Shown: piece by piece, positions 1 through 64,000 of the stretch
How positions within the stretch are numbered: position 1 is the stretch's first letter
Layout of the letters: the number at the start of each line of letters is the position of its first letter
Source: Candidatus Poseidoniales archaeon
Lineage (GTDB): Archaea; Thermoplasmatota; Poseidoniia; Poseidoniales; Poseidoniaceae
DNA: 64,000 nt
Assembly (NCBI GenBank): GCA_003602415.1
Contig: QQSK01000013.1
Location: forward strand, 89,929-153,928
Direction of reading: 5' to 3'
Notes under the pieces: model-generated
Databases searched by the model: none
What the model was told of the DNA's origin: nothing
Seen by the model: the letters and a program-made list of their open reading frames with translations, nothing else
Made by a program: the position numbers and the translations under genes

Positions 1-250
1 ACAATGGCTATTGGATATGGTAGCGAATGGAGGCACCATATTCCTATGCTCTCACGTGCTTGAAATGGCTGAGAGAATGTGTAACAGAATGGCGATTATC
101 AATAATGGGAAAGTATTGGCAGCAGGTACTGTCAAAGGATTGAAAGAAAGCGATGAAGAAACATTGGAAGATGTTTTCATTCGACTCGTAGGTCATTCGA
201 TTGAAGAGGCTGAAAGATTAAGCGATGAAGGAATTGATGAGGAGGAATGA
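1..250 (+). CDS. ABC transporter ATP-binding subunit, C-terminal part (5' truncated by window)
   Basis: TIFLCSHVLEMAERMCNRMAIINNGKVLA = ABC H-loop region; TLEDVFI C-terminal motif. Confidence 0.85.
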   Translation, partial: QWLLDMVANGGTIFLCSHVLEMAERMCNRMAIINNGKVLAAGTVKGLKESDEETLEDVFIRLVGHSIEEAERLSDEGIDEEE

Positions 251-1950
251 ATCTGTCCGCTTCAATATCTAGCAGGGATTGGTCCGAACTCTCGGAAAGG
301 TCAACCTCTAAAGCTCTAGGTTCAGTTGATGGTGGCATGAAATTACACACTCCTTTAGTCGGTTGGCAGGCATTTTCTGCAACCTTCAAAGTGATGTTCA
401 TCGAAGAGTTCAGAGAGAATCTTGATTTCGCAAAGAAAAGACGCATTCTTCTATTCCCTTTACTGGTAGCATTGGTAACTATGGTCGCTACTATTGGATT
501 ACAATTTTTGGTTGGAGAGGGGGCTGCTCAAGGAACGGATTCAATCTCTGATTCCAAAGCATTTTCATGGGGAGAATTACGCTTTGCACTACATCTTCCG
601 TTGCTATTTTTCAGTTTAGGAATGGGTTCATTTGCCTTTCTTGGAAGGGAGAAAGTACTCTCTCGAACTGGGACAAAAAACTACCTTCTAGCATCTCCAG
701 CATTGCAGCCATTGACAAATCCTACGGCACACTTTGCTTACTATGTGAAAGATCTTTCATACTACGTAATGCTGATTCTAACGCCGGTAATTTCTGGAAT
801 GGCAATTGGCATAACACTGGAAAGTTTCACTTCAGTGAATACACCTCTTGAGTTTAGCAGTCTGCCTAGAACTTGGATTGCGATGGTTGTAACATTGGCT
901 CAAGGTCTTGCATTTTCTTTCATCGCCTCATCCCTTTGGCTTCTTGGAGGATGGGTTAGTCGAATAACACCGGTTTTGGTTGTAATTTTAGGGACTTCAA
1001 TCGGTCTTGGGCTATTGCCTAGAGAATATTTCCTGTGGGGATTAGCCACGCAGCAACCAGATGGATTATTGGTTGCTATCCCTGCAATATTCGCCTCGAT
1101 TTTGTTGGCATGGGTCGCATCTCAATTCGTTCAAGATGACTTTGAAGTCAAGGTTATTTCAAAGAAGGAGATTCTAATTCCAGCATACAATCGCTTAGGA
1201 TTTTTGGGCAAAGGTCCACTTCGCTTGTTGGTAGCAAAGGAAGCGGTAGACCTCGTTCGTTCTGGTTCGTTAAAGAAAATGATTGTATCATACTCAGTGC
1301 CATTGATTGTACTACTAATGATGGCTTGGTTAGTGGACTTTGCCGAAGCTCCAATCCCGATTAACCTTCTTTCATATGCACCGTTTCTTGGATTCTTCGG
1401 GTTCAATTTTTACTCATGGTTAACAGCTTTAGACTCACCTGAACACATGAATGGGTTACCTCTCAGCGTTCCGCAATTGATTAGAGCCAAGGTCACAGTT
1501 TACTTCCTAGCAACTACCTGGATATCTGTGATTTTCTTGTGTCTGATGGCATGGAGATTAGATGAATGGGCTGTATTGCCAGTCGGTCTGGTAGTCATGA
1601 TCGCAAACAGTATCTACATCGTTTGTCTAACCGCATTCCTGATGGGGCTTGCTCCCAACAAAGCGATTTTCGATGCTAAAATAATGACTTGGTTTTGGAT
1701 TGGAACCGTAATACCTCTCCTTGCATTATTCCTACTTTCGTTCACTCAAGGCGATGTTTCATTCTACGAGAATTGGGCCGACCAAGTTGGAGACAAAGGG
1801 CTTCAGGCCGAAGCGGTAGAATTTGACAATGCACAAATGGCAGCCGGATTCAAAGGAATCCTTTGGGTAAGTGTAGGTTTAGTGGCTGCAGCAATTTTGT
1901 TGATGAAACTACTTGACCGTAAATGGGGAAGGGCAGAGTTCAACAATTGA
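247..1950 (+). CDS. ABC transporter permease / multi-pass membrane protein
   Basis: More than 10 hydrophobic segments; ATGA overlap with the ATPase stop, GGAGG upstream. Confidence 0.75.
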   Translation: MNLSASISSRDWSELSERSTSKALGSVDGGMKLHTPLVGWQAFSATFKVMFIEEFRENLDFAKKRRILLFPLLVALVTMVATIGLQFLVGEGAAQGTDSISDSKAFSWGELRFALHLPLLFFSLGMGSFAFLGREKVLSRTGTKNYLLASPALQPLTNPTAHFAYYVKDLSYYVMLILTPVISGMAIGITLESFTSVNTPLEFSSLPRTWIAMVVTLAQGLAFSFIASSLWLLGGWVSRITPVLVVILGTSIGLGLLPREYFLWGLATQQPDGLLVAIPAIFASILLAWVASQFVQDDFEVKVISKKEILIPAYNRLGFLGKGPLRLLVAKEAVDLVRSGSLKKMIVSYSVPLIVLLMMAWLVDFAEAPIPINLLSYAPFLGFFGFNFYSWLTALDSPEHMNGLPLSVPQLIRAKVTVYFLATTWISVIFLCLMAWRLDEWAVLPVGLVVMIANSIYIVCLTAFLMGLAPNKAIFDAKIMTWFWIGTVIPLLALFLLSFTQGDVSFYENWADQVGDKGLQAEAVEFDNAQMAAGFKGILWVSVGLVAAAILLMKLLDRKWGRAEFNN

Positions 1951-1968
1951 AACCCTCCGGATGGGCTC

Positions 1969-2514
1969 ATGGGCATGGTAATCGCGGTTAGTGGACTACC
2001 TGCTGCTGGCAAGGGAGAATTTGCCGCAATACTTGCAGAAAATGGCATTCCTGTTCGCTCAATGGGAGACATGGTCAGAGCCGAAGTCAAAGCAAGAGGG
2101 CTTGAGGAAGCACCACATATTTTTGGAGAAGTAGCTACCTTGTTGAGAAAAGAGCATGGTGATGATGTTCTTGCTCATCGATTGACAGACGCTGTTGATG
2201 AATTGCTAAAAGACAATTCAATCGTCTTAATCGAAGGCCTGAGAGGTACTGCGGAAAGAGAAGTATTCTGTTCACATTGGGGTGATAATTTCGTCATCGT
2301 CGCCATCACTGCTTCCAAACAATTGAGATTTGAAAGAGTCCAATCCCGTGCACGCTCCGAGGATGGAGATTTGTCGGATTTAGAGGCCAGAGATTTACGG
2401 GAAACAGGCTGGGGATTAGACGTGATAATTCAAGAGGCTAATTTTTCATTCTCGAATGAATCAAATCTAGAGGATTTGAAGAAGGAAGTTTCGGCTTGGC
2501 TGGATAACCTGTGA
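1969..2514 (+). CDS. P-loop nucleotide kinase, archaeal dephospho-CoA-kinase-like (COG0237/UPF0200) family
   Basis: Walker A GLPAAGKG, SMGDMVR, IEGLR, RFERVQSRAR. Confidence 0.75.
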   Translation: MGMVIAVSGLPAAGKGEFAAILAENGIPVRSMGDMVRAEVKARGLEEAPHIFGEVATLLRKEHGDDVLAHRLTDAVDELLKDNSIVLIEGLRGTAEREVFCSHWGDNFVIVAITASKQLRFERVQSRARSEDGDLSDLEARDLRETGWGLDVIIQEANFSFSNESNLEDLKKEVSAWLDNL

Positions 2515-2536
2515 GAGGGCCCGTAGGGCCCCTCAC
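2511..2536. promoter_or_regulatory. GC-rich intergenic hairpin
   Basis: GTGAG-A-GGGCCC GTA GGGCCC-CTCAC inverted repeat. Confidence 0.5.
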
Positions 2537-2594
2537 AATGGCGAAAGGTCATAACCGAGGCTAACTGTGTCTTGGGTGTCAGGGGGTTCTACAT

Positions 2595-4118
2595 ATGGCA
2601 AGAAAGGGTGGTAGTAGTCAGAAAAGACAGCGTAACCAACAACGTGCAATGTATGATGAACTCGACAAATATCCAGTCATGCCTCCACATGCATTCGCAA
2701 GAATTGTTCGTGATAAGAGGACACTGAATATCATTTACCAGATTATTGAGCCTCCTTTGAATAAGAAGGAACAGGAATGGAGAGATGAATTGCTAGATAT
2801 TTTCATTCGTTCCCTAACCGCTAATATCGAAGAGATTGATGCAGATCCAACCGCTTACCTACGTACTGCTATGGATAAAGTCATCAAGGCTTATGGTATG
2901 AAAATCAACAAGAAATCCAAGTCCAAATTATTCTACTATCTGCGAAGAGACTTGGTAGGATATGGTAAGATGGATGTTCTGATGAATGATGCGAACGTGG
3001 AAGACGTATCTTTAGACGGTACCAATGTCCCAATTTTCGCATATCACAGAAAGTTCGAATCTGTTGAAACAACCTGCGTCTGGGAAACAGATGAGGAATT
3101 AGAATCGTATGTTATTAAACTCGCACAGCGTTGTGGTAAGCACATTTCCGTAGCTGACCCACTACTGGATGCTACGCTGATGGATGGTTCAAGAATTGTC
3201 ATGAAACTTGGTCGTGAAGTTTCGACCAGAGGTTCAGCATTTTGTATTCGAAGATTCAAGGACGACCCGTTCTCGCCTTGTGACATCATCGCTTTCCGAA
3301 CCCTTTCCTCATTGATGGGTGCATACCTTTGGGTTGCGTTCCAGAATGAAGTTCCAATGCTATTCGTAGGTGGTACTGCTTCAGGAAAGACAACCACTCT
3401 GAACGCAATGTGTATTTTCATTCCTTGGCAGATGAAGATTGTAAGTATCGAATCTACCCGTGAAGTAAACATCCCTCAGCCAAACTGGGTCCCAGGTCTA
3501 ACTAGACAGGGATTCGGTGGTGAATCCAACGAAGGAGAGATTGGAGAATTCGAGTTACTCAAAGCGGCTCTTCGTGAGCGACCTGAATACATCATTGTGG
3601 GTGAAATTCGTGGTGCTGAAGCGTATGTTCTGTTCCAGGCAATGGCTACTGGCCACTGTGCATATTCAACTGTGCACGCTGACTCTGTACCTTCACTAGT
3701 ACACAGATTGGAGAACAAACCGATCGATATTCCTCGTGTATTGCTACCTGCTCTGGAAGCATGTGTAATTCAAATTCAGACTCGTATCAATGGACGACGT
3801 GTTAGAAGAAGCAAGCAAATTGTCGAGATTGTTGGAATCGATCCAAACTCTTTGGAAGTAATCACCAATGAGGTATTCCGATGGAATGTTGCAAATGATG
3901 ATTTCATATTCTCTGGAAAATCTTACGTTCTTGAGAAGATCATGGTCAAAATCAACTACAGTCAAGATGAGATGAGAAGGGAATTGAGAACCCGTAAGCG
4001 TATCTTGGAATGGATGGTTTTGAACGATATTAGAAAAGCAGACCAAGTGAGTCAAATTATCACTGAGTATTACGTAAGACCTCATGAGATTTTGGCTCGT
4101 GTAGATGGTCTACGTTGA
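2595..4118 (+). CDS. Type IV pilus / archaellum-like assembly ATPase (VirB11/TadA/ArlI family)
   Basis: GGTASGKTT, LLKAALRERPEYIIVGEIRG, AMATGH, STVHA motifs. Confidence 0.92.
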   Translation: MARKGGSSQKRQRNQQRAMYDELDKYPVMPPHAFARIVRDKRTLNIIYQIIEPPLNKKEQEWRDELLDIFIRSLTANIEEIDADPTAYLRTAMDKVIKAYGMKINKKSKSKLFYYLRRDLVGYGKMDVLMNDANVEDVSLDGTNVPIFAYHRKFESVETTCVWETDEELESYVIKLAQRCGKHISVADPLLDATLMDGSRIVMKLGREVSTRGSAFCIRRFKDDPFSPCDIIAFRTLSSLMGAYLWVAFQNEVPMLFVGGTASGKTTTLNAMCIFIPWQMKIVSIESTREVNIPQPNWVPGLTRQGFGGESNEGEIGEFELLKAALRERPEYIIVGEIRGAEAYVLFQAMATGHCAYSTVHADSVPSLVHRLENKPIDIPRVLLPALEACVIQIQTRINGRRVRRSKQIVEIVGIDPNSLEVITNEVFRWNVANDDFIFSGKSYVLEKIMVKINYSQDEMRRELRTRKRILEWMVLNDIRKADQVSQIITEYYVRPHEILARVDGLR

Positions 4119-4139
4119 TTACGGCTAGGAGGCATACTG

Positions 4140-5159
4140 ATGGAGTTAACCGCATGGCAGAAGATATGTCATCGTATTCTAGGTCGTGCTTTCAAGAAAA
4201 AAGCTCGTAATGACCAGAAATTATCCGATGATTTGGTTAAAGGAAACATGCCTATCATGCCAGAGGTTTACCTTGCCCAAGTATTCGTTACCACAGTCGC
4301 AGTTTCGATAATTTGTGGTATGCTGCTAACAGCGGTATTTTTGCCAGATATTGGATTGATTGCTTGGTATGAATCTAGGCCGGATAGCGCTTATGCTTTG
4401 GCTTGTTTCGAATGGGAGTATTGGAATGCGGATCTTGTAGATGAGACATTAGAAAGTCGAGGTTGCCCATATTTCCAATACATGGAGTTCCCATTCTTTG
4501 CTAAGATTCTGATACCATTTATTCTAGGCTTTGTCGCACCATTTGGGACTTACAAATACCTCAAAGGTTCCGCAGCAAGAGCTGCCAAGTTGCGTGGAGT
4601 CGCTCTTGAAAAATACCTACCATATGCAGCATCTTACACCGCTGCAATGGCGGCTGCAAACGCAACACCTCACAAGATTTTCAAGTCTCTAGCATTGAAC
4701 GGCGACATCTATGGTGAAATCGCTTATGATTCTTCGATGATATATCGGGATGTATCATTACTGGGATTCGATCTTCTAACCGCCATGAAAATGGCAGTAG
4801 ATAGAGCGGCATCTCCATGGATGACAGAATTCTTCCAGGGAATGGTTGGAACATTGACTGCTGGAGGTTCATTGAAACTGTACTTCCTAAATCGTGCTGA
4901 ACACTACATGCGTGAAAATAGAACACGCTTACATGAATTCCTTGAATCTCTTGCTATGCTTGCGGAATCATATGTTGTGGTAGCGGTTGCTATGCCTCTG
5001 TTCCTGATCGTTATGCTGGTCATTATGTTCTGGGTTAGCGGTGCTGGTGCTCAAATGGAAGAGAGCACTCTGTATGCAGTTGTATTGTTGGTACTTCCAA
5101 TGATTCACGCAATGTTCGCATTCATAGTATGGTCGTCTAGTGAAGAGCAAAAAATGTGA
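4140..5159 (+). CDS. Type IV pilus membrane platform protein (TadC/T2SS-F family)
   Basis: EKYLPYAASY...SPWMTEFFQGMVGTLTAGGSL; TM segments; follows the ATPase. Confidence 0.85.
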   Translation: MELTAWQKICHRILGRAFKKKARNDQKLSDDLVKGNMPIMPEVYLAQVFVTTVAVSIICGMLLTAVFLPDIGLIAWYESRPDSAYALACFEWEYWNADLVDETLESRGCPYFQYMEFPFFAKILIPFILGFVAPFGTYKYLKGSAARAAKLRGVALEKYLPYAASYTAAMAAANATPHKIFKSLALNGDIYGEIAYDSSMIYRDVSLLGFDLLTAMKMAVDRAASPWMTEFFQGMVGTLTAGGSLKLYFLNRAEHYMRENRTRLHEFLESLAMLAESYVVVAVAMPLFLIVMLVIMFWVSGAGAQMEESTLYAVVLLVLPMIHAMFAFIVWSSSEEQKM

Positions 5160-5174
5160 TGAGGAGGTGAGAAT

Positions 5175-6689
5175 ATGGCGCGTAAAAAGAAGGAGAAAAT
5201 AATCGTCAAACTCGACCTTCCTAAAGACGATTCAACTCTGACCAAATTGTACGCTATTCTTGCAGTCAGCATTTTCTTAGGTCTCGCATCATTCACATTT
5301 TGGGTTACCAATTCTCACTTTACGACCGCTCCGAACGGTCAACCATTGTTCGTCAACACGGTTTGCAAATATGACCCAAATTACATTCCTACCTTCGTAG
5401 ACAATGAGTCATGTCCTATTCTCAAAGACGAACCTGATATTTTGGTCATGGAGCCTGAAGATAATTGGATGGAGTTTTTACGACTAGGTCAGATGTTTGA
5501 TGTTCCAGGAATGGATGAGAACATTTCAGATGTAAGACCTCCACAGCCTTTGGTTGGAACATGTGATGTTGAGACAGCAGTTCCATCTGATTATTCATTC
5601 ATATTGTATGACCCTGAAGGTAAAGAAATCGCTAGATATAGCGGTAATACATATGCCAATGGCGACAAATGTGAACTGTTCGTTGATAATATGGAAAAAG
5701 GCAATCTCTACCAATTAGTGATCATTTCAGAAGAAGAGGTTCAAGATGCTACTTATCGTTTGGAAATGGATTATTACGATGGTGTTCCTGAAAATATGAA
5801 TAACAAATCTCAATGGATTGGTCCTGAAGTAAATCTTGGTGGGCTATCTCTTAGACCAACCATTTTCTTGAACTTCTTCGGAATTGGTTTCTTCATAACT
5901 TTCTGGCCAGCTTCATTTTACTGGGACAAGGTGAAAGAGAAGACAAACCGTATGGAAGAAAAATTCCCTGATTTCCTAAGGGACCTTGCAGAATATTGGA
6001 AAGGAGGTTTGTCCATGACAGTGGCGGTTCAAACCTTGGCGACGAGTGAATACGGTGCGCTGAATCACGAAGTTAAGAAAATGAGTGACCAATTATCTTG
6101 GGGTGTAGCATTCGGTGATGTTATCGAAATGTTCGCAGCAAGAGTCGGTACGCCTCTAGTTCAACGTGCAATTTCATTGATATCTGAAGCGAATAGAGCT
6201 GGAGGTAAAATTTCGGACATTCTTGTTACTGCGGCAAACGATAGCCGTGAAATCAAGTTCCTAGAAGGTGAACGTAAACGTTCGATTTCGTCTTATATTT
6301 CGGTTATTTGGACTTCATATGGGGTTTTCCTAGGTGTTATTGTAGTTCTAGCTAAGGTCTTCATTCCTGCTATTGCAGGTTCAAACTCCGAACCAGGAGA
6401 TGATGGTGATGCAGGAGGAGGCCAACAATTGGGTAACATGGTTATTCGTAACATTGAGCCCCTGTTCTTCTTGACTATTTTCTACTATGGAGTAACAATG
6501 CAAGCATTAGGAAACGGTTCGATGGCAGGTCTTATGGCAACGGGTCGCTTTACAAGTGGAATGAAGCACTCTGGATTGATGATTCTAATGGCAATTCTTT
6601 GTTTCAACATCATTGTATTCTCTCCTGATTTGATTGGAATTACAACATTACCTGCCCTCAAACCGGCAGCAGGAACATTCTCACCTTGA
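5175..6689 (+). CDS. Second TadC/T2SS-F family platform protein with large extracellular insertion
   Basis: MEEKFPDFLRDLAE...YGALNHEVKKM...EANRAGGKISDIL. Confidence 0.88.
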   Translation: MARKKKEKIIVKLDLPKDDSTLTKLYAILAVSIFLGLASFTFWVTNSHFTTAPNGQPLFVNTVCKYDPNYIPTFVDNESCPILKDEPDILVMEPEDNWMEFLRLGQMFDVPGMDENISDVRPPQPLVGTCDVETAVPSDYSFILYDPEGKEIARYSGNTYANGDKCELFVDNMEKGNLYQLVIISEEEVQDATYRLEMDYYDGVPENMNNKSQWIGPEVNLGGLSLRPTIFLNFFGIGFFITFWPASFYWDKVKEKTNRMEEKFPDFLRDLAEYWKGGLSMTVAVQTLATSEYGALNHEVKKMSDQLSWGVAFGDVIEMFAARVGTPLVQRAISLISEANRAGGKISDILVTAANDSREIKFLEGERKRSISSYISVIWTSYGVFLGVIVVLAKVFIPAIAGSNSEPGDDGDAGGGQQLGNMVIRNIEPLFFLTIFYYGVTMQALGNGSMAGLMATGRFTSGMKHSGLMILMAILCFNIIVFSPDLIGITTLPALKPAAGTFSP

Positions 6690-6699
6690 GGTGGAAAAC

Positions 6700-7137
6700 G
6701 TGCAAAATGACGAAAACGCACAAATTCACATTCTTGAAATGTTGACTTTGTTTTGGCTTTTTTTCATGACAGCTGCGTTTCTAATCACGGTTCACGTTCC
6801 TGATGAAATGAGTATTTCAGTCGATGCCGAGATGAAATTTGCAGGTGAAGATGCAATCAATTTGGGATTAGCCACACCTGCTCAAAGTAGCGATTATGAT
6901 TCGAGATTAGCAGAAATGTTGGCTAGCGGGCAAACCGATGAAGCATGTGAAATGGTACAAAATTATCTTGCTAACGGCATTGAAGCAAATTGTTGGTTAG
7001 CCAAAGACTCGGGCACTTTACAACCACATGGCGAAGTTGCAACTCCAGGTTCAAGCACTATTGCTGCACATGGAATGGTTGCAGTAGACGGACATCTTTG
7101 GACCATTACTCTAGATCTTTGGGAGCGTGGTTCATAA
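6700..7137 (+). CDS. Putative minor pilin (class III signal peptide)
   Basis: GTG start after GAGGTGG; ENA|QIHILE plus hydrophobic helix; in the pilus operon. Confidence 0.65.
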   Translation: MQNDENAQIHILEMLTLFWLFFMTAAFLITVHVPDEMSISVDAEMKFAGEDAINLGLATPAQSSDYDSRLAEMLASGQTDEACEMVQNYLANGIEANCWLAKDSGTLQPHGEVATPGSSTIAAHGMVAVDGHLWTITLDLWERGS

Positions 7138-7571
7138 TGAAGACCAGCCAAAAAGATGAGCGTGGTCAAATGCTTCTTGCCACCGGTGTAGTTTTGATGA
7201 TGTCTCTACTATCCATGGCAATCTTTGGTGTCAAAATGGCCGGTATTTCAATGCCATATGACACAGCAGGAGATGATACAATACAAGCCTCATCCGATTT
7301 GGCTGCAAACCTACCAGCACTCACAGAATCAAGGGCACAAATCTGGTATGATGCCGGACTTAGCGAGATTGAAAGTGTTGAGAAATCGATAGAGTCTTTG
7401 CATGATGATGTCCTTCACCATGGAGAAATACGAGGTGTCGAATTGAAATTACTCAATATTACAGTATCAGATTCTGACGGTATCATCACAGTCAGTACCG
7501 AATTAGGAGCTGCGGATAGAAATTCGATGCTCACTCGAATAATCTCATTCGAAATCGATTTGGATAGTTGA
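7137..7571 (+). CDS. Putative minor pilin (class III signal peptide)
   Basis: MKTSQKDERG|QMLLATGVVLMMSLL; TAATG coupling to the upstream ORF. Confidence 0.72.
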   Translation: MKTSQKDERGQMLLATGVVLMMSLLSMAIFGVKMAGISMPYDTAGDDTIQASSDLAANLPALTESRAQIWYDAGLSEIESVEKSIESLHDDVLHHGEIRGVELKLLNITVSDSDGIITVSTELGAADRNSMLTRIISFEIDLDS

Positions 7572-8234
7572 TCAGTGAGTCTTTCTCCACTCATTCCAAG
7601 CAAGGTCTAGCCAATGGTTTACCTTTGCTAAACTATCCTTTGTCAATGTAGGGTCTAATGTATTCCAGTCTGCAATTCTTGCTTTATCCTTCAATGAATC
7701 TTGAATTGAGCGTATTCTTGGAAGTGCAGAGATGTATCTATCCGCATTCCTGAAAGAATGACTCTCCCTTTGTTTGAGGAAACTTGTGTGTTTTTCCTTA
7801 TCTTCTACATGCATTACAATACCGATAGCAATGCCTCCTGAGTTCCTCCATGCTCGTAAAAGACGAGAACTAGGTTCGAGGTGAACTCCTTCTAGAATCA
7901 AATCAATTCCTTCTCTTTGGGCTCTTTCAATCGTAGCCAAGACTCCTGACTCTACCGCCTTACAGGTATCTTGCCAGTCCAATACCGCATCTCCAGATTC
8001 TCCCTTTGAGAATGATGAGCGGTGTAATGCATGATTTTCAGTAGTATCTACAACTCGCATTATTTCTCTAATGGCATCGGTTGAAAGAAGTCTTGCAAAA
8101 GAGTGCTCATTAGCAATTTTCACCGCAGTAGTTGATTTTCCAACTCCGGTTGCCCCTGCTATCAGAATTAGAATAGGCGGGCGCCCTGTGACCTTTGTTG
8201 TCGTTGCATCAGCGATACCAATCCGCTTCGCCAT
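7572..8234 (-). CDS. 2-phosphoglycerate kinase-like P-loop kinase
   Basis: ILIAGATGVGKST, LSTDAIREIMR, ILEGVHL. Confidence 0.8.
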   Translation of the reverse strand: MAKRIGIADATTTKVTGRPPILILIAGATGVGKSTTAVKIANEHSFARLLSTDAIREIMRVVDTTENHALHRSSFSKGESGDAVLDWQDTCKAVESGVLATIERAQREGIDLILEGVHLEPSSRLLRAWRNSGGIAIGIVMHVEDKEKHTSFLKQRESHSFRNADRYISALPRIRSIQDSLKDKARIADWNTLDPTLTKDSLAKVNHWLDLAWNEWRKTH

Positions 8235-8314
8235 CAGAGCCGGCTATGCTTGCTTGCTAAAGAAGACAACCCCCAACGGGAGAGGCTTTGAGGCAGTTCC
8301 TACTCGCCTAGGTC

Positions 8315-9751
8315 ATGGCGAGCGAACAGATGTTGATTGCAGGTGAATGGTGTGATGCTGAAGATGGGGCTACGGCAGACGTATTGAATCCAGCTACTGG
8401 AGAAGTAATTGCAACAACTCCAAAGGCGACCATCAATGATGTTGAGAGATGCGTATCTGCATCAAGAGAGGCATTGAACTCCAAAGACTGGGCTGCAATG
8501 GACCCAGCACAACGCGGACGCATCTTGCAGAAAATGGCCGCAGCGACCTATGCTAACGCCAAGAGTTTGGCTGCATTGGAATCATCAAATAACGGCAAGA
8601 CATTCAGAGAAGCATTGAGTGAGATCCGTTATGGAGCATGGACTCTGGAATATTTCGCTGGCTTATCTGACAAAATAGAAGGTAGCACAATACCTGTCCC
8701 AGGCAATCGTCTAAATTACACACTTAGACAACCTCTTGGAGTAACCGCACATATTGTTCCTTGGAATTTCCCACTTCAACTGGCTATTCGTTCAATCGCT
8801 CCTGCACTGGCTGCAGGATGTACTGTCATAGCCAAGCCAGCATCTTGGACTCCTCTTTCATTGATTGCATGGGCTAAGGCTATGCAAGAAGCAGAGGTAG
8901 GCTTGCCGGCAGACGTTTTGCAAGTAATCACAGGTTCTGGTGGATTAATTGGAGATGCTTTAGCCGGTCATTCAGGCGTTGATGGAATCGTATTGACTGG
9001 CGGAGTTCCAACAGGACAGGCGGTAATGGCCAAGGCAAGTGAAAACCTGACTCCAGTAACTCTTGAGTTGGGAGGTAAGGGTGCTAATATCGTATTCGCA
9101 GATGCTAATTTACGCCATTGTGCAAAGGCGATTTGCTTTGGTATTTTCATGAATGCTGGACAAATGTGCTGGGCTGGTTCGAGATTGATTGTTCATGAAG
9201 ACGTCCATGACGAATTGGTTGAAGCAGTAGTTGCCGAGATTTCTAAGTGGCCTGTAGGTCCTGGTATGGAAGAAGGCGTAAGGATGGGCAGTATGGTTCA
9301 CACAACACATCGCGACGATGTTCTGGCAATGCTTGCTAAGGGATTGGAGCAAGGCGGAGAAGTGGTATGTGGTGGAAACGCCTTAGACCGTGATGGCGCA
9401 TTTATGGAAGCAACAGTAGTAACCGGCGTTACCAGTGATAATCTACTATTCCAAGAGGAATTGTTTGGCCCTGTTCTTGCAGTCACCAAATTCAGTGAGG
9501 ATTCAGAAGCATTAGCACTTGCAAACGATACTCCATTCGGGTTGTTGAATGGTGTTTGGACCAACAATCTTTCTCGCGCTCACAGATTTGCTAGAGATGT
9601 AGAATCAGGAATGGTTAGTATCAATGAATACCCAATCACTTTCCCCCAAACCGCTTTCACAGGTTGGAAGCACTCGGGAATCGGTATAGAACAATCGAAA
9701 GATGCTCTAAACTTCTACACTAAAGTCAAGAATGTCAACGTCAAGCTTTGA
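8315..9751 (+). CDS. NAD-dependent aldehyde dehydrogenase
   Basis: PWNFP, LELGGK, NAGQMC, EELFGPV. Confidence 0.95.
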   Translation: MASEQMLIAGEWCDAEDGATADVLNPATGEVIATTPKATINDVERCVSASREALNSKDWAAMDPAQRGRILQKMAAATYANAKSLAALESSNNGKTFREALSEIRYGAWTLEYFAGLSDKIEGSTIPVPGNRLNYTLRQPLGVTAHIVPWNFPLQLAIRSIAPALAAGCTVIAKPASWTPLSLIAWAKAMQEAEVGLPADVLQVITGSGGLIGDALAGHSGVDGIVLTGGVPTGQAVMAKASENLTPVTLELGGKGANIVFADANLRHCAKAICFGIFMNAGQMCWAGSRLIVHEDVHDELVEAVVAEISKWPVGPGMEEGVRMGSMVHTTHRDDVLAMLAKGLEQGGEVVCGGNALDRDGAFMEATVVTGVTSDNLLFQEELFGPVLAVTKFSEDSEALALANDTPFGLLNGVWTNNLSRAHRFARDVESGMVSINEYPITFPQTAFTGWKHSGIGIEQSKDALNFYTKVKNVNVKL

Positions 9752-9760
9752 GGTGGATAG

Positions 9761-10552
9761 ATGAGTGTTTCATTCAGTGACATGGGTCATGGAGTACGTT
9801 TGGTTCGTTTTTCAGGCCAATCGGCTACCCAGTCGTTCTCAAGAGCATTCTTGCCGGAGATTGCTAAAGCTATAAATTCGGGTTTATCTGATTCTGAAGT
9901 CAAAGCGATGGTGCTTACCGGGGAAGGCAAGTTTTTCTCAGCAGGCGCAGATATCTCAGCATTTCAAAAATCGATAGATGATGGAGATAGTGTAGAATTG
10001 ATTAGAGAGTTAACAGATATTCTTCATCCGTTACTAATCAAGATGAGAACTTCGAAAACCATCATAGTTGCAGCCCTAAATGGTGCTTCAGCAGGGGGCG
10101 GTCTTGGATTAGCACTTGCATGTGATGCACGGGTTGCCAGTTCGCAAGGCAGAATGGCAGCTTCATATTCAGGGATTGGTCTTTCTCCAGATGGAGGCAC
10201 AACCTGGCTGTTGCCAAGACTTGTTGGTGAACAAGTTGCAAGGAAATTTTTCTTTGAAAATCAAATATGGAGTGCAGATGAAGCGTGCAAACTTGGAGCA
10301 ATAGACGAAGTAGTCAGTGAAGAATCTCTAATCGACAGGGCTATCGAAATTGCGAACAACTGGTCACGGTGGGGAAGTCATACTAAAGAGGCGACTAAGC
10401 ATCTATTATTGGCACAAAATGTGAATGACTTTGAAACTCATTTGAAACACGAACAAACGCTGATTGAAGCGGCAGGAACAACTGCTGCTTTTGCTGAAGG
10501 AGTGGATGCATTCCTGAACAAACGCAAGCCTGATTTTTCAAACGATAGGTGA
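9761..10552 (+). CDS. Enoyl-CoA hydratase/isomerase (PaaG-like crotonase)
   Basis: FFSAGADI, GGGLGLALACD, GLSPDGGTTWLLPRLVG (Asp motif of the PaaG type). Confidence 0.85.
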   Translation: MSVSFSDMGHGVRLVRFSGQSATQSFSRAFLPEIAKAINSGLSDSEVKAMVLTGEGKFFSAGADISAFQKSIDDGDSVELIRELTDILHPLLIKMRTSKTIIVAALNGASAGGGLGLALACDARVASSQGRMAASYSGIGLSPDGGTTWLLPRLVGEQVARKFFFENQIWSADEACKLGAIDEVVSEESLIDRAIEIANNWSRWGSHTKEATKHLLLAQNVNDFETHLKHEQTLIEAAGTTAAFAEGVDAFLNKRKPDFSNDR

Positions 10553-11115
10553 TCTACATAGCAAGGAAATGCGGCATTTGTAGACAGGAAGGGCATGACC
10601 GAAGGTCTTGTCCACAACCAAAAAAAGCCTCAAACAACGGCCCTTTGGTTGTCGAATTAATTTGGATTTTCCTTCTGATTACTTGGGTCTTCATCCTATT
10701 CCCACTTTCAATAATGCCTCAAGGTTTCATAATCATAATGTTCATTTCATTGGCCACTAGGTCGGGTTTGATTCGAATTTATGCAAAATTCAGACCTAAT
10801 TGGAGAGAAACCGACCCAACAGGAGATGATTTGACCGAAGCCCTTCGTAAAATAGGAGATGATTTACCTTCTATTCCAAATCCTAAACAAATTGCTGCCC
10901 AAGGATTTTACAATCTCAAAACCGATGAACGTATTCAGCAAGGTATTGGCAAAATCACGGAAGAACTCAAGGAATTGGATGAAGAAATGACTGAGCAAGA
11001 ATGGTATCGCAAGAATCGTGATGCTATACTGTTCGTTTTAGGAACTGGAGTCTTCATACTATTACTATCAATATCGATAATTTTGATACTTTTGTTGGAC
11101 TACTTGTCTTTATGA
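10549..11115 (+). CDS. Hypothetical membrane protein with an N-terminal CCHC zinc knuckle
   Basis: CGICRQEGHDRRSC followed by 3 TM segments. Confidence 0.65.
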   Translation: MIYIARKCGICRQEGHDRRSCPQPKKASNNGPLVVELIWIFLLITWVFILFPLSIMPQGFIIIMFISLATRSGLIRIYAKFRPNWRETDPTGDDLTEALRKIGDDLPSIPNPKQIAAQGFYNLKTDERIQQGIGKITEELKELDEEMTEQEWYRKNRDAILFVLGTGVFILLLSISIILILLLDYLSL

Positions 11116-11688
11116 TTACCAAGGGAACTTAGCAGACCACATAATCAGGTCATTGAGTATAACTTGGATTCCAAGGAAAATAGAGCCAAGAAGCATCAGT
11201 CCTGCCCCGTCTACTCCATCTTGCCAAGCTCCATATGCAAGGAGTCCAAACATGATGTTGCCTATCGATGCTAAAGCTAGAATTCCAATTACTAAGAAAG
11301 GAGTCCAAGCATAGTCATTGTTGATATGCATTCTAGTGCTATCAATCCAGAACATGGATGGAATCAAGAACATTGCATAGGCAAAAAGAAGCCTTCGAGC
11401 ACCGTTGCCATCAGATTCTCCCCATGGCCATCTTAGTGATTCAAGTACGGAGATTTCAATTTGGAATAATGCAACCCACCAATACATCAAAAATCCAATT
11501 GCTGCTAAGAACATGAATGGTACAATGTAGGTGATCCAAGAACCGGGTATTCCGCCCCACAATGCTGTCTTATCATCCATTTTGGATAATGCCAAAGCAT
11601 AACTTACCAAGACTAAAGGTCCTGCGATGAATGTGAATATCCTAATCATTTCACGGCTTACTTCCATGATAACCTGTCGCCGATTCAC
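11116..11688 (-). CDS. Hypothetical membrane protein
   Basis: About 5 TM segments; the true start may be a downstream ATG. Confidence 0.7.
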   Translation of the reverse strand: MNRRQVIMEVSREMIRIFTFIAGPLVLVSYALALSKMDDKTALWGGIPGSWITYIVPFMFLAAIGFLMYWWVALFQIEISVLESLRWPWGESDGNGARRLLFAYAMFLIPSMFWIDSTRMHINNDYAWTPFLVIGILALASIGNIMFGLLAYGAWQDGVDGAGLMLLGSIFLGIQVILNDLIMWSAKFPW

Positions 11689-11720
11689 TTCTTAATGGGT
11701 TGTTATTTTCTTGTGCTATT

Positions 11721-12656
11721 TTATTGAATTGTGACTTCTGTGTTACCTGCCAGAGTATCTTCCTCTCTTACGCCAAATCTTGTTATCTCGATTTCACAGG
11801 ATACAGAGCAGATGTCAACACCGTTTTCTGTTAGTGTTGCAATTTCCCCTTCTTCCCAAACGGCATAATATACATCCACGCCAGAGAAGGTAATCATACA
11901 GTCAGATTCCCCCCCAGTGTCGCACTGGTGTGTCTGATTATTCACAGTCAATTCTACCCAGAAGCCAAAGTATCCCTCTGAAACATACCAGTCGATTTCT
12001 CCGTGGAACTCATCGATTTCAATAGTCATGAGGTTGTCAGTTACAGATGCAGAAACACTATCCGAATGGTCTTGAGCTAGATATGTTGCATTCCAAGCAT
12101 CGCCAGGGTGTGCTCCGCTTGGGTCTGCGAATACCCAAGTACAGAAATCTGGGTACTCGATTGAAAGGAGAGTAGAGTTAATTGTTTCATTATCTGAAAA
12201 CGCTCCTAGTCTGTGGTATACATGGCATTCAGTAGGTTTATCGTCGTACGATATACCTGCACTAGTTCCATTTTCATCTATCCATTCTTCATAAACTTCC
12301 CCAAGGAACAACAAGTCTCCAACTATGTGGTAATTTGAGTAAATATAGTGCATGACAGACCATTGAGGATAATTCACGTGCTCAATAAGTTCTGAGTTTT
12401 CTGCAGTCCAACAATAACCTGAGATCTGAACATCTTGATAGGAACCAGTTTTTTCTAAGTTAGCATGAATGTGTATTTGGTTAGGTGTCAGGTCGGGGTC
12501 CGTATACTTGGTCCATGTTCCAATCAAATCTTGATCTACAGTACCTCCAGCACATGGCGAGTTCGAACTACTGTTATCTGAATCGTCATCACCTATGCAT
12601 CCAGATAGTGATGCTAGAATCAATGTTGCAATGATTAAACATATTCGCGATTTCAC
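11721..12656 (-). CDS. Secreted acidic lipoprotein-like protein
   Basis: GTG start; ICLIIATLILASLSGC lipobox-like signal; acidic, with Cys pairs. Confidence 0.7.
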   Translation of the reverse strand: MKSRICLIIATLILASLSGCIGDDDSDNSSSNSPCAGGTVDQDLIGTWTKYTDPDLTPNQIHIHANLEKTGSYQDVQISGYCWTAENSELIEHVNYPQWSVMHYIYSNYHIVGDLLFLGEVYEEWIDENGTSAGISYDDKPTECHVYHRLGAFSDNETINSTLLSIEYPDFCTWVFADPSGAHPGDAWNATYLAQDHSDSVSASVTDNLMTIEIDEFHGEIDWYVSEGYFGFWVELTVNNQTHQCDTGGESDCMITFSGVDVYYAVWEEGEIATLTENGVDICSVSCEIEITRFGVREEDTLAGNTEVTIQ

Positions 12657-12862
12657 AGTTTGACGATAACCCTCAGGCTCATAATCATGGTGTAAAATGG
12701 GATAACATTGTTTCAAATGATACAGATAAAACAAAAATCGGGACAAAATTTTAACAAACTGCAAATTTTGCTTTTTTATTGTATAAAATTAACTGTAAAA
12801 TAGTGAAAAAGTAACAAAAAACCGAATATTTGTAATTTATTATGAAATTAAAATAACAAACA

Positions 12863-13131
12863 TGTAGGGGATGTCCGACTCTAAAAATGACTTACTAGAG
12901 GAATTCAAGTCCAAAAATGATAGAAAACACCGAAATCTTTTTACGTGATGGCACCCTCAGGTATCATGCAGCGGAGAAATGGTGGTACCATGCAAATAGG
13001 AATTTTCACTAGGTTGGGTCGACATCGCAGTCGAGTTCGATCTTATGCACACTAACTATTGCCCCTGCAACTTTACAAATTGCCATCTCAATTCGAGATG
13101 TTATAGTCAAAGCGACTACTTGTCGCTAGAC
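12863..13131 (+). ncRNA. Candidate structured RNA upstream of the tRNA pair
   Basis: Long-range pairings TGTAGGGG/CCCCTGCA and GATGTC(C)GACTC/GGGTCGACATC; local hairpins CATCTC/GAGATG and AGCGAC/GTCGCT; strand uncertain. Confidence 0.35.
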
Positions 13132-13143
13132 AATCAAACCAAT

Positions 13144-13215
13144 GGGGGTATGGTGTAGTGGATAGCATAAGTGGCTACGAACCACTTGACCTCGGTTCGA
13201 ATCCGAGTACCCTCG
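13144..13215 (+). tRNA. tRNA-Arg (anticodon ACG)
   Basis: Full cloverleaf: GGGGGTA/TACCCTC, D arm GTGT/GCAT with GGATA loop, AGTGG-CT ACG AA-CCACT, CTCGG-TTCGAAT-CCGAG, G73. Confidence 0.9.
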
Positions 13216-13232
13216 CTGGTTTGATATTCAAT

Positions 13233-13307
13233 CAGGGTATATTGTAGAGGATATCAGGACAGACTGCGAAGTTGTCCACCTGGGTTCGAATCCCAGTACC
13301 CTGGCCA
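13233..13307 (+). tRNA. Atypical tRNA-Arg (anticodon GCG) with encoded CCA; possibly non-canonical or a pseudo-tRNA
   Basis: Perfect acceptor CAGGGTA/TACCCTG + G + CCA; perfect T arm CTGGG-TTCGAAT-CCCAG; weak D stem; A31.G39 mismatch. Confidence 0.7.
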
Positions 13308-13325
13308 ATTCAACAAGGTGATAAT

Positions 13326-13766
13326 ATGAAAATGAAAATAGAAATACAAAACAAAAAACAAGCGTGCAAAATAGACGAAGAGACCGTCTCGATAAACGGA
13401 ATTGGTCCATTTTGTGAACACCCTAGAAAAGAAAATTGCTGGATATACAACGGCAGAATGCCAACTTCAAATTGTTGGATATTCATCAACGGCAACAAAG
13501 TTGAGATTCACAACGTGATAGTGTACAATCCGGCAATCAGGAAATTAGGACATGGCTCAGCTATGATTTCTGATATTAGGAAAGCATTTCCAGAATCTCA
13601 TATTTGGGTAGATACCTGGAATTGCACAAGACCTTTCTGGCAAAAAATGCAACAGCAAGGATTCATTGATTCAATCGCCAATGATTACTCCTGGCCATGT
13701 ATCAACACAACATGTAGGATTTGTCATCCAAACAGAAGCGAATCCAGAAGGAGGGTTTTCCAATGA
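13326..13766 (+). CDS. GNAT-family N-acyltransferase with Cys-rich C-terminus
   Basis: AGGTGA SD; HNVIVYNPAIRKLGHGSAMI (R-x-x-G-x-G motif A), PFWQKM; C-x4-C-x2-C tail. Confidence 0.75.
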   Translation: MKMKIEIQNKKQACKIDEETVSINGIGPFCEHPRKENCWIYNGRMPTSNCWIFINGNKVEIHNVIVYNPAIRKLGHGSAMISDIRKAFPESHIWVDTWNCTRPFWQKMQQQGFIDSIANDYSWPCINTTCRICHPNRSESRRRVFQ

Positions 13767-14527
13767 ATAAGGAGTTTGATGGTTGGGAAAACATGGATTG
13801 GAACATTGAGATTGATACATTAGAATTCGATTTAATGGCAATAAAATCTCACAACAAATCTAATCCGGATGTTGGGAAAAGATGGACAGAGTGGCCTAAA
13901 GACATGATTGGTCTTATGCTTCTGCCGCTGGGATATCAACCCTCAAAATGGGATAAAGAGTCTCCACTGACTGAAAAAGAGGAATCAGATTTGAAGCAGA
14001 AATGGATTGATTTTGCCCAATTCGTCTATGAAAATGAGTCGATATCTCTGAAGGAGAATACATTTACAATTGATGGAAAATACGGCTCTAAGTTCTCTTT
14101 CGATGCGAGTATGGAATTTTCGATTTGGCTTCCACCAAACACTCTGGAAAGATATGGCCCTTCACTTAGAGCCATTAGAAACGGTGCCAGAAGAAAGAGC
14201 AATCTTGGCGTACATATGGAGTACCTAGAAGCATCTCAGGCAACTTGGAAGATAGATACTGGAACGACCGATGACGGGTTAGGATTTTGCGATTTCCCAC
14301 CACACGTCAAAGGTTTAGATCTCAAGCAGTATGAAGGATGGTCAACATTTTTTTATCCTTCTAATACAACATTTCCTGAAAATCTGACCGTTCTGATTGA
14401 TTTGTTGATTACAGATTATCAGATTTGGGAAATTCTGCATGAACAAGAGGTTAAGAGAAGAAAAGCGAATGATGAATGGAATAAGAAATGGCCCAATGGA
14501 AGGCCAGATGATTGGATGTATTTGTGA
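13763..14527 (+). CDS. Hypothetical protein
   Basis: ATGA-coupled to the GNAT gene; 254 codons, Trp-rich. Confidence 0.7.
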   Translation: MNKEFDGWENMDWNIEIDTLEFDLMAIKSHNKSNPDVGKRWTEWPKDMIGLMLLPLGYQPSKWDKESPLTEKEESDLKQKWIDFAQFVYENESISLKENTFTIDGKYGSKFSFDASMEFSIWLPPNTLERYGPSLRAIRNGARRKSNLGVHMEYLEASQATWKIDTGTTDDGLGFCDFPPHVKGLDLKQYEGWSTFFYPSNTTFPENLTVLIDLLITDYQIWEILHEQEVKRRKANDEWNKKWPNGRPDDWMYL

Positions 14528-14537
14528 GGTGAAAAGA

Positions 14538-14762
14538 ATGAGTAAAGAAGAAAATAAGAAAACAAGAGAAGCTGAGAATTTGATAAAATTGATTACGGAT
14601 TTTTTCAAACTTCAAAATCAGTATAACCATTTCAGAATTGAGGAATACAAAGAATGGAATGAGAAAGAATGTGACTGCCCAATATGCGTGGACTACACTG
14701 TTCAATTTTGTGAAGAGGAATCTCCAGACTATTGCGATGGCTTCAGGGAGGAATGGAATTGA
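14538..14762 (+). CDS. Small acidic Cys-rich hypothetical protein
   Basis: GAGGTGA SD; MSKEENKK...CDCPICVDY..C..C; fills the operon gap. Confidence 0.6.
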   Translation: MSKEENKKTREAENLIKLITDFFKLQNQYNHFRIEEYKEWNEKECDCPICVDYTVQFCEEESPDYCDGFREEWN

Positions 14763-15304
14763 TTTCTAATTGGAAGCCAAATGCAAATGCACCATTGTGG
14801 GATGAAGAATCAAATTCTGAACCCAGAGGTCCATTTTTCCAAGAACTTGACATTAAACACATCAAGCAGATTGGACCTTCTTGCGTCCCAACCACATTGG
14901 CAATGCTTGCAAGGAGTACTGGTGCTGATGTAGGTCCTGATGATTTCAAAGGAATAATCAACTCTCAATCACCACACACATGGTCTAACTCATTACATCA
15001 ATACGGGTTACAACTTGCTTACTGTAACCAAGATTTGAGAAGATTGGAGTATTATATTGATGAGTTGGTAGAGCATGATGATTTGTTTCTGTTGTGTTTC
15101 TATTCGGTCGACCCTCCTTCAGACTCTGACATAAATGGCAAGTTATGTACTGCGCATATTGTAACTTTGCACAGAGACAAAATCATTGATACTGCAAAAA
15201 GTGGTAGTTTTGGAGTAAGTATTGCTGAGGATTATCCCAGACTATCTAGGCAGACAAAGAGGATATTCAGAGTGGTGCCTTTTGGTCACCCTAGGAGAGT
15301 TTAG
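14753..15304 (+). CDS. Papain-fold C39-like cysteine peptidase
   Basis: KQIGPSCVPTTLAML (Q-x4-C) ... AHIVTL ... IIDT; Cys-His-Asp order. Confidence 0.6.
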   Translation: MELISNWKPNANAPLWDEESNSEPRGPFFQELDIKHIKQIGPSCVPTTLAMLARSTGADVGPDDFKGIINSQSPHTWSNSLHQYGLQLAYCNQDLRRLEYYIDELVEHDDLFLLCFYSVDPPSDSDINGKLCTAHIVTLHRDKIIDTAKSGSFGVSIAEDYPRLSRQTKRIFRVVPFGHPRRV

Positions 15305-15312
15305 GTGATTTT

Positions 15313-16629
15313 ATGATGTGGAAAAATGGAGACCTATTTCCTTCAGTACCTTTTCCTAAGGTAGAGGATAGACCACTACTAGTATATCATCCAGCGCCGG
15401 ATATGAATTATGTTAATTCATGGTCAATAATGGTTGAAAACGATCAACCATTCATCCTATTTTGCGATGATATGGGGCCTAGATATCCCGATGATTTACC
15501 ATTCTTGGAAACTAGCTTGAGGATGGAATATTTTGCTAGAATTGCTAATCCATTAATTGGTGGTAGGGCATACAGGCACCCAGAACTTGGTTATCAGAAC
15601 ATGTTGGTTCAAAGGCAGAAAGATGCAAATTTGGGAATTGAGGATTTACCTTTGCTCGATATCCTATATGTCGATTGGCTTGAGCCCTTCATCGAAAAGA
15701 GAGGTAGGAATTCTTATTCTGATATTATTCCTAAACTCGCTACACACGTAAGGGATGGCGGATTGATTATACTGGACAGAAAACATGCAGAAACAATTCC
15801 AGAATGGTTCACTTATTCACAAATCATTCTTAGCACAAAAAAGGATGTCTGCATTGAGCATATTGGTAGAGGAGAATGGTTGATTCCATATGTTGATTTG
15901 GAGAATGTTAGAGATGTGGAGGCTGAAATCTTCGTTGTAAAAAACTTGAATCAAGAAAAAAAGAACATGGACGATTTTCTCGCCTCTTTGATGCATGAAA
16001 GGAGATTGAAGCCTAATGAATTATTGAAAACAAGAAACAAATTACCTCTAAGGTGGCCCGGTCATCCCGATAAGGATTCATGGATGGAGAGATACATGGA
16101 ATACTTGGATAGACCAGAGTCCGGTGAACCATACTTGCCTTGTCCATACAATAATTCCTGGTCATACAAGGAATACACCACTTGGGTCCAGTCATTGATT
16201 GATAGGCCGGAAGTACTGAGGCCGATTCCAAGAAAAGAAAGAACGCTTGATTTGGGCATCAAAGTAACATTGGTTCACGGTGATATTAGGGATCACCTTG
16301 ACTGGTTATATGTTGAAGATGCCAGCTTAATTCTTAGAGAGAAATTGATGAGTGATTGTTTGTCTAATTGGTGTTGGCTTCAATACAAAGCTGTAGACTT
16401 GCAACCCAAGTGGAATAGGCCGTTAATCACCAAACTGAAATGGTCGGGCAAGAATTCAACTTCAAATCTGACATTGAAACTTTTAGATTTAGCAAAGAGT
16501 TCAGTAGTTGCTACTATCGTTCATGGAGATGGGAGTTTGAAGCAACTGAAAAGGCAGTTAAAGAAATATCAAGGAGAAGTAGAACATCTAATCATTTTTC
16601 ACAAAGATGCTAGCGACTATTCAGATTAA
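15313..16629 (+). CDS. Hypothetical protein, possibly with a methyltransferase-like N-terminal fold
   Basis: AGGTGA SD; LDILYVD...LATHVRDGGLIILD resembles class I MTase motifs; VTLVHGDI near the C-terminus. Confidence 0.55.
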   Translation: MMWKNGDLFPSVPFPKVEDRPLLVYHPAPDMNYVNSWSIMVENDQPFILFCDDMGPRYPDDLPFLETSLRMEYFARIANPLIGGRAYRHPELGYQNMLVQRQKDANLGIEDLPLLDILYVDWLEPFIEKRGRNSYSDIIPKLATHVRDGGLIILDRKHAETIPEWFTYSQIILSTKKDVCIEHIGRGEWLIPYVDLENVRDVEAEIFVVKNLNQEKKNMDDFLASLMHERRLKPNELLKTRNKLPLRWPGHPDKDSWMERYMEYLDRPESGEPYLPCPYNNSWSYKEYTTWVQSLIDRPEVLRPIPRKERTLDLGIKVTLVHGDIRDHLDWLYVEDASLILREKLMSDCLSNWCWLQYKAVDLQPKWNRPLITKLKWSGKNSTSNLTLKLLDLAKSSVVATIVHGDGSLKQLKRQLKKYQGEVEHLIIFHKDASDYSD

Positions 16630-17510
16630 GGTAAATCTGTTTCTTCAGCAGAACCAGATGACCAATCGTAGATTCCCTTGCCGGATTTCTTACCTAGCCT
16701 ACCTTCGGCAACCAGTTTCTCAAGAAGTGGGTGAGGTGTGTAAGCATCATCATTGAATGATTTCTTTAGATTTAGAAGAATATCTCGACGTACATCTAGA
16801 CCTACTAGGTCGGTTAGAGCGAGTGGACCCATTGGATGCTTGTATCCCAATACCATCGCAGTGTCGATATCCTTGGCACTAGCAACGCCATCTGCAAGCA
16901 TACGTATTGCTTCGTTTCCAAGTACTACCCCGAGTCGAGAGGTTGCAAAACCAGGCACATCCTTGACTAGGATTGTTGTTTTACCCATAGCCTCACCTGC
17001 AGATTGTGCGGCCGCTATAGTTTCTTCAGAACAAGAATCATGTTTTACCAATTCCAAGAGTTTCATAATCGGGACCGGATTAAAGAAATGCATACCAATT
17101 ACCATTTCCGGCTTACCTGATGCAGCAGCGATATCTGCAATCGATAGGGAAGAGGTATTTGTTCCTAGAATACAATCATCTTTGGTCATAGTTCCAAGTT
17201 CTGCGAAAATTTTGTGCTTCAAATCAGGGATTTCAGGTACTGCTTCAATTACAAGATCAGCATCAGCGACAGCCTCATCCATTTGAGACACTGCGTGTAG
17301 ATTTGAACTCCATTCAGCCTTTTGTTCAGGGGTGGTTTTTCCTCTTGCAATGCCTTTGTCCCAGAATGCATCGATAGCATTCATTCCACGTTCAAGTCCT
17401 TCAGGAAATGCATCGAAAAGGTTGGTCTTCCATCCTGCTTGAGCACAAACCTGTGCTATGCCTGCACCCATTGTGCCCGCACCAATAACTGCAACAGTAT
17501 CAATTCCCAT
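16626..17510 (-). CDS. 3-hydroxyacyl-CoA dehydrogenase (PaaH/Hbd family)
   Basis: GAGTMGAGIA, IEAVPE, TNTSS, GMHFFNP, PMGP. Confidence 0.95.
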   Translation of the reverse strand: MGIDTVAVIGAGTMGAGIAQVCAQAGWKTNLFDAFPEGLERGMNAIDAFWDKGIARGKTTPEQKAEWSSNLHAVSQMDEAVADADLVIEAVPEIPDLKHKIFAELGTMTKDDCILGTNTSSLSIADIAAASGKPEMVIGMHFFNPVPIMKLLELVKHDSCSEETIAAAQSAGEAMGKTTILVKDVPGFATSRLGVVLGNEAIRMLADGVASAKDIDTAMVLGYKHPMGPLALTDLVGLDVRRDILLNLKKSFNDDAYTPHPLLEKLVAEGRLGKKSGKGIYDWSSGSAEETDLP

Positions 17511-17534
17511 GTGTAGAGCCCACGGGACTTAGGT

Positions 17535-18431
17535 TCATGACGATTCCTTGGATTGAGCGAGATAAACTCCACTCACTATGAGCATGAATGAGACGACGAG
17601 CGAAAATCCCAGTTTTTCATCAAGCAGTAACCAGCCACTGAATATTCCAAATATAGGTACGAGATATACATAGAAAGCCGATTTTGCGGCTCCTATAATC
17701 TTGATTCCATCTGCGAACCATACGTAACTCAGCACCGTTGAAAATAATGCTAGGAATGCCAACCATAGCCACGCTTCAGCAGATACATCACTAGGGAGTC
17801 CAACTTGGCCATACTCCCAAATGGCAGCTGGGGTTTGGATTAGCAATCCTGCTACACTAGACCAGACTGTGAGGTGTAAGGGAGACATAGCCTGCTCGCC
17901 AGTCATCGCTTTTTTCATCAAGATGGTAGTACATGCCCAAGATAATGCAGATAGTCCAATCAATGCATCACCCAGCAACCTTTCATTCACTGGGATGTCA
18001 ACATTTGGTGAATACCAGGCTAATACGCCTACTCCACTCACAGCGAGAATCAATCCTGCACCAAGTCTTTTGTCGAACTTTTCCCCCAAGAATGGAACTG
18101 CGAGAATTGCCGTGAATAATGGATTGAAGGTAATCATCAACGATGCATCGCCAGCAGCAGTCCATTTCATTCCATACATGAAAAATGCTTGATACAAGAA
18201 AGTGGATAAGAATCCGATTGCAACGATGATTTTCCATTGCTCTTTACTTGGAACGATCCATTGTTTTGTAATCTTTAGAAATATCAGAAAACAACTTACT
18301 GCAAGAACATATCTTGCCCATCCTGCCGCAAAAGGAGGTATCTCACTAGCAGCAACTCTACCAGCGACCCAACCTAAGCCCCAAATCATTGCAACGACTA
18401 ACAATTTGCCATGTGTCGCTGCATTTTTCAT
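17535..18431 (-). CDS. DMT/EamA family transporter
   Basis: 10 TM segments in two EamA repeats; FLGEK / LLDEK. Confidence 0.9.
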   Translation of the reverse strand: MKNAATHGKLLVVAMIWGLGWVAGRVAASEIPPFAAGWARYVLAVSCFLIFLKITKQWIVPSKEQWKIIVAIGFLSTFLYQAFFMYGMKWTAAGDASLMITFNPLFTAILAVPFLGEKFDKRLGAGLILAVSGVGVLAWYSPNVDIPVNERLLGDALIGLSALSWACTTILMKKAMTGEQAMSPLHLTVWSSVAGLLIQTPAAIWEYGQVGLPSDVSAEAWLWLAFLALFSTVLSYVWFADGIKIIGAAKSAFYVYLVPIFGIFSGWLLLDEKLGFSLVVSFMLIVSGVYLAQSKESS

Positions 18432-18964
18432 CAGAATCGCTCCAAGCCAAGTTGCAGAATTCGGGCTCTAGGTAGCCCGATTTCCGGCATTCCTTCGGCT
18501 GGTGCGTGAACTTTGAGTCCTTCAAGTCGTTGAACGAATAACCCGTACGATGCGATATCATCGGGCAAATATGGAGTTGGCAGTCCGAGTTTTTCTAAAC
18601 CTTCACACGCTTCTTTGGTGTATATTGGATAGACATTTGTCTCGAAGTGCATCCAGATTGAAATCCTTCCACAGTCCACATTTTCTAGCGTCAGTAGATG
18701 CTCCAGTAATCCAACATCAGGATATTTCACGGTTTGAATCGCCATGTCTACTTCCATCACCACATCTTCAGGCCAAGCGAATGGCGTATGATTGGCCCAG
18801 GAATCAGCAATTGCAATGTGCTCAACTACATTATCACCAGTAATGGCGTACAGTGTTTCTTGGTAAGGACGGTCTTCGTAGGTATCGCTGACCAATCCTG
18901 GTAAGACCGAGTAGAAGCGCTCTAATTCGGCTTCATCGGCCCCGTATAGGGAGACGGGGATCAA
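18431..18964 (-). CDS. Hypothetical protein
   Basis: GAGGTGA SD; in the operon with the boxB-like gene. Confidence 0.7.
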   Translation of the reverse strand: MIPVSLYGADEAELERFYSVLPGLVSDTYEDRPYQETLYAITGDNVVEHIAIADSWANHTPFAWPEDVVMEVDMAIQTVKYPDVGLLEHLLTLENVDCGRISIWMHFETNVYPIYTKEACEGLEKLGLPTPYLPDDIASYGLFVQRLEGLKVHAPAEGMPEIGLPRARILQLGLERF

Positions 18965-18973
18965 TTTCTCACC

Positions 18974-20137
18974 TCATGCAGTTGCGCCAATACCGGTAGC
19001 AAGTTGACGAGGAGTCAATGGCTTATCTTCAATCCACTGCTGCTTGAATATTTCTTTCAGTGCCTCTTCGTCTTCAGGTGTTGGAAGAACAGTCTTCAGA
19101 TATTCTGAATATTCTTCATCAGTCCCTTCGAATAGTGACCCGTCGGTGTAACAGTTCTTGCCTCCGAAAGCACCGATATCTCGGTGGAAGTTTTCGTGAG
19201 GAACAAATAGTTCGACACCACATCCTTCTGGAAGGTATCCGTTCAACTTCTCAACCTCTTTGACGATTTCATCGTGGTAATGTCCACGACTTTCTTCATT
19301 CAGAACTTCTTTGTTGACTTCGATATCAGCATCTAGCTTCTTTCTTTCATCCCAACGTCCCTTTACTCCCCAGACATATGCCCAGTGAGCAGAGGTAGAG
19401 GAATCAGTACCAAACAAATCGTGTGCTGTAGCAACCCACTTGTTCATGTATCGTTGTAGCATATCAAGTGGAATAACTCCTGCTTTGATGATTCTGCGCA
19501 ATCCGTTTGAACCGGTTCCAAGGTGGAAAGATTCCTCCTTGAGCATAGGGCCCATAGATGCAGCCAATGGCTTGAATGCAGATGTGGAAAGCATTCCTAA
19601 CTGGAATTTACCGTCACGGTCTACGAACATGGTGTAGCAGAAGAAGTCTAACCAATGTGGCATAGGCCTGTTGAATGCGCCAAGAAGACGATCTCCATCC
19701 TGAGCATTTCGCTCTAGTAACTTCTGAGCCTCACGTCGTCCCTGCTGTCCAAAATATGTCATCAATAGATACGCCATTTGCCATCCATGTCTCTGTTCTT
19801 CAGCCATGATTCTAGCAGCTGCATATCTGTCGTAATCAGATGGTGCGGTTTCGAGTAAGTGCTTCTGTTGTTCTACGGATGCGAATTCAGTGTCTCCTTG
19901 CACGGTGATCATTGAGACCAATGCATCACGGATGTTTTGGTGAGGTACTTGTAACGCTCTTTCCCACTTTGCACGACCGGAATAATCTCCGAATTCAATA
20001 ACGTCGCCAGCACGGTCCCAATCAAACAGAATAGATAGGTCGAAATCGCCTAACCATTCTCGGTTGAAACCAACTCTGTCTTGCCAATCGCTGAAGTTGT
20101 TTACCCAGTCGTCCCATGTCTTTGGTAGTTCTGCCAT
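18974..20137 (-). CDS. boxB: Benzoyl-CoA epoxidase subunit B-like di-iron protein
   Basis: QGDTEFASVEQQ, EEQRH, FVDRDGKFQL, EESFH; two ExxH di-iron motifs in BoxB-like context. Confidence 0.8.
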   Translation of the reverse strand: MAELPKTWDDWVNNFSDWQDRVGFNREWLGDFDLSILFDWDRAGDVIEFGDYSGRAKWERALQVPHQNIRDALVSMITVQGDTEFASVEQQKHLLETAPSDYDRYAAARIMAEEQRHGWQMAYLLMTYFGQQGRREAQKLLERNAQDGDRLLGAFNRPMPHWLDFFCYTMFVDRDGKFQLGMLSTSAFKPLAASMGPMLKEESFHLGTGSNGLRRIIKAGVIPLDMLQRYMNKWVATAHDLFGTDSSTSAHWAYVWGVKGRWDERKKLDADIEVNKEVLNEESRGHYHDEIVKEVEKLNGYLPEGCGVELFVPHENFHRDIGAFGGKNCYTDGSLFEGTDEEYSEYLKTVLPTPEDEEALKEIFKQQWIEDKPLTPRQLATGIGATA

Positions 20138-20171
20138 GGAACTCCTAAGGGGGTTCTCCTATTCATTAATT

Positions 20172-20198
20172 TGCGAACATGTTCGTGCGAACATGTTC
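20172..20198. promoter_or_regulatory. Tandem palindromic operator upstream of the boxB-like gene
   Basis: TGCGAACATGTTC twice (20172-20184, 20186-20198); core GAACATGTTC is palindromic. Confidence 0.6.
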
Positions 20199-20859
20199 AG
20201 GGGGAGTTGCGACGCACCTCGTCTGCAAACGAATTTAGCACCACACCCTCGATTTTGTGAAGTTGAACAGATAGAGTAGATTTGCTAACTCCCAATAATT
20301 CGGCAAGTGCACTTAGAGTGATTCTTCTTGGAGATTCCCAATAGCCTTCATTCATTGCGGAATCAAAAACGGCTCTTTGTCTCGAAGTGAGCATCCTACT
20401 GCCAGTTGAACGAGTTGAAACAACCCGATAGGGGATTTCTTCTTCTCGCAACATTTGTACCAATTCTCTACTTTTGTCTGCTGAACATTCAATGGTCCAA
20501 TCTACCCATCCATCTCTAATCTCGAATGGTGACTGAGGAATAACTCCTGCTTCACGAACCGGTTTGATATATCCTCCGCCGCCTGGTGCAATGTCAACTT
20601 CGAACCTGTTGTTTCCTAGATGTCGAACTTCGTCAACACCCGAATGTGAATTCAATTCTTGACTCAAATCAGTTGAGGATGAAATTTTTGCAGTACCTCT
20701 CCCTCTTCCTAAAGGCATTGTTTCTTCAATACGAATGATCGCTTCAGGCCTTGAACGAGAAACATCGCCAGACCAATGCCCTTCAGGCAACCTGACTTCG
20801 ATTCTTAATTGGTTGACCATATTATCACAATGGATGTGTTCTATCGTGGCGAGTGACAT
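20197..20859 (-). CDS. Bacterio-opsin-activator-type (HTH_10) transcriptional regulator
   Basis: LTSRQRAVFDSAMNEGYWESPRRITLSALAELLGVSKST; the true start is probably the internal MVNQL. Confidence 0.88.
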   Translation of the reverse strand: MSLATIEHIHCDNMVNQLRIEVRLPEGHWSGDVSRSRPEAIIRIEETMPLGRGRGTAKISSSTDLSQELNSHSGVDEVRHLGNNRFEVDIAPGGGGYIKPVREAGVIPQSPFEIRDGWVDWTIECSADKSRELVQMLREEEIPYRVVSTRSTGSRMLTSRQRAVFDSAMNEGYWESPRRITLSALAELLGVSKSTLSVQLHKIEGVVLNSFADEVRRNSP

Positions 20860-21808
20860 CTCCTGTCCTCACATCGATTAATTCAGCAAAGGTCTGAATG
20901 CTATTCTCGCCGACAATGACTCCAGGTAAGTATCCATCACAGACTCCAGACGCTGCGAATATCGCATCATCAGATTTGCAGAGGTCCTTAGCGTCCCATA
21001 GTCTGGTCAAATCATCATCAACCATTTTCTCCGCTCTCTTTTCTTCTTCATCGGAGCGGAATACTAGCCTTCCTTCGAAAACACCGCCAATACCTCTCAG
21101 TGCAGTTGCAGTAATCACGCCTTCAGGTGCAGCACCAATGCCGAGTAGCATATCGTAAGGGCCATCTGGCCTAGCAGCCCAAATTGCGGCTGAGACATCA
21201 CCATCTCCCATCAAATGCAGTTGGGCGCCAGCTTCTCTAACCTCTTTGAATAACTTAGCGTGACGCTCTCTATCTAGAGATACTACCTTTACTTCTGAAA
21301 TTGGTTTATCCAGCACGTGCGCTGCCTGTTCTAGATTGTAAGCCACTCCTCCATCCAAGCTGACATGTCCTGCTAGTTCAGGCCCTGCTGCGATTTTATC
21401 CATGTAACAATCTGGAGCGTGAAGAAGTGTTCCACGTGGTGCTGCAGCAAGAACTGCAATAGAGTTAGGAGAGTTATCTGCACAGTTATTTGTACATTCT
21501 AAAGGATCGACTGCAATATCGATTTGTAGCGCTCCTTCAACTCCAACTTGGTTTCCAAGTTCTTCTCCAATGAACAACATTGGGGCCTCGTCACGCTCAC
21601 CTTCACCAATAGCAACTCTACCATCAAACGGTACTTTGTCGAAGGTTTTGCGCATTGCTTCAACAGCAGCCGCATCAGCAGCATTTTTGTCGCCTAAACC
21701 ACGCCATGCAGCACTAGCAATAGCGGCTTGGTCTACTGCTTCAAGGAAATGATGCGCCAGGTCTGCGGTTCTCGGCATGTTATCTGCGATAAGCAACCCC
21801 TCCATCAA
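20825..21808 (-). CDS. glpX: Class II fructose-1,6-bisphosphatase
   Basis: GDKNAADAAAVEAMR, IGEGERDEAPML, DIAVDPLE, DGDV, GAAPEGV. Confidence 0.92.
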   Translation of the reverse strand: MMEGLLIADNMPRTADLAHHFLEAVDQAAIASAAWRGLGDKNAADAAAVEAMRKTFDKVPFDGRVAIGEGERDEAPMLFIGEELGNQVGVEGALQIDIAVDPLECTNNCADNSPNSIAVLAAAPRGTLLHAPDCYMDKIAAGPELAGHVSLDGGVAYNLEQAAHVLDKPISEVKVVSLDRERHAKLFKEVREAGAQLHLMGDGDVSAAIWAARPDGPYDMLLGIGAAPEGVITATALRGIGGVFEGRLVFRSDEEEKRAEKMVDDDLTRLWDAKDLCKSDDAIFAASGVCDGYLPGVIVGENSIQTFAELIDVRTGDVTRHDRTHPL

Positions 21809-21817
21809 TCAAGCGGG

Positions 21818-22270
21818 TCATTCCGCCTTGTGTTTTTCTAAGATTACAATATCTGAAATCTTAGTTTCAGGGTACTGCCCCTCGCTATCTTTCTCAAATG
21901 ATTTCACCATATCAAGTGCGCATAACAGGCCAGCAGCCACTCCGGTTAAGGCCTCCATTTCGATACCTGTTTTGTAGTGAGCACTGACTTCTACTGTACA
22001 TCGTAATGCACAATCTTCCCAATCCCAAGATACCTTACATCCTTCCAATGGGATTGGGTGGCAATGTGGAATTATGCGTGGGGTTTCTTTGACAGCTTGT
22101 ATGGCAGCGATTGTCGATGCTTCCAGAACATTTCCTTTCTTGACCTCATCATTTTCGATTGCATTTTTTGAATCGATTGAAAGGTGTACTAAACCGGTAG
22201 CAACAGCCTTTCTGTGCACTATTGCTTTGGCACCGATATCTACAACTCCTTGGATACTCTTCTTCATCAA
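21818..22270 (-). CDS. moaC: Cyclic pyranopterin monophosphate synthase
   Basis: IIPHCHPIP, TGIEMEALTG, DMVKS. Confidence 0.93.
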   Translation of the reverse strand: MMKKSIQGVVDIGAKAIVHRKAVATGLVHLSIDSKNAIENDEVKKGNVLEASTIAAIQAVKETPRIIPHCHPIPLEGCKVSWDWEDCALRCTVEVSAHYKTGIEMEALTGVAAGLLCALDMVKSFEKDSEGQYPETKISDIVILEKHKAE

Positions 22271-22271
22271 A

Positions 22272-22697
22272 TCACCCTAAACCTGCTTTCCAAGTCTCCC
22301 CGCTAGGCTTGACTTCTTTTTTCCACAGAGGGGCTTGCCGTTTTAGTTCATCGATTAGCCATGAACATCCTTCAAACGCCTCTTTTCTGTGAGGACTAGC
22401 AACGTGTATTGCTACAATATTTTCCTGAGGCCCAACTGTTCCTGTTCTATGAGCCATCGCTATTGAATAAAGAGAAAATTTCTCAATTGCTAATTCTGCG
22501 ATAGATTGCAAAGTCTCAGACAATTTATCTTGCCATGCATCAAATTCCAATCGAAGTACTTCTTCACCGTCGTCAACCTCTCTGGTAATTCCGATAAATG
22601 ATACGATTGCACCACATCCTTCTGTATTGAGGTGAGAGCGTAATTTGTCTACATCCAATGAATCAGGCGCTTCTTGAATGAAAATGTGCCCCTGCAT
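22272..22697 (-). CDS. moaE: Molybdopterin synthase catalytic subunit
   Basis: GAIVSFIGITR, HRTG, SPHRKEAF, PLWKKE. Confidence 0.93.
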   Translation of the reverse strand: MQGHIFIQEAPDSLDVDKLRSHLNTEGCGAIVSFIGITREVDDGEEVLRLEFDAWQDKLSETLQSIAELAIEKFSLYSIAMAHRTGTVGPQENIVAIHVASPHRKEAFEGCSWLIDELKRQAPLWKKEVKPSGETWKAGLG

Positions 22698-22749
22698 GAT
22701 TAGCCCAAGCGAGCCGCATCCTTGAAACCATCCTCACACATGGGTAATC

Positions 22750-23982
22750 ATGGCCGAAGCGGGTCCTATTCACATAATGGGTGCAGGCTTGTCAGGCCTT
22801 GCTGCCGCTACAACACTCGCAAAAGCAGGTGTTGAAGTGCACGTCCATGATGTTAGAGAGGATTCAGGGCAACGTTTTGATGGTGATTTTCAAGCCCTTG
22901 AAAATTGGTCTATGAATGCCGATTTTTTTGACCAGTTACTTGAATGGGGATACGACCCTAAGGAATTCAAAGCTACAGAATTTAATGTGGTAGATTTGAT
23001 TCATCCCGATGATGAGATATCTAAGACACATTCACCAAAGGTGGCTTATCGTATAGTTGAAAGAGGAACTTCAGAACATACAATCGATCAAGGATTCAAG
23101 CGAATGGCAATTGCCGCTGGTGCTAACCTGCATTACAAGAGTAGAGTAAAGGAAGAAGATTGTCAAATTATTGCATGTGGTCCTAAAGGTACCAGTGCAG
23201 TAGCATACGGCGAAATTTTCCGAACCAAGCATCCTAACCATATCGCATTCCAACTGAATGATAAATTAGCACCTGGGGCTTATTCATACCTAATCATCAT
23301 AGATGGTGTAGGATTGATTTGCACCTGTTTATGGCGCAAGCAGAAAGGAACAGAAAGATTCCTCAATGAGACGATTGCATGGTATCAGGAACATTATCCT
23401 GATATTGATATGGAGCCGATAAAGAGAGTTGGTGGTAAAGGAGATTTCACAATCAACAAGAATTATTTCCAAGATGGCCGTTTTTATGTTGGTGAATCTG
23501 GAGGATTGCAGGATTTCATGTGGGGCTTTGGAATGAGAATGGCGGTATGGTCTGGCCACCTAGCAGCCCAAGACATTCTTGGAAATTGTAACTATGAGAC
23601 AGAAGTTCGTAAACAATTGATGCCGTATGTCAAGACTTCAGTCAGCAATCGTTTCTTGATGAATAGAGTTGGGGATCGTACCTTCAAAAGAATGTGTAAA
23701 TCTTGGATGAAGAATCAAGCTAAGAAAGGGGATGGTCTGATTTGGATTGGTAAATTATTCAGGCCAACTTGGTACAAATCGCTATTGTATGTTGCAGTCA
23801 GTCCGTTTATGTTAAAGAAAGATCCTAAGGCAATGGGCCGAGGAGTGCGTCGTTTACCATTTAGAAAAGCAAAGAAAAGAGATTTGTGGGAACAGTCTGA
23901 ATCTGCGGTAAAAATAGGCGAAAGATGGGACCAAGTTAGACGCTCTGGCGGAAGAACTTCGTTTAGCGAGAATAGCGATTGA
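22750..23982 (+). CDS. FAD-dependent oxidoreductase, geranylgeranyl-reductase-like
   Basis: GAGLSGL FAD motif; APGAYSY; VGESGGLQDFMWGFGM. Confidence 0.75.
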   Translation: MAEAGPIHIMGAGLSGLAAATTLAKAGVEVHVHDVREDSGQRFDGDFQALENWSMNADFFDQLLEWGYDPKEFKATEFNVVDLIHPDDEISKTHSPKVAYRIVERGTSEHTIDQGFKRMAIAAGANLHYKSRVKEEDCQIIACGPKGTSAVAYGEIFRTKHPNHIAFQLNDKLAPGAYSYLIIIDGVGLICTCLWRKQKGTERFLNETIAWYQEHYPDIDMEPIKRVGGKGDFTINKNYFQDGRFYVGESGGLQDFMWGFGMRMAVWSGHLAAQDILGNCNYETEVRKQLMPYVKTSVSNRFLMNRVGDRTFKRMCKSWMKNQAKKGDGLIWIGKLFRPTWYKSLLYVAVSPFMLKKDPKAMGRGVRRLPFRKAKKRDLWEQSESAVKIGERWDQVRRSGGRTSFSENSD

Positions 23983-24000
23983 CTCATTAAGCGGACCCTT

Positions 24001-24876
24001 TTGGCAGATGACATGAGCGACCTATACGGACTCAAACTTGAACCAATGCCTAATCGTCTAGTTAACTACGGTACAACCGACAACGGTATCGCAGTTATTG
24101 AACTTGCATCTGACTCAGCTGGTGCTCCTTTAGAAGGAGATGCAATGGGTCCTAACACCTATACTCACGAGATGATGCGTGATATTGATACTGCAATTAT
24201 CAAAGCACGTTTCGATGATGATGTTACCGTGATTGTCATTACTGGAAACGGTTCCAAATTCTTCTCAGCAGGTGCATCTATCCAGATGCTTAACAGCGTA
24301 ACACCTGGATTCAAGTACAATTTCTGTCTTCATGCAAACGAGACACTTTCTCGATTCGAGCAGACAACAAAGTTGGTTATCTGTGCAATGAACGGTCACG
24401 CAGTTGGTGGCGGTTTAGAAATCGCTATGGCAGCGGATATTAGAATCGCTAGAAAGAATGCAGGTAAAGTTGGACTTCCTGAAATCAACCTTGGTGTTCT
24501 TGCAGGAACTGGAGGAACAGCTCGCTTAACCCGTCTAATCGGTAAAGCAAAGGCTCTGGAAATGATGGTTACTGGTGAATTAATGTCTTTTGAAGATGCA
24601 AAGGATTGCAATCTAATCAACCATATTTGGGAAGGAGACGCAGACGATTTCCGCCGAGATGTACTGGATTGGGCTAGCCAATTCACTCTACCTAACAAGG
24701 CAACAAAGGCTGTTGGAAACATCAAGAGATCTTGCCAGACAGGACCTGAGATTCCATTCGAGTACCACTTGGCACTTGAGCGTGAACTTCAGGCTGCTCT
24801 ATTCGGTAGCAGCGATGCTAAGGAAGGTATCGCAGCATACGTCGAAAAGAGAGTTCCTTCTTTCGAAGGTCAATGA
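24001..24876 (+). CDS. Crotonase-family protein resembling the N-terminal domain of BoxC
   Basis: FFSAGA, FKYNFCLHANET, GGGLEIA, LPEINLGVLAGTGGT. Confidence 0.75.
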   Translation: MADDMSDLYGLKLEPMPNRLVNYGTTDNGIAVIELASDSAGAPLEGDAMGPNTYTHEMMRDIDTAIIKARFDDDVTVIVITGNGSKFFSAGASIQMLNSVTPGFKYNFCLHANETLSRFEQTTKLVICAMNGHAVGGGLEIAMAADIRIARKNAGKVGLPEINLGVLAGTGGTARLTRLIGKAKALEMMVTGELMSFEDAKDCNLINHIWEGDADDFRRDVLDWASQFTLPNKATKAVGNIKRSCQTGPEIPFEYHLALERELQAALFGSSDAKEGIAAYVEKRVPSFEGQ

Positions 24877-24880
24877 TTCT

Positions 24881-25552
24881 CTAGTTAGGGCAAGTTCGAG
24901 CATTGTGCTCCATACTATTGCAGATACTACATCTGCGAAGCGCCATTTTTCTGGATTTTTGGCTTTGCCTTCTAATTGCTGCTTCAGGATTTAACTCAGG
25001 ACAAGTACGTTTGTTGTGTCCTGGTTGAAAACAATGCTTGCATAAACGTAGACCTCTTTCTCGTAATTTCCTAGCCTTAGCTTGATCAGGATATAATGTT
25101 GGACAAGTTCTAGAATTATGACCTGGCCTATCGCAATGCGAACAACTACGACGGATATTTTTCCTAACCACAACAGGTCTGTCTGGATTAAGTACAGGAC
25201 ATGAGCGAGAATTGTGCCCGGGTTTACTACAGTATGAGCATTTTCTTCGTCTGTCGCCTGTGTTTTGTGTAACCTTCTCAGGATATAGTAAAGGGCAAGT
25301 TCTCTTGTTGTGACCCTTCCTTAGACAGTGGGAGCATGTGCGTACATTTTCTCTGAATCCTCTTGCTTTCCTAGCCTCAGCTTTGTCGGGATCATTTTGG
25401 ACACAAGTTCGCATGTTATGTCCACGTTCTCCGCATAGTGAACATACTCTAATTTCTCTTCTTCTTCTAATTGCTGATTTTTTACTTGCAGCTTTCGGAC
25501 AATTTTCAGTGAGGTGTAGATTTGAGCCACATTGAGAACAAGGACTCTGCAT
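24881..25552 (-). CDS. Basic protein with seven CCHC zinc knuckles
   Basis: Seven C-x2-C-x4-H-x4-C repeats with Arg/Lys-rich linkers. Confidence 0.8.
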   Translation of the reverse strand: MQSPCSQCGSNLHLTENCPKAASKKSAIRRRREIRVCSLCGERGHNMRTCVQNDPDKAEARKARGFRENVRTCSHCLRKGHNKRTCPLLYPEKVTQNTGDRRRKCSYCSKPGHNSRSCPVLNPDRPVVVRKNIRRSCSHCDRPGHNSRTCPTLYPDQAKARKLRERGLRLCKHCFQPGHNKRTCPELNPEAAIRRQSQKSRKMALRRCSICNSMEHNARTCPN

Positions 25553-25679
25553 TGGTGAAAGATTGATTATGTGTTGTATATTAAATCAATTATTAATCGA
25601 AAAATATGATTTTTTACTGCCTTATCATCTTCAAACATCTAACGATGTTTTCAAGTCCTTGAGTTGGTTCGGCTGGGTC

Positions 25680-26609
25680 ATGGCAACCAAGTACTCAGTT
25701 CCTGCTGATGTTCCTGACGAACTTATTGAGACCTTTATCGATAATATGGATGCAGCAACATGTGGAACCGGAAAGATGAATCTATTCGCTTGTGACCAAA
25801 AAATTGAGCACCTGAACGATGATTTCTATGATGGCGGAAATAAGATTCCATTATCTTCTAACGACCCAGCCCATTTGTTTGAAATTGGAGCGAGGGCACA
25901 TGAAGAAGGTACCATCGGAGTATTGGCTGGACAACTGGGATTGATTGCTCAATATGCAAGAGATTATCCAGATATTCCTTATCTTGTAAAACTTAATTCT
26001 AAATCTCACATGGTCAAAACTTCACAGAGAGATCCAGTATCTCAAGCAATGTGGGATATCGATGATGTTGCATCTCTTCTCCACAACGGAATAAATGTTG
26101 TAGGGATTGGATATACCGTATACATCGGCTCCGAATACGAACATGAGATGTTAACTGAAGCAGCTACTTTCATCCGCCAGGCGCATGAGATGGGAATGAT
26201 AGCGGTTGTTTGGATGTACCCTCGTGGGAAAGCAGTGACCGATGAAAAAGACCCTCAACTTATTTCTGGGGCTGCTGGTGTTGCAGCATGTATTGGTGCA
26301 GATTTTGCTAAAGTGAATTATCCTCGTGCATTCGAAGGCATGACACAACCAGAAAGTCTTGGTATCGCTGCTGAAGCAGCAGGCCGCTGTGGAATAATCT
26401 GTTCAGGAGGAGGAACACTTCCGCCTGAAGAATTCCTAGGACGTTTGGTTGACCAGATGCAAGTTTCAGGTTGTAGAGGTGCTGCAACTGGCAGAAATAT
26501 TCACCAGAAAACAACCGAAGAAGCAGTCAGAATGACCGCAGCATGTAAAGCGGTAATTTGTGATGGTGCTGGACTTGAAGAAGCTCTAGCAATTTACAAT
26601 GGACAGTAA
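25680..26609 (+). CDS. Class I (DhnA-type) fructose-bisphosphate aldolase family protein
   Basis: CDQKIEH, YLVKLN, WMYPRG, GADFAKVNYP, GRNIHQ. Confidence 0.88.
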   Translation: MATKYSVPADVPDELIETFIDNMDAATCGTGKMNLFACDQKIEHLNDDFYDGGNKIPLSSNDPAHLFEIGARAHEEGTIGVLAGQLGLIAQYARDYPDIPYLVKLNSKSHMVKTSQRDPVSQAMWDIDDVASLLHNGINVVGIGYTVYIGSEYEHEMLTEAATFIRQAHEMGMIAVVWMYPRGKAVTDEKDPQLISGAAGVAACIGADFAKVNYPRAFEGMTQPESLGIAAEAAGRCGIICSGGGTLPPEEFLGRLVDQMQVSGCRGAATGRNIHQKTTEEAVRMTAACKAVICDGAGLEEALAIYNGQ

Positions 26610-26708
26610 TCATTGTACCATTCCACAAGATGTACAGAGGCTACCTACGACTAGGCCGCCACAGAACATGCAGACTCCTGCATCAGTAATCTCGAGAATG
26701 CGAATCAT

Positions 26709-27035
26709 TCAGTTTCGCCTGATTAGGTCGCTGGTTTGAACGTTGCCATCAGGGCCGATGATAATTGGCTGGCCTTCTTCCCATCCTGGGCAGTTATCTG
26801 AAACCCATGTTCGTGTAGCCCATTCGCAGATGTCGTATCCGCCAGATAGTATTCCTGAACGCTTGATGTATCCTACTTTGACAATGTCCTTGTCCTTTGA
26901 AAGGACGTTTCCGAGTTGTTGACTAGTTGTTCCATGCCTCATGGTGCTGTTGATGTGCTCTAGGATCTCTGCGGTATTTCGCGGTTTGTCACCTAGGAAC
27001 TTCTTGATTTTCTCTCGTATTCTTACTGTCTTCAT
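26709..27035 (-). CDS. Small conserved wHTH-like protein (DUF3860-like)
   Basis: GGAGG SD; NTAEILEHINSTMRHGTTSQQLGNVLSK; family name recalled, not searched. Confidence 0.7.
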   Translation of the reverse strand: MKTVRIREKIKKFLGDKPRNTAEILEHINSTMRHGTTSQQLGNVLSKDKDIVKVGYIKRSGILSGGYDICEWATRTWVSDNCPGWEEGQPIIIGPDGNVQTSDLIRRN

Positions 27036-27111
27036 TAGTCATCTCCTCCTTGTCATTTGGCTGTTTCCTGTGTCTTGGATGGGCCGTTGAATCCAAGGAG
27101 CGAAGCAGCCC

Positions 27112-27117
27112 ATATAA
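27112..27117 (-). promoter_or_regulatory. TATA box candidate for the 26709..27035 gene
   Basis: TTATAT on the minus strand about 80 nt upstream of the ATG; leader hairpin CTTGGAT/ATCCAAG. Confidence 0.4.
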
Positions 27118-27214
27118 CCGTTGCTACTACATCGAGTTCAAAGTTACATTAACTAACTCGATTTTTGACATAAAAGTGGTTTTATTGTTAAACCGAGTTT
27201 AATAAAGGGAGTTC

Positions 27215-27225
27215 TCCAGTGGAAA
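27215..27225 (+). promoter_or_regulatory. ORB-like sequence
   Basis: TCCAGTGGAAA in an AT-rich intergenic region. Confidence 0.45.
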
Positions 27226-27306
27226 TATGTAACAAAATGTAACAAAATAGTGTAAAGTAAGTAAAAATCCTGATATATCAAGTATTATTGGAACAAATTG
27301 GTGACA

Positions 27307-29586
27307 ATGGTGCGTAGTAATCGTATTAGATCTACATACCAAAGAAGAATCCTAGATTGGCTTGCAGATGGAGGAGGAACTGTAACTGAAGTTTCTCAGG
27401 CGCTGGGGATCAGAATCCCTCACGCTTCTGCAGCCCTGAAAAAACTCAGAGAATCGGGCGACGTCGCCAGAGATCATGTTAGTCAACGCGGCTCTAGATA
27501 TCGCTTATCTTCTCAAGGATTGACCCGTTTAGAATCAGATGGTTTGTCTAGATTGAATGAGTTGGTAAGGTGGCCTCCGCCACCAGGTGCGGCAGGGATA
27601 GTTTTGGCTAGAGAAGGGCCTATGCTACTACTTGGTTACGCCTCAATGCCAGCTGGACCTCTGCTTGGACTACCTGAAAGGCCAATGAATGAGGAAAGTG
27701 GAGTGATGGAAGATTCCACTGGAAATCAAGGGGAGTCTGACACATGGATTTGGGCTGTACAAAGAGGAGATGGTCCAGTATGGTGGGATTTAGATTCCTC
27801 GAGGAGGGCACAACCACCAGAAGAACCGAGTTCTCTAACATTAGCTGCTTGGATGGAACGTCCAAAAGTAATGGGTATTGTTCGAGCAAGAATATTGGAT
27901 GAAACAAATCCTTGGCCCTTAGGAGTTGGAAGTTGGTTCAAAACTTTACCAACTGGTTACTGGCCTGAATTACCACAGGTATTACGCGATGGTGATGCAG
28001 CAATTGGTCGTGCAGGTAATTCCGGTCCATTGGTTAGCCCTAGAGGCGGGATGCATGCTAGAATAGGAAGGAGAACAGATCGTTCATTATTGATCAATAG
28101 TTTCGTTGAAGAATCATTTACGGTTGCAGATGGCGACCTTTTGGCACGTCCAGAATCTGCTTTACCCAAGGGTTTGCTCAAGCATTGGCTGAAGATTATC
28201 CATCCACGTCTCAATCAACATTCAATCAATGAGAGATTCGAGAGGTTATCTAAAGACATAGATTCTTCATCATCCAATGCATTAACCAGAAAGTTACTCA
28301 ATGATTTCCCAGGAAGGGTTTGGAAGAATCAGAAGACCAAATTCATAGACACTCGCTCTCTTTCACAAAGAGGTGGAGAGGCAGCGTTAAGATACGCTAT
28401 TGAGGTTAGTGAAGATTCCATTGTCTTGGATTGGAGATGGAATGAAAATGTGGAATTGTTGAACAGGTTTTCAAGTGATACTCGTTGTAAATTATTGATT
28501 TCAGAATCGTCTCAAACCAATTTGCCATTCATCCTGACTTCGACAAATGAAACTGGTAAATTCAAATTAGAAATTCCTGGCAGACTATACCTCCCAATTA
28601 GTATCAAACAAGACGAATCTGTACCTGAGGATTGGAAGGCTCCAAAATCTCCATCAGAATTAGTTCGAGGTAATTCGAATACAATTTCAAATGCAGATAA
28701 TGAGTTAGATGCTATGTGGAAAGCGTGCATGCTACAATCTGGTAACGATGTCTGGGCAGATAGACACGAGAAAGAATATCCTCTAGCCTCATGGATTGCA
28801 ACCAGTAAAGAAAACCAGGTGGCAAGATGGAGGAGAATTGGAAATCAAATCGATCCGGTTTGGGCTGGCTTGGCCGATATGACAATTTTTGATGATGATG
28901 ATTTAGCAGACCTAGCGTTAGTTGATGACAAGGCACTTTCGATATTGATAGCTAGAATTAGGAATAATCCTTTGCGAATATTATCGAAAACCGTGACAAA
29001 TCCTGCTATTGCAACCGCAATTTTGCTTAGCACAGAATGGATTGATATCGACGCAGATGTCATAGATTGTTGGCTAACCAATCCTCTACGTGTATCAGAT
29101 GTCCTTAGAAGGAATTGGGGCAAATCAGAAATCGGGAGATTGGTAGATGCCTGTCAACATCACAGTGTTCTATTCAATAATTCCAAAATTCACGATAGAA
29201 TTCAAATTCTTGCGATAATGGAAGATGTGCATTATTCGTTGTGGAAAGAACATTCTGTTGAATGGTTATCCATTTGTTTGGGCTCTACTATTGGCAGAAA
29301 TGCCTTGTCTATGCTAGATTTACCTTGGCCTGCTATCGTATACGAACAAAATCTAGATTCAGGTGATTTAGTCTTGATTCACCACATGCCAGATGGAATA
29401 GGAACAGATTCACTGAAAGATGTGATGGAAGGGTTAGAGGCTAGGGAGAATAATCGTCCACCAAGCCAAGGAAGAACACATCCATTGGCAGGATGGTTAT
29501 TCCAGGAATTGGTTCCTCAGCCTGAATTAGATACTGAATATGATTTGGATATTCATATCGCTTTGCACCGACGCTTTGAACAATGA
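27307..29586 (+). CDS. Large protein with an N-terminal ArsR/MarR-like winged HTH
   Basis: RRILDWL..GGTVTEVSQALGIRIPHASAALKKLRESGDV. Confidence 0.75.
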   Translation: MVRSNRIRSTYQRRILDWLADGGGTVTEVSQALGIRIPHASAALKKLRESGDVARDHVSQRGSRYRLSSQGLTRLESDGLSRLNELVRWPPPPGAAGIVLAREGPMLLLGYASMPAGPLLGLPERPMNEESGVMEDSTGNQGESDTWIWAVQRGDGPVWWDLDSSRRAQPPEEPSSLTLAAWMERPKVMGIVRARILDETNPWPLGVGSWFKTLPTGYWPELPQVLRDGDAAIGRAGNSGPLVSPRGGMHARIGRRTDRSLLINSFVEESFTVADGDLLARPESALPKGLLKHWLKIIHPRLNQHSINERFERLSKDIDSSSSNALTRKLLNDFPGRVWKNQKTKFIDTRSLSQRGGEAALRYAIEVSEDSIVLDWRWNENVELLNRFSSDTRCKLLISESSQTNLPFILTSTNETGKFKLEIPGRLYLPISIKQDESVPEDWKAPKSPSELVRGNSNTISNADNELDAMWKACMLQSGNDVWADRHEKEYPLASWIATSKENQVARWRRIGNQIDPVWAGLADMTIFDDDDLADLALVDDKALSILIARIRNNPLRILSKTVTNPAIATAILLSTEWIDIDADVIDCWLTNPLRVSDVLRRNWGKSEIGRLVDACQHHSVLFNNSKIHDRIQILAIMEDVHYSLWKEHSVEWLSICLGSTIGRNALSMLDLPWPAIVYEQNLDSGDLVLIHHMPDGIGTDSLKDVMEGLEARENNRPPSQGRTHPLAGWLFQELVPQPELDTEYDLDIHIALHRRFEQ

Positions 29587-29605
29587 GAGCCACCGACACT
29601 AACTC

Positions 29606-29869
29606 GACCGCACATGCAACATCGCACGGAGAGCGTCCGCTCAGTGAACTGCGATACCAATGTATGCGGTCGCGTGCCATCGACGAAGACCAGGGTGACT
29701 CTTAGGAGAATGACCTCTGATGCAAACCGATGGACAATGTGGTCGGTAATGGGTCCTCGCTGGACGAGAGAATGAGAGTGAGACAACCAACCGGCTGCAC
29801 AGATAAGCCCTGACCCTGGGTCAAGCCTCCGAGGAGACAGTGACAGGGGCTGTTACGGGTCGGGGCACA
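29606..29869 (+). ncRNA. Multi-hairpin box H/ACA pseudouridylation guide RNA
   Basis: Three hairpins (29677-29733, 29739-29798, 29807-29866), each followed directly by ACA and each with an internal pocket and an apical GA/UGA K-turn-like motif; a fourth similar hairpin (29606-29671) lacks ACA. Confidence 0.8.
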
Positions 29870-29916
29870 GATTTCTTTGCGATTCATTGAATAGCCATCC
29901 AAACCCAGTGGATAGT

Positions 29917-30906
29917 ATGGGGAAGTTGGAGCGCTGCTTAGTCGGTGGCACTTTCGACAGATTTCATGATGGCCACAAGGCTTTGCTCGAAATGGCATTA
30001 GATGTCGCAGAGTTAGTCGAAGTTTGGATCACAAACGATGAAATGTCGGCCTCTAAATCTCCTGTACTCGAATCTTTTGAAGATAGAAGGGAAGCAATTC
30101 TGGTCTGGGCCGATGAAAGAATCACTACTCATGAATTAGAAGATAGTCTTGGTCCTGCTCCAATCCGAAAAGATTGCGACAGTATCATTTGCACTCCTGA
30201 GACTTTGAACAACTGTCAAAAAATCAATGAAATGAGATTACGAAATGGTTTGATTCCTTTAGAAATCATAGAAGTTCCTCACACACTTGATGAGAATGGC
30301 GGAATAATTTCTAGTTCTAGAATCAGAGCTGGATTGATTGACAAAGAAGGGAAAGTTTGGCTAAATGAGACCAACCGACTAAACACATATCATTTTCATT
30401 CTGGTTTGGATTCAGAACTCAAGAAACCATCTGGTGAATTATTTCCAGGTCCAGAAGAATCTCCAGAGATTGCAATGTCTGCAGCGATGGAGAATATTGC
30501 TCCAGGCGGCATTGTAGCGGTTGGAGATGTAAGCGTGGCGACATTGCTTGACATGGGTGTAATTCCAGATATTGCACTAGTGGATGGGATGACTAAGCGT
30601 ACAGAGTTAATCGAGAAAGTAGAACTCTCGCAATTTGATTTGCTAATCTCAGCAGTCAATCCTGCCGGTCAAATCACTCCCTCTCTCATCCAATCAATCG
30701 ATGCTGCACTCCATAGTGACCAAACAACTTGCATCGAAGTCGATGGGGAAGAGGATTTAGCTCCAATTATTGTACACCTATTGGCACCTATAGGCACTAA
30801 TGTTGTTTATGGGCAACCATCCAAAGGAGTCGTATTACGCATTACCGACCTTGCAGCAAAAGAACAATGTCGAGGCTTGCTATCAAGATTCGAGGTGAGA
30901 AATTGA
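29917..30906 (+). CDS. coaD: Phosphopantetheine adenylyltransferase fused to archaeal GTP-dependent dephospho-CoA kinase (DUF359)
   Basis: VGGTFDRFHDGH, ISSSRIR; VAVGDV, NPAGQIT, VDGEEDL, YGQP. Confidence 0.88.
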   Translation: MGKLERCLVGGTFDRFHDGHKALLEMALDVAELVEVWITNDEMSASKSPVLESFEDRREAILVWADERITTHELEDSLGPAPIRKDCDSIICTPETLNNCQKINEMRLRNGLIPLEIIEVPHTLDENGGIISSSRIRAGLIDKEGKVWLNETNRLNTYHFHSGLDSELKKPSGELFPGPEESPEIAMSAAMENIAPGGIVAVGDVSVATLLDMGVIPDIALVDGMTKRTELIEKVELSQFDLLISAVNPAGQITPSLIQSIDAALHSDQTTCIEVDGEEDLAPIIVHLLAPIGTNVVYGQPSKGVVLRITDLAAKEQCRGLLSRFEVRN

Positions 30907-31919
30907 CATTGGTTTCTATTGCAGTATGCGTTAGAAATGGATTAGATTGGATAGACGGGTGTCTAGAATCCTTGGTCAATCAAACCCATTCACCACTTGA
31001 AATCATATTGGTGGATGATGGTTCAACCGATGGGAGCCAGGATAAAGTGAAACAATGGTCTGAACATGAATTAGTTTCAACAATCCTGCAAAAACCGCTT
31101 GGACTTTCTGCAGGAAGAATGGCAGCACTTAGTGAAGCAAAAGGCGAATGGTTTGCGATTACTGATATTGATGTTAGACCCGAAGCGGATTGGATTCAGA
31201 GGATGTTGGAGTCTTCAGAATCTCGAGATGGTGAAAATGTAGTAGCGGTGACGGGACGGACAGTCTTTGGCAGATCGGATGATGTCATTTCTCGCATTAG
31301 GTCGTTAGAAATTGAATCCAAGTATCGTTCTCGTCCCCGTCGGACCAAGTTAGCTAACGGTCCGTGTTCAATGTTTGATAGAGAGCAGTTATTGGAAATT
31401 GGCGGATTTGATCCTTCTTGGTATCATGCTGAAGACATGGAAGTTTCTCTCAAACTGGTCGAAAATGGAGGGACGATTGTTTACACTCCTGAAGCCGTTG
31501 TTAATCACGTTCCAGAAACTGGGCTTTCCCGATTTTTGCATAAGAGAAGAAGAGACGCTAGAGCCCACGTCAGAATCCACAGAAGATACAAAGGAGTTAG
31601 GCACGACTTCATAGGTTCATCTTGGATGGTTTTGTGGATGATACCATTGATGGCTTTAGGCTCATATGGCGCATATCTGTATTCATTAAATCTCACAAAT
31701 TATTCTTCGATTGATTTAGAATCGCTGTACTATTCTCTAACAAGAGAAGTTTTGCTGATTATGTTTTTACCACTATTTTGGCTGGTCTCAATCATTAGAA
31801 GCCATTTGCCAAAAAGAAGTCTGAAAGCACTAATTGTACTTTTCACATGGTCGATATACCTGTGGCAAGGAATCTTGCTAGGCTATTTAGATGCGTTATT
31901 GAGGCGTAATGGCCACTAA
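30903..31919 (+). CDS. Family 2 glycosyltransferase
   Basis: VDDGSTD, TDID, AEDME; C-terminal TM segments. Confidence 0.9.
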   Translation: MTLVSIAVCVRNGLDWIDGCLESLVNQTHSPLEIILVDDGSTDGSQDKVKQWSEHELVSTILQKPLGLSAGRMAALSEAKGEWFAITDIDVRPEADWIQRMLESSESRDGENVVAVTGRTVFGRSDDVISRIRSLEIESKYRSRPRRTKLANGPCSMFDREQLLEIGGFDPSWYHAEDMEVSLKLVENGGTIVYTPEAVVNHVPETGLSRFLHKRRRDARAHVRIHRRYKGVRHDFIGSSWMVLWMIPLMALGSYGAYLYSLNLTNYSSIDLESLYYSLTREVLLIMFLPLFWLVSIIRSHLPKRSLKALIVLFTWSIYLWQGILLGYLDALLRRNGH

Positions 31920-32471
31920 TCACTCATCATCTTCTACAGTTGAAAGCATTCTCAGGACTAAACCTGTTGCCATCAATGCAATTGCGATAGAATAAACTCC
32001 AGGGTCAATCCATGATGTGTACATGATTCCCCAATAGAAGTAGAATACAACACTTGCAAGCATGGACCAAGTTCCTAGGACCAATGACCATCCACCATTT
32101 CCTGGCTCGATCAAGTCGTTGTACCACTCGCTTTTTACCATTGACTGAATCCAATCGGATGCACTACCATCGCCGATTAATGAGCGAGATCCGAGGAAGG
32201 TCAAAACACCACAAAGTACCATGAAAACAGCGTCTCCTGCAACAAATGCAGATGCAGTATCCTTGTTATCAAATGCTGCGTTAGTATATTCAAAAGTGAA
32301 TACTCCACCCCAAGATACTCGATAACTTGGATGAATAATTCCCATAATGTTGAGAATTGCTAGCATTAAACCAAGGATTCCTAGCCAAAAATACCAGTTA
32401 GCAAGAGTCTTTGATGGGTTTGTCAGCATATCGAACATACCGTTCTCTGCATTCTCACCTTCGTTGCTCAT
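31920..32471 (-). CDS. Hypothetical membrane protein
   Basis: 4 TM segments. Confidence 0.7.
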   Translation of the reverse strand: MSNEGENAENGMFDMLTNPSKTLANWYFWLGILGLMLAILNIMGIIHPSYRVSWGGVFTFEYTNAAFDNKDTASAFVAGDAVFMVLCGVLTFLGSRSLIGDGSASDWIQSMVKSEWYNDLIEPGNGGWSLVLGTWSMLASVVFYFYWGIMYTSWIDPGVYSIAIALMATGLVLRMLSTVEDDE

Positions 32472-32535
32472 GCGTCCGTCGACCTTGGACGCGTTTAAGA
32501 GTCTTGGCATAGCCAAAATAAGGCCGGATTACAAC

Positions 32536-33777
32536 TCAAAGTTGAGTTTGGTGTCGATATTTTGCTGAGAAAACATCGGTCAAAGCAGGTTCAGCCTTTG
32601 ACATTACATCACAAGGGTCTATGTTGGTAGGAATACAAGAATTGATTTCTTTACTGCGTCCATATCGTCCACGTGAAATGGTTTTAGCGGTGATTAATCC
32701 TAACATGTCCAAGTTTGAAATGATTCCAGAGATTCTCCTGGCTGTAAGGAATTGCTGTCCGATGTGAGAACAAGCTTGCTTGTAAATATGGTAAACTTCA
32801 CCAGTTTGTATATTCCTCAAACCATTCTTTTCGTTGATTAAAACTGAGGATAATACCAATTTTTGCTGAGTTGGAAGGGTTCTGATAACAGGAGTTACTT
32901 GGTCGGACTCAATTTGAGCCTGAGCAATTCTGACATGATTTTGTTCAACCACTTCAACGCCTTCTTGTTCTGCTTTTTCTGTTGAGACTCGCAACAAGTC
33001 TAGAGCACATCGAGCATCTCCATGTTCTTGTGCAGCAAGGGCCGCACATAACTCGATCACTCCTGGACCAATCGCCTCAGTACTAATACCAAGACTTGCT
33101 CGAGAGCGCAAAATGTCCTGAAGTTGCTCAGCATTGTATGGATTGAAAACAATATCTTGTTGTCCAAGTCGACTTCTAACTCTTGGATCTAAGAAATCTG
33201 TGAATTTGAGGTCATTAGAAATCCCGATAACACAAGCCCTTGCATTCTTCAATTCAGCATTCAAGTTTGTTAGGTTGTAGAGAAGGTCATCGCCTGCTTT
33301 CTTTACTAGATGGTCGATTTCATCAAGAACCAGAACATAAACTCCTCCTCGAGAATTCATTCTTTTGACCAATTCTGAGAAAACTCTGTCGGTAGGCCAT
33401 CCAGTGAATGGAATCTCTTCTCTTTCATGATCTTCTAATAATGCATTTCCAAGATGTGAAAGTACTCTGTACTGTGTGTCGATTTGTCGACAGTTAACCA
33501 TTACTGGATGGACGATTCTTCCAATCGACTCTCCCTTCCTTTGCAGTTGGTCACAAACGTATCTAGTAACTGCTGTTTTTCCTGCACCGGTTACGCCGTA
33601 CAAAATCATGTTAGATGGAATATGTCCCTTTAGGGCTTCAACTAGATTAAATGAAAGCTGGTCTCTCTCGTAGTCACGATGAGGTAGTGTCTCTGGTTGG
33701 TAAGTGTGGCGCAGTACTTCTTTCTGAATAAACAGAGTTTTTTGATTGAGAATTCCATCGAAAATATTTCTCTTCAA
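32536..33777 (-). CDS. cdc6: Orc1/Cdc6 replication initiator
   Basis: YGVTGAGKT, VLDEID, LDPRVRSRL, HGDARCALDLLR, C-terminal wHTH SRGRYGR. Confidence 0.95.
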   Translation of the reverse strand: MKRNIFDGILNQKTLFIQKEVLRHTYQPETLPHRDYERDQLSFNLVEALKGHIPSNMILYGVTGAGKTAVTRYVCDQLQRKGESIGRIVHPVMVNCRQIDTQYRVLSHLGNALLEDHEREEIPFTGWPTDRVFSELVKRMNSRGGVYVLVLDEIDHLVKKAGDDLLYNLTNLNAELKNARACVIGISNDLKFTDFLDPRVRSRLGQQDIVFNPYNAEQLQDILRSRASLGISTEAIGPGVIELCAALAAQEHGDARCALDLLRVSTEKAEQEGVEVVEQNHVRIAQAQIESDQVTPVIRTLPTQQKLVLSSVLINEKNGLRNIQTGEVYHIYKQACSHIGQQFLTARRISGIISNLDMLGLITAKTISRGRYGRSKEINSCIPTNIDPCDVMSKAEPALTDVFSAKYRHQTQL

Positions 33778-34198
33778 AAAATAACACCTCTGATTTTTAT
33801 CTTAGTCGTTTGAGCCCGGTCCATACCATGCGTGATGCCTACGGGGAGTCCGAGTCCACCATATAAGGATAATCCCGTGCAAGGATATTTGCAAGCGGTT
33901 TTGTCCATAAACTGAATTTCAATTGGGGGTATAAAAAGGGAAGGGGGTATTTTTGTTTTCACTTATAAAAAAAGACAACTGTGGTCCTAAAAATTTCAAG
34001 CTTTGCGGGTGATAAAAAATTCTCCGCCGAACATAAAATCCATTTTTATCGGAACAAAATTTGAGGGAGTTTACTCCAATTTAAGTTTGAATAATTTCTC
34101 GATCGAATTTTTTTATAAATTTTTGATATTGAAGACGTTGAAAAAACCGCAGAATAAATAATAACAATAAAAAATGTTATTTTTAGTATATTTTATTC
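33778..34198. other. Candidate replication origin / cdc6 promoter region
   Basis: 420 bp non-coding region next to cdc6; very AT-rich distal part; GGGGGT strings; TATA candidate at 33861-33866 (minus strand). Confidence 0.5.
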
Positions 34199-34963
34199 TT
34201 ACAAAATGATGCCATTCGAATTTAAATTGAATTTCATACCATCTTCTCCATGAATGACATTTGGTGGAAATTCAGGGATTTCTTTGGTCAAAATTTCATA
34301 ATCCGAATCTATGTATGTGTGAGTGAGTATTATTTTGGTTTGTGAACATTTTTTTGCCAAATCTGTAATGTGACTTGGCTTGTGATGATGTTCGGTAGCA
34401 ACCCATTCTGGAACACCCATTTCTACAATCGCAAATTTGCACTTTTCAACACGATTCCACAATTCTTCACAAGGACCAGAATCTCCTGAGTGTAGCATCG
34501 ACCATCCTTCTTTGTGGTCCATCATCCATCCGTGAGGTTCAACTTCAGGGTCATGTAAAACCTCAAATCTTTCAAATTTCCAATCCGATGTTTCTAAATC
34601 GTCTACCCATTCAATAGTTTGAAGCATATCATCAAGAGAGCCAGGGTATGCGAGCTTACAGAGTGTAGTCAATCTTTCACGTACAATTTCAGAGCCTGCC
34701 ACAATCAATTTTTTTTGTCCTTCTCTATCTGAAATGTATTTTCTCTCAAGAAGGAAATTTGGGAAGCCAAATACATGATCTCCATGAACATGCGTGACTA
34801 GTAATACGTCAATATCTGCCGGACTAATGCCTGCAATTCTTAGGCTTGCTAATGCAGTAGGTGGGCAATCAACGATGATGTGTCTATCGATTGCCAAGAA
34901 TGAATGGAGCCTTCCCGAAGGTAGGAATGCATTCCCACTTCCTAGTAACTCCACCAGTGCCAT
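34199..34963 (-). CDS. Metallo-beta-lactamase-fold hydrolase (RNase Z-like)
   Basis: LLGSG, THVHGDH, HSGDS, ILTH. Confidence 0.85.
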   Translation of the reverse strand: MALVELLGSGNAFLPSGRLHSFLAIDRHIIVDCPPTALASLRIAGISPADIDVLLVTHVHGDHVFGFPNFLLERKYISDREGQKKLIVAGSEIVRERLTTLCKLAYPGSLDDMLQTIEWVDDLETSDWKFERFEVLHDPEVEPHGWMMDHKEGWSMLHSGDSGPCEELWNRVEKCKFAIVEMGVPEWVATEHHHKPSHITDLAKKCSQTKIILTHTYIDSDYEILTKEIPEFPPNVIHGEDGMKFNLNSNGIIL

Positions 34964-35053
34964 CAAACCTCCCAATCGTATCGAGAATATGACATCATCG
35001 TCACCTAACATTCATCTATCCGTTTCAGGTGGCCGGACCAATTGGTGGTCAAT

Positions 35054-36316
35054 GTGTCTAACTGGAGTGCAAAAAATCCGTACATGTCTAAGATTACAGA
35101 GTGCTATGTATTGAACGGTGAAGGTTCTAGAAAAGAAACTCGCCACGTCGTTTTCGATTTGGGAGACTCAGGACTTGATTACAAAGTCGGAGATGCTTTA
35201 GGAGTTCTATCTGAAAATCCTGAAAACACTGTGGATTTATTGATTGAAACTGCAGGTTGGGATGCTGACCACATGGTAACTACTCACAACGGTGAGAGAA
35301 CACTCAAAGAAGCATTGAAGAAAGATTTCGAAATTCATCGTGTTAACAAGAAGTTCGTAAAATCACTAACTGAGAAAGTCAGTTCAAACGGAATGAGAAT
35401 CTCTGTCAAATTGATTGAGAGTTATCGTGAATCCGTGGCAGGTCAAGGTTCAGGTTGGATGAGTGCCGATTCAGATTTATCCAATGGATTGCTTCCTTCA
35501 ATTCCGGGAGATGACCCCGTGGGCAGAGTCGAGAACCTTGCATCTGATGCAGATGCGATGGAGGATTACATTTGGTCAAGAGACTATATTGATGTAATGA
35601 ACGATTTTGAGGTATCATACGCTCCAGAAGAATTCCTTGAGTTAGCTGACAAACTGAAGCCTCGATTGTACTCAATAGCCAGCAGTCATGATGTCCACCC
35701 TGGATTTGTTGAATTGACAGTAGGTATTGTACGCTATTCGCATCATGGTAGAGATCGAGGCGGTTTGTGCACAGTCTACATGGCAGATGAAGTTGAAGTC
35801 AACAAGACCGATGTAGGAGTCTTTATGTCTCCAACTAAATCATTCGTTCTTCCTGAAGATAAGTCAACCGACATCATCATGGTTGGACCTGGAACAGGAA
35901 TTGCGCCATTCCGTGCGTTCATGGAACAAAGAGTACACGATGGCGGCGACGGTAAGAACTGGCTATTCTTTGGCGACCAATCTTCAAAGACTGAATTTTA
36001 CTACAAGGACTCTATTGAAAACTGGTTAGATGAAGGTCATCTATACAGATTCACCACCGCTTGGTCCAGGGACCAAGAAGAGAAGATCTATGTTCAACAC
36101 AGATTGAAAGAACACGGTGCTGAAGTGTGGGAATGGTTCGAAAGAGGCGCATACTTCTACATTTGTGGTGACAAGCAATACATGGCAAAAGACGTCCATA
36201 GAGCACTAATCGATATTGCTATTGATCATGGTGGAATGTCAGAAGCTGATGCTACACACTTCATTGAAAAGACGATGATGCGTGAAGAGAAGAGATACCT
36301 TAGAGATGTATACTGA
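35054..36316 (+). CDS. FAD/NADPH-binding reductase (CysJ/P450-reductase-like, no flavodoxin domain)
   Basis: RLYSIAS, GGLCT, VGPGTGIAPF, YICGD, RYLRDVY. Confidence 0.88.
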   Translation: MSNWSAKNPYMSKITECYVLNGEGSRKETRHVVFDLGDSGLDYKVGDALGVLSENPENTVDLLIETAGWDADHMVTTHNGERTLKEALKKDFEIHRVNKKFVKSLTEKVSSNGMRISVKLIESYRESVAGQGSGWMSADSDLSNGLLPSIPGDDPVGRVENLASDADAMEDYIWSRDYIDVMNDFEVSYAPEEFLELADKLKPRLYSIASSHDVHPGFVELTVGIVRYSHHGRDRGGLCTVYMADEVEVNKTDVGVFMSPTKSFVLPEDKSTDIIMVGPGTGIAPFRAFMEQRVHDGGDGKNWLFFGDQSSKTEFYYKDSIENWLDEGHLYRFTTAWSRDQEEKIYVQHRLKEHGAEVWEWFERGAYFYICGDKQYMAKDVHRALIDIAIDHGGMSEADATHFIEKTMMREEKRYLRDVY

Positions 36317-36787
36317 TCATGCTTCGCCTTCAGGCGGAGTTGGTACAGTTACTGCAGGTATTCCTTTCTCCCTTGCTCGATTAATCATAATCGTTGTCCA
36401 CTTTGATTTTGGACCAGGGAAAGCTATGACATGAGTTGCATGTTCCAACATCTTGTCACCCAATGTTGGAGATGCTTCTGGCCTTCCTGAATCCTCAAGA
36501 CCTCGTCGAGGTTCATTCCATGCTTCAGTAAAAATCGCCATCGGTATGGCGTTATTATTTGCCCACCTTTCTACCAGGTAATCTACTCCACTCGCTCCTC
36601 CAATGATAATTAAATCCGGATGTGAGTTCCATTTTATCCACTGCTCTAATTGTTCTTCAATCCATTCATAATTGTAAAATCTAGAATTTCCACAAATTAC
36701 CAAATTGATGACCTTTCCATCTTGATTAAGGTCTCTTCCAGCCAATTTTTCGACCGTGGCGGCTCCGGTGTTGATATCGTCGGACAT
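36317..36787 (-). CDS. SLOG-family protein (YspA/DUF2493-like)
   Basis: LVICGNSR, IIIGGASGVDYLVERWA, VIAFPG. Confidence 0.7.
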   Translation of the reverse strand: MSDDINTGAATVEKLAGRDLNQDGKVINLVICGNSRFYNYEWIEEQLEQWIKWNSHPDLIIIGGASGVDYLVERWANNNAIPMAIFTEAWNEPRRGLEDSGRPEASPTLGDKMLEHATHVIAFPGPKSKWTTIMINRAREKGIPAVTVPTPPEGEA

Positions 36788-36946
36788 AACTGACGATTGT
36801 TGAGGTAACCTATAAGTAAATCTGATTTATTTTCCATAAAAATACACAAACCCTCCTCTACTTTCCGCTTTTCGGGGAGAGAAACCGTACTTTCGAAGAC
36901 GTTTTCGACCGCTTTCATCATAGAATAGTTGCTATTGGCGAGTAAC

Positions 36947-38287
36947 ATGGGATTCAAACGCGTACTAATTGCTAACCGCGGAGAAATTGCATTGAGAATT
37001 CTCAGAACCTTGAGAGATATGGGTATTGAAGCAGCAATTATTCATGGTCGAGAAGATAGATTATCGCTTCCTGTAAGATTAGCAGATGTGGCTTATCCAA
37101 TCATGCGCTCCAATCCTCTAGATTCATACCTTGACATCGAAGCAGTTGTTCAGGCAGCTAAAGATTTGAATTGTGATGCAGTCCATCCAGGATATGGATT
37201 CCTTGCGGAAAACGCTCACTTCGTAAAGAGATTAGAGGAAGAAGGAATTACTTTCATCGGTCCAGCATCGGGTGTAATCACACTTCTTGGAGATAAAATC
37301 GAAGCAAGAGCAGCGATGGAGGCTGCTGGTTTACCTACAGCAAAAGGAAGTAGCGAGCCAATTTCTTCTGCAGATGTAGCGAGCGAATTGGCTAATGAAA
37401 TTGGCTATCCTGTGATCATTAAAGCAGCAGCAGGTGGCGGTGGAATTGGTATGCAAATCGTCCATGCGTCAAATGAGTTCGAAGGCGCTCTCAAACTATG
37501 TCAGGGCCGTGCAAAATCAGCATTTGGCGATGACAGAGTTTTCGTAGAGAAATATATCGAAGGCGCTCAACACGTCGAGTTCCAAGTTCTTGCTGATGGA
37601 GAAAAAGCCATTCACTTTGGTGAAAGGTTTTGTTCAATTCAGAGACGCCATCAAAAATTGATTGAAGAAGGACCATGGCTGACCGATGAAAAAAGAGCTG
37701 AAGTTGGCGCATTGGTTTGTGCTGGTGCAGAGTCAGTTGGTTACAAAGGTCTAGCAACTTTCGAATTCCTCAGAGATAAGAACGGTGATTTCTACTTCCT
37801 TGAGGTCAATCCAAGAGTCCAAGTTGAACATACGGTTACTGAATTGATCACAGGATATAATTTGGTAGAATTAGGAATTAGAGTTGCTCAGGGTGAAAGC
37901 TTACCGCTTACCCAAGACGATGTAGTGATTAGAGGTCATGCAATTCAATGCCGCTTGAATGCTGAAGATACGACCAATTTCGTACCTTCTCCTGGGCGAC
38001 TTTGGGAATGCCATTTCCCATCTGGTTTTGGTATACGTTGCGATACTCATGCACATCCAGGATATGAAATGCCAGGTTGCTTCGATAGTTTGCTAGCTAA
38101 ATTATTGGCATGGGGACCAGACCGTGATTCTGCAATTAGGAGAATGAGAACTGCTCTTGATGAAACAATCATCACAGGAGTTGAGCATCTAATACCTCTT
38201 CACCGTCGAATTATGGACGAAAAGGACTTCTTAGCAGGCGATATTACAATCGCTTACATCGACGAACATCAAGACCTATTGGGTTGA
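36947..38287 (+). CDS. accC: Biotin carboxylase subunit of an acyl-CoA/pyruvate carboxylase
   Basis: LIANRGEIA, HPGYGFLAEN, GGGGIGM, CSIQRRHQK, EVNPRVQVEH. Confidence 0.9.
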   Translation: MGFKRVLIANRGEIALRILRTLRDMGIEAAIIHGREDRLSLPVRLADVAYPIMRSNPLDSYLDIEAVVQAAKDLNCDAVHPGYGFLAENAHFVKRLEEEGITFIGPASGVITLLGDKIEARAAMEAAGLPTAKGSSEPISSADVASELANEIGYPVIIKAAAGGGGIGMQIVHASNEFEGALKLCQGRAKSAFGDDRVFVEKYIEGAQHVEFQVLADGEKAIHFGERFCSIQRRHQKLIEEGPWLTDEKRAEVGALVCAGAESVGYKGLATFEFLRDKNGDFYFLEVNPRVQVEHTVTELITGYNLVELGIRVAQGESLPLTQDDVVIRGHAIQCRLNAEDTTNFVPSPGRLWECHFPSGFGIRCDTHAHPGYEMPGCFDSLLAKLLAWGPDRDSAIRRMRTALDETIITGVEHLIPLHRRIMDEKDFLAGDITIAYIDEHQDLLG

Positions 38288-38292
38288 TAATC

Positions 38293-39219
38293 ATGGATGT
38301 GTTAATCGTTGGCAGTTTGGCCTACGATTCATTAGAAACTCCGGTTGGTTCAATCGAAGATGAATTAGGTGGTTCAGCATCCTATGGAGGCTTTTCTGCA
38401 GCATTTCATAATCGAAAAACCAACGGTAAAGGTGTAGGATTAGTTGGTGTAATAGGAGAAGATTTCGAACAAAAGCATCTTACTTGGTACAAAGAATCGG
38501 GTTTGGATATCGGCGGAATCGAGTCGATGCAAGGTAATACATTTCGCTGGAAAGGGTCGTATCATGGAAACATGTCTGAAGCTGTAACTCATGAAACACA
38601 TCTGAATGTGTTTGAACATTTTCAACCTAAAGTCCCCAATAGCATGGCGAATCCAAAGATATTGATGTGTGCAAATTTACATCCTAGTCTACAATCTTCA
38701 GTAATATCTCAGACCAATGTAGGTAGAGTCTCTCTACTCGACTCGATGAATCTTTGGATAGATATCGCACATGATGATTTGTTGGATGTAATGAAAAAGG
38801 TCGACATCGTTGTTCTGAACGATGGAGAGGTGCGCATGTTGGCATCTGATGATAATTTGATCCGAGCCTCTCAAACGGTTTTATCGATGAAGGGAGGCGG
38901 AATTTTGGTGATTAAAAAAGGTGAAAATGGCGTTTTAGCATTGCATCCAGATGGGATGATTTCTATACCATCTTATCCAACATTAAATTTGACAGACCCT
39001 ACGGGGTGTGGTGATTCTTTCGCTGGAGCAATGGCTCAATTTCTCTCTCTAGGGAGTGGAAATGTTAGCCATGAAGAATTAGCAGAAGCATTGGTTCATG
39101 CCACAGTAACTGCCTCGTTTACCATAGAAAGTTTCGGCACTGAACGACTACGCAATCTATCTGTTGAGGAATATGAAAATCGATTGAAAGAGTATAGATT
39201 AATCTCTAGAACTTCTTGA
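38293..39219 (+). CDS. PfkB-family carbohydrate/nucleoside kinase
   Basis: LGGSA, KKGENG, DPTGCGDSFAG. Confidence 0.9.
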   Translation: MDVLIVGSLAYDSLETPVGSIEDELGGSASYGGFSAAFHNRKTNGKGVGLVGVIGEDFEQKHLTWYKESGLDIGGIESMQGNTFRWKGSYHGNMSEAVTHETHLNVFEHFQPKVPNSMANPKILMCANLHPSLQSSVISQTNVGRVSLLDSMNLWIDIAHDDLLDVMKKVDIVVLNDGEVRMLASDDNLIRASQTVLSMKGGGILVIKKGENGVLALHPDGMISIPSYPTLNLTDPTGCGDSFAGAMAQFLSLGSGNVSHEELAEALVHATVTASFTIESFGTERLRNLSVEEYENRLKEYRLISRTS

Positions 39220-39258
39220 ATGCAGTATGCTCAAGAACAGGTCGTAACTCGCAGTGTT

Positions 39259-40278
39259 ATGACCGTACTAAATATTGCAATGATTGGCAGTGATGACCTT
39301 GCCAAATCGATTGCAAAGGCTACAGACCAGCGCGACGTTCATACCTATGTTCACAAAGAATCAGGAGCAGATGGTCCTAGGATTCTTTCCATAATTAGAC
39401 CGGCTAAAATGCCGGAAAGGATTCGTCCATTTTTCAATTCACTTTGTGCAGCTAGAGTTGGTCTGATAGAAATCTCAGGAATCGATGCAGCATTTGGTGA
39501 AGTACTGGTTGGCTTTGCTTCGGCTGGATTGAGCAAAGGTCTGTTTGTAATCAATCCTCCAGAGGGCGAGTGGATAGACGAAGACCAAGTCAAAGGTTTC
39601 CTCAATCAAGCGGGTCTATCCACATGGAAACAATGTGGTACAGACGGTATTGAATTACGCACAGCATTGTACGATTTGATGGATGAAATTTCTAGCGATT
39701 TAGAGTCTGCTAAAAAGGAGCCGCTGGTTGTTCCAATCGATCAATATTTCAATGTCAAGGGAATAGGATTAGTCGCCATAGGATATGTTCAATCGGGCTC
39801 AGTTTCAGTACATGATGAATTACATCTATTGCCAGCAGAAGGACCTGGTACGGTCAAGAGTTTGCAGGTTATGGATGATGATGTTTCAGAGGCAGTAGCA
39901 GGCGATCGAGTTGGGATCGCACTCAGGAATACGAAAGAGGAACACTTGACAGGTGGTTCATTGGTCATCCATCCTGCGATTGAAGACAAAAATAAGGGGG
40001 TCTCGATACCTCTTTGTTTGGAGAAACATGAGAAAAGTTCAGTTGAATTAACAGTTTCACCTTTCCAAAAGAGGATTTTGGCAGTAGGGGATGTAGTTCA
40101 TGCCAGCGTTGATTTGCAATTCGTTGTAGGACGCGTCGAATCCTTAGACTCCGGGCTTGAAGTGGCTTGGGAGTCTCCTTTGTTTATCCGTAAAGAAAAC
40201 CCGCCTACAGTGATCATTGCTCAACTTGATTCAAAGCCTAGAATTATGGGCAGTGCAAAATTATCTCGGCTTTCATAA
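39259..40278 (+). CDS. SelB/EF-Tu domain-II-containing protein with a degenerate G domain
   Basis: IDQYFNVKGIGLVAIG, VKSLQ, AGDRVGIAL; no P-loop. Confidence 0.8.
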   Translation: MTVLNIAMIGSDDLAKSIAKATDQRDVHTYVHKESGADGPRILSIIRPAKMPERIRPFFNSLCAARVGLIEISGIDAAFGEVLVGFASAGLSKGLFVINPPEGEWIDEDQVKGFLNQAGLSTWKQCGTDGIELRTALYDLMDEISSDLESAKKEPLVVPIDQYFNVKGIGLVAIGYVQSGSVSVHDELHLLPAEGPGTVKSLQVMDDDVSEAVAGDRVGIALRNTKEEHLTGGSLVIHPAIEDKNKGVSIPLCLEKHEKSSVELTVSPFQKRILAVGDVVHASVDLQFVVGRVESLDSGLEVAWESPLFIRKENPPTVIIAQLDSKPRIMGSAKLSRLS

Positions 40279-40295
40279 TCCACTGCAAAGAACGG

Positions 40296-40312
40296 CCCCC
40301 CCATAGGGGGGG
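40296..40312. promoter_or_regulatory. C7-ATA-G7 hairpin
   Basis: Perfect intergenic inverted repeat. Confidence 0.5.
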
Positions 40313-40357
40313 AAAACGGTGGGTTCATAACCTCGGGTTCGACTTCAGCGGTTCGGG

Positions 40358-41887
40358 ATGCTTATGGACACGAGGCCAGAGGGGCTCGGTGTCAATGGAG
40401 GGGGGATTAAATTCCGCTCCTTGTCACTGGGTGGAGTTCGCGGTAAGGTCAGGGCGACCTTAAACGAGAACCAAATCTCATTTGAGTCACGAAATGGTCA
40501 TGCATTAGACATTCGTTTGAATGCAATTCAAAGGGTCCATCACCACCATACAACTCTGGTTCCAGGATGGCTTGCAGTAGTTGGGTTAATTTTGGTATGG
40601 GTGGCATGGAGAGGCGTTACTGGTAAATTGCAAGCACTTCTTGGTTCAGCAGGAATCGTTCTTTCAGCATCTCACTACGCCACACGTAGACCTACTCTTA
40701 CAATCGATACAAAGGCCGAAGATTGTCATACGGTGTTTGGTTCAGATATCGCAATGATGCGCTTATGCGCTCTAATCCAACGAATTCAGAATGGGATGAG
40801 TTTAGAGGATGCGAAGTTGAGTGTTGACAATATGGTTAGCGATTCAGAATATCCTCGCTCAATGAATACTGATGAAATGGAGTTAATCCCTGAGCCGGTT
40901 GAATTATTCCCCTCTCCAGTGCTTAGTCACTTCATCGATGCTATGGAAAACGACGGAGAAGTCGACCCTGAAATAGAAATCGTTAGTCCAGCAATTGCGA
41001 TTGACGACCTGGATTTACCTATGTGGGAAGAAGAACCCGAACCGCCGGTAATCGAGCAACAGATGCCTGCTGGATTGATGGACAGATCTCGAGCAAATTT
41101 GTTCACCCAGAGAAATCAAGTTGTTCAAAACGGATGGCAACCTCCTCAGCAACAACATCCATACGACCAAATTCACAGATCTCAACCAGATAATATTCCC
41201 TCATATGGGATGATTCCTCAACAGGGAATGGAATCTCATATCCATAGGCCTGTACAAAATCCCCAACCTACTCCAATTCCAAACGACTTTTTGCCATCTT
41301 TCGTAGGGGCAAACGGAGCTCACATTCCAAACACTAGTGCGGAACAATTCTCGGTTCCTGATTCCCCTCTGCCTCAAGCCCAAGAGACTGAAGAAGATGT
41401 TCAGTCATTGGTTGCTTCTGCACGCCGAGATGATATTCCTCTGGATGCGGAATTGATTCCAAAAGATGTCGAGCCACCTAAACAAAAATATCCAAAGATG
41501 CGCGCATTAAAGTCCCAACCAACCACGACTCGTCTAGTAGTTCGCAAAGGTAGGACAGGACGAATTACTCCTCGTTCAGTATTATCGGAGTTAGTAACTC
41601 CAGCACTTGGCAAGGCATCTAAGCTCTCTAGGAGAATCTGGCCTAGAGGCAGAAGAACCGGCGAATCATTACGCCTTCAAGCCGAATATAATCTTCAATC
41701 ACAGGCTGCAGAATCCATTCAAAACCTAGCTAAGAGTAAGGGTGGAGAAGTTAGTGACGAAGAGGTGAATCAGATGCTATCGCACATCCCTTCACAACCG
41801 GTAATTCCAACAACTTTCAATGAACTTGTAAGTTCAAAATCCAAAGGCTCTGAAGATGTTGAATCAATTCCAAGAATCGATGAATGA
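40358..41887 (+). CDS. Hypothetical membrane protein with a long Pro/Gln/Glu-rich cytoplasmic tail
   Basis: 2 TM segments near the N-terminus; low-complexity remainder. Confidence 0.7.
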   Translation: MLMDTRPEGLGVNGGGIKFRSLSLGGVRGKVRATLNENQISFESRNGHALDIRLNAIQRVHHHHTTLVPGWLAVVGLILVWVAWRGVTGKLQALLGSAGIVLSASHYATRRPTLTIDTKAEDCHTVFGSDIAMMRLCALIQRIQNGMSLEDAKLSVDNMVSDSEYPRSMNTDEMELIPEPVELFPSPVLSHFIDAMENDGEVDPEIEIVSPAIAIDDLDLPMWEEEPEPPVIEQQMPAGLMDRSRANLFTQRNQVVQNGWQPPQQQHPYDQIHRSQPDNIPSYGMIPQQGMESHIHRPVQNPQPTPIPNDFLPSFVGANGAHIPNTSAEQFSVPDSPLPQAQETEEDVQSLVASARRDDIPLDAELIPKDVEPPKQKYPKMRALKSQPTTTRLVVRKGRTGRITPRSVLSELVTPALGKASKLSRRIWPRGRRTGESLRLQAEYNLQSQAAESIQNLAKSKGGEVSDEEVNQMLSHIPSQPVIPTTFNELVSSKSKGSEDVESIPRIDE

Positions 41888-42349
41888 TTATCGGTTCTTT
41901 TGAGACAACATGTGTGTTCTGATGGCCTTGGCGATTTCCCAATCTGCCTTTTCTTCATCAGTTTCAGGATTAAATTGTGGTACAGGAATCGGGCGCATCA
42001 TCGAATCGATCGCTATCATGAAGAAGTAACCTTGACAAATTTCGGTTTTGCTCCAGTCTGACTTATTCATTGCCCATGCAGTAACCTTGGCACATGCAGT
42101 TCTGTTAGATGTGAATACCACCTTGCCGGTTACTTCGATTAGGTCACCCTGTCTTGCAGGTGCCTTAAACTCCAAAGTATCAATAGAAATGGTTACGAAT
42201 TCTCTGTGTGCAAATTTAGCACAAACGATACCAGCAGCCTTGTCCATTAGCGATAGTAATCGGCCACCAAACAAGGTGTTGTATGAATTTGTGTCTTGAG
42301 GAAACACTTCCTCAATCAAGGTTACAGGTTCGGTACTGTATGGCTCCAT
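41888..42349 (-). CDS. Hotdog-fold acyl-CoA thioesterase (YciA-like)
   Basis: VFPQDTNSYNTLFGGRLLSLMD. Confidence 0.9.
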   Translation of the reverse strand: MEPYSTEPVTLIEEVFPQDTNSYNTLFGGRLLSLMDKAAGIVCAKFAHREFVTISIDTLEFKAPARQGDLIEVTGKVVFTSNRTACAKVTAWAMNKSDWSKTEICQGYFFMIAIDSMMRPIPVPQFNPETDEEKADWEIAKAIRTHMLSQKNR

Positions 42350-42442
42350 TGGTATTAGGGAAGAGTATCTCCTCCTTCAATCCATGTACGAATCATGCCA
42401 ACAATGTGAGATTTGATGAGGTATAGGTCACGCCAGTGTACC

Positions 42443-43108
42443 ATGTCGGGCATTTGTGTCGGCCTTGTGAGCGGAGGAATAGATTCGCCCGTCGCCGTTG
42501 CTCGAATGTTAATGGCAGGATGGAAAATCTATCCTTTACACGCATCTCAAGAGCCTGTTACCGGTCCCGCAGCAGAAGAGAAAACAGTTGCTTTACTTCG
42601 TCATTTGTTGAATATGGAAGGCCCGGTAGGAGATGCAGCTAGAGAAAATCTTTCTCGCGAGTTAATCGTTGTTCCAGTTGCAGAATCTTTGGCTTTGTTT
42701 ACAGAAAAGTGGAATCATTCCGAATATTTCATTCATATGAAGAGATTATTCAACGCAATTGCAACACTGCGAGGCGAGCAGATCGATGCAACACATGTGC
42801 TAAGCGGTGAGAATTTAGGTCAGGTGTCAAGTCAGACACTTGGAAATCTAGGAGGGGTTGAGATAGCAACTCCTCTTTTGCCATTAAGGCCATTACTTGC
42901 TATGGATAAAGTAACGATAATGACAATGGCTCGAAAATTAGGTACTCTTGAAATTAGTGAAGGCCCTGAAGTTTGTGATGCATTGGGTCCTAGCAAACCT
43001 ACCACAGTCGCCAATAAGGAGTGGCTTGAAAGTTCTGAGGAAAGAGTAGGTGGCTTGCAGCACCTCGCTTCTAGTAATTTTTCTCAACTTAGAATTGTAA
43101 ATCTCTAG
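42443..43108 (+). CDS. ThiI-like PP-loop sulfurtransferase, catalytic domain only
   Basis: SGGIDSPVA, GENLGQVSSQT, RPL, EVC; no THUMP domain. Confidence 0.8.
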   Translation: MSGICVGLVSGGIDSPVAVARMLMAGWKIYPLHASQEPVTGPAAEEKTVALLRHLLNMEGPVGDAARENLSRELIVVPVAESLALFTEKWNHSEYFIHMKRLFNAIATLRGEQIDATHVLSGENLGQVSSQTLGNLGGVEIATPLLPLRPLLAMDKVTIMTMARKLGTLEISEGPEVCDALGPSKPTTVANKEWLESSEERVGGLQHLASSNFSQLRIVNL

Positions 43109-43113
43109 GCTTT

Positions 43114-43143
43114 GCGGGTTTCCCCCTTTAGGGGGGAACCCGT
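43114..43143. terminator. GC-rich hairpin after the ThiI-like gene
   Basis: GCGGGTTTCCCCC TTTA GGGGGGAACCCGT. Confidence 0.5.
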
Positions 43144-43206
43144 TGGTACACATCTCCGTCGGTATTTTATGCCCGACTTGAGTGGGGAGGGGAGAGGGTG
43201 GCCCCT

Positions 43207-46200
43207 ATGAATGAAAATAAGAATGGAATAACCGCTTTGGTACTGACATGCTTGATGTTGATTACTCCGCTTGCAGGAGCAGCAGATGTCACAACATTTA
43301 GCAACGGAGGAAGTGATGTTACTGTTGAAGTTCGAGACAGTGCAGAATACACAAATTACGAAGATGGAACAATTTCATTACCATCTGGGGACACAGTTAC
43401 CAGTGCTTCGATGAAGATATCAACCGATATGGCCACTCATGAAACTTTTACATCCATCAATTCTGAGACTGCTCAATATGTTTGGGATCCTGTATACAAC
43501 AACCAACAAACCGAGTATTCCACGCTTACTGATTTCACATATCATGAAGATACTGTTCAACTGGTAAGCGGTGGTTTCTCAACCGACTTCGAAAGGTCAG
43601 AATCTTCATTCTTTGACCACACAGTGCCGCCTGTCTATGATGGCACAGGTTGGCAACATGGAACCCTTTCAGAAGCAACAGTCATCAATGACAATTGTAA
43701 CACTGGTAACGATTGTTGGGGTACAAACATGTACGACTGGGACAACGATTACACCAACGACGATAATGGCGGTGGATTCTCATACAGTCTGATTACTCCA
43801 GAGATGGAAGTCGACCCAAGTTCCCACATTGCTCGCTTCTCCAGCTGGCACGGTATGCACTGGACACAAACCAATCCAGGTTCAAATCCAACCAATACCT
43901 ACTATGATTGTGGATATGTGATGGTAAGAAACTCATCATCACCAAACTTCCCTCCACCTGATATGGGTTGGAGTTACATTCCATTCGATGCAACAAATTC
44001 CACAGGAATCAGTTATGCAAATGGACTATATCCAATTGGTTCTGGAAATGGAAAGATTCAGAATTGTGATGGATTAACAGGTACTGATTACGCAATTGGG
44101 GGAGAATCTACTCATCCAACTACCAACCCGTCCGGTTGGGCAACACTAGCTGTAAATCTGAACGAGCACATCCACAAGTATGTACAACTGAAATTCGTTA
44201 TGAGCCACAACAATGGCGCAGGTACACCTGAAAATACCACAATGCCTGGTTGGTTCATCGATGACTTCAGAATCGGTGACCCTCTTCCACAATCTGGTTC
44301 AATGACTGTGAAAGGTTTCACTCCTCAGCAATCACCTAACCCTGGTTTCCCAGACGGATACGGTGTTCTAACAATGGAGCAAGAAACAACTCCTACCAAC
44401 TCTCTAACAGTTACTGCACTTCGTGGAGGAACTACTGATATCGTAGTCGACAAGTTTGGAGAATTGATGACAGGTCTTGAAGGTCCTATCGTTGAATTGT
44501 GGGATATTGATTCTGCAGACTACCCTGTTATCGATTTGAGATTCGACTTTGATACAGGACAATATCGGTTATCGACTGCAGTTCTTCACGGCATCAATGT
44601 AGGGACTCGTGTGGGTACGGGAATGAACGACACAAATGTCGTGCTAAGTCCAATGATCCAGGACGGAGTTTGGCAAACCTCTGGCGGAGGTCAGCCATTA
44701 TTCTACACTCCAACATTAACTGATAATACGTTCACTCCAACGCTTTACAGTACTAAATTTTCACAACCAATTGTCGGTGTAACACCTGTTGTGGTTGACG
44801 ATTGTACTGAATCTCCTGGTGTCGAATTGAACTTAAGAGACAATTCAATTCACAATTTGACCGTTGGACAGAAGTGGATTCCAGATGATCCAATCTTCGG
44901 TTTCTCTTCAGTTGTTTCTTATGCTAACCCTTGTGGATTGTCAGAACTTTGGTTTGACCTAGAATTCGGACACAGTGCGGAAGCGGTTGAACTTGATATC
45001 GCAAACGATGGAGATATTGAATGGGCAATGAATGAGCCGGCATTCGGCTCGTTCGGCCGTCAAACAGTATTCTGGGCAGGTTACGCTGAAGGCGTCAATC
45101 ATGCTATGCACGAATCAACGCTCACACTGAACACATTCGGTGAAGCAACAGGTGGTAGTTTCATGCTACCTATGGGCGCTGATGTTTCGATTGCTGACAT
45201 TATTCTATCAGATAACACAGCAGGAGATTTCGATTTGACATTAAGGTCTAGTGGCCAAGAAGTATCTCTTGGAACAATGGCTAATCAATCTTTGATATCC
45301 TATGAAACGGTGTTCCCAATGTTTGCATTTAACGATGCAATCAATTCACTGCTAACCAACCCATTACTTCAAGCGTCTCACATTGACAATTATGGAAATG
45401 AATGGGCTACATTCCACTTCGATGTAGCAAACGAGAACGCTCCAAGTGGAACACAGGTTGTGTTTGGACACTTGGATATCGTTTACGAATGGGACACCAC
45501 AATCGGTGGTTCAAGCAATTTCGACCGTGAATTGAACCAAGGTATTGCTCTTGGAAGCGGTTCCACTGTTGAGGTTCCACTTTCACTATCGGCAGGTAGT
45601 GGAGGCGCAGTTATGTTCTCTGACCTATCGGTCACAACATCTACAGGGTATGATTCATCACTTACTCTAACCGGTAGCCCAGAGGGATTGTATCCAAATG
45701 GTGACATCGTAGAAGCTGTGTCTATTCACAGCGTAGATTCATCAACTGGAACTTCGTTTGCTGAATCAAGACTACGCATGGAATCTTCCAGTGGAGTTGT
45801 TGAATTAGCATTCTCCGAACTATCTCTGTTCACAGAAGCATATGACCCAGATAACCTAGTTACAATGGAATCATCCTCCTATACCGAGGTTGGAGATGAA
45901 ATGCATGTCACATGGAGATTCAGAATTAACACCGCTTGGGAGGATACTGCTGAATTGAGATTGTATGCCAGTTTGATCGCAGCAAATGGCGTTAATGGAA
46001 TGCCTGGAGCGGTTGTTCTAGCACCTAGTAATGGTAATGCAATTGAAAATGACGCTATGATCGCTTCTTTCGAATTGCAAAATGATGCGGGAGTAACACA
46101 GAACTTAGAATCAGCAAGTTCGAACCAGAACATCAATTTGGTTGGAAGCATTAGACTAGAAGGTCTAGATGTTGCACCAGACCCAACTTCTTACAATCTA

Positions 46201-49041
46201 TCTTTGCAAAGATGGGACGTTCAAACAATCAATGGAAGCGTTGTATCTGAGTGGATCGAAGTATCCAACAGTACTGGAATCATCGGTGGTGATTTCAATT
46301 GGGCTGTTAACCTTGGATTAACAGCAGCGGGTCAAGCAACTTACAGATTCATGATCGACGGATATGAAGGCGGAGACACACTTTGCCCACCATCTCCAAT
46401 CATATCTGATTCTGATTGTGCGATTCCATTCAATCTTTCAATCGATACATATTCTCCAACATTGGTGAACATTTCTGTTCTGAAAGCATCCAATTATGAC
46501 CCGACAATCTGGACTAACTGGAGAGGCTTGGTAGATGACACATGGGTGCTTCCTAACGCTCAACAAAAGGTTAGAGTTCTAGCACAAGATATTCCTTCGC
46601 CTCCAACAACACTGGATATGTATTACTGGGTTGAATACGACCATGATCAAGACCAGGATGGCATCGCTGACCCTGATGAATACGCATTGCTTATTCTGAA
46701 CAGTGACGGTAATGCTCCAACAGCAAACTATTCTGGAACATTCAGTGATGATGCCAACAAGGGGCAAGACCCTCCTGGAAAAGTTAGTATCTACATCGAA
46801 GGTACTGACCTAGGAGGAAACCCAATCGATGGCGGTATGCCTGGATTTGAAGACGATTTGGTAACCTATGTTTCAATGGATGCAAAGACACCGAACATCA
46901 GGAATTTCTTCATCGAAGACTCTGATGGAAACCGTCTGCACAATCCAAACGAAGGTGCTCCATTCTATCAGGGGCCTTGGAATATGACAATGTACGCTGG
47001 CAATCAATATCACCTGATTGTTGAAGCTACAGACGAAAATGGTTGGAGAGATATCAACTACTTCGAAATCGATCTAGGTCCTGAAAATATGGTTGTCTAC
47101 TATTCTCCTCGCAATGAAACAGCATGGTCAGATTCTGACGACATTCAGATTGTTCCAGCCGGTAATGATAGCGACGGACCTAAGGTTGTCAGAATGGATG
47201 GAGGACGACTAATCGATCCGTTCGAGGATGAATTCTATCTTGATTTACCTATTAGGATGAATTGGGATATTATCGGAATCGAGTCCACTACCTATGTTCC
47301 TCAATTGAGAATCAAGGATATGGATAGAGATCCTTCTTTGATGAGTGAATCTGGTGGAAGGCACAAGCAACGCTGGGTCTACAGTGACGGTATCCAGTTG
47401 GATTACAGAAATGGAATCAGTCCAACCTTCACAGATATGTCTGAGCCTTACTCACAGAATGTTGAGTTAGCGTTCGTATTCCCTGGTGACACAATCTCCA
47501 TGGAAGGCAAGTATGCGTACTTGGATGGAATCAACAATGGAGTATACGTTCTGCCTGAAGGTGAATTTACTCTTGAAGTGACCAGAGAAGCAGCAATGAT
47601 GGATGGAAACAAGGGTTACCTTGCTTATCCAGCAGGTGGTGCAGATGGTTCTAGAACCGATGGCCCAACATTGCATACCATCGATGGTGGAGCATTCAAC
47701 ATCAACATTACAGCACCTCCACTATCAAATGAATATGTATACACTTTCAAACTGGTCAATCTACCAGATGGTGCTACTGACACTACTGCAACCATCTGTG
47801 ATGGTAACAATGCATTTGGATGCGCATCATTCAAGATTAAGGTAGATGGACAGAAGCCAGAAGTTGAGAAAGATTCCTGGTCTGTAAGTTCGGGAATTAA
47901 CCAAGAAGTTCTTGGAATCACTCTACCTTCTTCTACCATGCATTGTGTGGATGTACAAGCAATAGTTGAAGAGAATGCAGCATTATTGGCCGGAGAAGTC
48001 GATTTAATGTGGTCATTCTACTCTGATGCAGATTCTAATCTAACATGGCCAGTTTACGGACAGAGATTTGGTGCAGATGCACAATCTCATCCAATGGACT
48101 TGAAGATTCAAGGTGGCGACTACTTGCTCAGTGCTGATTGTGTTGACCTTTGGCCAGACCCACAAGATCCAACTCAGGCACAAATTACTACAGTCGATGT
48201 TGTCATGTGGATTGAAGGACGAGACTCAGCAGGATGGACTATCGATGGTGGCGGCCCTAACAGCGCAGGTGGAATCAGTTCTATCTGGTCATCAGACCCA
48301 GTTCATAACTCGCAATACAGGCTCGTTCACGAACAAGCCAAGTTCAGTGTAATCGATGTCAGAATGACGCCGAAGAGTCCAGAAGTAGGGGATGTTCCTG
48401 AACTAGAAATTTCACTTCAGAACATTGGAACCAAGGATGGAAACATTACACTTGAGGTGCAATCTGTCAAAGAAGGCGGATTCCCTACAACAGAAATCAC
48501 CTGGACTACAGATGAAATTGCTCAAGGAACAATGGCTAACGTATTCGTTACAGACTTAGAGATATTCGCAAACCCTACAAGTGGAATGTATTTCCTAATT
48601 GTAGATGCAGAAACCAATGAAGTACTTTGGAATGGTTCAGAGAACTCTAAGTCATTCAATGTCGCTGAAGCAAGCGATGATGAAGGATTTTTGTCAGGTT
48701 CTGGAATGTTGATAGTCATTGGATTAGCAACTCTGATTCTAATTCTATTGGTCGCAGTTGTAATCTTGGCACGAAGAGATTCTGGTGATGGTACTTACGA
48801 ATACGAGTATGAGTATGATGAGGAAGACAAGTCATACGCTGATATTCCGTCAGCCGGAACTGCAGCAGGGCCACCATCTTCAGGACCTCCATCTGCGGGG
48901 CCTCCTCCTACGTCCGTGGACCCATTGATGGCAGCAGCATTAGCTGAATTCCCACAATGGGATGAGGCTACTATCCAAGGATACTTCGATCAGGGCTGGG
49001 ATATAGACAGCCTACGTGATTGGGTTAACAGCAATCAGTGA
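43207..49041 (+). CDS. Very large membrane-anchored acidic surface protein
   Basis: Signal peptide; beta-rich repeats (GWFIDDF jelly-roll-like, CARDB-like LQNIG); C-terminal TM and Pro-rich tail. Confidence 0.85.
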   Translation: MNENKNGITALVLTCLMLITPLAGAADVTTFSNGGSDVTVEVRDSAEYTNYEDGTISLPSGDTVTSASMKISTDMATHETFTSINSETAQYVWDPVYNNQQTEYSTLTDFTYHEDTVQLVSGGFSTDFERSESSFFDHTVPPVYDGTGWQHGTLSEATVINDNCNTGNDCWGTNMYDWDNDYTNDDNGGGFSYSLITPEMEVDPSSHIARFSSWHGMHWTQTNPGSNPTNTYYDCGYVMVRNSSSPNFPPPDMGWSYIPFDATNSTGISYANGLYPIGSGNGKIQNCDGLTGTDYAIGGESTHPTTNPSGWATLAVNLNEHIHKYVQLKFVMSHNNGAGTPENTTMPGWFIDDFRIGDPLPQSGSMTVKGFTPQQSPNPGFPDGYGVLTMEQETTPTNSLTVTALRGGTTDIVVDKFGELMTGLEGPIVELWDIDSADYPVIDLRFDFDTGQYRLSTAVLHGINVGTRVGTGMNDTNVVLSPMIQDGVWQTSGGGQPLFYTPTLTDNTFTPTLYSTKFSQPIVGVTPVVVDDCTESPGVELNLRDNSIHNLTVGQKWIPDDPIFGFSSVVSYANPCGLSELWFDLEFGHSAEAVELDIANDGDIEWAMNEPAFGSFGRQTVFWAGYAEGVNHAMHESTLTLNTFGEATGGSFMLPMGADVSIADIILSDNTAGDFDLTLRSSGQEVSLGTMANQSLISYETVFPMFAFNDAINSLLTNPLLQASHIDNYGNEWATFHFDVANENAPSGTQVVFGHLDIVYEWDTTIGGSSNFDRELNQGIALGSGSTVEVPLSLSAGSGGAVMFSDLSVTTSTGYDSSLTLTGSPEGLYPNGDIVEAVSIHSVDSSTGTSFAESRLRMESSSGVVELAFSELSLFTEAYDPDNLVTMESSSYTEVGDEMHVTWRFRINTAWEDTAELRLYASLIAANGVNGMPGAVVLAPSNGNAIENDAMIASFELQNDAGVTQNLESASSNQNINLVGSIRLEGLDVAPDPTSYNLSLQRWDVQTINGSVVSEWIEVSNSTGIIGGDFNWAVNLGLTAAGQATYRFMIDGYEGGDTLCPPSPIISDSDCAIPFNLSIDTYSPTLVNISVLKASNYDPTIWTNWRGLVDDTWVLPNAQQKVRVLAQDIPSPPTTLDMYYWVEYDHDQDQDGIADPDEYALLILNSDGNAPTANYSGTFSDDANKGQDPPGKVSIYIEGTDLGGNPIDGGMPGFEDDLVTYVSMDAKTPNIRNFFIEDSDGNRLHNPNEGAPFYQGPWNMTMYAGNQYHLIVEATDENGWRDINYFEIDLGPENMVVYYSPRNETAWSDSDDIQIVPAGNDSDGPKVVRMDGGRLIDPFEDEFYLDLPIRMNWDIIGIESTTYVPQLRIKDMDRDPSLMSESGGRHKQRWVYSDGIQLDYRNGISPTFTDMSEPYSQNVELAFVFPGDTISMEGKYAYLDGINNGVYVLPEGEFTLEVTREAAMMDGNKGYLAYPAGGADGSRTDGPTLHTIDGGAFNINITAPPLSNEYVYTFKLVNLPDGATDTTATICDGNNAFGCASFKIKVDGQKPEVEKDSWSVSSGINQEVLGITLPSSTMHCVDVQAIVEENAALLAGEVDLMWSFYSDADSNLTWPVYGQRFGADAQSHPMDLKIQGGDYLLSADCVDLWPDPQDPTQAQITTVDVVMWIEGRDSAGWTIDGGGPNSAGGISSIWSSDPVHNSQYRLVHEQAKFSVIDVRMTPKSPEVGDVPELEISLQNIGTKDGNITLEVQSVKEGGFPTTEITWTTDEIAQGTMANVFVTDLEIFANPTSGMYFLIVDAETNEVLWNGSENSKSFNVAEASDDEGFLSGSGMLIVIGLATLILILLVAVVILARRDSGDGTYEYEYEYDEEDKSYADIPSAGTAAGPPSSGPPSAGPPPTSVDPLMAAALAEFPQWDEATIQGYFDQGWDIDSLRDWVNSNQ

Positions 49042-49047
49042 TTCATC

Positions 49048-49845
49048 ATGAATCTTGATTGGGAAGACATACATTGGAAAGACCCAGATGGTGGCACAAT
49101 TGTGCTGCATGGGATTCTTCCAACAGTAGTTCTGCCTAATGGCATGAGGCCCAGATTTAATTGGCATGGTTTAGGCATAATGGGCTCGAGTGAAGAGATT
49201 GAAGTTTGGACTGAAGAGGAAAAGGCAGAATTGAAAGATTCTGGAATAAATCTCGATAGTGCAATCCTGAATGGAGGGCTAGACAGTCTGTATTTGGAAA
49301 TGCTCACTTGGGTCGAAGGATTACAAGTGGGAAGATTCCCAGACCCAGAACCGCGCAGATTGCATAAGGCAGCAGTCAATCATGACCGTCCAGTTTTCTT
49401 TGCAGAACCGGATATGGATGATGAATCCTGGGCAACCTATCTCGAGAAAGAAGCGAAAGCAATGACTCGTCCTCGTAAATTATTGAAAATGATATTTGTT
49501 TCAAGACGTTGGAGAAAGTGCATCAAGAAAATGCGTAAGCACGTAATCGAACAACCGGTCCGAGAGCCAGATGGATTACAAGCAGCTAGTGCTCTTGCAG
49601 CCACCTGGTGGACTCTAAACAGAGAAAACTCGGAACAGGATTTGAATGAGGAAAAAGACTTGAGATTCGCAGGACGCCTAAGAGGAGGATTGGCGAAATT
49701 GAGAGAGGATTTCAAAGATGATGCATTACTCTTAGTGCCAATACAACAGGCTGGTAGAAAATCTATGCTAGCCGCATTAGAAAAACTTCCAGAACCAGAG
49801 GAGAGTTCTTCACTTGCCTCCTCCTCGGATGGAGAGGAGGAGTGA
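49048..49845 (+). CDS. Hypothetical protein
   Basis: 265-codon ORF, operon-packed. Confidence 0.7.
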   Translation: MNLDWEDIHWKDPDGGTIVLHGILPTVVLPNGMRPRFNWHGLGIMGSSEEIEVWTEEEKAELKDSGINLDSAILNGGLDSLYLEMLTWVEGLQVGRFPDPEPRRLHKAAVNHDRPVFFAEPDMDDESWATYLEKEAKAMTRPRKLLKMIFVSRRWRKCIKKMRKHVIEQPVREPDGLQAASALAATWWTLNRENSEQDLNEEKDLRFAGRLRGGLAKLREDFKDDALLLVPIQQAGRKSMLAALEKLPEPEESSSLASSSDGEEE

Positions 49846-50387
49846 TTATGAGCGGTTCAAATAAAATCGATGTTCGTGTCGATAACCTTCTGGTGAGATT
49901 CACCCCAACACCTGCTGTAGACCTTGAAGAAGCGGTTGAGAGACTTGGTGGAGTAGTCAATGGCGACGTCATTATCAAGATGTTAGATGCTCCTAGAGCG
50001 ACTTTGATTATCGATGCTGAAGGTCGAATTATTGTCCATGGAACACATCGTATCGAAGCAGCCAGAGCAGCAGCAAAGGAAATGCTACTGCGAATGGGAA
50101 GAGATGATTCAGGACTGGTTACCGAATTAGGACCAATCGTAGCCTCATTTGATTTTGGCGAAACTGTACCAATTCACAATATTCGTTCAAATTTAGGAAG
50201 CGGCACTTCCTCTGTTGATGAAAGACTTGGCTGCCTTAGAATAGAAGACTCTCGACATGATCTGGAATTATTGATTTGGCCAAATGGTCGCTGTGTAGCT
50301 CTGAATGCTCGACACCCTAACATGGTGGCAATGTCTGCAGTTCATTGGAAGTCGAAATTCGCTGATAAGAAATCTCTCAAGGCGTGA
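49842..50387 (+). CDS. Degenerate TATA-binding-protein-like protein
   Basis: 181 aa, two repeats: PRATLIIDAEGRIIVHG / HDLELLIWPNGRCVALN, plus VDNLLVRF / GPIVASF. Confidence 0.6.
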   Translation: MIMSGSNKIDVRVDNLLVRFTPTPAVDLEEAVERLGGVVNGDVIIKMLDAPRATLIIDAEGRIIVHGTHRIEAARAAAKEMLLRMGRDDSGLVTELGPIVASFDFGETVPIHNIRSNLGSGTSSVDERLGCLRIEDSRHDLELLIWPNGRCVALNARHPNMVAMSAVHWKSKFADKKSLKA

Positions 50388-51235
50388 GTCAAATGGATTG
50401 GAATGGACCAATCCTCGATGACCATTTCCATCTAAACCGTAACGGTAGATTCTTGGATGCTGCTAGAGATTTTTTACGAGTAGGCGGTACGGATTTAGTA
50501 CTGGTTCACTGTCCCGATTTCGCTTCACCTCCAGTCACAAGGCAAGGGCACAAGGATGCCTATGCAGATACGATTGCCATGGCTGAACAAGTTAGAGAAT
50601 TAGGCCTAGGTGTACGAGTCATTTTGGGCCCTCATCCGGCAGCGTTTGCTCACCAATTCGAAACACTTGGAGATAGAGCTGAAGAAAATTACTGGGATAG
50701 TATTGAGACGGCATTGGAGTTTGTTCACGAAGGTAAAGCACACGGTATTGGTGAAGTAGGAAGGCCCCACTGGAAGGTTACCGATGAGATTTGGAGTCGC
50801 TCAAACACTCTATTGTTAGAGACTATGCAACTGGCGGCTAAGGAAGGAATACCTCTGCAATTGCACGTTGAAGGCGAATCGGATGAAACCTATGGTGATC
50901 TTGCTGTAATGGCAGACAAGGCAGGTCTAGCAAGAGAGAAACTGGTTAGGCATTATGCACCACCTAGAGTAGATGAATCCTATACTCATGGGCTAACTCC
51001 AAGTGTTCTGGCAGGTAGTGGTTCAATAGACCAATTAATGGCGACATTTGAATCATCATCACATGGTTTCATGCTTGAAACCGACTACATGGACGACCCC
51101 AGGAGGCCAGGTGCAGTTTTGGGGCCAAAGACAGTTCCTAAACGGACCAGACAATTACTGGCCGCAGGTTTAGACGAAGAGGTTCTGTATCTCTGTCACA
51201 GAGATTTACCAAACAGGATTTATGGGGAAATGTAA
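50384..51235 (+). CDS. TatD-family metal-dependent hydrolase
   Basis: DDHFH, GEVGRPH, QLHVE, ETDYMDD. Confidence 0.88.
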   Translation: MSQMDWNGPILDDHFHLNRNGRFLDAARDFLRVGGTDLVLVHCPDFASPPVTRQGHKDAYADTIAMAEQVRELGLGVRVILGPHPAAFAHQFETLGDRAEENYWDSIETALEFVHEGKAHGIGEVGRPHWKVTDEIWSRSNTLLLETMQLAAKEGIPLQLHVEGESDETYGDLAVMADKAGLAREKLVRHYAPPRVDESYTHGLTPSVLAGSGSIDQLMATFESSSHGFMLETDYMDDPRRPGAVLGPKTVPKRTRQLLAAGLDEEVLYLCHRDLPNRIYGEM

Positions 51236-51291
51236 ACCAGCCCCCCAAAGAGTTCATGACCTTGGATATATTCGCACGGTTTGGTGGAAAC

Positions 51292-52422
51292 ATGAAGAGA
51301 GTGTTACTTATCTCAATCCTCATGTTATGTTTGCTTGTTCCTATGAATGCACAAGCACAATTTCCTCCGATCGGTGTAGAAGTCGAATGTGACCAGTCTA
51401 CCATCAATATCAATGTACACCCTGAACAGAATGAGCCGGTCTCAGTTTCTTGCACGGTCAAGAATACAGGTTCAGTTTCTCAAAATATCGATATTGAGAG
51501 TGAATTAGATGGTAACGATTTCTCTCTGGTTCTATCTGAAGACACATTTGAGCAAGTAGAGGCAGGTGGTGAAGAACCCTTCATCGCAACGTTTTCTGCA
51601 TCACCAAGAATCGAGGTCTTGTCTGAAGATTTTACAATTACTGCAAGAATTACCAGTTGGGGTACTGAGCCAATAATGATTCCTTGGGGTCAATTCAATT
51701 CGACCTCAGAGGTTGGAGGAACAGTCAACTCTTTGCCATATTCTAGAATGGATTTGGAAGTCTCAAACCCTTCTACAAGGAACATCGAAGTTTCTGAAGA
51801 AGCAACCATTCAATTCACGATTTTCAATGATGGAAATCGAATAGACAATCTTGAGGTCGTGATTGTAAATCAGCAAGAAATTGAAGATGCTGGTTTCAAA
51901 TTCGTTTCAGACCCGTTCTTCCGTGCTACTGTGAATCCAGGAGCATCTTCTGACCAAGGCAATATTATTCTTGAAGCACCTAGTGATGCTTCCAGTGAGA
52001 TTTCAATACAGGTCGAACTTCTAGCATATTCTAAACTTGATACCAATGCTGAAGCCAGTGAAGTTTCAATTCGTGTAGTGGTTGCAGCATCTAGCGGAGG
52101 CGGGGGCTCAATCGGCCTTGATGACTTTGAAACACTTGATGGAGACAGTATGGCAATGATTGGAATGGCCGCTGGTGGCCTATTCGGTGTCATCATCCTA
52201 TTGGTCATCATCTCAAGGCTGACCAAGAAAGCAGGTAAGCAGAAAATTGCTGCAAAGGAAGCAAAGAAAGCGGCTAAGGCTGAGCGCAAAGCGGGACGTG
52301 CTTCAAAGAAAGCCGATGTTGCAGAAGAAGAATTCGATGATGATTTCGACGATGATTTGGATTTAGGAGATCTCGACGACCTTGACGACCTCGATGACGA
52401 CTTCGATTTCGACGACCTTTGA
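51292..52422 (+). CDS. Membrane-anchored secreted Ig-like protein with an acidic tail
   Basis: Signal peptide, NxGN repeats, TM segment, Lys/Ala stretch then Asp-rich C-terminus. Confidence 0.78.
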   Translation: MKRVLLISILMLCLLVPMNAQAQFPPIGVEVECDQSTININVHPEQNEPVSVSCTVKNTGSVSQNIDIESELDGNDFSLVLSEDTFEQVEAGGEEPFIATFSASPRIEVLSEDFTITARITSWGTEPIMIPWGQFNSTSEVGGTVNSLPYSRMDLEVSNPSTRNIEVSEEATIQFTIFNDGNRIDNLEVVIVNQQEIEDAGFKFVSDPFFRATVNPGASSDQGNIILEAPSDASSEISIQVELLAYSKLDTNAEASEVSIRVVVAASSGGGGSIGLDDFETLDGDSMAMIGMAAGGLFGVIILLVIISRLTKKAGKQKIAAKEAKKAAKAERKAGRASKKADVAEEEFDDDFDDDLDLGDLDDLDDLDDDFDFDDL

Positions 52423-52520
52423 CGATTTCTTAAATCGGCGGCTAAATTTTTCCACCCTTCTAATGTGTTTCACAGGCCTTTCATTCATGGTAACAGTCAT
52501 AGGCGTAGTGGCTAAGGAAA

Positions 52521-52541
52521 CACCTACCCTAAGGGTAGGTG
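52521..52541. promoter_or_regulatory. Perfect hairpin overlapping the fabI SD
   Basis: CACCTACCC TAA GGGTAGGTG; ATG at 52548. Confidence 0.55.
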
Positions 52542-52547
52542 CTAATC

Positions 52548-53342
52548 ATGCTTGGTTTACAAGGTAAAGTTGCATTCGTTTTTGGCGTGGCCAGTGAAGA
52601 CTCAATTGCATGGGCTATTTGCAAAAGTTTAGCCGATGCAGGAGTCACTCTGTATCTGGGATATCAGAAGAGATTCATGTCTCGTGTATTCCAATTGAAA
52701 GACAAACTGCCAGCCATTGCGGGATTCTATCCATTGGATGTTGCAAACGATGCGGACACCAAAGAATTCTTCGATGCATTCGGCAAAGAGAATCCCGGCA
52801 TGAAAGCTGACATCTTGATTCATGCTATCGGTTTTGCACCACGAGAATGTTTTGATAGGCCGATATTATTCGTTGATGATGAAAGTATCAATACTGCATA
52901 CACAATTTCTGCAAACTCATTGCAACGTTGCCTAAAATTCGCATTACCTTATCTAAATCCTGGCTCATCAACAATCACTCTAACCTATGCGGCTTCTACA
53001 AGGCACGTCCCTTCCTATGGAATCATGAGTATGGCAAAAGCAGCACTAGAATGCTGGACTAGAGAATTAGCTTGTCATCTTGGGCCTGAAGGACACCGAG
53101 TCAATGCGATATCTAGTGGGCCGATTAGAACGATTGCTGCTAGCGGTATTCCTGGGTTTGACAACATCCTTGACCATGTTGCTGCCAATTCGCCACTGCG
53201 TCGAAATGTTACACAAACAGATGTTGCAGGATGCACAACATGGTTGGCAAGCCCTCTGTCATCTGGTGTGACTGGACAATGTATACACGTCGATGCTGGA
53301 TATTCGATCACTATGGTTCCTCCAAGCATTATGGGTGAGTGA
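52548..53342 (+). CDS. fabI: Enoyl-ACP reductase
   Basis: GVASEDSIAWAI, HAIGFAP, Y-GIMSMA-K (Yx6K), RVNAISSGPIRT. Confidence 0.92.
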   Translation: MLGLQGKVAFVFGVASEDSIAWAICKSLADAGVTLYLGYQKRFMSRVFQLKDKLPAIAGFYPLDVANDADTKEFFDAFGKENPGMKADILIHAIGFAPRECFDRPILFVDDESINTAYTISANSLQRCLKFALPYLNPGSSTITLTYAASTRHVPSYGIMSMAKAALECWTRELACHLGPEGHRVNAISSGPIRTIAASGIPGFDNILDHVAANSPLRRNVTQTDVAGCTTWLASPLSSGVTGQCIHVDAGYSITMVPPSIMGE

Positions 53343-53346
53343 AAAA

Positions 53347-56300
53347 ATGACAATCACTACGACAAACGGTAAGCAAGTCGATGGCCTAAATCAGGCTCCT
53401 TTCGAGCCTGTTGCGGTTATTGGAATGGCTGCATTGATGCCAGATGCCACTTCAATGGAAGAGTTTTGGCAGAATATTATCGATGCGCATGTCTCTATCA
53501 AAGAGGTATCCAAAGATAGATGGGACCCAGATATCTATTGGGAGAATGGGGCTCCAGGCAACGTTACCGAAGGCAAGACATATTCTAAAATCGGAGGATT
53601 CGTAGAAGACTATGAGTTCGATTGGCGAAGGTGGAGGCAACCTCCAGGTACTCTTCCACAAATCGACCCATGTCAACTTTGGGCGGTAACCGTATCAGCA
53701 GATGCAATCGATGATGCAGGATACGGAGAAGGTGGGAAAACACTGGACAGAGCAAGGACTGGAGTCATTTTCGCTAATGCTTTAGGGGGGGAAAATCGCT
53801 CAGAATCAAACATCAGAATTTTTAGTTCTGAAATGAGGAAGATTGCTCTAGATAACGGAGCAACTCCAGAACAAGCAGATGCGATGGTAGAGAAAATGTG
53901 CGAGGGCAAACCTCGTATCGATGAAGATACAATGCCAGGAGAATTGGCTAATGTAGTCAGTGGGAGAGTTGCAAATCTTCTAGATCTGCAAGGTCCAAAT
54001 TATTCCACAGATGCGGCTTGTGCTTCGTCTATGGCTGCACTTCTAGACGCATGTAGACTTCTACAAACACGCCAGGTAGACACAATGCTAGCAGGTGCAA
54101 CAGACCGTTGCATGGAAGCTCCGACCTACGCTAAGTTTAGCGCAATCGGCGCACTTTCTCCAAGCCACTCTACTCCTTTCGATGCCCGTGCTAATGGATT
54201 CGTTATGGGTGAAGGAGCAGGTGTTCTTCTTCTCAAGAGATTGTCTGATGCAATCGATGCCGGTGACGACATCAAAGCAGTAATTCGCGGAGTAGGTGGT
54301 TCTTCGGATGGTAGAGGGAAAGGGATAACCGCTCCTAGTCAAAGAGGGCAAGTCCAAGCGGTAAGTCGAGCATATTCACAAGCGGGTTACGAGCCTTCAA
54401 CAGTAGAGTTAGTCGAAGCGCATGGTACTTCAACCAAGGTTGGTGATGCAACGGAATTGTCGACATTGTCTCTATTGTGGACAGGCTTGGATGGGGGAGA
54501 CCACATCGCAGTGGGTTCAGTCAAGAGTCAAATTGGGCATCTGAAAGCGGCTGCAGGAATTGCTGGAATCATGAAAGCATGTAATTCAGTATATCACAAG
54601 ACAATACCTCCTAGTGCAGGGTTCCAAACTCCAAACCCAACGGTTGAATGGGACGAGATACCATTTTTCGTACCAACAGAAGCTAGAGACTGGCCAGAGC
54701 CAGAATCTCACCCACGTAGGGCAGGAATCTCAGCATTCGGCTTCGGTGGAACAAATTTCCACGTAGCAGTTGAGGGCTATGACCTCGAATATCACTCCAA
54801 ATTAGTAGAACACTGGAATGGGAGATGGGAAGCATATGCAGGAATCGAATCTTCTTCATCTGAAGCCAAACCAACTATGACGCACGAGGAGTTGAAGGCT
54901 GTTGAAGGCGGATTACTACTATTGTCTGGTGACTCGATAGATTCTCTCAAGTCAAAATTGAGTGCACTTACATTCTCTGGTCCAAACTTTGACGATGATC
55001 CACGAGGCATGCGTCTATCATTTACTCTAGACTCTCACTGGTCTTTCGATGTTAAAGACACAGTCAGAATGGCTTTGTCAGCCACCAGTTGGGCTGAGTT
55101 TAACAAACGTAAGGACTTGGCAATCAAGGCTATGGATGACAAGGAGAAATGGGGCTTTTTGATGAGTCAAGGCATCATGATTAGCGATACTCCTGCACTG
55201 CCTAAACAAGCAAAAGTCGCACACATGTATCCTGGTCAAGGAAGCCAATATGTTGGTATGACCAACGACTTACATTCTCGTTTCAGTGGCGTAGGCGATG
55301 TTTGGGACAAGGCTGATGTTACCATGGTCGATGTTTTGGATGGAGAGACATTGTCTTCTTTCGTACTTCGTGATGGATTAACCGCTGAAGAAATGAAAGA
55401 GGCTGAGCACAAACTCAAGCAGACTGAATATACTCAACCCGCAATGTTGACAGCAGATTTAGCAATTGAAGCGGCACTGAATGCTCACGGACATAAGCCA
55501 GATATGGTGGCTGGGCACAGTTTAGGAGAATATGCAGCACTAATGAGTGCAGGTATTCTTGACATGGATGGTGCATTGAGAGCGGCAGCAGCTCGTGGTA
55601 CTGAAATGGGTAGTGTCGAAATTGATGACAAAGGCTTGATGGCTAGTGTAACCGCACCTTACGATAGAATCGCAGAGATTATCGAAGAAGTGGACGGTTA
55701 TGTCATTGCAGCAAATAAAAACTCACCGAAGATGACGGTAATCGCTGGAGAAACCGAACCCGTAAAGCAAGCAATGTCACGCTTTGAGGCTGAAGGTTTC
55801 CAGTGTGTTGCATTAGCAACAAGCCACGCATTCCATTCTCGAATCGTTGCACCTGCAAACGAACCACTTCGCAGATTCTTAGAAGGGCTGGACATTAGAT
55901 GGCCAAAAATCCCGATCACCAGCAACGTTGACGGCGGGTGGTATCCAATGGATGATGGCGGCGATTCAAAGGCAGCAATACTATCCAAACTTGCACCTCA
56001 AATGGCATCAAGTGTTGAATGGACTTCGCAGATAAATTCGATGTATGATGCAGGAGCACGATTATTCCTAGAAGTAGGACCTAAGCGTGCACTCACAGTA
56101 TTCGCATCACAAATCCTTGAAGGCAAACAAGCCCTTCCAATAATGACAAATCACCCTAAGGCCGGAGGAATTGCAACGTTCCTTACCGCTTTAGGAACGC
56201 TAGCTCTTGCTGGAAGAGTTCCCGAATGGCCTGGCCCTAACAGCGCTCACTTAACTCCAGCATTCCGTGCAGGACCTATCGAGGCAGCAGGCGGAGCCAA

Positions 56301-59300
56301 GCAGCCTGCAACTCCTCTGAAGGAGAGAAGCAGGCCATTGCCATCAAAGGGTGGCCAAACAGTTACTCAAACCGTCATCCAATCGAGTGAAACATACGTT
56401 GATCCCGATGCAGCAAAGAAGGCATTAGTGGGCGAGTTAATCGCTGCACAGACTGGATATCCTGCAAAATTCTGTCAAGGTAATGTCGACATGAGAGCGG
56501 TTCTTGGTATGAGCGATGAGCAAATCCAAGTCGTAGTATCTTCAGTTCATGCAAGGTGTAGTACTGACCCCGATTGGGACATTACGATAGCAAAAACTCC
56601 TGGAGATATCACTAGATGGATAACTTCAGCACCAGCAATTGGCTCCAAGTCCAAGTCGATGAAACACGATGATAGAGATGACGACCCGTTCGTAATCACG
56701 GGTATTTCAATGGGCCTTCCTGGTGGAGAAAGAGTGTTTGATGAAGGTAATTTCGAGAAATTGGTGAGGGGTGAAACTTGTATCACCGAAGTGACCGACG
56801 AATACAAACAACGCCTTCTAGACAAAAATATCGTACGTCTAATAAAAGGAAGAGACGGCAGTGTCGGAATGGATGCTGCTACTGAATTTGGAGATATACC
56901 TCAATTAGCTGGAGTGAAATCCGCTTTCGATCCTACAGAAGAGTTCGGAATCGATGCCAAAGTCGCAGCAGCTTGGGATATTGCAACTCAGTTATCTTGT
57001 GCGGCTGGATTAATCGCATTGAAAGATGCAGGTATTCCATTAACTCCTGTGGAACAGGTTGGTAAAGGTGGATTGAGATTGATTCGTTCTTGGCAAATGC
57101 CATCCGCTTACAGAGATAGAACTGGAATAGTATTCGCATCTTGCTTCGCAGGCCATCAAATGGCTGCAAGGCATGCTAAGGTCAATGGAGACGATGGTGA
57201 GGGAAGATTCGACAGAAGATATCTTTTCCAAATATTGAATATGGGCCATTCACAATTCGCTCAGCATGTTGGAATTAGAGGTCCGAATACCACAATTAAC
57301 CTAGCATGTGCTTCTGCAACTGCAGCATTCGGCGTCGCAGAAGATTGGCTTGCCAACGATAGATGTGACCGTGTAGTCATAATCTCTGCAGATGATGTAA
57401 CGGGAGACGACCTATGGGAATGGATTGGTTCAGGTTTCGCTGCCAGCGGAGCTGCAGCAACCAATAACTCGGTTGAAGAAACCGCATTACCTTTCGACAA
57501 GAGGCGCAATGGTTTGATTCTGGGAATGGGTGCAGCAGCATTCGTAGTCGAACGAAAATCAGAATCCGACGCTAGAGGAGTTCAGCCGATGGCTGAGTTA
57601 TTGGGAACTAGAATTGCAAATTCCGCATTCCATGGAACTCGATTGGACGTTGAGCATGTCGCTAGTACCGTTGATGATTTCGTTTCTGAAATGGAAGAAA
57701 GATGGGGATTAGACAGACACCAAATGGCTCCTGATACCGTGTTCTTTTCCCATGAAACATATACTCCTGCTCGTGGAGGTTCAGCTCAGGCTGAAGTCAA
57801 GGCCCTCAGAGACACATTTGGTGCTAGTACGGATTCAATAGTCATTGCAAACACCAAAGGTTTCACAGGACATCCAATGGGTGTAGGAATTGAAGATGCT
57901 GCCATGTTCTATGGTTTAATGACCGGCAGAATACCGCCAATCGCCAATCACAAAGAAACAGATCCAGAACTTGGAAATCTGAAATTATCCAAGGGGGGAG
58001 ATTATTCCAATCTGAAGTATGGAATGAGATTTGCAGCAGGGTTTGGAAGTCAAATCGGTTTGTCATTAGTTCGAAAGTGTGAATTCACAGGAGATAGAAT
58101 CAACAAACAAAAACTGCTGACCTGGAACCAATCTCAGGCAGGAACTACCAATTTAGAATTAAGAGTATTACAAAACAAACTGGTTGCATATGTTGATGCA
58201 GACAACAATTTACACGGCGGAATTCTAGGAGATGAATACGCAGTACCACGAGAAATAGATAGCATCGAGGCTCCAGTAATCGAATCTAGTCCTGCTCCAA
58301 AACCAGAACCTGTGGCTCCAGCACCTGCTGAACCAACTCCTGTTGCGTCGGCGCCTTCAGGTGATACGACTTCTATCGTAATCGAAGTCGTAGTCAAGCA
58401 CACAGGATATCCTGCTGACTTTGTAGAGTTAGACCAAGACCTAGAAGGTCAACTTGGAATAGATACTGTCAAGCAAGCAGAAATAATGGCAGATATCAGA
58501 GAAAAATTCGGTTTACCTATCGATGAAGACTTCGTACTTTCAGATTATCCAACACTGAATCATATGATCGCCTACATCCACAAGATGCAGGGAGGAAGTC
58601 CTGCTCCTGTTGCACCAAAAACAGTAACTGAAGTTTCAACTCCAGAACCAGTTCCAAAAGCAGAACCAGCACCTGCGCCAGCACCAGTTGCTAGCGAGCA
58701 ATCTTCAGCAGTAGATATTCAGCCGAAATTAATCGGAGTAGTGGTCAAGCACACAGGCTATCCCGAAGATTTCATCGAAATGGACCAAGACCTTGAAGGA
58801 GAATTGGGAATCGATACGGTCAAGCAAGCCGAAATCATGGGTGATGTAAGAGAAATTTTCTCATTACCTATCGATGAAGACTTCGTTCTATCCGAGCACC
58901 CTACTCTGAACCACTTCGTAGCCTACATTCAGAAGATGACAGGCGGAAACGCTCCAGTGCCTACTCCAGCACCGGTCGAGACGACAAGTCCAGCCGCTCC
59001 AACGCCTGTTGAAGTTCCAGCAACTCCAACGGTTTCAGCAGATAGCGGAGACATTCAGCCGAAATTAATCGGTGTAGTGGTCAAGCATACAGGCTATCCT
59101 GAAGATTTCATCGAAATGGACCAAGACCTAGAAGGAGAATTAGGAATTGATACGGTTAAACAAGCCGAAATCATGGGTGACGTAAGAGAAATTTTCTCAT
59201 TACCAGTGGATGAAGACTTCGTTCTATCCGATCACCCTACTCTGAATCACTTCGTAGCCTATATTCAGAGAATGACAGGCGGAAGCACTCCGGCATCTAC

Positions 59301-62300
59301 TCCAGCACCAGCGCCGGTTGAAGTGAAAAGTCCAGTTGCTCCAACACCTGTTGAAGCTCCAACAACTCCAACGGTTTCAGCAGATAGCGGAGAAATACAA
59401 GTGAAATTAATCGGTGTAGTGGTCAAGCATACAGGCTACCCAGACGACTTCATTGAAATGGACCAAGACCTAGAAGGCGAACTAGGAATCGATACGGTCA
59501 AGCAAGCCGAAATCATGGGTGACGTAAGAGAAATTTTCTCATTACCAGTGGATGAAGACTTCGTTCTATCCGACCACCCTACTCTGAACCACTTCGTAGC
59601 CTACATTCAGAAGATGAAAGGAGGAGGTGCACCAGCGCCAGCGCCAGTTGCGAAACCAGTTCCACAACCAGTTGCACCTCAGCCAGTGCCTTCAACACCT
59701 GTTAGCAATTCCAAGCCAATAGCCGAATCTACCACAAGACGATGGCAGGTAGAGGTCGAACCATGCCCTGCAGTAGCCGAAGGTCTTCCAATTGGAGGAA
59801 CAATCGTGCTAACACAGGATAGCTGGGGCGTAGCAGATGCTTTGGCAGATAGGCTAGTCGAAAAGGGCCTATCTGTAGCGAAGATTGGATTCGAATTCGG
59901 TGCTAAATCAGTTACTGAACAAGAGGAGTTGTCGGGTCATACCTTCAGAGCAGACCCAGGTAGTGAAGAGCAAATCGCCGAGGTTTGCTCTAGAATTTCA
60001 GGTGTTGCTGGAATCATCCACTTAGCACCACTTTCCCTAACCGGAAGTTCTTGGGAAGCCGATGGTCCATCAAATCAGGTGAATCTTGCAGCACAATCTT
60101 GGTTTGGATTACTGAAAGGCTTAGATTCACAATTAGGAGTAATCTCCTCAGGCATTGTTGGTAGTGTAACCGCTTTGGATGGAAGACATGGAAATAGGGG
60201 CGAGCGATTCAATTCACTTGCTTGCGCAGCAAGTGGAGTGACCAAGTCCTATGCCTTTGAGAGGGAAAACCTCAGATGTCGTGCACTTGATTTACACCCT
60301 GAATTGATTATTGATGCAGCATCAGCAGCAGAAGTAATCGACAACGATTTATTCACCGCAGGCGGAGAAATCGAAATAGGAATCGACAGAGATGGCCGAA
60401 GATGGACGATGGTCTGTTTCGCAGAAGATGTCGTTGAAGATGTTGAACCATTACAATCCGATGATTTGTGGTTGGTCAGTGGTGGTGGCTCTGGAGTAAC
60501 AGCAGCATCAATAATCGGTGTATCAAGCGCTAGTAACGGCGCTGGTGCGACATTCCTACTACTTGGTAGAAGCAAACTCGTTGAAGAAACATCGGGATGG
60601 TTGGATTGGAGCGATGACCAACTCAATCAGAGGAAGATGGAACTTAGAGAATCATTGATCGCCGAATCTGAATCTGGAAAAGTGACAATGGTGGAATGGA
60701 ATAATGCTTGGACTAAATTAACTCGAAGTATGGATATTTATCGAACGATAAGCGATATCGAAGCAAGTGGAAACAATGCAGAGTACCACTCAGCAGATGT
60801 TACCGATTCTGAAGCGATTAAGTCCGCAGTCAATGGAAGAGATGTAACCGGTATCGTTCACGGTGCAGGTCTTGAAGAATCTAAACTGGTAGCAGACAAA
60901 GCATGGAACACATTCGACTTGATTGTTAGAGTCAAGGTCGATGGATGGAAAGCATTAGCCTCTGCTGCAGGAGATTCTCTACGGTTTGCCTGTGCGTTCA
61001 CAAGCGTAGCGGGTAGATTTGGAAATCGTGGTCAAACAGATTATGCAGCGGCCAACTCAATTTTGGACGCAGAAATGGCTCGCATGACAGCTAACTCTGA
61101 ATGCAGAGCGGTTGCTATTGGATGGACAGGATGGAGAGATGTTGGAATGGCAACTCGCGGCTCGATAGAAGCGGTGTTTGAGTCATCTGGAATTGAGACA
61201 TTGTCTGTTGAAGATGGTGTCGAGATATTCGTCAAAGAAGCATTAGCAGGCGGCAAAAGAAGAGTTCTAGGCTGCGGCTCATTAGGAAATATGGACCTAT
61301 TCGATTCATTTAGAGAAGCGCCTTTGAAATTACCTGCAGAAATGGCTGCATCGATTGCAGACCCTCGCAGATTCCCTCTTATCGACAAACTCTTGTCTAT
61401 TGAGGAAGGCGAATCCTTAGTATCTCAGTGTACTCTTTCAATGCAAGAACATCCATTCTTGGTAGATCATGCAATCGATGGAGTTCCTTACCACCCAGGC
61501 GTAATGGCGTTGGAGATGTTTGCAGAAAACTCTCTACTGCTGATGCCAAGTCATTGTTTAGCAGGTTTCGAAGAAGTCACATTTGGTTTACCTGTCAAGA
61601 TAATGAAAGGCGATATGACTGTTAGAGTTGAAGCAACATTATCCAGAACCGATGGTGACTTGTCTTGGGTAAAATGCCGCTTAGTTTCAGATTTGACTAA
61701 TTCAAAGGGTGAAGTATTCGGTGAACCAAGATTACATCACGAAGCGATGGTACGACTGGTTGCAACATCAGATGACCTTCGCCCATTCTTACAAAATGAA
61801 GTTGACTCCTTACCAGCAATAGGAACTCCACCTCATGGTGATTTACTACATCACTCTAGTTTCATCTATCTGAGATATTTCCACGGCCCAAGGTTCCAAT
61901 CTCATGGCGGAGTTCTACGTGGCGTTGAAAACGGCGTAGACGGTATTGCACTGATGCGCCACCAACTGCCTGCAACCGACCAATTTGCATTGGAAAGCGA
62001 TGGTGAAGAAGTTCTGTTGGATGCTCTACCAATGCTAATCGAAGCAGGTTTCCAAAATGCTGGATTGGCAGCCATGGAAAGCGATGGATTCTCGAGTCTA
62101 CCTATTGGAATCGAGTGGACTACAATGTTGCGAGTTCCCGATGCAAACGAATCTTTGCGAATGCGTTCAGTCAAAGTTGCTACCGAGGATGCGGGAATAA
62201 CTGTACACGATGTGGTAATCGTTGGAGAAGATGATGCTCCTGTTCTATCGCTCAAGGGTCTACGACTCAAAGCGATGGGCCAAGTGCCTGAAGATCAGAG

Positions 62301-62319
62301 ATTCAGTCTTGAGAGGTGA
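53347..62319 (+). CDS. Type I PKS / PfaA-like fatty acid synthase: KS-AT-(ACP-like)-KS-ACPx4-KR-DH
   Basis: KS1 DAACASS/EAHGT/GHL; AT GHSLG, HAFHS; KS2 NLACAS/SHET/GHP; 4x LGIDTVKQAEI; KR GGGSGVT, YAAAN; DH HAIDGVPYHP. Confidence 0.93.
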   Translation: MTITTTNGKQVDGLNQAPFEPVAVIGMAALMPDATSMEEFWQNIIDAHVSIKEVSKDRWDPDIYWENGAPGNVTEGKTYSKIGGFVEDYEFDWRRWRQPPGTLPQIDPCQLWAVTVSADAIDDAGYGEGGKTLDRARTGVIFANALGGENRSESNIRIFSSEMRKIALDNGATPEQADAMVEKMCEGKPRIDEDTMPGELANVVSGRVANLLDLQGPNYSTDAACASSMAALLDACRLLQTRQVDTMLAGATDRCMEAPTYAKFSAIGALSPSHSTPFDARANGFVMGEGAGVLLLKRLSDAIDAGDDIKAVIRGVGGSSDGRGKGITAPSQRGQVQAVSRAYSQAGYEPSTVELVEAHGTSTKVGDATELSTLSLLWTGLDGGDHIAVGSVKSQIGHLKAAAGIAGIMKACNSVYHKTIPPSAGFQTPNPTVEWDEIPFFVPTEARDWPEPESHPRRAGISAFGFGGTNFHVAVEGYDLEYHSKLVEHWNGRWEAYAGIESSSSEAKPTMTHEELKAVEGGLLLLSGDSIDSLKSKLSALTFSGPNFDDDPRGMRLSFTLDSHWSFDVKDTVRMALSATSWAEFNKRKDLAIKAMDDKEKWGFLMSQGIMISDTPALPKQAKVAHMYPGQGSQYVGMTNDLHSRFSGVGDVWDKADVTMVDVLDGETLSSFVLRDGLTAEEMKEAEHKLKQTEYTQPAMLTADLAIEAALNAHGHKPDMVAGHSLGEYAALMSAGILDMDGALRAAAARGTEMGSVEIDDKGLMASVTAPYDRIAEIIEEVDGYVIAANKNSPKMTVIAGETEPVKQAMSRFEAEGFQCVALATSHAFHSRIVAPANEPLRRFLEGLDIRWPKIPITSNVDGGWYPMDDGGDSKAAILSKLAPQMASSVEWTSQINSMYDAGARLFLEVGPKRALTVFASQILEGKQALPIMTNHPKAGGIATFLTALGTLALAGRVPEWPGPNSAHLTPAFRAGPIEAAGGAKQPATPLKERSRPLPSKGGQTVTQTVIQSSETYVDPDAAKKALVGELIAAQTGYPAKFCQGNVDMRAVLGMSDEQIQVVVSSVHARCSTDPDWDITIAKTPGDITRWITSAPAIGSKSKSMKHDDRDDDPFVITGISMGLPGGERVFDEGNFEKLVRGETCITEVTDEYKQRLLDKNIVRLIKGRDGSVGMDAATEFGDIPQLAGVKSAFDPTEEFGIDAKVAAAWDIATQLSCAAGLIALKDAGIPLTPVEQVGKGGLRLIRSWQMPSAYRDRTGIVFASCFAGHQMAARHAKVNGDDGEGRFDRRYLFQILNMGHSQFAQHVGIRGPNTTINLACASATAAFGVAEDWLANDRCDRVVIISADDVTGDDLWEWIGSGFAASGAAATNNSVEETALPFDKRRNGLILGMGAAAFVVERKSESDARGVQPMAELLGTRIANSAFHGTRLDVEHVASTVDDFVSEMEERWGLDRHQMAPDTVFFSHETYTPARGGSAQAEVKALRDTFGASTDSIVIANTKGFTGHPMGVGIEDAAMFYGLMTGRIPPIANHKETDPELGNLKLSKGGDYSNLKYGMRFAAGFGSQIGLSLVRKCEFTGDRINKQKLLTWNQSQAGTTNLELRVLQNKLVAYVDADNNLHGGILGDEYAVPREIDSIEAPVIESSPAPKPEPVAPAPAEPTPVASAPSGDTTSIVIEVVVKHTGYPADFVELDQDLEGQLGIDTVKQAEIMADIREKFGLPIDEDFVLSDYPTLNHMIAYIHKMQGGSPAPVAPKTVTEVSTPEPVPKAEPAPAPAPVASEQSSAVDIQPKLIGVVVKHTGYPEDFIEMDQDLEGELGIDTVKQAEIMGDVREIFSLPIDEDFVLSEHPTLNHFVAYIQKMTGGNAPVPTPAPVETTSPAAPTPVEVPATPTVSADSGDIQPKLIGVVVKHTGYPEDFIEMDQDLEGELGIDTVKQAEIMGDVREIFSLPVDEDFVLSDHPTLNHFVAYIQRMTGGSTPASTPAPAPVEVKSPVAPTPVEAPTTPTVSADSGEIQVKLIGVVVKHTGYPDDFIEMDQDLEGELGIDTVKQAEIMGDVREIFSLPVDEDFVLSDHPTLNHFVAYIQKMKGGGAPAPAPVAKPVPQPVAPQPVPSTPVSNSKPIAESTTRRWQVEVEPCPAVAEGLPIGGTIVLTQDSWGVADALADRLVEKGLSVAKIGFEFGAKSVTEQEELSGHTFRADPGSEEQIAEVCSRISGVAGIIHLAPLSLTGSSWEADGPSNQVNLAAQSWFGLLKGLDSQLGVISSGIVGSVTALDGRHGNRGERFNSLACAASGVTKSYAFERENLRCRALDLHPELIIDAASAAEVIDNDLFTAGGEIEIGIDRDGRRWTMVCFAEDVVEDVEPLQSDDLWLVSGGGSGVTAASIIGVSSASNGAGATFLLLGRSKLVEETSGWLDWSDDQLNQRKMELRESLIAESESGKVTMVEWNNAWTKLTRSMDIYRTISDIEASGNNAEYHSADVTDSEAIKSAVNGRDVTGIVHGAGLEESKLVADKAWNTFDLIVRVKVDGWKALASAAGDSLRFACAFTSVAGRFGNRGQTDYAAANSILDAEMARMTANSECRAVAIGWTGWRDVGMATRGSIEAVFESSGIETLSVEDGVEIFVKEALAGGKRRVLGCGSLGNMDLFDSFREAPLKLPAEMAASIADPRRFPLIDKLLSIEEGESLVSQCTLSMQEHPFLVDHAIDGVPYHPGVMALEMFAENSLLLMPSHCLAGFEEVTFGLPVKIMKGDMTVRVEATLSRTDGDLSWVKCRLVSDLTNSKGEVFGEPRLHHEAMVRLVATSDDLRPFLQNEVDSLPAIGTPPHGDLLHHSSFIYLRYFHGPRFQSHGGVLRGVENGVDGIALMRHQLPATDQFALESDGEEVLLDALPMLIEAGFQNAGLAAMESDGFSSLPIGIEWTTMLRVPDANESLRMRSVKVATEDAGITVHDVVIVGEDDAPVLSLKGLRLKAMGQVPEDQRFSLER
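58370..59620 (+). repeat. Four tandem intragenic ACP repeats (about 340 bp period)
   Basis: Near-identical repeats; Thr codons at 58465, 58816, 59152 and 59494, separated by Pro/Ala/Thr linkers. Confidence 0.9.
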
Positions 62320-62323
62320 TTTT

Positions 62324-63013
62324 GTGGAGTTAATGGATCCTCCATCGGGTCCACGAATGCTAATTGCTAGAATGCCGATTTCCGATTGTCGAAGTGTACT
62401 AGCTGAAGACATTCCTCGTGCGACAGCCAAACGTCTTGCAGACCATAATTCGGGCCGCCTATTATTGGAGAAATGTTTGGAGCACTGGGAATTGCCTATC
62501 GGCTCGCTAGAAGTTCTACGAACCCAACATCGAGCACCTTACCTGTCTTGGTTAAACGGGGTTTGGAGAAATGAACCATTGCCGGGAATTAGCATTGGAC
62601 ATTCAGGAGATTGGGCGGTTTGTGCTCTCATCGAACCTGGGTACTGGATAGGTATTGATGCAGAGCCAAAAGATAGGGGGATTCAGACCAATGCATTCGA
62701 CATGATGGCCAAAGGTAAAGAGTTAGATTTTCTAATTGAAAATTCAAAAATAGCAATTGAAACATGGACCGCAAAAGAGGCGGTTCAAAAGGCCGAAAAA
62801 CTAGGAATGCACCTAAACCCAAGAGACATCAATTTGACCGAATATAATGTTGAATCTTTCATTCATGATGACCTGATGGTTTCAGTCTCATGGAGGGAGG
62901 CAGGAGATGCTCCAAGGTCTGCTGAAGACGACCTCTTGGATGCTACTTTAGAAGCAATGAAAGATAATCCTAACTTTTCGGTTGGATGTAAAACAACCAG
63001 AAATAATGTTTGA
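62324..63013 (+). CDS. Sfp-type 4'-phosphopantetheinyl transferase
   Basis: ISIGHSG, IGIDAE, WTAKEAVQKA; GAGGTGA SD overlapping the PKS stop. Confidence 0.88.
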   Translation: MELMDPPSGPRMLIARMPISDCRSVLAEDIPRATAKRLADHNSGRLLLEKCLEHWELPIGSLEVLRTQHRAPYLSWLNGVWRNEPLPGISIGHSGDWAVCALIEPGYWIGIDAEPKDRGIQTNAFDMMAKGKELDFLIENSKIAIETWTAKEAVQKAEKLGMHLNPRDINLTEYNVESFIHDDLMVSVSWREAGDAPRSAEDDLLDATLEAMKDNPNFSVGCKTTRNNV

Positions 63014-63014
63014 A

Positions 63015-63485
63015 TCACTTATTCCAAATTCTACTAGATTCCCAAGGTAGACCAAGCAGAATTCCAATTTCTGTCAAGATGACATAATTCAGTAAGAGGT
63101 AACTCAAGTAAGAGATAATTATGATCATTATTGATGTGTTAATAATTTTCCTTCGCTCGCGTTTAGCTTGGTCTATGGTGCAAATACCTCGGCTTCTGAA
63201 GTAGAATACCAGCCCAACACATACAGTGATTGCAGCAATTGCTAGCATTAGCGGTCTGAACCATGAATATCCATCTTCGCCCCAGTACAATGTGTCAGAT
63301 AATGCAGCACCAGTCGATACCGATGCAATACCAAACATCACCAATACAACTGATGGAAGACAGCACATTGATGCAATAACGGAAGAACTAGCGACAAGTT
63401 TCCACAATTTGTGCGGTTGCTCTTGGTCTAAACCGTCAGCAGTAGTTTCTTCCTGCACAACTAATTTTTTTTTGATAAAGTACAA
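63015..63485 (-). CDS. MerT/MerF-like 3-TM membrane protein
   Basis: IASMCCLP Cys pair in TM1, FRP before TM2; start uncertain. Confidence 0.55.
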   Translation of the reverse strand: MYFIKKKLVVQEETTADGLDQEQPHKLWKLVASSSVIASMCCLPSVVLVMFGIASVSTGAALSDTLYWGEDGYSWFRPLMLAIAAITVCVGLVFYFRSRGICTIDQAKRERRKIINTSIMIIIISYLSYLLLNYVILTEIGILLGLPWESSRIWNK

Positions 63486-63713
63486 AAAACATTGTCTAAA
63501 TCTATCATTGCATAACTTGCAAAAGTTTGCGATGTTGTCAATATACAGTCCAAACGTAGAACCCGACTAATATTGAGATTGGTACTATGTAGTACAAAGC
63601 GTGAATTATTCTAGATTTGGTTTTTTCTTCAGAGTTAAGAAAATCACTATCTTTTGCTATAGCATCTCCAATGCCAAGCATTAATTCACCTAAAGGGTCA
63701 ACCATATTTTCAC

Positions 63714-64000
63714 CTAAGCGTTTAGATTTCTAATCTCTGGAGTCTGGTCTGCGATGATGAACTCAAGCATAGCAGCCCACATTACGAACTCCATACTCTT
63801 CTCTAATTCTTCTTGCCCGCCAACTTCTGCGACCATATTGTCCAGTGTATCTGATGGTGAGTGGTATGCTGAGTAGTCTGCATCATACGCACCCAAGTGG
63901 AAAATCGTTTGAGCACCTAAGTTACGGAAGGTGACGTGGTCTGAGCGTCCAAAGGTATCCTCGTGAACATCGAAAACAAGGTCTTCGTGCTCATCCCAGT
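63714..64000 (-). CDS. M28 family metallopeptidase, C-terminal part (truncated by window)
   Basis: GRSDHVTF ... YHSPSDT. Confidence 0.8.
   Translation of the reverse strand, partial: WDEHEDLVFDVHEDTFGRSDHVTFRNLGAQTIFHLGAYDADYSAYHSPSDTLDNMVAEVGGQEELEKSMEFVMWAAMLEFIIADQTPEIRNLNA

Follow-up and report, generated by a model that had tools for sequence, protein, structure and literature searches.

The tRNA-Arg gene with the anticodon ACG at positions 13144 to 13215 (+ strand) of the window, the 64,000-nucleotide stretch of Poseidoniales DNA analysed in this work, represents one form of a paralogous, spare tRNA-Arg that alternates between U and A at the wobble position. The gene belongs to a Poseidoniales-specific chromosomal cassette that exhibits a putatively operon-like order. 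A leader ORF packed with CGN codons is followed by spare tRNAs that are predicted to read CGN codons, and these are followed by five genes that encode arginine only with AGA and AGG. The best explanation of these findings would make the ACG tRNA a working archaeal gene that is inherited with the chromosome. We consider the chance to be about even that the cassette is an operon for the surveillance and backing-up of CGN decoding, with a spare ACG tRNA whose A34 works unmodified.

In the textbook view, archaea are the domain that lacks A34 tRNAs. The initial annotation had described such tRNAs as essentially absent from archaea, and their rarity is confirmed by a preprint in which 3 of 10,517 tRNA genes from 220 archaea have A34 (10.64898/2026.05.15.725136, as far as its accessible text goes) and by the accessible part of another study, which describes them as absent from archaea (PMC11066159). 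A non-exhaustive literature search found no report of A34 tRNAs in Poseidoniales, of leader-peptide control of tRNA genes in archaea, or of CGN-free operons. In the accessible part of a study of viruses of Poseidoniales, tRNAs come up only in the matching of viruses to hosts (PMC11706807).

The tRNA-Arg(ACG) gene and its relatives

The genome that contains the window (G000, in which the window is contig 5) consists of 1.89 Mb in 22 contigs with a G+C content of 43% and a completeness of 89%. This genome is archaeal (Marine Group II, Poseidoniales). It encodes ribosomal protein L15e, a family that matched only the four archaeal control genomes, and it has a partial archaeal SSU rRNA (658.7 bits). 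Among its 37 tRNA genes, no A34 tRNA was identified besides the one in the cassette. The normal tRNA-Arg(UCG), tRNA-Arg(GCG), tRNA-Arg(UCU), and tRNA-Arg(CCU) genes are located on contigs other than that of the cassette.

The tRNA-Arg(ACG) gene has its anticodon at 13177-13179, followed by A37, and has no encoded CCA. The initial annotation had called it from a clean cloverleaf with an A at the position of the arginine A20 and with G73, and this description is confirmed. ARAGORN called a tRNA-Arg(acg) at 13144-13216 with the same anticodon, and the Rfam model RF00005 gave 60.6 bits (E 1.2e-10) for 13144-13215, where the gathering score is 29. The discriminator G is located at 13215. The D-loop is AGTGGATA, in which the A falls at position 20 by our own numbering. 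The identity elements of tRNA-Arg, which we take to be C35 and G36 of the anticodon and A20 of the D-loop, are all present.

The first cassette tRNA is under structural selection. Among 65 distinct orthologues, 99.1% of the cells in the cloverleaf are paired, and compensatory double changes were identified in 11 of the 21 pairs. None of 500 shuffles matched the observed pairing values, and slid controls reached at most 53.6% of cells paired. C35 and G36 are invariant in these 65 copies, and the A of the D-loop is nearly invariant.

The initial annotation had also allowed for a G at 13177 or a misassembly of the locus. Three DNA runs (X3, X13, and X16), each of a different study, provide contigs that span the locus in single pieces over 12864-14600. 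These contigs exhibit no alternative letter across 12869-13513, and all three have the A at 13177. Because the single-piece contigs of three studies agree, A13177 does not stem from faulty assembly, nor was the locus misjoined. The contig pieces of RNA run X20 are located only at 13743-13774, 14113-14263, and 14291-14438 and do not cover the tRNAs; these pieces are small, fall inside one gene, and show neither expression nor silence.

A second, extra tRNA-Arg with the anticodon GCG is located at 13233 to 13307 (+ strand), 17 nt downstream of the ACG tRNA. Its CCA is encoded. It was identified by RF00005 over 13233-13307 (45.9 bits against a threshold of 29) and was also called by ARAGORN. Its anticodon stem contains one A.G pair and one G.U pair. 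A further tRNA-like RNA was looked for in 12700-16800 with Rfam (E up to 5) and ARAGORN, and neither detected one. Both cassette tRNAs differ from the four normal tRNA-Arg in their D-loop (8 nt versus 10 nt) and in their G+C content (52-55% versus 57-67%). The normal UCG and GCG genes were both found in three cassette-bearing genomes from other genera (G066, G080, and G091), and in a fourth (G062) the normal GCG gene was found together with a UCG gene in the form of a split match only. The initial annotation had mentioned neither this second tRNA nor the CGN-rich leader ORF nor the absence of CGN codons from the downstream genes.

A DNA search identified the tRNA pair in 12 of the 36 other species of the genus. 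The first tRNA of the pair has ACG in six of these species and TCG in five, and in the twelfth, where the contig ends, ACG is found alone. Across the order, matches were obtained in 97 of 401 sampled genomes, which belong to 10 of 26 genera and to both large families. The cassette is thus dispensable, because approximately three quarters of the sampled genomes do not have it. Among 105 copies of the first tRNA from 102 genomes, position 34 is occupied by T 89 times, by A 16 times, and by C or G in no case. The ACG state was identified in 16 of the 102 genomes and in six of the 10 genera.

The switches at position 34 were counted on a tree of the tRNA that was built without the position-34 column. 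The tree of the peptidase from the same cassette contained four ACG loci, which are too few for counting, and the tRNA tree was therefore used. Parsimony places nine changes at position 34 on this tree, and its well-supported branches force at least four. Three anticodon-arm variants were identified within the genus, and each of them was seen with A and with T at position 34. The ACG copies also exhibit the acceptor and T-stem variants that are common to the TCG copies of their own genus. The nearest relatives of tRNA-Arg(ACG) are archaeal tRNA-Arg(UCG) orthologues of the same cassette, with which it shares lineage-specific stems. The UCG orthologues, the shared stems, and the switching between A and T genus by genus all indicate that the ACG gene arose within archaea as a variant of a spare tRNA-Arg(UCG) and was not imported.

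In a census of 80 loci ascertained by the linked peptidase and not by the tRNA, 62 loci have TCG, seven have ACG, three have another upstream tRNA only, and eight have none, and in seven of these eight the upstream sequence is too short to judge. Tight linkage between tRNAs and cassette genes was thus identified in 72 of the 80 loci, and the second tRNA-Arg(GCG) accompanies the first in 56 of these 72. In some intact cassettes (G226, G260, G173, and G374), ACG is the sole tRNA.

The leader ORF and the use of arginine codons

The leader ORF is located at 12990 to 13055 (+ strand) and consists of 21 codons, MQIGIFTRLGRHRSRVRSYAH. It is preceded by a Shine-Dalgarno (SD) sequence, GGTGG, 6-10 nt 5' of its ATG. 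Its arginine codons are, in order, AGG, CGA, CGC, CGA, and CGA, so that four CGN codons are found in its second half. A hairpin forms over this CGN stretch and is conserved across the genus. At the genus level, conservation of the CGN stretch extends to wobble positions, and the leader may therefore act as an RNA structure instead of, or besides, a translated sensor.

Two short hairpins at 13084-13100 and 13111-13127 (+ strand) are predicted between the leader and the tRNA by the minimum free energy fold (z -2.2). Their stems exhibit changes that preserve pairing when the alignments are inspected by eye. These hairpins could have a role in processing or attenuation. Folding of the leader region found no oligo-T terminator and no clear alternative pairing of the terminator/antiterminator kind.

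A leader-type ORF was defined as an SD word followed by an ATG and 12-35 codons with at least three CGN codons, at most 220 nt upstream of the first tRNA. Of 101 loci, 71 contain such an ORF at that position, and these criteria select 18 of the 4251 control windows taken from the same loci. The control windows were chosen on the basis of SD word and ATG; an antisense control was tried and was uninformative, as CpG-rich DNA gives CGN codons on both strands. The leader-type ORF is found in nine of the 10 genera, and its arginine codons comprise 283 CGN versus 71 AGR. The leader peptides of different genera are unalike save for the C-terminal cluster of CGN codons and arginines. Within the genome of the window, 13 of 724 small ORFs with SD word and ATG have at least four CGN codons. 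A leader with four CGN codons is thus not rare in one genome, and the case for it rests on the position that is conserved across genera. Like known attenuators, the cassette places a short ORF that contains clustered regulatory codons immediately before its genes, and translation of this ORF is predicted from the sequence.

The five cassette genes exhibit the opposite use of arginine codons. None of their 60 arginine codons is CGN and all are AGA or AGG, where CGN makes up 43.7% of arginine codons genome-wide. Among the ORFs of the genome, 1137 contain at least eight arginine codons, and CGN is missing from only four of these. All four are cassette genes, and the fifth cassette gene has only three arginine codons. 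The same depletion was identified across the order. For the four larger cassette genes, 239 homologues from 10 genera contain 39 CGN versus 2264 AGR codons in their aligned stretches, and flanking genes in the same loci have 22-62% CGN. These counts were limited to aligned stretches, and two loci were excluded, of which one duplicates the window (L001) and one has a different context (L064). Unrestricted counts across the order (1.5-11% CGN) were rejected because they are inflated by ORF starts that extend upstream into other frames.

The depletion is limited to the four CGN codons, for which the ratios are 0.005-0.12, and the NCG codons are not depleted. All 62 CG dinucleotides in the five genes of the window are out of frame. 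Since the depletion is specific to CGN and to the frame, selection has therefore acted at decoding and not on the dinucleotide. The arginine content of the cassette proteins is 5.6% versus 4.6% genome-wide. This normal content suggests that the signal is the state of the CGN-reading tRNAs and not the supply of arginine.

Cassette proteins and chromosomal site

The five genes downstream of the tRNAs are on the same strand and are tightly packed or overlapping. The leader, the cassette, and the ORFs of the window are all intact. The tRNA or tRNAs precede the same cassette genes in other genera. The functions of the cassette proteins rest on folds only and are putative. Pfam and PHROGs gave no matches over all seven ORFs of the island, and PADLOC gave none over the four proteins submitted to it.

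The first gene (13326 to 13766, + strand) encodes a GNAT-like protein of 146 aa with a C-terminal C-x4-C-x2-C-H cluster, and it has 0 CGN and 10 AGR codons. It starts 18 nt past the second tRNA, with the SD sequence AAGGTGA before its start codon. Members of its family match Acetyltransf_7 (8 of 21) and Acetyltransf_1 (7 of 21) with a best E of 2.2e-4, and the protein of the window itself has no match. The residues R72-x2-G75-x-G77 are conserved, and look-alikes in the Atlas were found at 0.94-0.96. The GNAT-like gene was undetected in many cassettes of g13 and g14.

The second gene (13763 to 14527, + strand) overlaps the preceding stop codon. It encodes a protein of 254 aa that has no recognisable family and no usable match in the Atlas, with 0 CGN and 9 AGR codons. 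The third gene (14538 to 14762, + strand) encodes a Cys-rich protein of 74 aa with 0 CGN and 3 AGR codons and overlaps the start of the next gene. Relatives of this protein were identified in 34 other loci, with 2 CGN versus 52 AGR codons.

The fourth gene (14753 to 15304, + strand) encodes a candidate cysteine peptidase of 183 aa with 0 CGN and 11 AGR codons. Its model has a pLDDT of 86.8, and Foldseek retrieved the peptidase domains of PCAT1 and ComA (E 1.3e-4 to 5e-4, TM 0.57-0.66). Q39, C44, H135, and D146 do not vary among 27 sequences of the peptidase. The modelled papain-like fold and the order of these catalytic residues, Gln-Cys-His-Asp as in PCAT1 and ComA, point to a C39/papain-like peptidase. 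It differs from those enzymes in that it would stand alone, with no ABC transporter. Its sequence does not place it in a family, as Pfam Peptidase_C39_2 gave an E of 0.18 only and its profile matched none of the PDB sequences.

The fifth gene (o15313; 15313 to 16629, + strand) encodes a methyltransferase-fold and macro-like protein of 438 aa with 0 CGN and 27 AGR codons. Residues 1-213 of its model (pLDDT 87.7) resemble a class I methyltransferase fold (Foldseek E 6e-5; Z up to 8.7, for 5ftw). No GxGxG SAM motif was seen by eye, and none of 24 members matched a methyltransferase family in Pfam. Residues 305-438 align with PARP14 macro 3 (4abk; Z 7.7, rmsd 3.1, 113 aligned residues) and with macroH2A (Z 7.4), values that are to be read against Z of 7-8 being common by chance. 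A profile search of PDB sequences with this protein gave only matches with E>1.

The cassette is located at the same site across the genus, between ECH/o11116 and HCDH, and no integrase was seen. The syntenic flanks consist of the genes for aldehyde dehydrogenase and enoyl-CoA hydratase and those for 3-hydroxyacyl-CoA dehydrogenase and EamA. Three genomes without the tRNAs (G009, G018, and G031) keep these flanks and have no cassette; the locus is a variable insert. The G+C content of the cassette is 0.39 versus 0.43. Some cassettes are decaying, one with ACG (G033) and one with TCG (G016 contig 47).

The initial annotation had also suggested that the gene was of a bacterial or eukaryotic type that was acquired by horizontal transfer or from a virus. 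The UCG orthologues in the same archaeal cassette contradict this origin, and the searches of viral sequences give it no support. A blastn search with the tRNA pair found no match in 50,697 phage records. The peptidase profile found six pattern matches in IMG/VR viral contigs, of which 0 were confirmed. When relatives of the peptidase were searched in 185,579 species genomes, the best 80 of 113 were all from genomes titled MGII, Poseidoniales, or unplaced archaeon. Neither an integrase nor viral hallmarks nor related viral contigs were found for the locus, and it would not be classed as a mobile or viral island on its sequence.

Proposed working of the cassette and alternative explanations

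The CGN-rich leader, the spare tRNAs that would read CGN codons, and the CGN-free genes suggest a module for failed CGN decoding. Ribosomes on the leader would probe the efficiency with which CGN codons are read in the cell. If the normal tRNA-Arg(UCG) or tRNA-Arg(GCG) fails through damage, depletion, or under-modification, ribosomes would stall on the leader and the expression of the downstream genes would increase. The spare tRNAs, which have a different body, would then bring CGN reading back. The five proteins would still be made since their messages are free of CGN codons, and they would handle the cause of the failure. We hold, with a confidence somewhat below even, the more specific reading that the operon safeguards one codon box which it monitors: the CGN leader would sense, and the spare tRNAs with U or unmodified A would, together with the CGN-purged enzymes, counter attack on or damage to tRNA-Arg. 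The context of the cassette favours a translational role for the ACG tRNA. Among the findings that speak against this explanation is that the CGN codons of the leader are mostly CGA, whereas A is reported to be a weak partner of unmodified A34 in the accessible text of PMC11066159.

A34 is most likely unmodified because there is no TadA, and it would read the CGN box broadly, about like an unmodified U34. U and A may interchange at position 34 because both letters would read CGN codons broadly. The pairing of unmodified A34 is given as good with U, modest with C, and weak with A and G in the part of PMC11066159 that is accessible. The corresponding part of a study of Mollicutes states that tRNA-Arg(ACG) is able to read all CGN codons without deamination and that a lone tRNA-Arg(UCG) reads the whole CGN box in some Mollicutes (PMC3711424). 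A different driver of A34 may be escape, in which the base would be a variant of the anticodon loop such as has been proposed for phage tRNAs (PMC10264068, in its accessible part).

Parts of this module resemble known systems. The yeast mitochondrial tRNA-Arg(ACG) is one case for comparison. Another is that of the Mollicutes, in which, according to the accessible text (Yokobori et al., 2013; PMC3711424), ACG is used without TadA, one tRNA serves the CGN box, and ACG, UCG, and GCG interconvert by single anticodon changes. The present case differs in that an archaeon is the host, that its normal arginine tRNAs are complete, and that the flip between A and U recurs in a spare paralogue borne by a cassette.

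In the bacterial leader attenuators hisL, trpL, and pheL (accessible parts of PMC3082878 and PMC4046918), as in this cassette, regulatory codons are clustered in a short SD-led ORF that directly precedes the genes which it would control, and in both only the codon cluster is conserved between lineages. Here, however, the host is archaeal, the codons mark one box (CGN and not AGR) and not an amino acid, tRNA genes and CGN-purged enzymes follow in place of biosynthetic genes, and no terminator/antiterminator pair was found.

The tRNAs with which phages make up for host tRNAs lost to anticodon nucleases are also extra tRNAs of the same specificity with a different body and anticodon loop (accessible parts of PMC10264068, PMC11555353, and PMC11464382). 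Positions 32, 34, and 37 of the cassette tRNAs vary between lineages. Unlike the phage tRNAs, those of the cassette belong to a cellular chromosome, where their position is syntenic, and they accompany a sensor-like leader and codon-purged genes; no attacking nuclease is known.

It is unlikely that the module itself shuts off CGN decoding as a system of toxin and immunity, abortive infection, or addiction to which its own tRNAs are resistant. One of the proteins would inactivate the normal CGN-reading tRNAs or cut messages at CGN codons in the A site, and the cassette genes, being CGN-free, would thus escape the effect. The frame-specific purge of CGN codons, the distinct body of the spare tRNAs (the 8-nt versus 10-nt D-loop and the lower G+C content) and the patchy distribution of the cassette speak for it. 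GNAT and papain-like folds are also found in tRNA-acetylating toxins and protease toxins, and the PDB neighbours of the peptidase include a papain-like toxin/immunity pair and CdiA-CT toxins. However, neither PADLOC nor PHROGs matched the four proteins scanned, the chromosomal site is the same genus-wide with no integrase seen, and the normal tRNA-Arg genes are intact in cassette-bearing genomes. A CGN-rich leader before the tRNAs is also better explained by a sensor of failure than by a block that the module inflicts on itself.

We regard as rather improbable a conversion of A34 to inosine by an unrecognised archaeal deaminase, after which CGU, CGC, and CGA would be read as in bacteria and eukaryotes. 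The initial annotation had stated that archaea lack the TadA/ADAT editing of position 34, and the searches support this for the genome of the window. Its only proteins of the CDA fold are RibD (TIGR00326, 277 bits) and a dCMP-deaminase-like protein of 160 aa whose gene adjoins folC, and the matches to PF00383 and PF14437 are these two proteins only. None of 38 genomes of the genus has a match above the cut-off of the TadA model NF008113, and all matches obtained were to the RibD domain; these genomes are 54-93% complete, which makes the absence strong and not absolute. PF02137 gave zero matches in the genome of the window and also zero in the controls, so that its result carries no information. 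The deaminase of a TadA/ADAT-dependent tRNA-Arg(ICG) system thus appears to be missing from the predicted proteins, and no deaminase fold was identified among the cassette proteins.

In favour of inosine, 10 of 12 examined ACG loci with a leader have no CGG there by eye, their codons being CGA, CGC, and CGT, which inosine could read in every case. The dCMP-deaminase-like protein is of uncertain specificity. Archaea also make m1I57, hence some tRNA adenosine deaminase exists in them. Two ACG lineages (G095 and G382) nevertheless carry CGG in their leader, and repeated swaps between U and A are easier if the two are nearly equivalent than if each required an enzyme. A link between CGG in the leader and U34 or A34 was looked for by eye, and no consistent pattern was found.

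That ACG is a neutral or slightly harmful mutation in a redundant tRNA gene that drifts to loss and serves no function of its own appears distinctly improbable. Only A and T are found at position 34, with no transition to C and no G among the 105 copies. The rest of the molecule keeps its pairing with compensatory changes, ACG is kept in several species of six genera and stands alone in intact cassettes, and the cassette, leader, and ORFs of the window are intact. The points in favour of drift are that the normal CGN tRNAs make the spare copy redundant in ordinary growth, that ACG is in the minority (7 of 69 peptidase-ascertained loci with the first tRNA), and that the decaying cassettes include both ACG and TCG examples.

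A non-ribosomal role, in which the tRNAs would give arginine to the GNAT-like protein as an aminoacyl-tRNA transferase, the peptidase would cleave off a leader peptide, and tailoring of the product would fall to the methyltransferase-fold protein, is very improbable. In its favour, the GNAT fold is that of known aminoacyl-tRNA transferases, leader peptides are processed by C39 domains, and the dedicated tRNAs adjoin genes for a GNAT-like protein and a C39-like peptidase. This role leaves the CGN-free genes and the CGN-rich leader unexplained, no precursor peptide was identified, and the GNAT-like gene itself is undetected in many of the g13 and g14 cassettes. An imported tRNA-Arg(ACG) of bacterial or eukaryotic type, for which the variable insert and its lower G+C content might speak, is hardly tenable, being already contradicted by the UCG orthologues at the same position across the order, the viral contigs and phage records without a match, and the best 80 of 113 peptidase relatives, all in MGII genomes.

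The cassette is a previously undescribed gene set headed by an A34 tRNA in one of the most abundant archaeal groups of the ocean. The recurrent change from U34 to A34 without TadA is a natural test of decoding by unmodified A34. If the surveillance and back-up reading is true, the cassette would be the first case in which archaea naturally and repeatedly use A34 tRNAs, the first cellular equivalent of the phage replacement tRNAs, and the first leader-peptide sensor in archaea. The signature is coherent across 10 genera, and its simplest reading is that these cells monitor and insure one codon box. If so, the tRNA-Arg of marine archaea would be under an unseen pressure from nucleases, viruses, or modification stress, and the leader would be the first candidate for ribosome-mediated leader control in archaea.

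Genes upstream of the cassette

Three ORFs that separate the leader ORF of the cassette from the hydratase gene (window 10549-12764) have no family match. One of them exhibits a zinc-knuckle-like N-terminus and hydrophobic stretches of membrane-spanning appearance. Another is hydrophobic along its whole length and is probably a membrane protein. The remaining ORF has a hydrophobic N-terminal stretch followed by a cysteine, which is lipoprotein-like as judged by eye. The presence of these ORFs varies among species, and their CGN usage is normal (36-46%). The fatty-acid/phenylacetate-type genes flanking the cassette are preceded upstream by type IV pilus/archaellum-type genes for an ATPase and a membrane platform (T2SSE and T2SSF; window 2595-6689).

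Variant and decaying cassettes

One cassette variant from genus g14 (loci L160 and L161 in genomes G298 and G070) contains two tRNA-Arg genes, where the ACG form heads the cassette and the TCG form is internal, after the peptidase gene and before the large last gene. The leader of this variant is a short ORF with a C-terminal KRRRS. At locus L205 (2510-2680), the first tRNA of the cassette is replaced by a G+C-rich tRNA called as Ile(GAU), which is followed by the usual tRNA-Arg(GCG).

Two cassettes are in decay, with internal stop codons in the GNAT-like gene and the genes that follow it. Their tRNAs are still intact in both, and the first tRNA has the anticodon ACG in L019 (G033) and TCG in L024 (G016 contig 47).

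An additional tRNA-Arg(ACG) of the same family was identified in a different gene context (L064; G006 contig 14, 1808-1882). It adjoins a gene for a distant relative of the last cassette protein (23% identical), and this gene is CGN-rich by codon count (8 CGN versus 1 AGR).

UCG forms in G062 and in the DNA runs

The normal tRNA-Arg(UCG) of the complete genome G062 (G062:C1:31780-31876; L253/L256) was recovered as a split match of two pieces about 24 nt apart. ARAGORN made no call for this tRNA at that position. The gene may contain an intron at an unusual position.

Short contigs from the DNA runs of three studies (X3, X13, and X16) match the 5' half of the window's tRNA-Arg(ACG) (13142-13176) and then diverge. 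Beyond 13176, they read TCG and a different anticodon stem, which indicates that UCG-form relatives co-occur in the same water samples.

Follow-up and report, generated by a model that had tools for sequence, protein, structure and literature searches.

In the genome of a Poseidoniales archaeon, two additional tRNA-Arg genes stand at the head of five protein-coding genes, which raises the question of what the tRNAs and these genes have to do with each other. A preliminary description of the window (the whole 64,000-nt stretch of DNA that was analysed) had suggested a tRNA-led five-gene operon serving either tRNA-dependent peptide modification or defence. The present analysis revealed that the five genes belong to an accessory operon found in archaea of Marine Group II (MGII) and that none of them contains a CGN codon. 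The operon is conserved, tRNA-linked and undescribed, as had been supposed, while the peptide-modification half of the proposal was not supported. The host group is among the most abundant archaeal groups of the ocean, and roughly one in four of the genomes sampled shows selection that was strong enough to remove an entire codon box from an operon.

Organization and distribution of the operon

The unit (Table 1) comprises a leader ORF, a spacer, two tRNA-Arg genes and five tightly coupled ORFs (o1–o5) of the same orientation. As described earlier, the ATG of o1 (13326) lies 18 nt after the CCA of the tRNA, several genes (o1, o3 and o5) have the Shine–Dalgarno (SD) sequence AGGTGA, and no integrase was seen by eye among the ORFs around the unit. 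Before o2 and o4, the SD is AGGAGG or GGGAGG, and the stop codon of o3 is overlapped by the start of o4. In RNA runs, only short contig pieces were found in o2, o4 and the end of o5, and these may be DNA.

Table 1. Features of the tRNA-led unit in the window.
Feature	Coordinates	Strand	Basis or remark
Predicted promoter, TATA-like box	12938..12944	+	T-run/TA motif similarly placed in relatives (by eye)
Leader ORF, 21 codons, with SD	12990..13055	+	Predicted sensor of CGN decoding
Untranslated spacer, three short predicted hairpins, no U-tract	13056..13143	+	Folding of the spacer
Spare tRNA-Arg, anticodon ACG	13144..13216	+	Rfam, 60.6 bits
Spare tRNA-Arg, anticodon GCG, CCA encoded	13233..13307	+	Rfam, 45.9 bits
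o1, 146 aa, single-domain GNAT acyltransferase fold	13326..13766	+	Predicted structure; dispensable cargo
o2, 254 aa, acidic, Trp-rich protein without family	13763..14527	+	Commonest cargo
o3, 74 aa, small protein	14538..14762	+	C-terminal F-x-x-x-W kept across relatives
o4, 183 aa, stand-alone C39/papain-fold putative cysteine hydrolase or transacylase	14753..15304	+	Predicted structure
o5, 438 aa, N-terminal half weakly class I SAM methyltransferase-like	15313..16629	+	Weak sequence matches

Homologs of o4 were found in 99 of 401 Poseidoniales genomes and in about 21 chromosomal contexts (upstream contexts were scored in 76 loci); the loci are related, and these counts do not represent independent events. 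In two other families of the class, 45 genomes yielded no o4, and the o1 profile reaches 33 representatives only. A tRNA-Arg gene lies upstream of o1 in all 15 loci and upstream of o4 in 92 of the 93 assessable loci (27 of 120, on contigs that stopped short, were left out). The linkage of tRNA and cargo is far beyond chance, and the random pile-up of cassettes that the preliminary description had weighed against its own proposal is not what was found.

The leader and the tRNA constitute the fixed core of the unit, whereas the genes for the GNAT, the C39-fold protease, the methyltransferase-like protein and the small proteins are exchangeable cargo. A core of tRNA plus o4 was also considered and was dropped, because tRNA-led retrieval gave tRNA-plus-leader loci without o4 (L210, L211, L227–L229); such loci without o1 or without o3 exist as well, as do loci with no o2 beside the tRNAs. 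The GNAT gene o1 is carried by 50 of 92 loci, o3 is absent from 22 of 116 o4 loci (rule-based call), and o2 diverges fast and is present in one to three diverged copies per locus. An empty site was found in a congener (L271), broken copies persist (L026, L029, L145), and one o4 (L139) stands alone without a tRNA. The cargo families include no transporter or Arg-pathway gene.

Arginine codons, the leader ORF and the spare tRNAs

Neither the total lack of CGN codons in the five genes nor the CGN-rich leader ORF had been mentioned in the preliminary description. Together, o1–o5 contain no CGN among 60 Arg codons (0/10, 0/9, 0/3, 0/11 and 0/27, respectively), while the genome-wide CGN share is 44.1% (binomial probability, about 7 × 10−16). 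Of the genes that have 8 or more Arg codons (1233), only four are free of CGN, namely o1, o2, o4 and o5. The same was observed across loci, where 64 of 4830 cargo Arg codons are CGN; in the loci with scorable flanks, the proportion is 50/2472 for cargo versus 3961/5802 for the flanks, and this holds in GC-rich hosts too. The only o4 without a tRNA has 7 CGN among 12 Arg codons. DNA CpG avoidance was rejected as a cause: CG is kept at codon positions 2–3 and 3–1 (20 and 42 cases, respectively) and is absent only at positions 1–2. Effects of the m1G37 type on other C-starting codons were likewise rejected; no other codon family has a comparable gap. The purge points to a frequent event that knocks out CGN decoding.

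The leader ORF of the window contains CGA, CGC, CGA and CGA at codons 11–17, plus one AGG. Leaders of the relatives are 14–32 codons long, and all 77 distinct ones have at least two CGN codons. With 322 CGN among 1702 in-frame codons versus 72 among 3404 in the other two frames, the leaders are CGN-rich in a manner specific to the reading frame. At the sequence level, an SD, an ATG and clustered cognate codons in a short leader are thus present, as in an attenuator. The spacers (76) fold with a median z of −2.4 relative to base shuffles. No terminator-like site was found in the spacer of the window, the consensus leader hairpin is weak and compensatory changes were not found; no pairing of an intrinsic, U-tract-bearing terminator with an antiterminator that competes with it was found.

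Both spare tRNAs are supernumerary; they have NCG anticodons and the Arg identity base A20, which is retained in 138 of 140 spare tRNAs. The first, with anticodon ACG here and TCG in most relatives, has A20 and A37, and the second (GCG) has an A31–G39 mismatch in the anticodon stem. Across loci, the GCG tRNA shows a 31–39 mismatch in 16 of 64 cases and a base other than A at position 38 in 19 of 64, while A38 is found in 141 of 141 housekeeping rows (hand count). The spare tRNAs share 55–58% identity with the NCG copies of the host and move with the unit; 107 of 132 spare tRNA bodies are nearer to tRNA-Arg(UCU) of this genome than to its NCG tRNAs. Each unit has one or two tRNA-Arg genes and, rarely, one tRNA-Ile gene.

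Cargo proteins and putative MGII viruses

None of the five window proteins gave a match above cut-off in Pfam, NCBIfam, PHROGs or PADLOC (PADLOC 2.0, library from 2023: no family for any of the five), and 15 other cargo proteins had no Pfam match above cut-off. The GNAT fold proposed earlier for o1 is backed by the predicted structure (best Z, 7.4), and the protein has an R-x-x-G-x-G (CoA-binding) motif and a conserved C-terminal Cys/His cluster. A GNAT fold encoded beside tRNA genes recalls the TacT/AtaT toxins and the Fem, Aat and Ate1 transferases, none of whose structures is among the fold matches listed. Unlike these, o1 is a small, dispensable, single CoA-type domain, nearest to RibT/PanZ-like proteins, and a ribbon-helix-helix antitoxin gene is absent upstream, where the tRNAs and leader are found directly in 15 of 15 loci.

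For o2, no usable match was found in the ESM Atlas, and a match to Rpo13 (E-value, 0.05) was treated as chance; the protein may be akin to DUF4132-type tails. In the o3 alignment, only M1, F69 and W73 are invariant. At least two Cys residues occur in 36 of 77 distinct ORFs upstream of o4, and neither a Cys nor the Gly-Gly of a double-glycine precursor is conserved across the alignment of relatives.

The C39-like assignment of o4 is likewise backed by the predicted structure, for which C39 double-glycine peptidases are the best matches (Z, 11.0; rmsd, 2.9; 126 aligned residues); further matches are the acyl-enzyme relatives Alr0975 and CtaG and the papain-fold toxins 9L5U and 8SSM. The model therefore suggests a C39/papain fold with a predicted catalytic Cys-His-Asp, and the invariant residues are Gln40, Cys45, His136 and Asp147 (numbering from 14750). 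Fold and Gln-Cys-His-Asp residues are like those of the C39 peptidases of PCAT/AMS transporters and RiPP clusters; unlike them, o4 stands alone, without an ABC transporter or a double-glycine precursor. No ABC exporter, fused or adjacent, was found among the listed homologs (177–197 aa, from a search confined to a set range of lengths) or in the cargo families. As for the methyltransferase-like character claimed for o5, a weak likeness of the N-terminal half stood and a firm match did not emerge (E-values of 0.3–2 to glycine N-methyltransferases; Atlas leads of 0.86–0.87, mostly to unnamed clusters). A likeness of the C-terminal half to macro domains received no support in a single-sequence PDB search.

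In putative MGII viruses, a tRNA-Arg(UCU) gene was found in 12 of 25 thermosome loci, and 95 of 111 viral tRNA-Arg genes are UCU versus 11 NCG. CGN makes up 43–90% of the Arg codons of these viruses. Viral contigs gave two weak partial matches to o1 and none to o4, and no cargo was found near viral tRNA-Arg loci.

A candidate sensor-and-rescue circuit and its alternatives

The operon is probably a circuit that senses and repairs a loss of CGN decoding, whatever the trigger. When charged tRNA-Arg(NCG) becomes scarce, ribosomes would stall on the CGN cluster of the leader, and this stall would allow transcription or processing to proceed through the tRNAs and the cargo, probably because the spacer is then protected against factor-dependent termination. 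The spare tRNAs, with bodies unlike those of the host NCG tRNAs, would restore CGN reading and so turn the operon off again. The cargo, translatable with tRNA-Arg(UCU/CCU) alone, would neutralise the cause: o2 and o3 may bind, o4 cleave, o1 acetylate and o5 methylate. The operon provides a testable example of gene control by translation sensing in archaea, together with four uncharacterised protein families linked to tRNA stress. Genes free of a codon box beside cognate tRNAs and a codon-rich leader would also provide a simple screen for similar circuits elsewhere.

Leader-peptide attenuators are represented in bacteria by trpL, hisL and pheL/pheM, and stall-sensing leaders by tnaC, speFL and mgtL. 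Like attenuators, the unit has a short SD-led ORF with clustered cognate codons before an operon that would relieve the shortage. It differs from them in its archaeal host, in that one codon box rather than one amino acid would be sensed, in that the product is the tRNA itself, in the purging of the sensed codons from the downstream genes, and in that no terminator/antiterminator pair was found. Phage tRNAs with altered anticodon loops have reportedly been proposed to replace those attacked by tRNA-targeting defences; unlike them, the spare tRNAs are part of a host chromosome and are accompanied by a sensor leader and insulated protein cargo. The Anabaena trn operon, a long array with 23 functional tRNAs of many kinds under the control of a repressor, is similar in that supernumerary, laterally spread tRNA genes serve under translational stress (PMC8421152); in the present unit, the leader is instead matched in codons to one or two Arg(NCG) tRNAs, and the cargo is codon-insulated. 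CreT of haloarchaea, an RNA toxin that CRISPR-Cas represses, has 4–6 codons, of which two are rare AGA/AUA codons in tandem; it shares with the leader an archaeal mini-ORF, an SD, clustered Arg codons and relief by the cognate tRNA (PMC8501985). The leader differs from it in having about 20 codons (14–32), common CGN codons (44% of Arg) and the tRNA in cis, and at the locus no creA or cas gene was seen next to the unit. No published account of the system was found in a search that covered Poseidoniales tRNA-Arg, papain/C39 proteins in aminoacyl-tRNA neighbourhoods, and anticodon nucleases with codon avoidance, with subscription journals and supplements outside its range; what it did return was general or analogous work.

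As to the trigger, the chances overall that the circuit answers a toxin or virus disabling the host tRNA-Arg(NCG) are about even. The following favour a specific agent over arginine hunger: cargo that is not Arg-poor, with an uninsulated ArgRS gene; patchy presence, many contexts, the empty site and the copy number and divergence of o2; and the variable GCG anticodon arm, the UCU-like spare tRNA bodies and the viral tRNA-Arg(UCU) genes. Several observations speak against the circuit or this trigger. In the spacers, a terminator/antiterminator pair is missing from the window and a run of four T is present in only 26 of 77; three loci are leaky (CGN in 7/20 Arg codons at L028, 5/22 at L138 and 8/40 at L141); A37 also occurs in 14 of 141 housekeeping rows; and the variability of the anticodon arm could be relaxed selection. 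Moreover, the viruses carry UCU rather than NCG tRNAs and, given their use of CGN, a virus destroying NCG tRNAs would harm itself. A wider reading, offered tentatively, is a new circuit class in which the codons of one amino acid fall into two halves, CGN being monitored and AGA/AGG being safe. The CGN leader would detect an attack on tRNA-Arg(NCG), anticodon-shifted tRNAs with UCU-type bodies would replace the decoders, and a modular CGN-free arsenal would counter the attacker, in an arms race with tRNA-Arg-carrying viruses. If true, this would also be the first instance of an archaeal tRNA operon controlled by ribosome stalling.

The same circuit might respond instead to arginine shortage or an ArgRS inhibitor, with the NCG isoacceptors uncharged first and the leader stalling, an explanation that we regard as possible though rather unlikely. 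NCG tRNAs on a better-charged body would then rebalance the pool, and o4 and o1 might free peptide arginine or detoxify an Arg-adenylate mimic. In line with this, argG was not found in the host genome (89% complete) and the spare tRNA bodies resemble tRNA-Arg(UCU). In bacteria and mammalian cells, arginine limitation is known to cause pausing at CGY codons and a loss of charging that is selective among isoacceptors, and a GNAT with a peptidase recalls microcin C self-immunity (MccE, MccF). However, the Arg content of the cargo (6.9% in o1, 5.3% in o4, 4.8% in o5 and 3.1% in o2 versus 4.7%) is not low, CGN is kept by the ArgRS gene (14 CGN, 15 AGR) and by every other gene that has 8 or more Arg codons, transporter and Arg-pathway genes are missing from the cargo families, and a nutrient regulon does not typically have cargo that is patchy, mobile and quick to diverge.

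It is improbable that the operon is itself the attacker, i.e., an addiction module or abortive defence against CGN-rich viruses in which a cargo protein blocks CGN decoding, CGN-free coding sustains the cargo, the tRNAs act as antidote or faulty decoders and the leader provides feedback. The CGN-rich genes of the putative viruses, the papain-fold toxins among the o4 matches and the often flawed anticodon stem of the GCG tRNA fit such a role, as do the CreT RNA toxins, which sequester a tRNA-Arg via a mini-ORF (PMC8501985). Yet no single cargo gene is universal, and therefore no one toxin explains all loci; CGN codons do not form a rare-codon pool, and both the broken copies and the solitary o4 persist.

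Peptide modification, in which Arg-tRNAs would be the donors, o3 the precursor, o4 either a leader peptidase or an Arg transacylase, and o1 and o5 tailoring enzymes, is very improbable. It would suit the C39, Alr0975 and CtaG matches of o4 and the retention of A20, but a donor role needs neither NCG anticodons nor a CGN-rich leader. The cysteines of o3 are not conserved, and therefore the RiPP reading fails; moreover, o3 is sometimes and the GNAT often missing, a transporter is absent, and the core occurs without o1, o3 or o4. Hardly credible at all is a decayed island with the AGR-only codon use of its donor and tRNAs as integration scars: it would account for the patchiness, the many sites and the slightly lower GC of the unit (0.385–0.41 versus 0.43), but the adjoining leader is CGN-rich, the tRNAs are unlike the host's own and travel with the unit, and the idea is largely refuted by cargo GC3, which rises and falls with that of the host (0.26–0.77), with CGN near zero throughout.

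Gene content and distribution of the operon

The two tRNA-Arg genes and five coupled ORFs (o1–o5) that the preliminary description had reported as a tRNA-led operon were all found at the locus, together with a conserved SD-ATG leader ORF upstream of the tRNAs that it had overlooked. The source genome (1.89 Mb; completeness, 89%) carries housekeeping tRNA-Arg genes with anticodons GCG, TCG, TCT and CCT elsewhere, each separate, and thus both operon tRNAs are spare copies. The ACG anticodon is uncommon among archaea.

Features of the operon and of its surroundings in the window
Feature	Position	Strand	Remarks
Lipoprotein-like gene	11721–12764	−	divergent from the operon; replaced by other genes in congeners
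Leader ORF	12990–13055		21 codons; four CGN and one AGG
tRNA-Arg, anticodon ACG	13144–13216
tRNA-Arg, anticodon GCG	13233–13307
o1	13326–13766
o2	13763–14527
o3	14538–14762
o4	14753–15304
o5	15313–16629
BoxB-like gene	18974–20137	−	presumably ring cleavage
ORF of 3008 aa	53293–62319	+	ketosynthase-like start (polyketide or PUFA synthase)

The tRNAs and the genes also co-occur in other genomes. ORF o1 is present in 14 of 61 genomes, with a tRNA-Arg gene immediately 5' of it in 15/15 loci. Searches for o4 gave hits in 99 of the 401 genomes from the order and in none of 45 from two other families in the class. In total, 120 o4 loci were examined, 27 of which were left out because the upstream sequence was too short; a tRNA-Arg gene lies ≤3 kb upstream in 92 of the 93 assessable ones. 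These 92 loci contain o2 in 82 cases, o5 in 68 (contig ends may mask it) and o1 in 50. A tRNA-pattern search gave matches in 130/401 genomes, some being housekeeping CCG genes, and tRNA-led retrieval yielded loci devoid of o4 (L210, L211, L227–L229 and others). Such loci, together with the variable cargo, indicate that no protein is universal to the unit. Among 76 loci, in which some genomes figure twice, about 21 upstream contexts were distinguished, and a congener (L271) lacks the operon at the site it occupies in the window. The start of o1 is often called too far upstream, across the tRNA genes (products of 169–241 aa; P0001, P0044, P0059 and others), and in many loci no stop codon interrupts the frame through the tRNA region.

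Structure prediction bore out the assignment of o1 to small GNAT folds (pLDDT, 78; closest to proteins such as RibT and PanZ, with a best Z of 7.4), and Acetyltransf_7 was matched by 14 of 35 homologs. Likewise, o4 has a predicted C39/papain fold (pLDDT, 88; Z 11.0 to a PCAT peptidase domain) with invariant Gln, Cys, His and Asp residues, and is not accompanied by a transporter. The acidic o2 (median pI 4.5) matched no known family, and a locus may hold as many as three diverged copies of it. For o5, which the preliminary description had labelled MTase-like, the methyltransferase signals are weak. The view of o3 as a Cys-rich RiPP precursor did not hold, as its cysteines are not conserved and a C-terminal F-x-x-x-W is its only conserved feature; a RiPP or donor-tRNA pathway is very improbable.

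Depletion of CGN codons in the cargo and their retention in the leader

The five cargo genes contain 36 AGA, 24 AGG and no CGN codons, and codon counts revealed no comparable gap in any other codon family. Genome-wide, CGN makes up 44.1% of arginine codons, and among 1233 genes with at least eight arginines only o1, o2, o4 and o5 are CGN-free. In relatives, CGN is missing from 414 of the 445 distinct gene stretches (64/4830 arginine codons, broken copies counted), although these counts come from related loci and hence are not independent events. Where flanks could be scored, CGN accounted for 50/2472 arginine codons in the cargo and 3961/5802 in flanking genes. Cargo GC3 spans 0.26–0.77, and the CG dinucleotide is retained at codon positions 2–3 and 3–1. 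The sole o4 without tRNAs (L139, G250:C25) also lacks the leader, and 7 of its 12 arginine codons are CGN; this lone copy has regained CGN codons and is a natural control. Leakage of CGN was seen in a few tRNA-linked loci (L028, L138, L141).

Under a rule blind to arginine, an SD-ATG ORF was found in 90/91 distinct upstream regions. With the most downstream such ORF of at least 14 codons taken as the leader, all of the 77 distinct leaders hold at least two CGN codons and 71 at least three; CGN constitutes 322/1702 in-frame codons versus 72/3404 in the other two frames, and 322 of 404 leader arginine codons. As the peptide sequences vary widely between loci, the CGN codons rather than the peptide are the kept feature.

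A putative circuit responding to poor CGN decoding

The leader, the tRNAs and the CGN-free cargo are predicted to share one logic, and the operon is probably a circuit responding to poor CGN decoding. Leader translation would be slow only under such conditions, the spare tRNAs would bring CGN decoding back, and the cargo could be translated without it. Stalling would presumably switch the operon on, because the purge of CGN would otherwise be pointless. Spacer folding has a median z of −2.4; the switch element was not found, with no U-tract in the window spacer and four T in only 26/77 spacers, and no compensatory changes were seen in the hairpin over the CGN cluster. A stalled ribosome might shield against factor-dependent termination, or tRNA processing might be controlled; both are guesses.

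In its logic, the operon resembles a leader-peptide attenuator combined with a spare-tRNA operon of the inducible kind (PMC8421152), and touches CreTA (PMC8501985) and phage tRNA rescue (PMC10264068, PMC11555353). It lacks a tested defining feature of each of the attenuators, RiPP, TacT-type and long tRNA-array families and CreTA. The operon is real and conserved, and no published description of it was found in the literature searched, outside subscription journals and supplements.

As for the trigger, a conflict involving a specific agent may well be responsible and is favored over arginine hunger, since the cargo is not Arg-poor, ArgRS keeps its CGN codons, and the unit has a modular make-up, is mobile and is patchily distributed. 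The same observations count against arginine undercharging, which is possible but rather unlikely, even though argG was not found in the 89% complete genome. Codon-specific tRNA poisons exist, as a reported anticodon-specific ADP-ribosylating toxin shows (PMC13617354); no attacker was identified for the favored conflict. That the operon carries a toxin of its own is improbable.

Spare tRNAs and putative viruses of MGII

The spare tRNAs show good pairing in the acceptor and T stems, and A20 is present in 138/140 distinct copies. Across relatives, the first tRNA has the anticodon TCG (n = 59) or ACG (n = 17). Among 64 GCG copies, 16 have a 31–39 mismatch and 19 a residue other than A at position 38; housekeeping tRNA-Arg has A38 in 141/141 rows and A37 in 14 (hand count). 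With the anticodon loop excluded and the source genome as the only reference, 107/132 spare tRNAs are nearer to the tRNA-Arg(UCU) of that genome than to its NCG tRNAs, a modest difference (mean 64–65% versus 54–58%).

In L042 (5822–5910) and L043 (806–878), the second tRNA is decayed (anticodon reading GTG, broken stems) and the first is ACG, an unmodified A34 of which might cover the entire CGN box. Loci L143 and L144 harbor an additional tRNA-Arg(TCG) immediately 5' of o5, ~1.3 kb past the o4 start. In L138 (G040), tRNA-Ile(GAT) precedes tRNA-Arg and the leader has two Ile codons and three CGC; by eye, a similar tRNA-like stretch is present in L232 (G407). This may represent the addition of a further class of codons. 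L208 (G006:C14) has a second, lone tRNA-Arg(ACG) and a leader-like ORF; the genes after them are rich in CGN, and one of these bears a weak likeness to o5 on visual inspection.

Viruses of Poseidoniales are reported to carry thermosomes (PMC11706807), and 25 viral contigs encoding a relative of the thermosome were taken as putative MGII viruses, their host being inferred. In 12 of the 25, tRNA-Arg(UCU) adjoins the thermosome gene (noted among contigs L252–L261 and L267–L270), and CGN makes up 43–90% of arginine codons in the viral genes. The spare-tRNA D-arm pattern matched 111 viral tRNA-Arg (95 TCT, 11 NCG), D-arm likeness being built into the search pattern. This suggests that arginine tRNAs matter in the conflict with MGII viruses, and the data do not give the roles of attacker and target.

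One type of viral tRNA-Arg(TCT) has a short D-loop, as in the spare tRNAs, and another is similar to the tRNA-Arg(TCT) of the host itself. Across the order, several distinct alleles of housekeeping TCG and GCG tRNA-Arg are mixed inside genera, several at contig ends, which may reflect replacement or integration events.

What the first reader, a model, noticed from the sequence alone, without database searches (positions are those of the whole stretch)
52548..63013. Self-contained ACP-dependent fatty acid/polyketide synthase operon in an archaeon
Seen: fabI, a ~2990-aa megasynthase and a PPTase sit 4 nt apart and together supply KS, malonyl-type AT (HAFH), ACP, KR, DH and a trans-acting ER, with no thioesterase. 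The SD sites and flanking genes look native and no mobility genes are present. Established: archaeal membranes are isoprenoid, and archaea generally lack ACP-based FAS; bacterial Pfa systems use PfaD/FabK-type ER, not FabI. Inference: a fully reducing iterative system making long-chain acyl or alkyl lipids, relevant to the lipid divide. The biotin carboxylase (36947) and thioesterase (41888) could supply malonyl-CoA and release the product.
Basis: partly seen in the sequence, partly recalled or inferred. Interest (0 to 1): 0.92.

Follow-up and report, generated by a model that had tools for sequence, protein, structure and literature searches.

The report
Archaeal fatty-acid-like megasynthase operon
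A marine archaeon carries a conserved three-gene set for building long fatty-type chains on a carrier protein, a bacterial-style chemistry, and the carrier's attachment residue is threonine where serine is the textbook rule.

Summary
The operon is real and native. It reads fabI (52548-53342), a 2990-aa megasynthase (53347-62319) and an Sfp-type PPTase (62324-63013), with 4-nt gaps. Close relatives are labelled Candidatus Poseidoniaceae/Poseidoniales. It sits beside TBP and TatD in all sampled genera that have it, and it was found in 45 of 61 related genomes.

There is a second ketosynthase with an intact Cys-His-His, a degenerate carrier domain before it, and Thr instead of Ser at the phosphopantetheine site of all four carriers.

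The architecture KS-AT-(pseudoACP)-KS-ACPn-KR-DH plus a downstream PPTase matches the "Type R secondary lipid synthase" of Shulse & Allen 2011, whose product is unknown. Relatives occur in at least 582 species genomes: Actinomycetota, Acidobacteriota, Myxococcota, Asgard archaea and other Thermoplasmatota. FabI as the partner reductase was seen only in Poseidoniales, where it is gained or lost together with the synthase.

Four genera lack the block at an otherwise intact site yet keep PlsC, the biotin carboxylase and the thioesterase. The product is therefore probably an accessory reduced long-chain acyl lipid rather than the core membrane. I rate this a new variant of a known kind. The product and the Thr-linked cofactor are inferred, not shown.

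The parts
52521..52541 (+). Perfect palindrome CACCTACCC-N3-GGGTAGGTG, ending 7 nt before the fabI ATG. Its 3' arm holds the SD-like AGGTG. Candidate operator or translation-masking hairpin.
   Evidence: Read. Invariant in 8 of 8 aligned same-genus leaders while the leaders average 71% identity. Exact in 14 loci, which are 12 distinct same-genus loci plus L001 and L011, both G000's own. It is the only copy in the genome at up to 2 mismatches. Its function was not tested.
52548..53342 (+). fabI-like enoyl reductase (264 aa), the proposed trans-acting ER
   Evidence: PF13561 226.7 bits. NCBIfam FabI equivalogs stay below cut-off. Tyr147, Tyr157 and Lys164 spacing. Found in 44 of 61 relatives, in the same 8 of 12 genera as the synthase and always adjacent to it.
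53347..62319 (+). 2990-aa iterative megasynthase: KS1-AT-pseudoACP-KS2-ACPx4-KR-DH
   Evidence: NCBIfam TIGR02813 (PfaA) is the best hit at 974.2 bits, under its cut-off of 1010.1.
53404..54780 (+). KS1 (Cys225, His359, His398)
   Evidence: PF00109, PF02801 and PF16197. Motifs located. The best PDB relatives are type I PKS KS-AT didomains.
55225..56214 (+). Acyltransferase, malonyl-type (GHSLGE 723, HAFH 827)
   Evidence: PF00698 122.7 bits. fabD model 194.9 bits. Motifs. That HAFH marks malonyl specificity is recalled knowledge.
56434..56680 (+). Degenerate ACP-like domain with Asp at the attachment position (LGMSD)
   Evidence: BLASTP against ACP1 gives E 2e-6 and 23% identity over 56 residues. 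It is poorly kept in relatives: tblastn finds it in 1 of 80 loci.
56764..58206 (+). KS2, a second condensing domain (Cys1321, His1469, His1509); called 'CLF' in Type R clusters
   Evidence: Aligned to FabF with Cys, His and His in register. The Cys motif is present in 91 of 91 family rows. All three motifs match by regex in 86 of 91. Of the other 5, three have the residues by eye and two (L027, L029) have the second His while the first His motif was not matched.
58378..59661 (+). Four tandem ACPs. The attachment-site residue is Thr (codons at 58465, 58816, 59152, 59494).
   Evidence: PF00550 in 4 stretches. LGIDT aligns to the DS of PigH and AcpM. Positions. Across 90 loci the site is Thr at 273 and Ser at 6 of 279 sites, nothing else, and all four Thr codons are in use.
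59734..61326 (+). Ketoreductase (structural plus catalytic halves; GGGSGVTAA 2379, Tyr2566)
   Evidence: PF08659 78.8 bits. PDB PKS KR hits. Motifs.
61375..62289 (+). PKS-type dehydratase (His2708 in HxxxGxxxxP; YFHGPRF 2844)
   Evidence: PF21089 33.7 bits and PF14765 24.8 bits. Motifs.
62324..63013 (+). Sfp-type 4'-phosphopantetheinyl transferase (229 aa; GIDAE 110, WTAKEAVQK 148)
   Evidence: PF01648 in 11 of 12 orthologues. The profile hits Sfp at 8e-17. G-D-E and W-E-K columns are invariant. An orthologue lies directly downstream of the synthase in 10 of 10 loci of other genera.

Best explanation
This is a native, vertically kept operon of Poseidoniales (Marine Group II archaea). It encodes a PfaA-like iterative 'secondary lipid' synthase of the Type R architecture.

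Proposed working:
1. The PPTase loads phosphopantetheine onto the four tandem carriers, on Thr rather than Ser.
2. The AT loads malonyl units.
3. Two active ketosynthases share the condensations.
4. KR and DH reduce and dehydrate each beta-keto intermediate.
5. The separately encoded FabI, in place of the PfaD-type reductase of relatives, reduces the enoyl intermediate in trans.

The result would be a long, largely saturated acyl chain on the carrier. With no thioesterase or reductase domain, an unlinked enzyme would have to take the chain off. The product is an accessory lipid, not the core membrane.

Shown: gene and domain content, conservation, co-inheritance of fabI with the synthase, dispensability, and the Thr/Ser-only site. 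Inferred: Thr modification, the trans action of FabI, the degree of reduction, chain length, release and use.
For: Domains and intact catalytic motifs.

Native and conserved:
- Found in 45 of 61 relatives: f1 33/36, f2 2/2, f3 9/22.
- Poseidoniaceae 42/42 in the phylum draw.
- fabI is adjacent in 10 of 10 loci of other genera and families, and up265-TBP-TatD lies upstream in 9 of 10.
- The KS2 tree puts the 11 Poseidoniales rows in one clade (100*), split f1 | f2+f3.
- Operon GC is 46.0% against 42.9% for the genome.

FabI partnership: 44 of 61 genomes, the same 8 of 12 genera, always next to the synthase. There was no FabI hit in 80 loci of the wider family.

The only ACP and the only FabF-type KS found in this 89%-complete genome are in the synthase, and no FabA/FabZ was found. 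FabI therefore has no other evident client.

Malonyl-CoA chemistry in the family: ACC genes flank the synthase in Heimdall, Hod and Thermoplasmatota loci and in Planobispora. The same holds in Koribacter per PMC3098273.

Thr site:
- Aligned to the DS of known carriers.
- 273 Thr and 6 Ser of 279 sites, with all four Thr codons in use.
- Ser in one Poseidoniales clade, which still has its own PPTase.

Accessory role: clean absence between TatD and the ABC transporter gene in G049 and G051. PlsC-like is kept in 12 of 12 genera.

Weak sign of expression: 14 short contigs of an RNA library lie on fabI and the synthase.
Against: - No product, no holo-protein and no activity has been observed for this or any Type R cluster in what I could read. 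One follow-up search found no later study.
- Phosphopantetheine on Thr has no precedent that I could find or recall. If Thr is not modified the whole scheme fails.
- FabI scores below every NCBIfam FabI equivalog cut-off. Its client is inferred from adjacency and co-occurrence only.
- No release enzyme is identified.
- The genera without the operon may be one clade, so 'lost four times' cannot be claimed, and kin are not independent.
- The RNA-library contigs may be carried-over DNA.
- The genome is 89% complete, so 'no other ACP, KS or FabZ' means not found rather than absent.
Confidence: 0.6

Rival explanations
1. It is the cell's primary fatty acid synthase. It would supply bulk acyl chains that PlsC-type acyltransferases esterify to glycerol-3-phosphate, so these archaea would have bacterial-type or mixed membranes.
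For: - It is the only ACP/KS system found in the genome.
- A PlsC-like acyltransferase, a GpsA-type G3P dehydrogenase and GGGP synthase are present, and no G1P-dehydrogenase family match was found.
- An acyl-CoA delta-9 desaturase homologue was found in 5 of the 8 genera that have the synthase and in none of the 4 genera that lack it. Two incomplete same-genus genomes without a synthase match also carry it.
- Published views agree that MGII has a putative fatty-acid pathway plus PlsC and lacks G1PDH (passages of PMC6962369 and PMC6461757).
- No intact GDGTs were seen in MGII-dominated water (title and passages of PMC6962369).
Against: - 13 genomes of 4 genera (89-97% complete) lack fabI and the synthase. 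In the two fetched, G049 and G051, the site is otherwise intact.
- Those genera keep PlsC-like genes.
- Fatty acids could instead be taken up: all genera encode fatty-acid degradation (PMC6461757).
- A full archaeal ether-lipid gene set is reported for the order.
Confidence: 0.2
2. It makes a specialised polyketide, such as a polyene or a hydroxylated long chain. Reduction would be only partial, and FabI would act in a few cycles or on another substrate.
For: - Genome-mining tools file such clusters as T1PKS or hglE-KS in marine archaea (passages of PMC10304266, and of the retracted PMC10434046).
- Type R clusters as first described list no ER at all.
- Tandem ACPs and PS-DH are shared with PUFA and heterocyst-glycolipid synthases.
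- G000 also has a DarB-like ketosynthase.
Against: - fabI is translationally coupled (4-nt gap) and strictly co-inherited with the synthase.
- There is no FabA-type dehydratase/isomerase, no terminal reductase, and no tailoring genes in the operon.
- The DarB-like gene was found in 1 of 61 genomes, G000 only.
Confidence: 0.15
3. The carriers are dead because Thr cannot be phosphopantetheinylated, and the gene is a decaying or moonlighting relic.
For: Ser is the only acceptor known to me (recalled knowledge). One literature search on Ser-to-Thr carriers found nothing relevant.
Against: - There are no stops in about 9 kb across dozens of genomes.
- All catalytic motifs are intact.
- The site is Thr or Ser only at 279 of 279 sites, with synonymous turnover.
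- A PPTase is kept next to the synthase in 10 of 10 loci.
Confidence: 0.03
4. It is an assembly chimera or a very recent transfer from a bacterium.
For: Bacterial relatives are many. Operon GC is 3 points above the genome mean.
Against: - The flanks are the same in 10 independent assemblies of other genera.
- Contigs of two further public runs cover the whole stretch.
- The Poseidoniales rows form one clade that mirrors the families, and they lie with the other archaeal rows across a 99* branch from 71 bacterial rows.
Confidence: 0.01

Closest known systems
Type R secondary lipid synthase cluster (Shulse & Allen 2011, PMC3098273; Koribacter, Solibacter, Elusimicrobium, Roseiflexus)
   Same: A single pfaA homologue described as KS-MAT-CLF-ACP(3-6)-KR followed by a PPTase gene. 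ACC genes are sometimes linked. The product is unknown. Korobacteraceae and Bryobacteraceae genomes are among the KS2 relatives found here.
   Different: - The host here is an archaeon; the paper's main text has no occurrence of 'archaea'.
- fabI lies in the operon.
- The 'CLF' here keeps Cys-His-His.
- The Thr carrier site is not mentioned in the paper: 'threonine' has 0 occurrences.
- I did not align the named Type R proteins themselves.
PfaA of bacterial omega-3 PUFA synthases (PfaABCDE; NCBIfam TIGR02813)
   Same: It is the best-scoring curated family for KS1-AT (974.2 bits). It shares the tandem ACPs, the KR and the PS-DH tail.
   Different: - The score is below the family cut-off of 1010.1.
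- An extra KS lies inside the protein.
- No PfaB, no PfaC with its FabA-type DH domains and no PfaD were found in the genome.
- The reductase is FabI instead of PfaD.
Asgard and other Thermoplasmatota versions of the same synthase (loci L034-L038, L054, L070, L081)
   Same: The order KS1-AT-KS2-ACPn-KR-DH is the same and the carriers are Thr-type. These rows lie on the archaeal side of the KS2 tree.
   Different: - In the Heimdall locus L035 the NMO/PfaD-type ER sits on a separate upstream NMO-KS-AT protein of 1506 aa. In the Hod locus L054 it is fused to the N-terminus of the synthase.
- ACC subunits, an alpha/beta hydrolase and BioY are linked.
- No fabI is nearby.
ArsA/ArsD type I FAS of Azotobacter phenolic lipids (Type P) and HglE heterocyst glycolipid synthase (Type F)
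   Same: These are Pfa-like iterative synthases that make long reduced chains which stay on the carrier for a downstream enzyme (passages of PMC3098273).
   Different: Domain splits differ. They come with type III PKS or terminal reductase partners, which were not found in this operon. No sequence comparison was done here.

Membership tests
Type R secondary lipid synthase cluster | One pfaA homologue with KS-MAT-(second KS/'CLF')-ACP(3-6)-KR | tested here: met
   KS1-AT-KS2-4 ACP-KR(-DH). The same order holds in all full-length loci among the 80 examined.
Type R secondary lipid synthase cluster | PPTase gene directly downstream | tested here: met
   62324-63013, 4 nt after the synthase. Sfp-type by profile.
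Type R secondary lipid synthase cluster | KS groups with the named Type R KS domains in a phylogeny | not tested
   The named reference proteins were not at hand. Only family-level labels (Korobacteraceae, Bryobacteraceae) among the relatives point that way.
PfaA / PUFA synthase (TIGR02813 with PfaBCDE) | Score over the curated cut-off of the PfaA model | tested here: not met
   974.2 bits against a cut-off of 1010.1.
PfaA / PUFA synthase (TIGR02813 with PfaBCDE) | Partner PfaC with KS-CLF and FabA-type DH domains, plus PfaD ER | tested here: not met
   Beyond the synthase's own two, PF00109 gave only three weak hits of about 25-27 bits. One is the DarB-like gene on C22 and two were not examined. 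There was no PF07977 match. The genome is 89% complete.
FabI enoyl-ACP reductase | SDR fold of the ENR family with the Tyr-x6-Lys dyad | tested here: met
   PF13561 226.7 bits. YGIMSMAK at residue 157.
FabI enoyl-ACP reductase | Score over an NCBIfam FabI equivalog cut-off | tested here: not met
   The best is NF005615 at 216.4 bits against 391. It should be called FabI-like.
Sfp-type PPTase | Two-lobed ~230-aa PPTase with G-x-D-x-E and W-x-x-K-E-x-x-x-K | tested here: met
   The motifs are invariant in 12 orthologues. Profile to Sfp 8e-17. PF01648 in 11 of 12 and PF17837 in 10 of 12.
Acyl carrier protein (PF00550) | Ser in the D-S motif as phosphopantetheine acceptor | tested here: not met
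   Thr in all four domains. Ser appears in orthologues of two genera. Whether Thr is modified is not testable with these tools.
Chain length factor (CLF) | KS-like domain that has lost the active-site Cys | tested here: not met
   The Cys is kept in 91 of 91 KS2 rows, so KS2 is not a CLF in that sense.
Enediyne PKSE | KS-AT-ACP-KR-DH-PPTase in one protein with a single ACP | tested here: not met
   There is a second KS, there are four ACPs and the PPTase is a separate gene. No PKSE reference was compared.

The most novel reading that the evidence does not exclude
A very large family of Pfa-like megasynthases, found in at least 582 species genomes and in most Poseidoniaceae, carries its growing chain on phosphopantetheine bound to threonine. 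That would be an undescribed variant of a cofactor linkage thought to be universally on serine, installed by cognate Sfp-type PPTases. In Marine Group II archaea this machine, rewired to use FabI, would make fatty acyl chains de novo. A delta-9 desaturase and PlsC-type acyltransferases would then build them into ester lipids on glycerol-3-phosphate, giving genuinely mixed membranes in the ocean's most abundant surface archaea.
Probability: 0.3. Interest if true: 0.85.

Novelty: new variant of a known kind. Interest (0 to 1): 0.68.

Why it matters
The membrane lipids of Marine Group II archaea are an open question. There is no culture, no G1P dehydrogenase gene has been found, and no intact GDGTs were seen where these archaea dominate.

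Here is a compact three-gene unit, the only carrier-protein-based synthase found in the genome. It can be expressed to ask directly whether these archaea make fatty acyl chains.

It also ties Poseidoniales, other Thermoplasmatota and Asgard archaea to one family of synthases whose product is unknown even in cultured bacteria. Strains such as Planobispora takensis or Nostocoides could give the chemistry.

The Thr-for-Ser carrier site, if modified, would widen the known rule of phosphopantetheinylation. It also matters for annotation and for engineering of tandem-ACP synthases.

Tried and rejected
**Links tested and not supported**
- Biotin carboxylase at 36929-38287: present in 12 of 12 genera whether or not the synthase is. 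A carboxyltransferase (C5:76087-77523) lies beside a second biotin carboxylase (C5:78424-79740), 10-14 kb before the window. That pair is as good a candidate for malonyl-CoA supply, and it was equally untested.
- 4HBT thioesterase at 41888-42349: 12 of 12 genera. The nearest curated family is YciA, far below cut-off.
- PlsC-like acyltransferase: 12 of 12 genera, so it is not coupled to the synthase.
- DarB-like ketosynthase as a downstream user: found in G000 only, 1 of 61.

**Scans that gave nothing usable**
- The bacterial promoter and terminator scan found no more sites than shuffles (22 against 19.6, and 12 against 10.9).
- Rfam at gathering threshold found only two tRNAs in the window.
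- The protein atlas gave only weak leads on taxa.
- RNA evidence: one RNA-library run holds 14 short contigs on the operon. A second RNA run laid nothing. This cannot show transcription.
- The parts of the operon without RNA contigs are no finding.

- Complex prediction and structure prediction. A carrier with its PPTase, or KS with KS, would pass by likeness to solved pairs and would not change my odds.

**Literature (all 10 searches used)**
- None of the seven searches on archaeal synthases, Type R follow-ups or the KS-AT-KS order listed a paper that dissects an archaeal Pfa-like synthase. Only 25 of the 301 papers matched were listed.
- led to genome-mining surveys that list T1PKS or hglE-KS clusters in marine Thermoplasmatota. 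These are PMC10304266 and the retracted PMC10434046, of which I read passages only.
-, on Ser-to-Thr carriers, gave one irrelevant paper.
- Passages only were read of 10.1101/2025.10.24.684404, PMC8430335, PMC6962369, PMC6461757, PMC3098273, PMC13037920 and PMC3585217.
- Villanueva et al. 2017 is not held. I know its claim only through citing passages, so I cannot say whether its 'putative fatty-acid pathway' is this operon.
- Beld et al. 2014 is not held.
- Supplements are closed. The supplementary figures and text of PMC6461757 and the tables of PMC10304266 may list these genes.

**Limits of the tree**
- It used the quick method and is unrooted.
- Seven Asgard rows have an odd composition.
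- The bacterial rows are only the best 80 of at least 582 loci.
- No donor or direction of transfer is claimed.

Full report
**What is there.** On the + strand lie three genes. They are fabI (ATG 52548 to 53342), a 2990-aa megasynthase (ATG 53347 to 62319) and a phosphopantetheinyl transferase (GTG 62324 to 63013). Each is 4 nt from the gene before it.

Pfam finds two ketosynthase stretches, an acyltransferase, four PP-binding domains, a KR and a PKS-type dehydratase in the large protein. It finds the enoyl-ACP reductase family in the first gene and, at the cut-off, the PPTase family in the third. A profile of 12 PPTase orthologues hits Sfp at 8e-17, and the G-x-D-x-E and W..KE...K columns are invariant. 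No thioesterase domain is present. The AT carries GHSLGE and HAFH.

- Residues of about 1140-1620 are a second ketosynthase. It aligns to FabF with the Cys, His and His in register. The Cys is kept in 91 of 91 family members examined. It is therefore not a chain-length factor in the strict sense.
- Residues of about 1030-1100 are a degenerate ACP-like domain with Asp at the attachment position.
- All four carriers read LGIDTVKQAEIM. The Thr aligns to the Ser of the D-S motif of PigH and AcpM.

The full order is KS1-AT-pseudoACP-KS2-ACPx4-KR-DH.

**Host and nativeness.** TBP (49842-50387), TatD and a Cdc6/Orc1 gene (32536-33777) lie upstream on the same strand of DNA. Close relatives of the synthase carry source names such as Candidatus Poseidoniaceae or Poseidoniales archaeon.
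- The synthase was found in 45 of 61 related genomes: f1 33/36, f2 2/2, f3 9/22, and 8 of 12 genera.
- It was found in 42 of 42 genomes of the family in a phylum-wide draw.
- In 10 loci from other genera and families, fabI directly precedes the synthase in 10 of 10. The genes up265-TBP-TatD precede that in 9 of 10.
- A PPTase follows in 10 of 10. Seven were found by tblastn and three by ORF and motifs.
- Contigs of two further public runs cover the whole stretch.
- Operon GC is 46.0% against 42.9% for the genome.

A chimera is excluded.

**Dispensability.** Thirteen genomes of four genera, 89-97% complete, have neither fabI nor the synthase. In two of them, assembled in 5 and 1 contigs, the site reads up265-TBP-TatD and then the ABC transporter gene that lies beyond the operon in a relative. 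The block is cleanly missing. FabI was found in 44 of 61 genomes, in exactly the same genera as the synthase and always adjacent to it.

Other candidate partners show no such coupling:
- PlsC-like acyltransferase: 52 of 61 genomes, 12 of 12 genera.
- The window's biotin carboxylase: 60 of 61, 12 of 12.
- The 4HBT thioesterase: 56 of 61, 12 of 12.

These three do not follow the synthase.

**The wider family.** KS2 has 539 cluster representatives at E below 1e-30. They lie in Actinomycetota (including Planobispora takensis, Spirillospora and Nostocoides), Acidobacteriota, Myxococcota, Calditrichia, Heimdall-, Hod- and Promethearchaeota, and other Thermoplasmatota. Every locus long enough shows the same domain order, and none of the 80 has a fabI hit.

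Within Thermoplasmatota, 103 of 301 genomes have a match. Several non-Poseidoniales families are nearly saturated: f10 8/9, f19 19/20, f28 5/6 and f29 12/12.

Linked genes elsewhere point to malonyl-CoA chemistry:
- Heimdall: a carboxyltransferase, an NMO(PfaD-type ER)-KS-AT protein, an alpha/beta hydrolase, BCCP and a PPTase.
- Hod: an NMO domain fused in front of the synthase, plus CT, BCCP and BC.
- Another Thermoplasmatota: CT, BioY and BC.
- Planobispora: a multidomain ACC.

In a quick, unrooted KS2 tree of 91 rows the 11 Poseidoniales rows form one clade (100*), split as the families are. All 20 archaeal rows lie across a 99* branch from the 71 bacterial rows. The sampling is partial and no direction of transfer can be read from it.

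**Closest known.** Shulse & Allen (2011, PMC3098273; passages read) defined a Type R secondary lipid synthase cluster. It is one pfaA homologue, KS-MAT-CLF-ACP(3-6)-KR, followed by a PPTase gene. They found it in Koribacter, Solibacter, Elusimicrobium and Roseiflexus, with an ACC gene intervening in Koribacter and the product unknown. That is this architecture. The paper's main text mentions neither archaea nor threonine.

The best curated model for KS1-AT is PfaA, but the score of 974.2 bits is below its cut-off of 1010.1. The genome lacks PfaC- and PfaD-type partners. The cluster is therefore Pfa-like but not a PUFA synthase.

Genome-mining surveys list T1PKS as the second-largest cluster class in marine archaeal genomes (PMC10304266). 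They also list T1PKS/hglE-KS clusters in Poseidoniaceae (PMC10434046, retracted). These appear as catalogue entries only. [quoted passage not shown] I could not read the source, Villanueva et al. 2017.

**The threonine.**
- In Poseidoniales loci the site is Thr at 44 and Ser at 4 of 48 sites.
- In the other loci it is Thr at 229 and Ser at 2 of 231 sites. No other residue occurs, and all four Thr codons are used.
- Among 50%-identity representatives that carry the motif, 109 are Thr-only, 5 are Ser-only and 2 are mixed, of 118.
- Of 121 closer relatives, 118 carry the motif and all 118 are Thr-only. The other 3 are short proteins without the carrier region.
- The two Ser-bearing Poseidoniales genera form one clade (100*), and each keeps a PPTase next to the synthase.

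A hydroxyl is plainly required at this position and Ser can replace Thr. This is what one expects if Thr is the cofactor acceptor. That it is modified is inference. I know of no precedent, and my single search on the point found none.

**Context in this genome (89% complete).**
- The only PP-binding domains found are in the synthase.
- The only strong ketosynthase matches are also in the synthase. PF00109 gave three further weak hits of about 25-27 bits, one of them in the DarB-like gene noted below.
- No FabA/FabZ was found.
- No G1P-dehydrogenase family match was found.
- A GpsA-type dehydrogenase and GGGP synthase are present.
- There are three PF01553 acyltransferases.
- There is a clear homologue of acyl-CoA delta-9 desaturase (PDB 4ymk, 1.9e-46). 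It occurs in 5 of the 8 synthase-bearing genera and in none of the 4 genera that lack the synthase. This is suggestive, but kin are not independent.
- A DarB-like ketosynthase was found in this genome only among the 61.

**Most likely working.**
1. The PPTase makes holo-carriers on Thr.
2. The AT loads malonyl units.
3. KS1 and KS2 divide the condensations, as the two KS domains of PUFA synthases are thought to do (recalled knowledge).
4. KR and DH process each cycle.
5. FabI reduces the enoyl-carrier in trans, replacing the PfaD-type reductase of relatives.
6. The chain is handed to an unlinked enzyme.

FabI is welded to the operon and has no other evident client, and no isomerising dehydratase is present. 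I therefore favour a long, largely saturated chain.

The operon is dispensable in the order, so I favour an accessory lipid over the bulk membrane. My odds are about 0.6 for this reading, 0.2 for a primary membrane FAS and 0.15 for a partly reduced polyketide.

**Expression.** One RNA-library run holds 14 short, near-identical contigs on fabI and the synthase. This is a weak hint only.

**Verdict.** It is not unique to this archaeon, nor a wholly new system. It is an archaeal member of the uncharacterised Type R family with a lineage-specific FabI partner. The family-wide Thr carrier site is its most unexpected property.

Noticed in passing
window 52487-52541: The fabI leader holds an invariant box (ATGG-AA-AGTCATAG) and a perfect 9+9 palindrome that ends 7 nt before the start codon and covers the SD-like AGGTG. 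The palindrome is unique in the genome and is kept in every same-genus leader examined. It is not exact in other families. One of them (L023) has a different small hairpin at the same place.
   Followed up: partly
G000:C16:14378-15526 (-), outside the window: An archaeal homologue of acyl-CoA delta-9 desaturase (PDB 4ymk, 1.9e-46). It was found in 37 of 61 relatives: 5 of the 8 genera that have the synthase and none of the 4 that lack it.
   Followed up: partly
G000:C22:80769-81902 and C22:83555-84409, outside the window: A StlD/DarB-family ketosynthase (374 bits, cut-off 450) lies 1.6 kb from a FA_desaturase-family gene. The ketosynthase was found in this genome only among 61 relatives.
   Followed up: partly
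G000:C1:54627-55625, outside the window: A second FA_desaturase-family protein whose histidine boxes look AlkB-like by eye. A preprint reports alkB genes in many Poseidoniia genomes (10.1101/2025.10.24.684404, passages).
   Followed up: no
window 43198-49041: A 1947-aa ORF has no Pfam match, and neither does the 265-aa ORF after it (49048-49845). Both are conserved upstream of TBP in other genera and families.
   Followed up: no
window 51256-52422: A 388-aa signal-peptide protein with one C-terminal membrane helix and a very acidic tail sits between TatD and fabI in families f1 and f2. It does not in f3.
   Followed up: no
L035 13197-17652 (Heimdallarchaeum aukensis): The synthase seems to end in a PPTase-like stretch. 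After it, a hydrolase gene occurs twice, as two 253-aa ORFs with identical Pfam scores. A Csm6 HEPN gene and a free PPTase gene lie between the copies, which looks like a duplicated segment. Its carriers are mixed Ser/Thr/Ser.
   Followed up: no
G000:C5:76087-79740, 10-14 kb before the window: A carboxyltransferase and a second biotin carboxylase (43% identical to the window's) lie side by side. They are a candidate acyl-CoA carboxylase.
   Followed up: no
window 13144-13307: Two tRNA-Arg genes (ACG and GCG anticodons) lie 17 nt apart.
   Followed up: no

What the first reader, a model, noticed from the sequence alone, without database searches (positions are those of the whole stretch)
58370..59620. 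All four carrier domains have threonine (GIDT) at the phosphopantetheine serine position
Seen: LGIDTVKQAEI four times, with both ACT and ACG codons, so this is not one sequencing error. No GxDS carrier appears elsewhere in the protein, yet an intact PPTase is adjacent. Established: ACPs are pantetheinylated on the Ser of GxDS. Inference: a Thr-phosphopantetheinylated carrier class with a dedicated PPTase, or non-covalent / CoA-based chemistry.
Basis: partly seen in the sequence, partly recalled or inferred. Interest (0 to 1): 0.88.

Follow-up and report, generated by a model that had tools for sequence, protein, structure and literature searches.

The report
Carrier domains with threonine, not serine
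A marine archaeon's giant fatty-acid/polyketide synthase, like a whole family of relatives in archaea and bacteria, has threonine where every textbook carrier protein has the serine that holds its swinging arm, and a matching arm-attaching enzyme is encoded right beside it.

Summary
The ORF at 53293..62319 (+) is a KS-AT-KS-4xACP-KR-DH megasynthase of a Marine Group II (Poseidoniales) archaeon. All four PP-binding domains read LGIDTVKQAE, and the Thr aligns with the phosphopantetheine (Ppant) Ser of solved ACPs.

It is not a local oddity. In 80 loci retrieved by acyltransferase motifs, which are blind to the carrier, 34 plus the window are all-Thr, 34 are all-Ser (PfaA-like, DSIKRVE) and one is mixed. 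The Thr loci form one well-supported KS clade across about ten phyla. All four ACN codons occur among 192 Thr carriers.

An Sfp-type PPTase is adjacent, nearby or fused in 29 of 35 Thr loci; the other six are cut off by contig ends. In the window's genome it is the only PPTase found, and these are the only carriers found.

Some MGIIb genera nested inside the Thr clade have reverted to Ser (DSIKQAE). Four other carrier columns switch with it, and the adjacent PPTase diverges faster.

Best reading (about 0.75): the Thr is the real Ppant attachment site, loaded by the co-located PPTase. No biochemistry exists, and I found no paper on it. This is a new variant of a known kind, with high interest.

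The parts
52539..53342 (+). FabI-like enoyl reductase, the likely trans-acting ER of the system. Its stop lies 5 nt before the probable synthase start.
   Evidence: PF13561 at 226.7 bits. The best NCBIfam FabI models score 216 bits, below their equivalog cut-offs. The junction was read.
53293..62319 (+). PfaA-like type I megasynthase (P0001, 3008 aa as the ORF is listed). The probable true start is ATG 53347 (M19). Domain order: KS1-AT-pseudoACP-KS2-ACPx4-KR-DH.
   Evidence: M19 is an invariant column among the 14 homologues.
53404..54780 (+). KS1 (aa 38-496), with C243, H377 and H416 invariant.
   Evidence: PF00109/PF02801/PF16197; invariant columns.
55225..56214 (+). Acyltransferase (aa 645-974), with the GHSLGEY motif.
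   Evidence: PF00698 at 122.7 bits. The motifs used to seed the unbiased scan come from this domain.
56410..56640 (+). Degenerate ACP-like (pseudo-carrier) segment, aa ~1040-1115. It reads LGMSDEQ, with no conserved hydroxyl at the attachment column.
   Evidence: Weak hit of the ACP HMM at aa 1052-1080. Bacterial homologues read ERLAIDY/F at this spot. Sequence shown.
56680..58092 (+). KS2 (aa ~1130-1600), with C1339, H1487 and H1527 invariant.
   Evidence: Second PF00109 stretch and a PF08545 hit; invariant columns.
58363..58602 (+). ACP1. Thr1725 codon ACT at 58465-58467.
58708..58962 (+). ACP2. Thr1842 codon ACG at 58816-58818.
   Evidence: This domain was the query of the exhaustive HMMER search.
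59044..59289 (+). ACP3. Thr1954 codon ACG at 59152-59154.
59386..59631 (+). ACP4. Thr2068 codon ACG at 59494-59496.
60160..61152 (+). Ketoreductase region (Pfam stretch aa 2484-2616).
   Evidence: PF08659 at 78.8 bits.
61375..62289 (+). PKS-type dehydratase (aa 2695-2999).
   Evidence: PF21089 and PF14765.
62324..63013 (+). Sfp-type 4'-phosphopantetheinyl transferase. It is the only PF01648 match in the 1.89-Mb genome.

Best explanation
The four domains are working acyl carrier domains of a PfaA-like iterative type I fatty-acid/polyketide synthase: KS-AT-KS-ACP4-KR-DH, with FabI in trans. Their 4'-phosphopantetheine arm is attached to the hydroxyl of a threonine instead of the canonical serine. 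The arm is transferred from CoA by the Sfp-type PPTase encoded 5-14 nt downstream. This 'DT' state is ancestral to a large clade of such synthases in archaea and bacteria. In a few archaeal lineages it has switched back to Ser, together with neighbouring carrier residues and a faster-evolving PPTase. Shown: the sequence facts, the distribution, the gene linkage and fusions, and the co-variation. Inferred: that Thr is actually modified, that the neighbouring PPTase does it, and any advantage of Thr (insulation from other PPTases or hydrolases, or a phosphodiester less prone to beta-elimination).
For: (1) Position. The Thr aligns with the Ppant Ser of solved ACPs, and the four stretches pass PF00550.

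(2) Conservation without ascertainment bias. In 80 loci seeded by AT motifs plus the window, 35 are all-T, 34 all-S, 1 mixed and 11 have no carrier read. T carriers score 85-135 bits on the family ACP HMM; PfaA-type S carriers score 17-66.

(3) One clade. In the KS1 tree the DT-architecture clade has SH-aLRT 99 (41 T, 6 S, 2 mixed, 4 unread rows) and sits beside the DS PfaA-like clade. FastTree repeated this.

(4) Selection. The 192 Thr carriers use ACA 24, ACT 23, ACG 74 and ACC 71. Ser is one base away, and the Ser carriers use TCN.

(5) No other conserved Ser exists in the carrier consensus.

(6) PPTase linkage. 29 of 35 T sources hold a PPTase homologue, including all 26 with at least 9 kb downstream. 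The six without are cut by contig ends. The PPTase is fused to the synthase C-terminus in L012, L013, L011 and P0119.

(7) Own genome (89% complete). The only PP-binding locus and the only PF01648 locus are this pair.

(8) Phyletic pattern in 151 Poseidoniales genomes. The PPTase is in 101 and PP-binding in 96, in the same 16 of 22 genera.

(9) Natural switch. MGIIb genomes G009, G015, G061, G083, G129 and G141 carry LGIDSIKQAE in the orthologous synthase, at ~100 bits to the DT HMM. They nest in an SH-aLRT 95 subclade with T-type genomes, and the PPTase is still immediately downstream. Five carrier columns switch together (D/E, Q/A, L/M, T/S, V/I; 29 T against 12 S carriers).

(10) Catalytic residues of the PPTase are conserved in 35 of 35 T-linked sequences.

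(11) A predicted PPTase-ACP1-CoA-Mg complex scores ipSAE 0.90 against a best control of 0.09. In calibration that mark was reached by 58 of 80 solved complexes and 2 of 110 mismatched pairs. Partner pLDDT was at least 88 and the runs agreed in at least 98% of contacts. ACP D1724, T1725 and V1726 touch PPTase H127, E148, W182 and E186. Like complexes are solved (Sfp-PCP 4mrt, AASDHPPT 2cg5), so this pass may come from likeness and shows only that the canonical docking is compatible with Thr.
Against: There are no biochemical data of any kind.

A paper's background passage reports that a Ser38-to-Thr mutant of spinach ACP-I lost function (PMC9310384, passage seen). So a standard PPTase/ACP pair does not tolerate Thr.

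I could not find a PPTase residue that cleanly separates T-linked from S-linked enzymes across all lineages. The best candidate is K70, which is K in 31 of 35 T-linked and 0 of 17 S-linked sequences. The S set comes from only two clades, and several rows are gapped there.

The PPTase tree does not make T-linked enzymes one clean clade: 4 changes are needed on a quick tree with weak inner branches.

The window PPTase passes PF01648 only marginally (25.3 against 25).

The S-type MGIIb carriers stem from one or two events, so the five-column co-variation has few independent observations.

The trees are quick or FastTree searches with midpoint rooting.
Confidence: 0.75

Rival explanations
1. The carriers are never pantetheinylated. 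They are structural or docking pseudo-carriers, and the synthase works on CoA-bound or otherwise non-covalently held intermediates. This is the reader's second option, and it echoes proposals of ACP-independent fatty-acid synthesis in archaea (recalled, not checked in any call).
For: Thr is a non-canonical acceptor, and an S-to-T mutant of a plant ACP is reported to be non-functional (PMC9310384 background passage). The same protein already holds one clearly degenerate ACP-like segment, so pseudo-carriers do occur in it.
Against: Three to seven tandem copies are kept with a strictly conserved helix-II face in about ten phyla. A catalytically intact PPTase is linked or fused in nearly every complete locus. 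In the window's genome that PPTase would have no other substrate. Orthologues with Ser at the same site keep the same architecture and the same PPTase neighbour.
Confidence: 0.08
2. Thr is modified, but by an ordinary promiscuous Sfp-type PPTase. Ser and Thr are near-equivalent for this PPTase lineage, and the DT state is a frozen, nearly neutral variant rather than a specialised carrier/PPTase code.
For: S and T alternate within one order, and even within one protein (Heimdallarchaeum L011 reads S, T, S). Genome G153 (Elusimicrobiota, L015) has a canonical DS AcpP but only the DT-linked PF01648 match. No universal specificity residue was found.
Against: There are zero Ser among 192 Thr-clade carriers read at codon level outside the two reverting lineages, although Ser is one base away. 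The T/S switch is accompanied by four other fixed carrier changes and by PPTases scoring 39-73 bits instead of 95-123 on the T-linked PPTase HMM. That is not what neutrality predicts. The completeness of G153 is unknown.
Confidence: 0.3
3. A different residue, or a different prosthetic group or donor, is used. For example, the adjacent enzyme might transfer something other than Ppant from CoA onto Thr.
For: Only the absence of direct data. The PPTase is a weak PF01648 match (25.3 bits).
Against: The profile of 18 T-linked PPTases finds Sfp and human AASDHPPT as its best solved relatives (E about 1e-15), with the Mg/CoA motif residues conserved. No other Ser is conserved in the carriers.
Confidence: 0.05

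Closest known systems
PfaA subunit of polyunsaturated fatty acid (PUFA) synthases (NCBIfam TIGR02813)
   Same: An N-terminal KS-AT, a run of tandem ACP domains, then KR and a PKS-type DH. A cluster-encoded Sfp-type PPTase (PfaE-like) is present, often fused in relatives. It is the sister group in the KS tree.
   Different: The score of 974.2 bits is below the family cut-off of 1010.1. A second complete KS (C-H-H) and a pseudo-ACP sit between AT and the carriers. The carriers read DTVKQAE instead of DSIKRVE and score 85-135 against 17-66 bits on the family HMM. The enoyl reductase partner is FabI (MGII), or ACAD plus EtfAB plus an Fe-S protein (bacteria), and many bacterial loci add an acetyl-CoA carboxylase.
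Canonical acyl/peptidyl carrier proteins (Pfam PF00550; AcpP, AcpM, PigH ACPs)
   Same: The PP-binding profile matches, the helix-II motif is in register, and an Asp precedes the attachment residue.
   Different: Thr stands at the attachment column in all four copies, and in 35 of 70 carrier-bearing sources of the unbiased scan. The next residue is Val where Ser-type relatives have Ile.
Sfp-type PPTases (Sfp 1qr0/4mrt, human AASDHPPT 2cg5, EntD, PptT; PfaE)
   Same: These are the best solved relatives of the T-linked PPTase profile (E 2.4e-15 to 1e-10). The SxSH, GxDxE and WxxKE(A/S)xxK motifs are conserved.
   Different: The presumed acceptor is Thr. T-linked enzymes have K-R where the Sfp alignment shows E-D (my reading of the alignment), and that Lys is in the predicted carrier interface. 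MGIIa members carry a conserved C-terminal tail absent elsewhere.
Ser38-to-Thr mutant of spinach ACP-I
   Same: The same substitution at the same site.
   Different: It is an engineered change in a type II ACP and is reported to lose function (background passage of PMC9310384; I did not read the primary paper). Here the Thr is the natural, conserved state of a whole family.

Membership tests
PF00550 PP-binding (carrier domain) | Profile score over the gathering cut-off | tested here: met
   101 bits against 20.8, four stretches.
PF00550 PP-binding (carrier domain) | Ser at the phosphopantetheine attachment column (GxDS) | tested here: not met
   Thr in all four copies, aligned to the Ser of solved ACPs.
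PF00550 PP-binding (carrier domain) | Covalent 4'-phosphopantetheine on the domain | not testable with these tools
   Needs mass spectrometry of expressed protein.
TIGR02813 omega_3_PfaA (PUFA synthase PfaA) | Whole-protein score over the curated cut-off | tested here: not met
   974.2 bits against a cut-off of 1010.1.
TIGR02813 omega_3_PfaA (PUFA synthase PfaA) | KS-AT-(ACP)n-KR-DH order with partner PfaB/C/D genes | tested here: not met
   The order has an extra KS2 and a pseudo-ACP. No PfaB/C/D-like neighbours: FabI lies upstream and the PPTase downstream. The KS tree places it in a sister clade.
PF01648 4'-phosphopantetheinyl transferase superfamily (Sfp type) | Profile score over the cut-off, and conserved Mg/CoA and catalytic residues | tested here: met
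   25.3 bits against 25, which is marginal. H127, D146, E148, W182, K185, E186 and K190 are invariant in 18 relatives. Sfp is the best solved relative of the profile.
PF01648 4'-phosphopantetheinyl transferase superfamily (Sfp type) | Transfers Ppant from CoA to a carrier hydroxyl | not testable with these tools
   Only a predicted docking is available: ipSAE 0.90 against a best control of 0.09. It may reflect likeness to solved complexes.
FabI enoyl-ACP reductase (upstream gene) | NCBIfam equivalog cut-off | tested here: not met
   The best model, NF005615, scores 216.4 against 391. Pfam PF13561 is met at 226.7 against 27.

The most novel reading that the evidence does not exclude
Threonine-linked phosphopantetheine is the native linkage of an ancient, multi-phylum clade of type I fatty-acid-like synthases. 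It forms a private carrier/PPTase recognition code, marked by the co-varying carrier face and PPTase. This code insulates the pathway from other PPTases and ACP hydrolases, or makes the phosphodiester chemically hardier. In Marine Group II archaea, which lack other carriers, this is the machine that makes bacterial-type fatty acids for their suspected mixed membranes.
Probability: 0.35. Interest if true: 0.9.

Novelty: new variant of a known kind. Interest (0 to 1): 0.8.

Why it matters
The Ser attachment site is treated as invariant in carrier-protein biology, and motif-based annotation (GxDS) relies on it. A conserved clade with Thr would be the first natural exception. The exhaustive search with one carrier domain found 444 clusters (50% identity) at E<=1e-30, a figure that also includes Ser-type tandem carriers. 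Of its best 150 clusters, 91 are all-Thr. Such carriers would be mis-scored as inactive by rule-based genome mining.

Nature has supplied the control experiment. Orthologous Ser-type and Thr-type synthase/PPTase pairs exist within one archaeal order, so specificity can be tested directly.

It may also yield an orthogonal PPTase/tag pair for protein labelling.

Finally, it bears on the lipid divide. [quoted passage not shown] This locus is the only carrier-dependent synthase found in the window's genome.

Tried and rejected
Sequencing or assembly error was rejected. There are two different Thr codons in the window, all four ACN codons across 192 carriers, and no listed change in a Thr codon in contigs of related strains.

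Word-search bias. The first homologue search drew its words from the carrier region, so its result of 120 of 120 all-DT could be circular. I repeated the survey with AT-seeded loci and an exhaustive HMMER search.

PPTase specificity residues. Three comparisons gave candidates (K70, G130, D160, and Q189 within Poseidoniales) but none holds in all lineages. This is inconclusive.

PPTase tree. T-linked and S-linked enzymes are clustered but not reciprocally monophyletic, and long branches are unreliable.

The 'DSIKKAQ' carriers in the top 150 looked like close Ser relatives at about 80 bits. They belong to a different KS-KS-AT architecture and fall outside the clade.

Expression. One metatranscriptome-labelled run (X1) holds eight short contigs (86-604 nt). 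Their laid parts (70-241 nt) carry 0-6 differences and lie between 59374 and 61909. The tool warns that DNA can be present in such libraries, so I make no claim of transcription, and parts without cover are not evidence.

Literature. There were no hits for five phrasings of threonine phosphopantetheinylation, none for four combined terms, and nothing relevant for the motif string or in the listings. I opened PMC12232313 (its 'serine to threonine' concerns an adenylation-domain substrate, not relevant), 10.1101/2025.10.24.684404 and PMC8049014 (no relevant passage). The main texts of PMC6461757 and PMC6962369 contain neither 'polyketide' nor 'acyl carrier'. Their supplements (lipid-pathway figures and text) were not visible and might mention this gene. 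Subscription journals are not covered, so 'not in print' means not found in these searches.

Names of unnamed cluster representatives (for example the organism of P0207) could not be obtained.

Full report
WHAT IS THERE. The finding lies inside one long ORF, 53293..62319 on the + strand (3008 aa as listed). The probable true start is the ATG at 53347, five bases after the stop of the upstream gene. Pfam gives the domain order: KS (38-496), acyltransferase (645-974), a second ketosynthase (about 1130-1600), four PP-binding domains (about 1690-2113), KR, and a PKS-type dehydratase. The best named family is PfaA of PUFA synthases (TIGR02813) at 974 bits, just under its cut-off of 1010. Upstream is a FabI-like enoyl reductase (52539..53342). 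[quoted passage not shown] The organism is a Marine Group II archaeon. The closest homologues are labelled Candidatus Poseidoniaceae/Poseidoniales, and a TBP-like gene lies at 49842..50387.

THE OBSERVATION. All four carrier domains read LGIDTVKQAEI. The Thr codons are ACT (58465-58467) and ACG (58816, 59152, 59494). phmmer against PDB sequences puts this Thr on the attachment Ser of PigH ACPs, an AcpP-type ACP and AcpM. Copies 2-4 are a 342-bp tandem array at 89% identity, so the four Thr are not four independent events in this gene. No other PP-binding domain exists in the protein. The literal 'G.DS' strings at residues 889 and 2276 lie in the AT and KR regions. A weak ACP-like segment after the AT (about 1040-1115) has no hydroxyl at the attachment column and is degenerate in homologues too.

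IS IT A FAMILY TRAIT? A first search seeded from the carrier region returned 120 proteins, all with D-T-VKQ only. That search shares words with the motif, so I repeated it blind. The search for related loci chose its seed patterns from the acyltransferase (…GQGSQ, GHS[LV]GEY) and returned 80 loci from named GTDB genomes. I read their carriers with an HMM of the family's ACPs. Of 81 sources (80 loci plus the window), 35 are all-Thr, 34 all-Ser, one is mixed and 11 gave no carrier because of truncated contigs or distant PKSs. The split is sharp. Thr carriers read LG[IV]DTVKQAE and score 85-135 bits. Ser carriers read mostly LGIDSIKRVE (the PfaA type) and score 17-66 bits.

The Thr loci come from Poseidoniales, another Thermoplasmata archaeon, Acidobacteriota, Chloroflexota, Actinomycetota, Elusimicrobiota, Myxococcota, Rhodothermota, Binatota and Proteobacteria. 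An exhaustive HMMER search with ACP2 found 4190 cluster representatives at E<=1e-3, 2263 at 1e-10 and 444 at 1e-30. Of the best 150, 91 are all-Thr and 54 all-Ser. The remaining five are Thr proteins with an extra weak pseudo-carrier hit. At the codon level, 192 Thr carriers use all four ACN codons (24, 23, 74, 71). The Ser carriers with the KQ[AV][ED] context use TCN, one transversion away (some genomes are represented by two loci, so these are counts of carriers read, not of independent genes).

PHYLOGENY. A KS1 tree of 96 rows (IQ-TREE quick search, SH-aLRT only, midpoint root) gives a clade with support 99. It contains all T rows (41), the 6 MGIIb S rows, the 2 rows of the mixed locus and 4 unread rows, and sits next to the PfaA-like all-Ser clade. 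Poseidoniales form a clade with support 100. A FastTree run with added representatives gave the same picture. It also showed that the 'DSIKKAQ' Ser proteins from the HMMER search have another architecture (KS-KS-AT) and lie outside the clade. Since all other carrier proteins have Ser, the simplest history is one Ser-to-Thr change at the base of this clade.

NATURAL REVERSIONS. Scanning 151 Poseidoniales genomes with PF00550 turned up six genomes of three MGIIb genera (G009, G015, G061, G083, G129, G141). Their orthologous synthase reads LGIDSIKQAE and still scores about 100 bits on the DT-family HMM. In the KS tree they sit in a support-95 subclade together with T-type MGIIb genomes, inside the T-type order. 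Ser here is therefore derived.

Comparing 29 T-type with 12 S-type carriers of the order, five columns switch without exception. …YPxDFxELDQDLEGELGIDTVKQAE becomes …YPxEFxELDADMEGELGIDSIKQAE, that is D/E, Q/A, L/M, T/S and V/I. T-V against S-I keeps the summed side-chain carbon count the same, which looks compensatory. That reading is mine, and the S set stems from only one or two events.

A second archaeal lineage also departs from Thr. Candidatus Heimdallarchaeum aukensis (L011) has S, T, S in one protein. P0207, which is 72% identical in KS1 to an unnamed archaeon (L031), has LGIDSVKVAE in the same KS-AT-KS architecture. Ser and Thr occupying the same site in orthologues, and within one tandem array, is the strongest comparative argument that the Thr does the job of the Ser.

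THE PPTASE. jackhmmer from the window's PPTase finds a homologue in 29 of the 35 T-type sources. All 26 loci with at least 9 kb of downstream sequence have one. The six without are cut inside the synthase (L025, L026, L029, L046) or have only 2.7-5.9 kb of flank (L016, L019). In L012 (Myxococcota), L013 (Thermoplasmata), L011 and P0119 the PPTase is fused to the C-terminus of the synthase. P0119 also has a weak N-terminal NMO-type (PfaD-like) reductase match, 21.9 bits against a cut-off of 28.

In the window's genome (1.89 Mb, 89% complete) this synthase is the only PP-binding locus and this gene the only PF01648 match. Across 151 genomes of the order, the PPTase query hits 101 and PF00550 hits 96, in exactly the same 16 of 22 genera. 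From the printed lists and per-genus tallies I count 94 genomes with both, 7 with the PPTase only, 2 with carriers only and 48 with neither. One of the 'carriers only' genomes, G009, does have a divergent PPTase next to the synthase. All are MAGs of 81-98% completeness.

Catalytic and cofactor residues (H127, D146, E148, W182, K185, E186, K190) are kept in 35 of 35 T-linked enzymes. The profile's best solved relatives are Sfp and human AASDHPPT. In MGIIb the PPTase sits immediately downstream in both T-type and S-type genomes. S-type enzymes score only 39-73 bits on the T-linked HMM against 95-123 for T-type ones, and two of them have lost K185. I found no single residue that separates T-linked from S-linked enzymes everywhere. 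The best candidate is K70, which is K in 31 of 35 against 0 of 17, and it lies in the predicted carrier interface.

MODELLED COMPLEX. The job contained PPTase residues 40-263, ACP1 residues 1688-1772, CoA and Mg. The median ipSAE was 0.90 and the best of three controls 0.09. In calibration that mark was reached by 58 of 80 solved complexes and 2 of 110 mismatched pairs; those counts hold only roughly here, because my own alignments and riding ligands were used. Partner pLDDT was at least 88, and the runs agreed in at least 98% of contacts. The interface lists ACP 1724-1726 (D, T, V) and PPTase 127-128, 148, 182 and 186, with 70-71 and 154-162 against the loop and helix II. PPTase-carrier complexes of this type are solved (4mrt, 2cg5). 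The pass may therefore be from likeness, and it shows only that canonical docking is compatible with the Thr.

IS THE PPTASE DEDICATED? This is open. Bacterial genomes with a DT locus hold one to three PF01648 matches. The Elusimicrobiota genome G153 (L015) has only the DT-linked one, yet it encodes a canonical AcpP with DLGADSLD (L130). If that MAG is complete for this gene, its enzyme must load both Ser and Thr. Its completeness was not given.

WHAT THE SYSTEM MAKES. This part is inferred. Both KS domains keep Cys-His-His, and KR and DH are present. The ER is supplied in trans: FabI in MGII and possibly an NMO-type domain in P0119 (a weak match). In the two bacterial loci checked upstream (L020, L022) an acyl-CoA-dehydrogenase-like gene lies directly upstream; in L020 it is preceded by EtfB, EtfA and an HdrD-like Fe-S protein. 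Downstream lies a multidomain acetyl-CoA carboxylase (L020) or a carboxyltransferase (L022, L015). This looks like a self-contained, iterative fatty-acid-like synthase.

For MGII this fits published remarks. [quoted passage not shown] Neither main text mentions a polyketide synthase or an acyl carrier. Their supplements could not be read.

NOVELTY. I found no paper on a natural Thr attachment site. Five explicit phrasings returned nothing, and other combinations returned nothing relevant. The one related statement is a background passage saying that a Ser38-to-Thr mutant of spinach ACP-I lost function (PMC9310384). The library does not include most subscription journals. I therefore rate this as a new variant of a known kind (carrier protein plus PPTase) that is probably undescribed.

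VERDICT. Confidence that the Thr is the true Ppant site, loaded by the neighbouring PPTase, is about 0.75. Interest is 0.8. A textbook invariant is broken in a large, widespread family, and natural Ser/Thr orthologue pairs make the question directly testable.

Noticed in passing
window 56410-56640 (aa ~1040-1115 of P0001): A degenerate ACP-like segment lies between AT and KS2. It reads LGMSDEQ here and ERLAIDY/F… in bacterial homologues, with no conserved hydroxyl at the attachment column. It is probably a structural or docking pseudo-carrier.
   Followed up: partly
L020 4254-27486; also L022, L015, L049, L044: Bacterial Thr-type loci share a conserved neighbourhood. In L020 (Pfam-checked): an HdrD-like Fe-S protein, EtfB, EtfA and a 575-aa acyl-CoA dehydrogenase upstream of the synthase, and a 1891-aa eukaryote-like multidomain acetyl-CoA carboxylase downstream, followed by the PPTase. 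L022 has the ACAD-like gene upstream, and L022 and L015 have a carboxyltransferase gene downstream. L049 and L044 have ORFs of matching size at the same positions, not Pfam-checked. This suggests an ACAD/Etf-type enoyl reduction step.
   Followed up: partly
L011 (Candidatus Heimdallarchaeum aukensis) 7847-23092: There are two consecutive KS-AT-bearing ORFs. The carriers read S, T, S. One PPTase domain is fused to the second ORF, and a nearly identical free PPTase copy lies about 2 kb downstream (tree end branches 0.008 and 0.05).
   Followed up: partly
window 43198-49041 (+): A 1947-aa ORF has no Pfam or NCBIfam match at E<=1e-3.
   Followed up: no
window 51256-52422 (+) and 49842-50387 (+): A 'choice-of-anchor T' family protein (NF041740, 97 bits) and a TBP-like protein (PF00352, 28 bits) lie just upstream of the fabI-synthase-PPTase unit.
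   Followed up: no
window 62924-63013 (PPTase aa ~235-263); L003-L006: MGIIa PPTases share a conserved C-terminal tail (…EDxLLxxT…W/FxVGCxTxRxN). It is absent from MGIIb and bacterial relatives, and its function is unknown.
   Followed up: no
L083 (G140:C217), L084 (G144:C24): Two Poseidoniales genomes hold other PP-binding hits that are not of this family. L083 has a standard Ser carrier (FEMGLDSLSAIEL) on a 2.7-kb contig. It could be a second PKS-like gene or a mis-binned contig.
   Followed up: partly
P0143, P0181, P0229 and others: A separate family of ~3000-aa proteins has tandem LGIDSIKKAQ carriers and a KS-KS-AT N-terminus. Its carriers are closer to the Thr family (about 80 bits) than PfaA carriers are. 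The organisms are unknown.
   Followed up: partly
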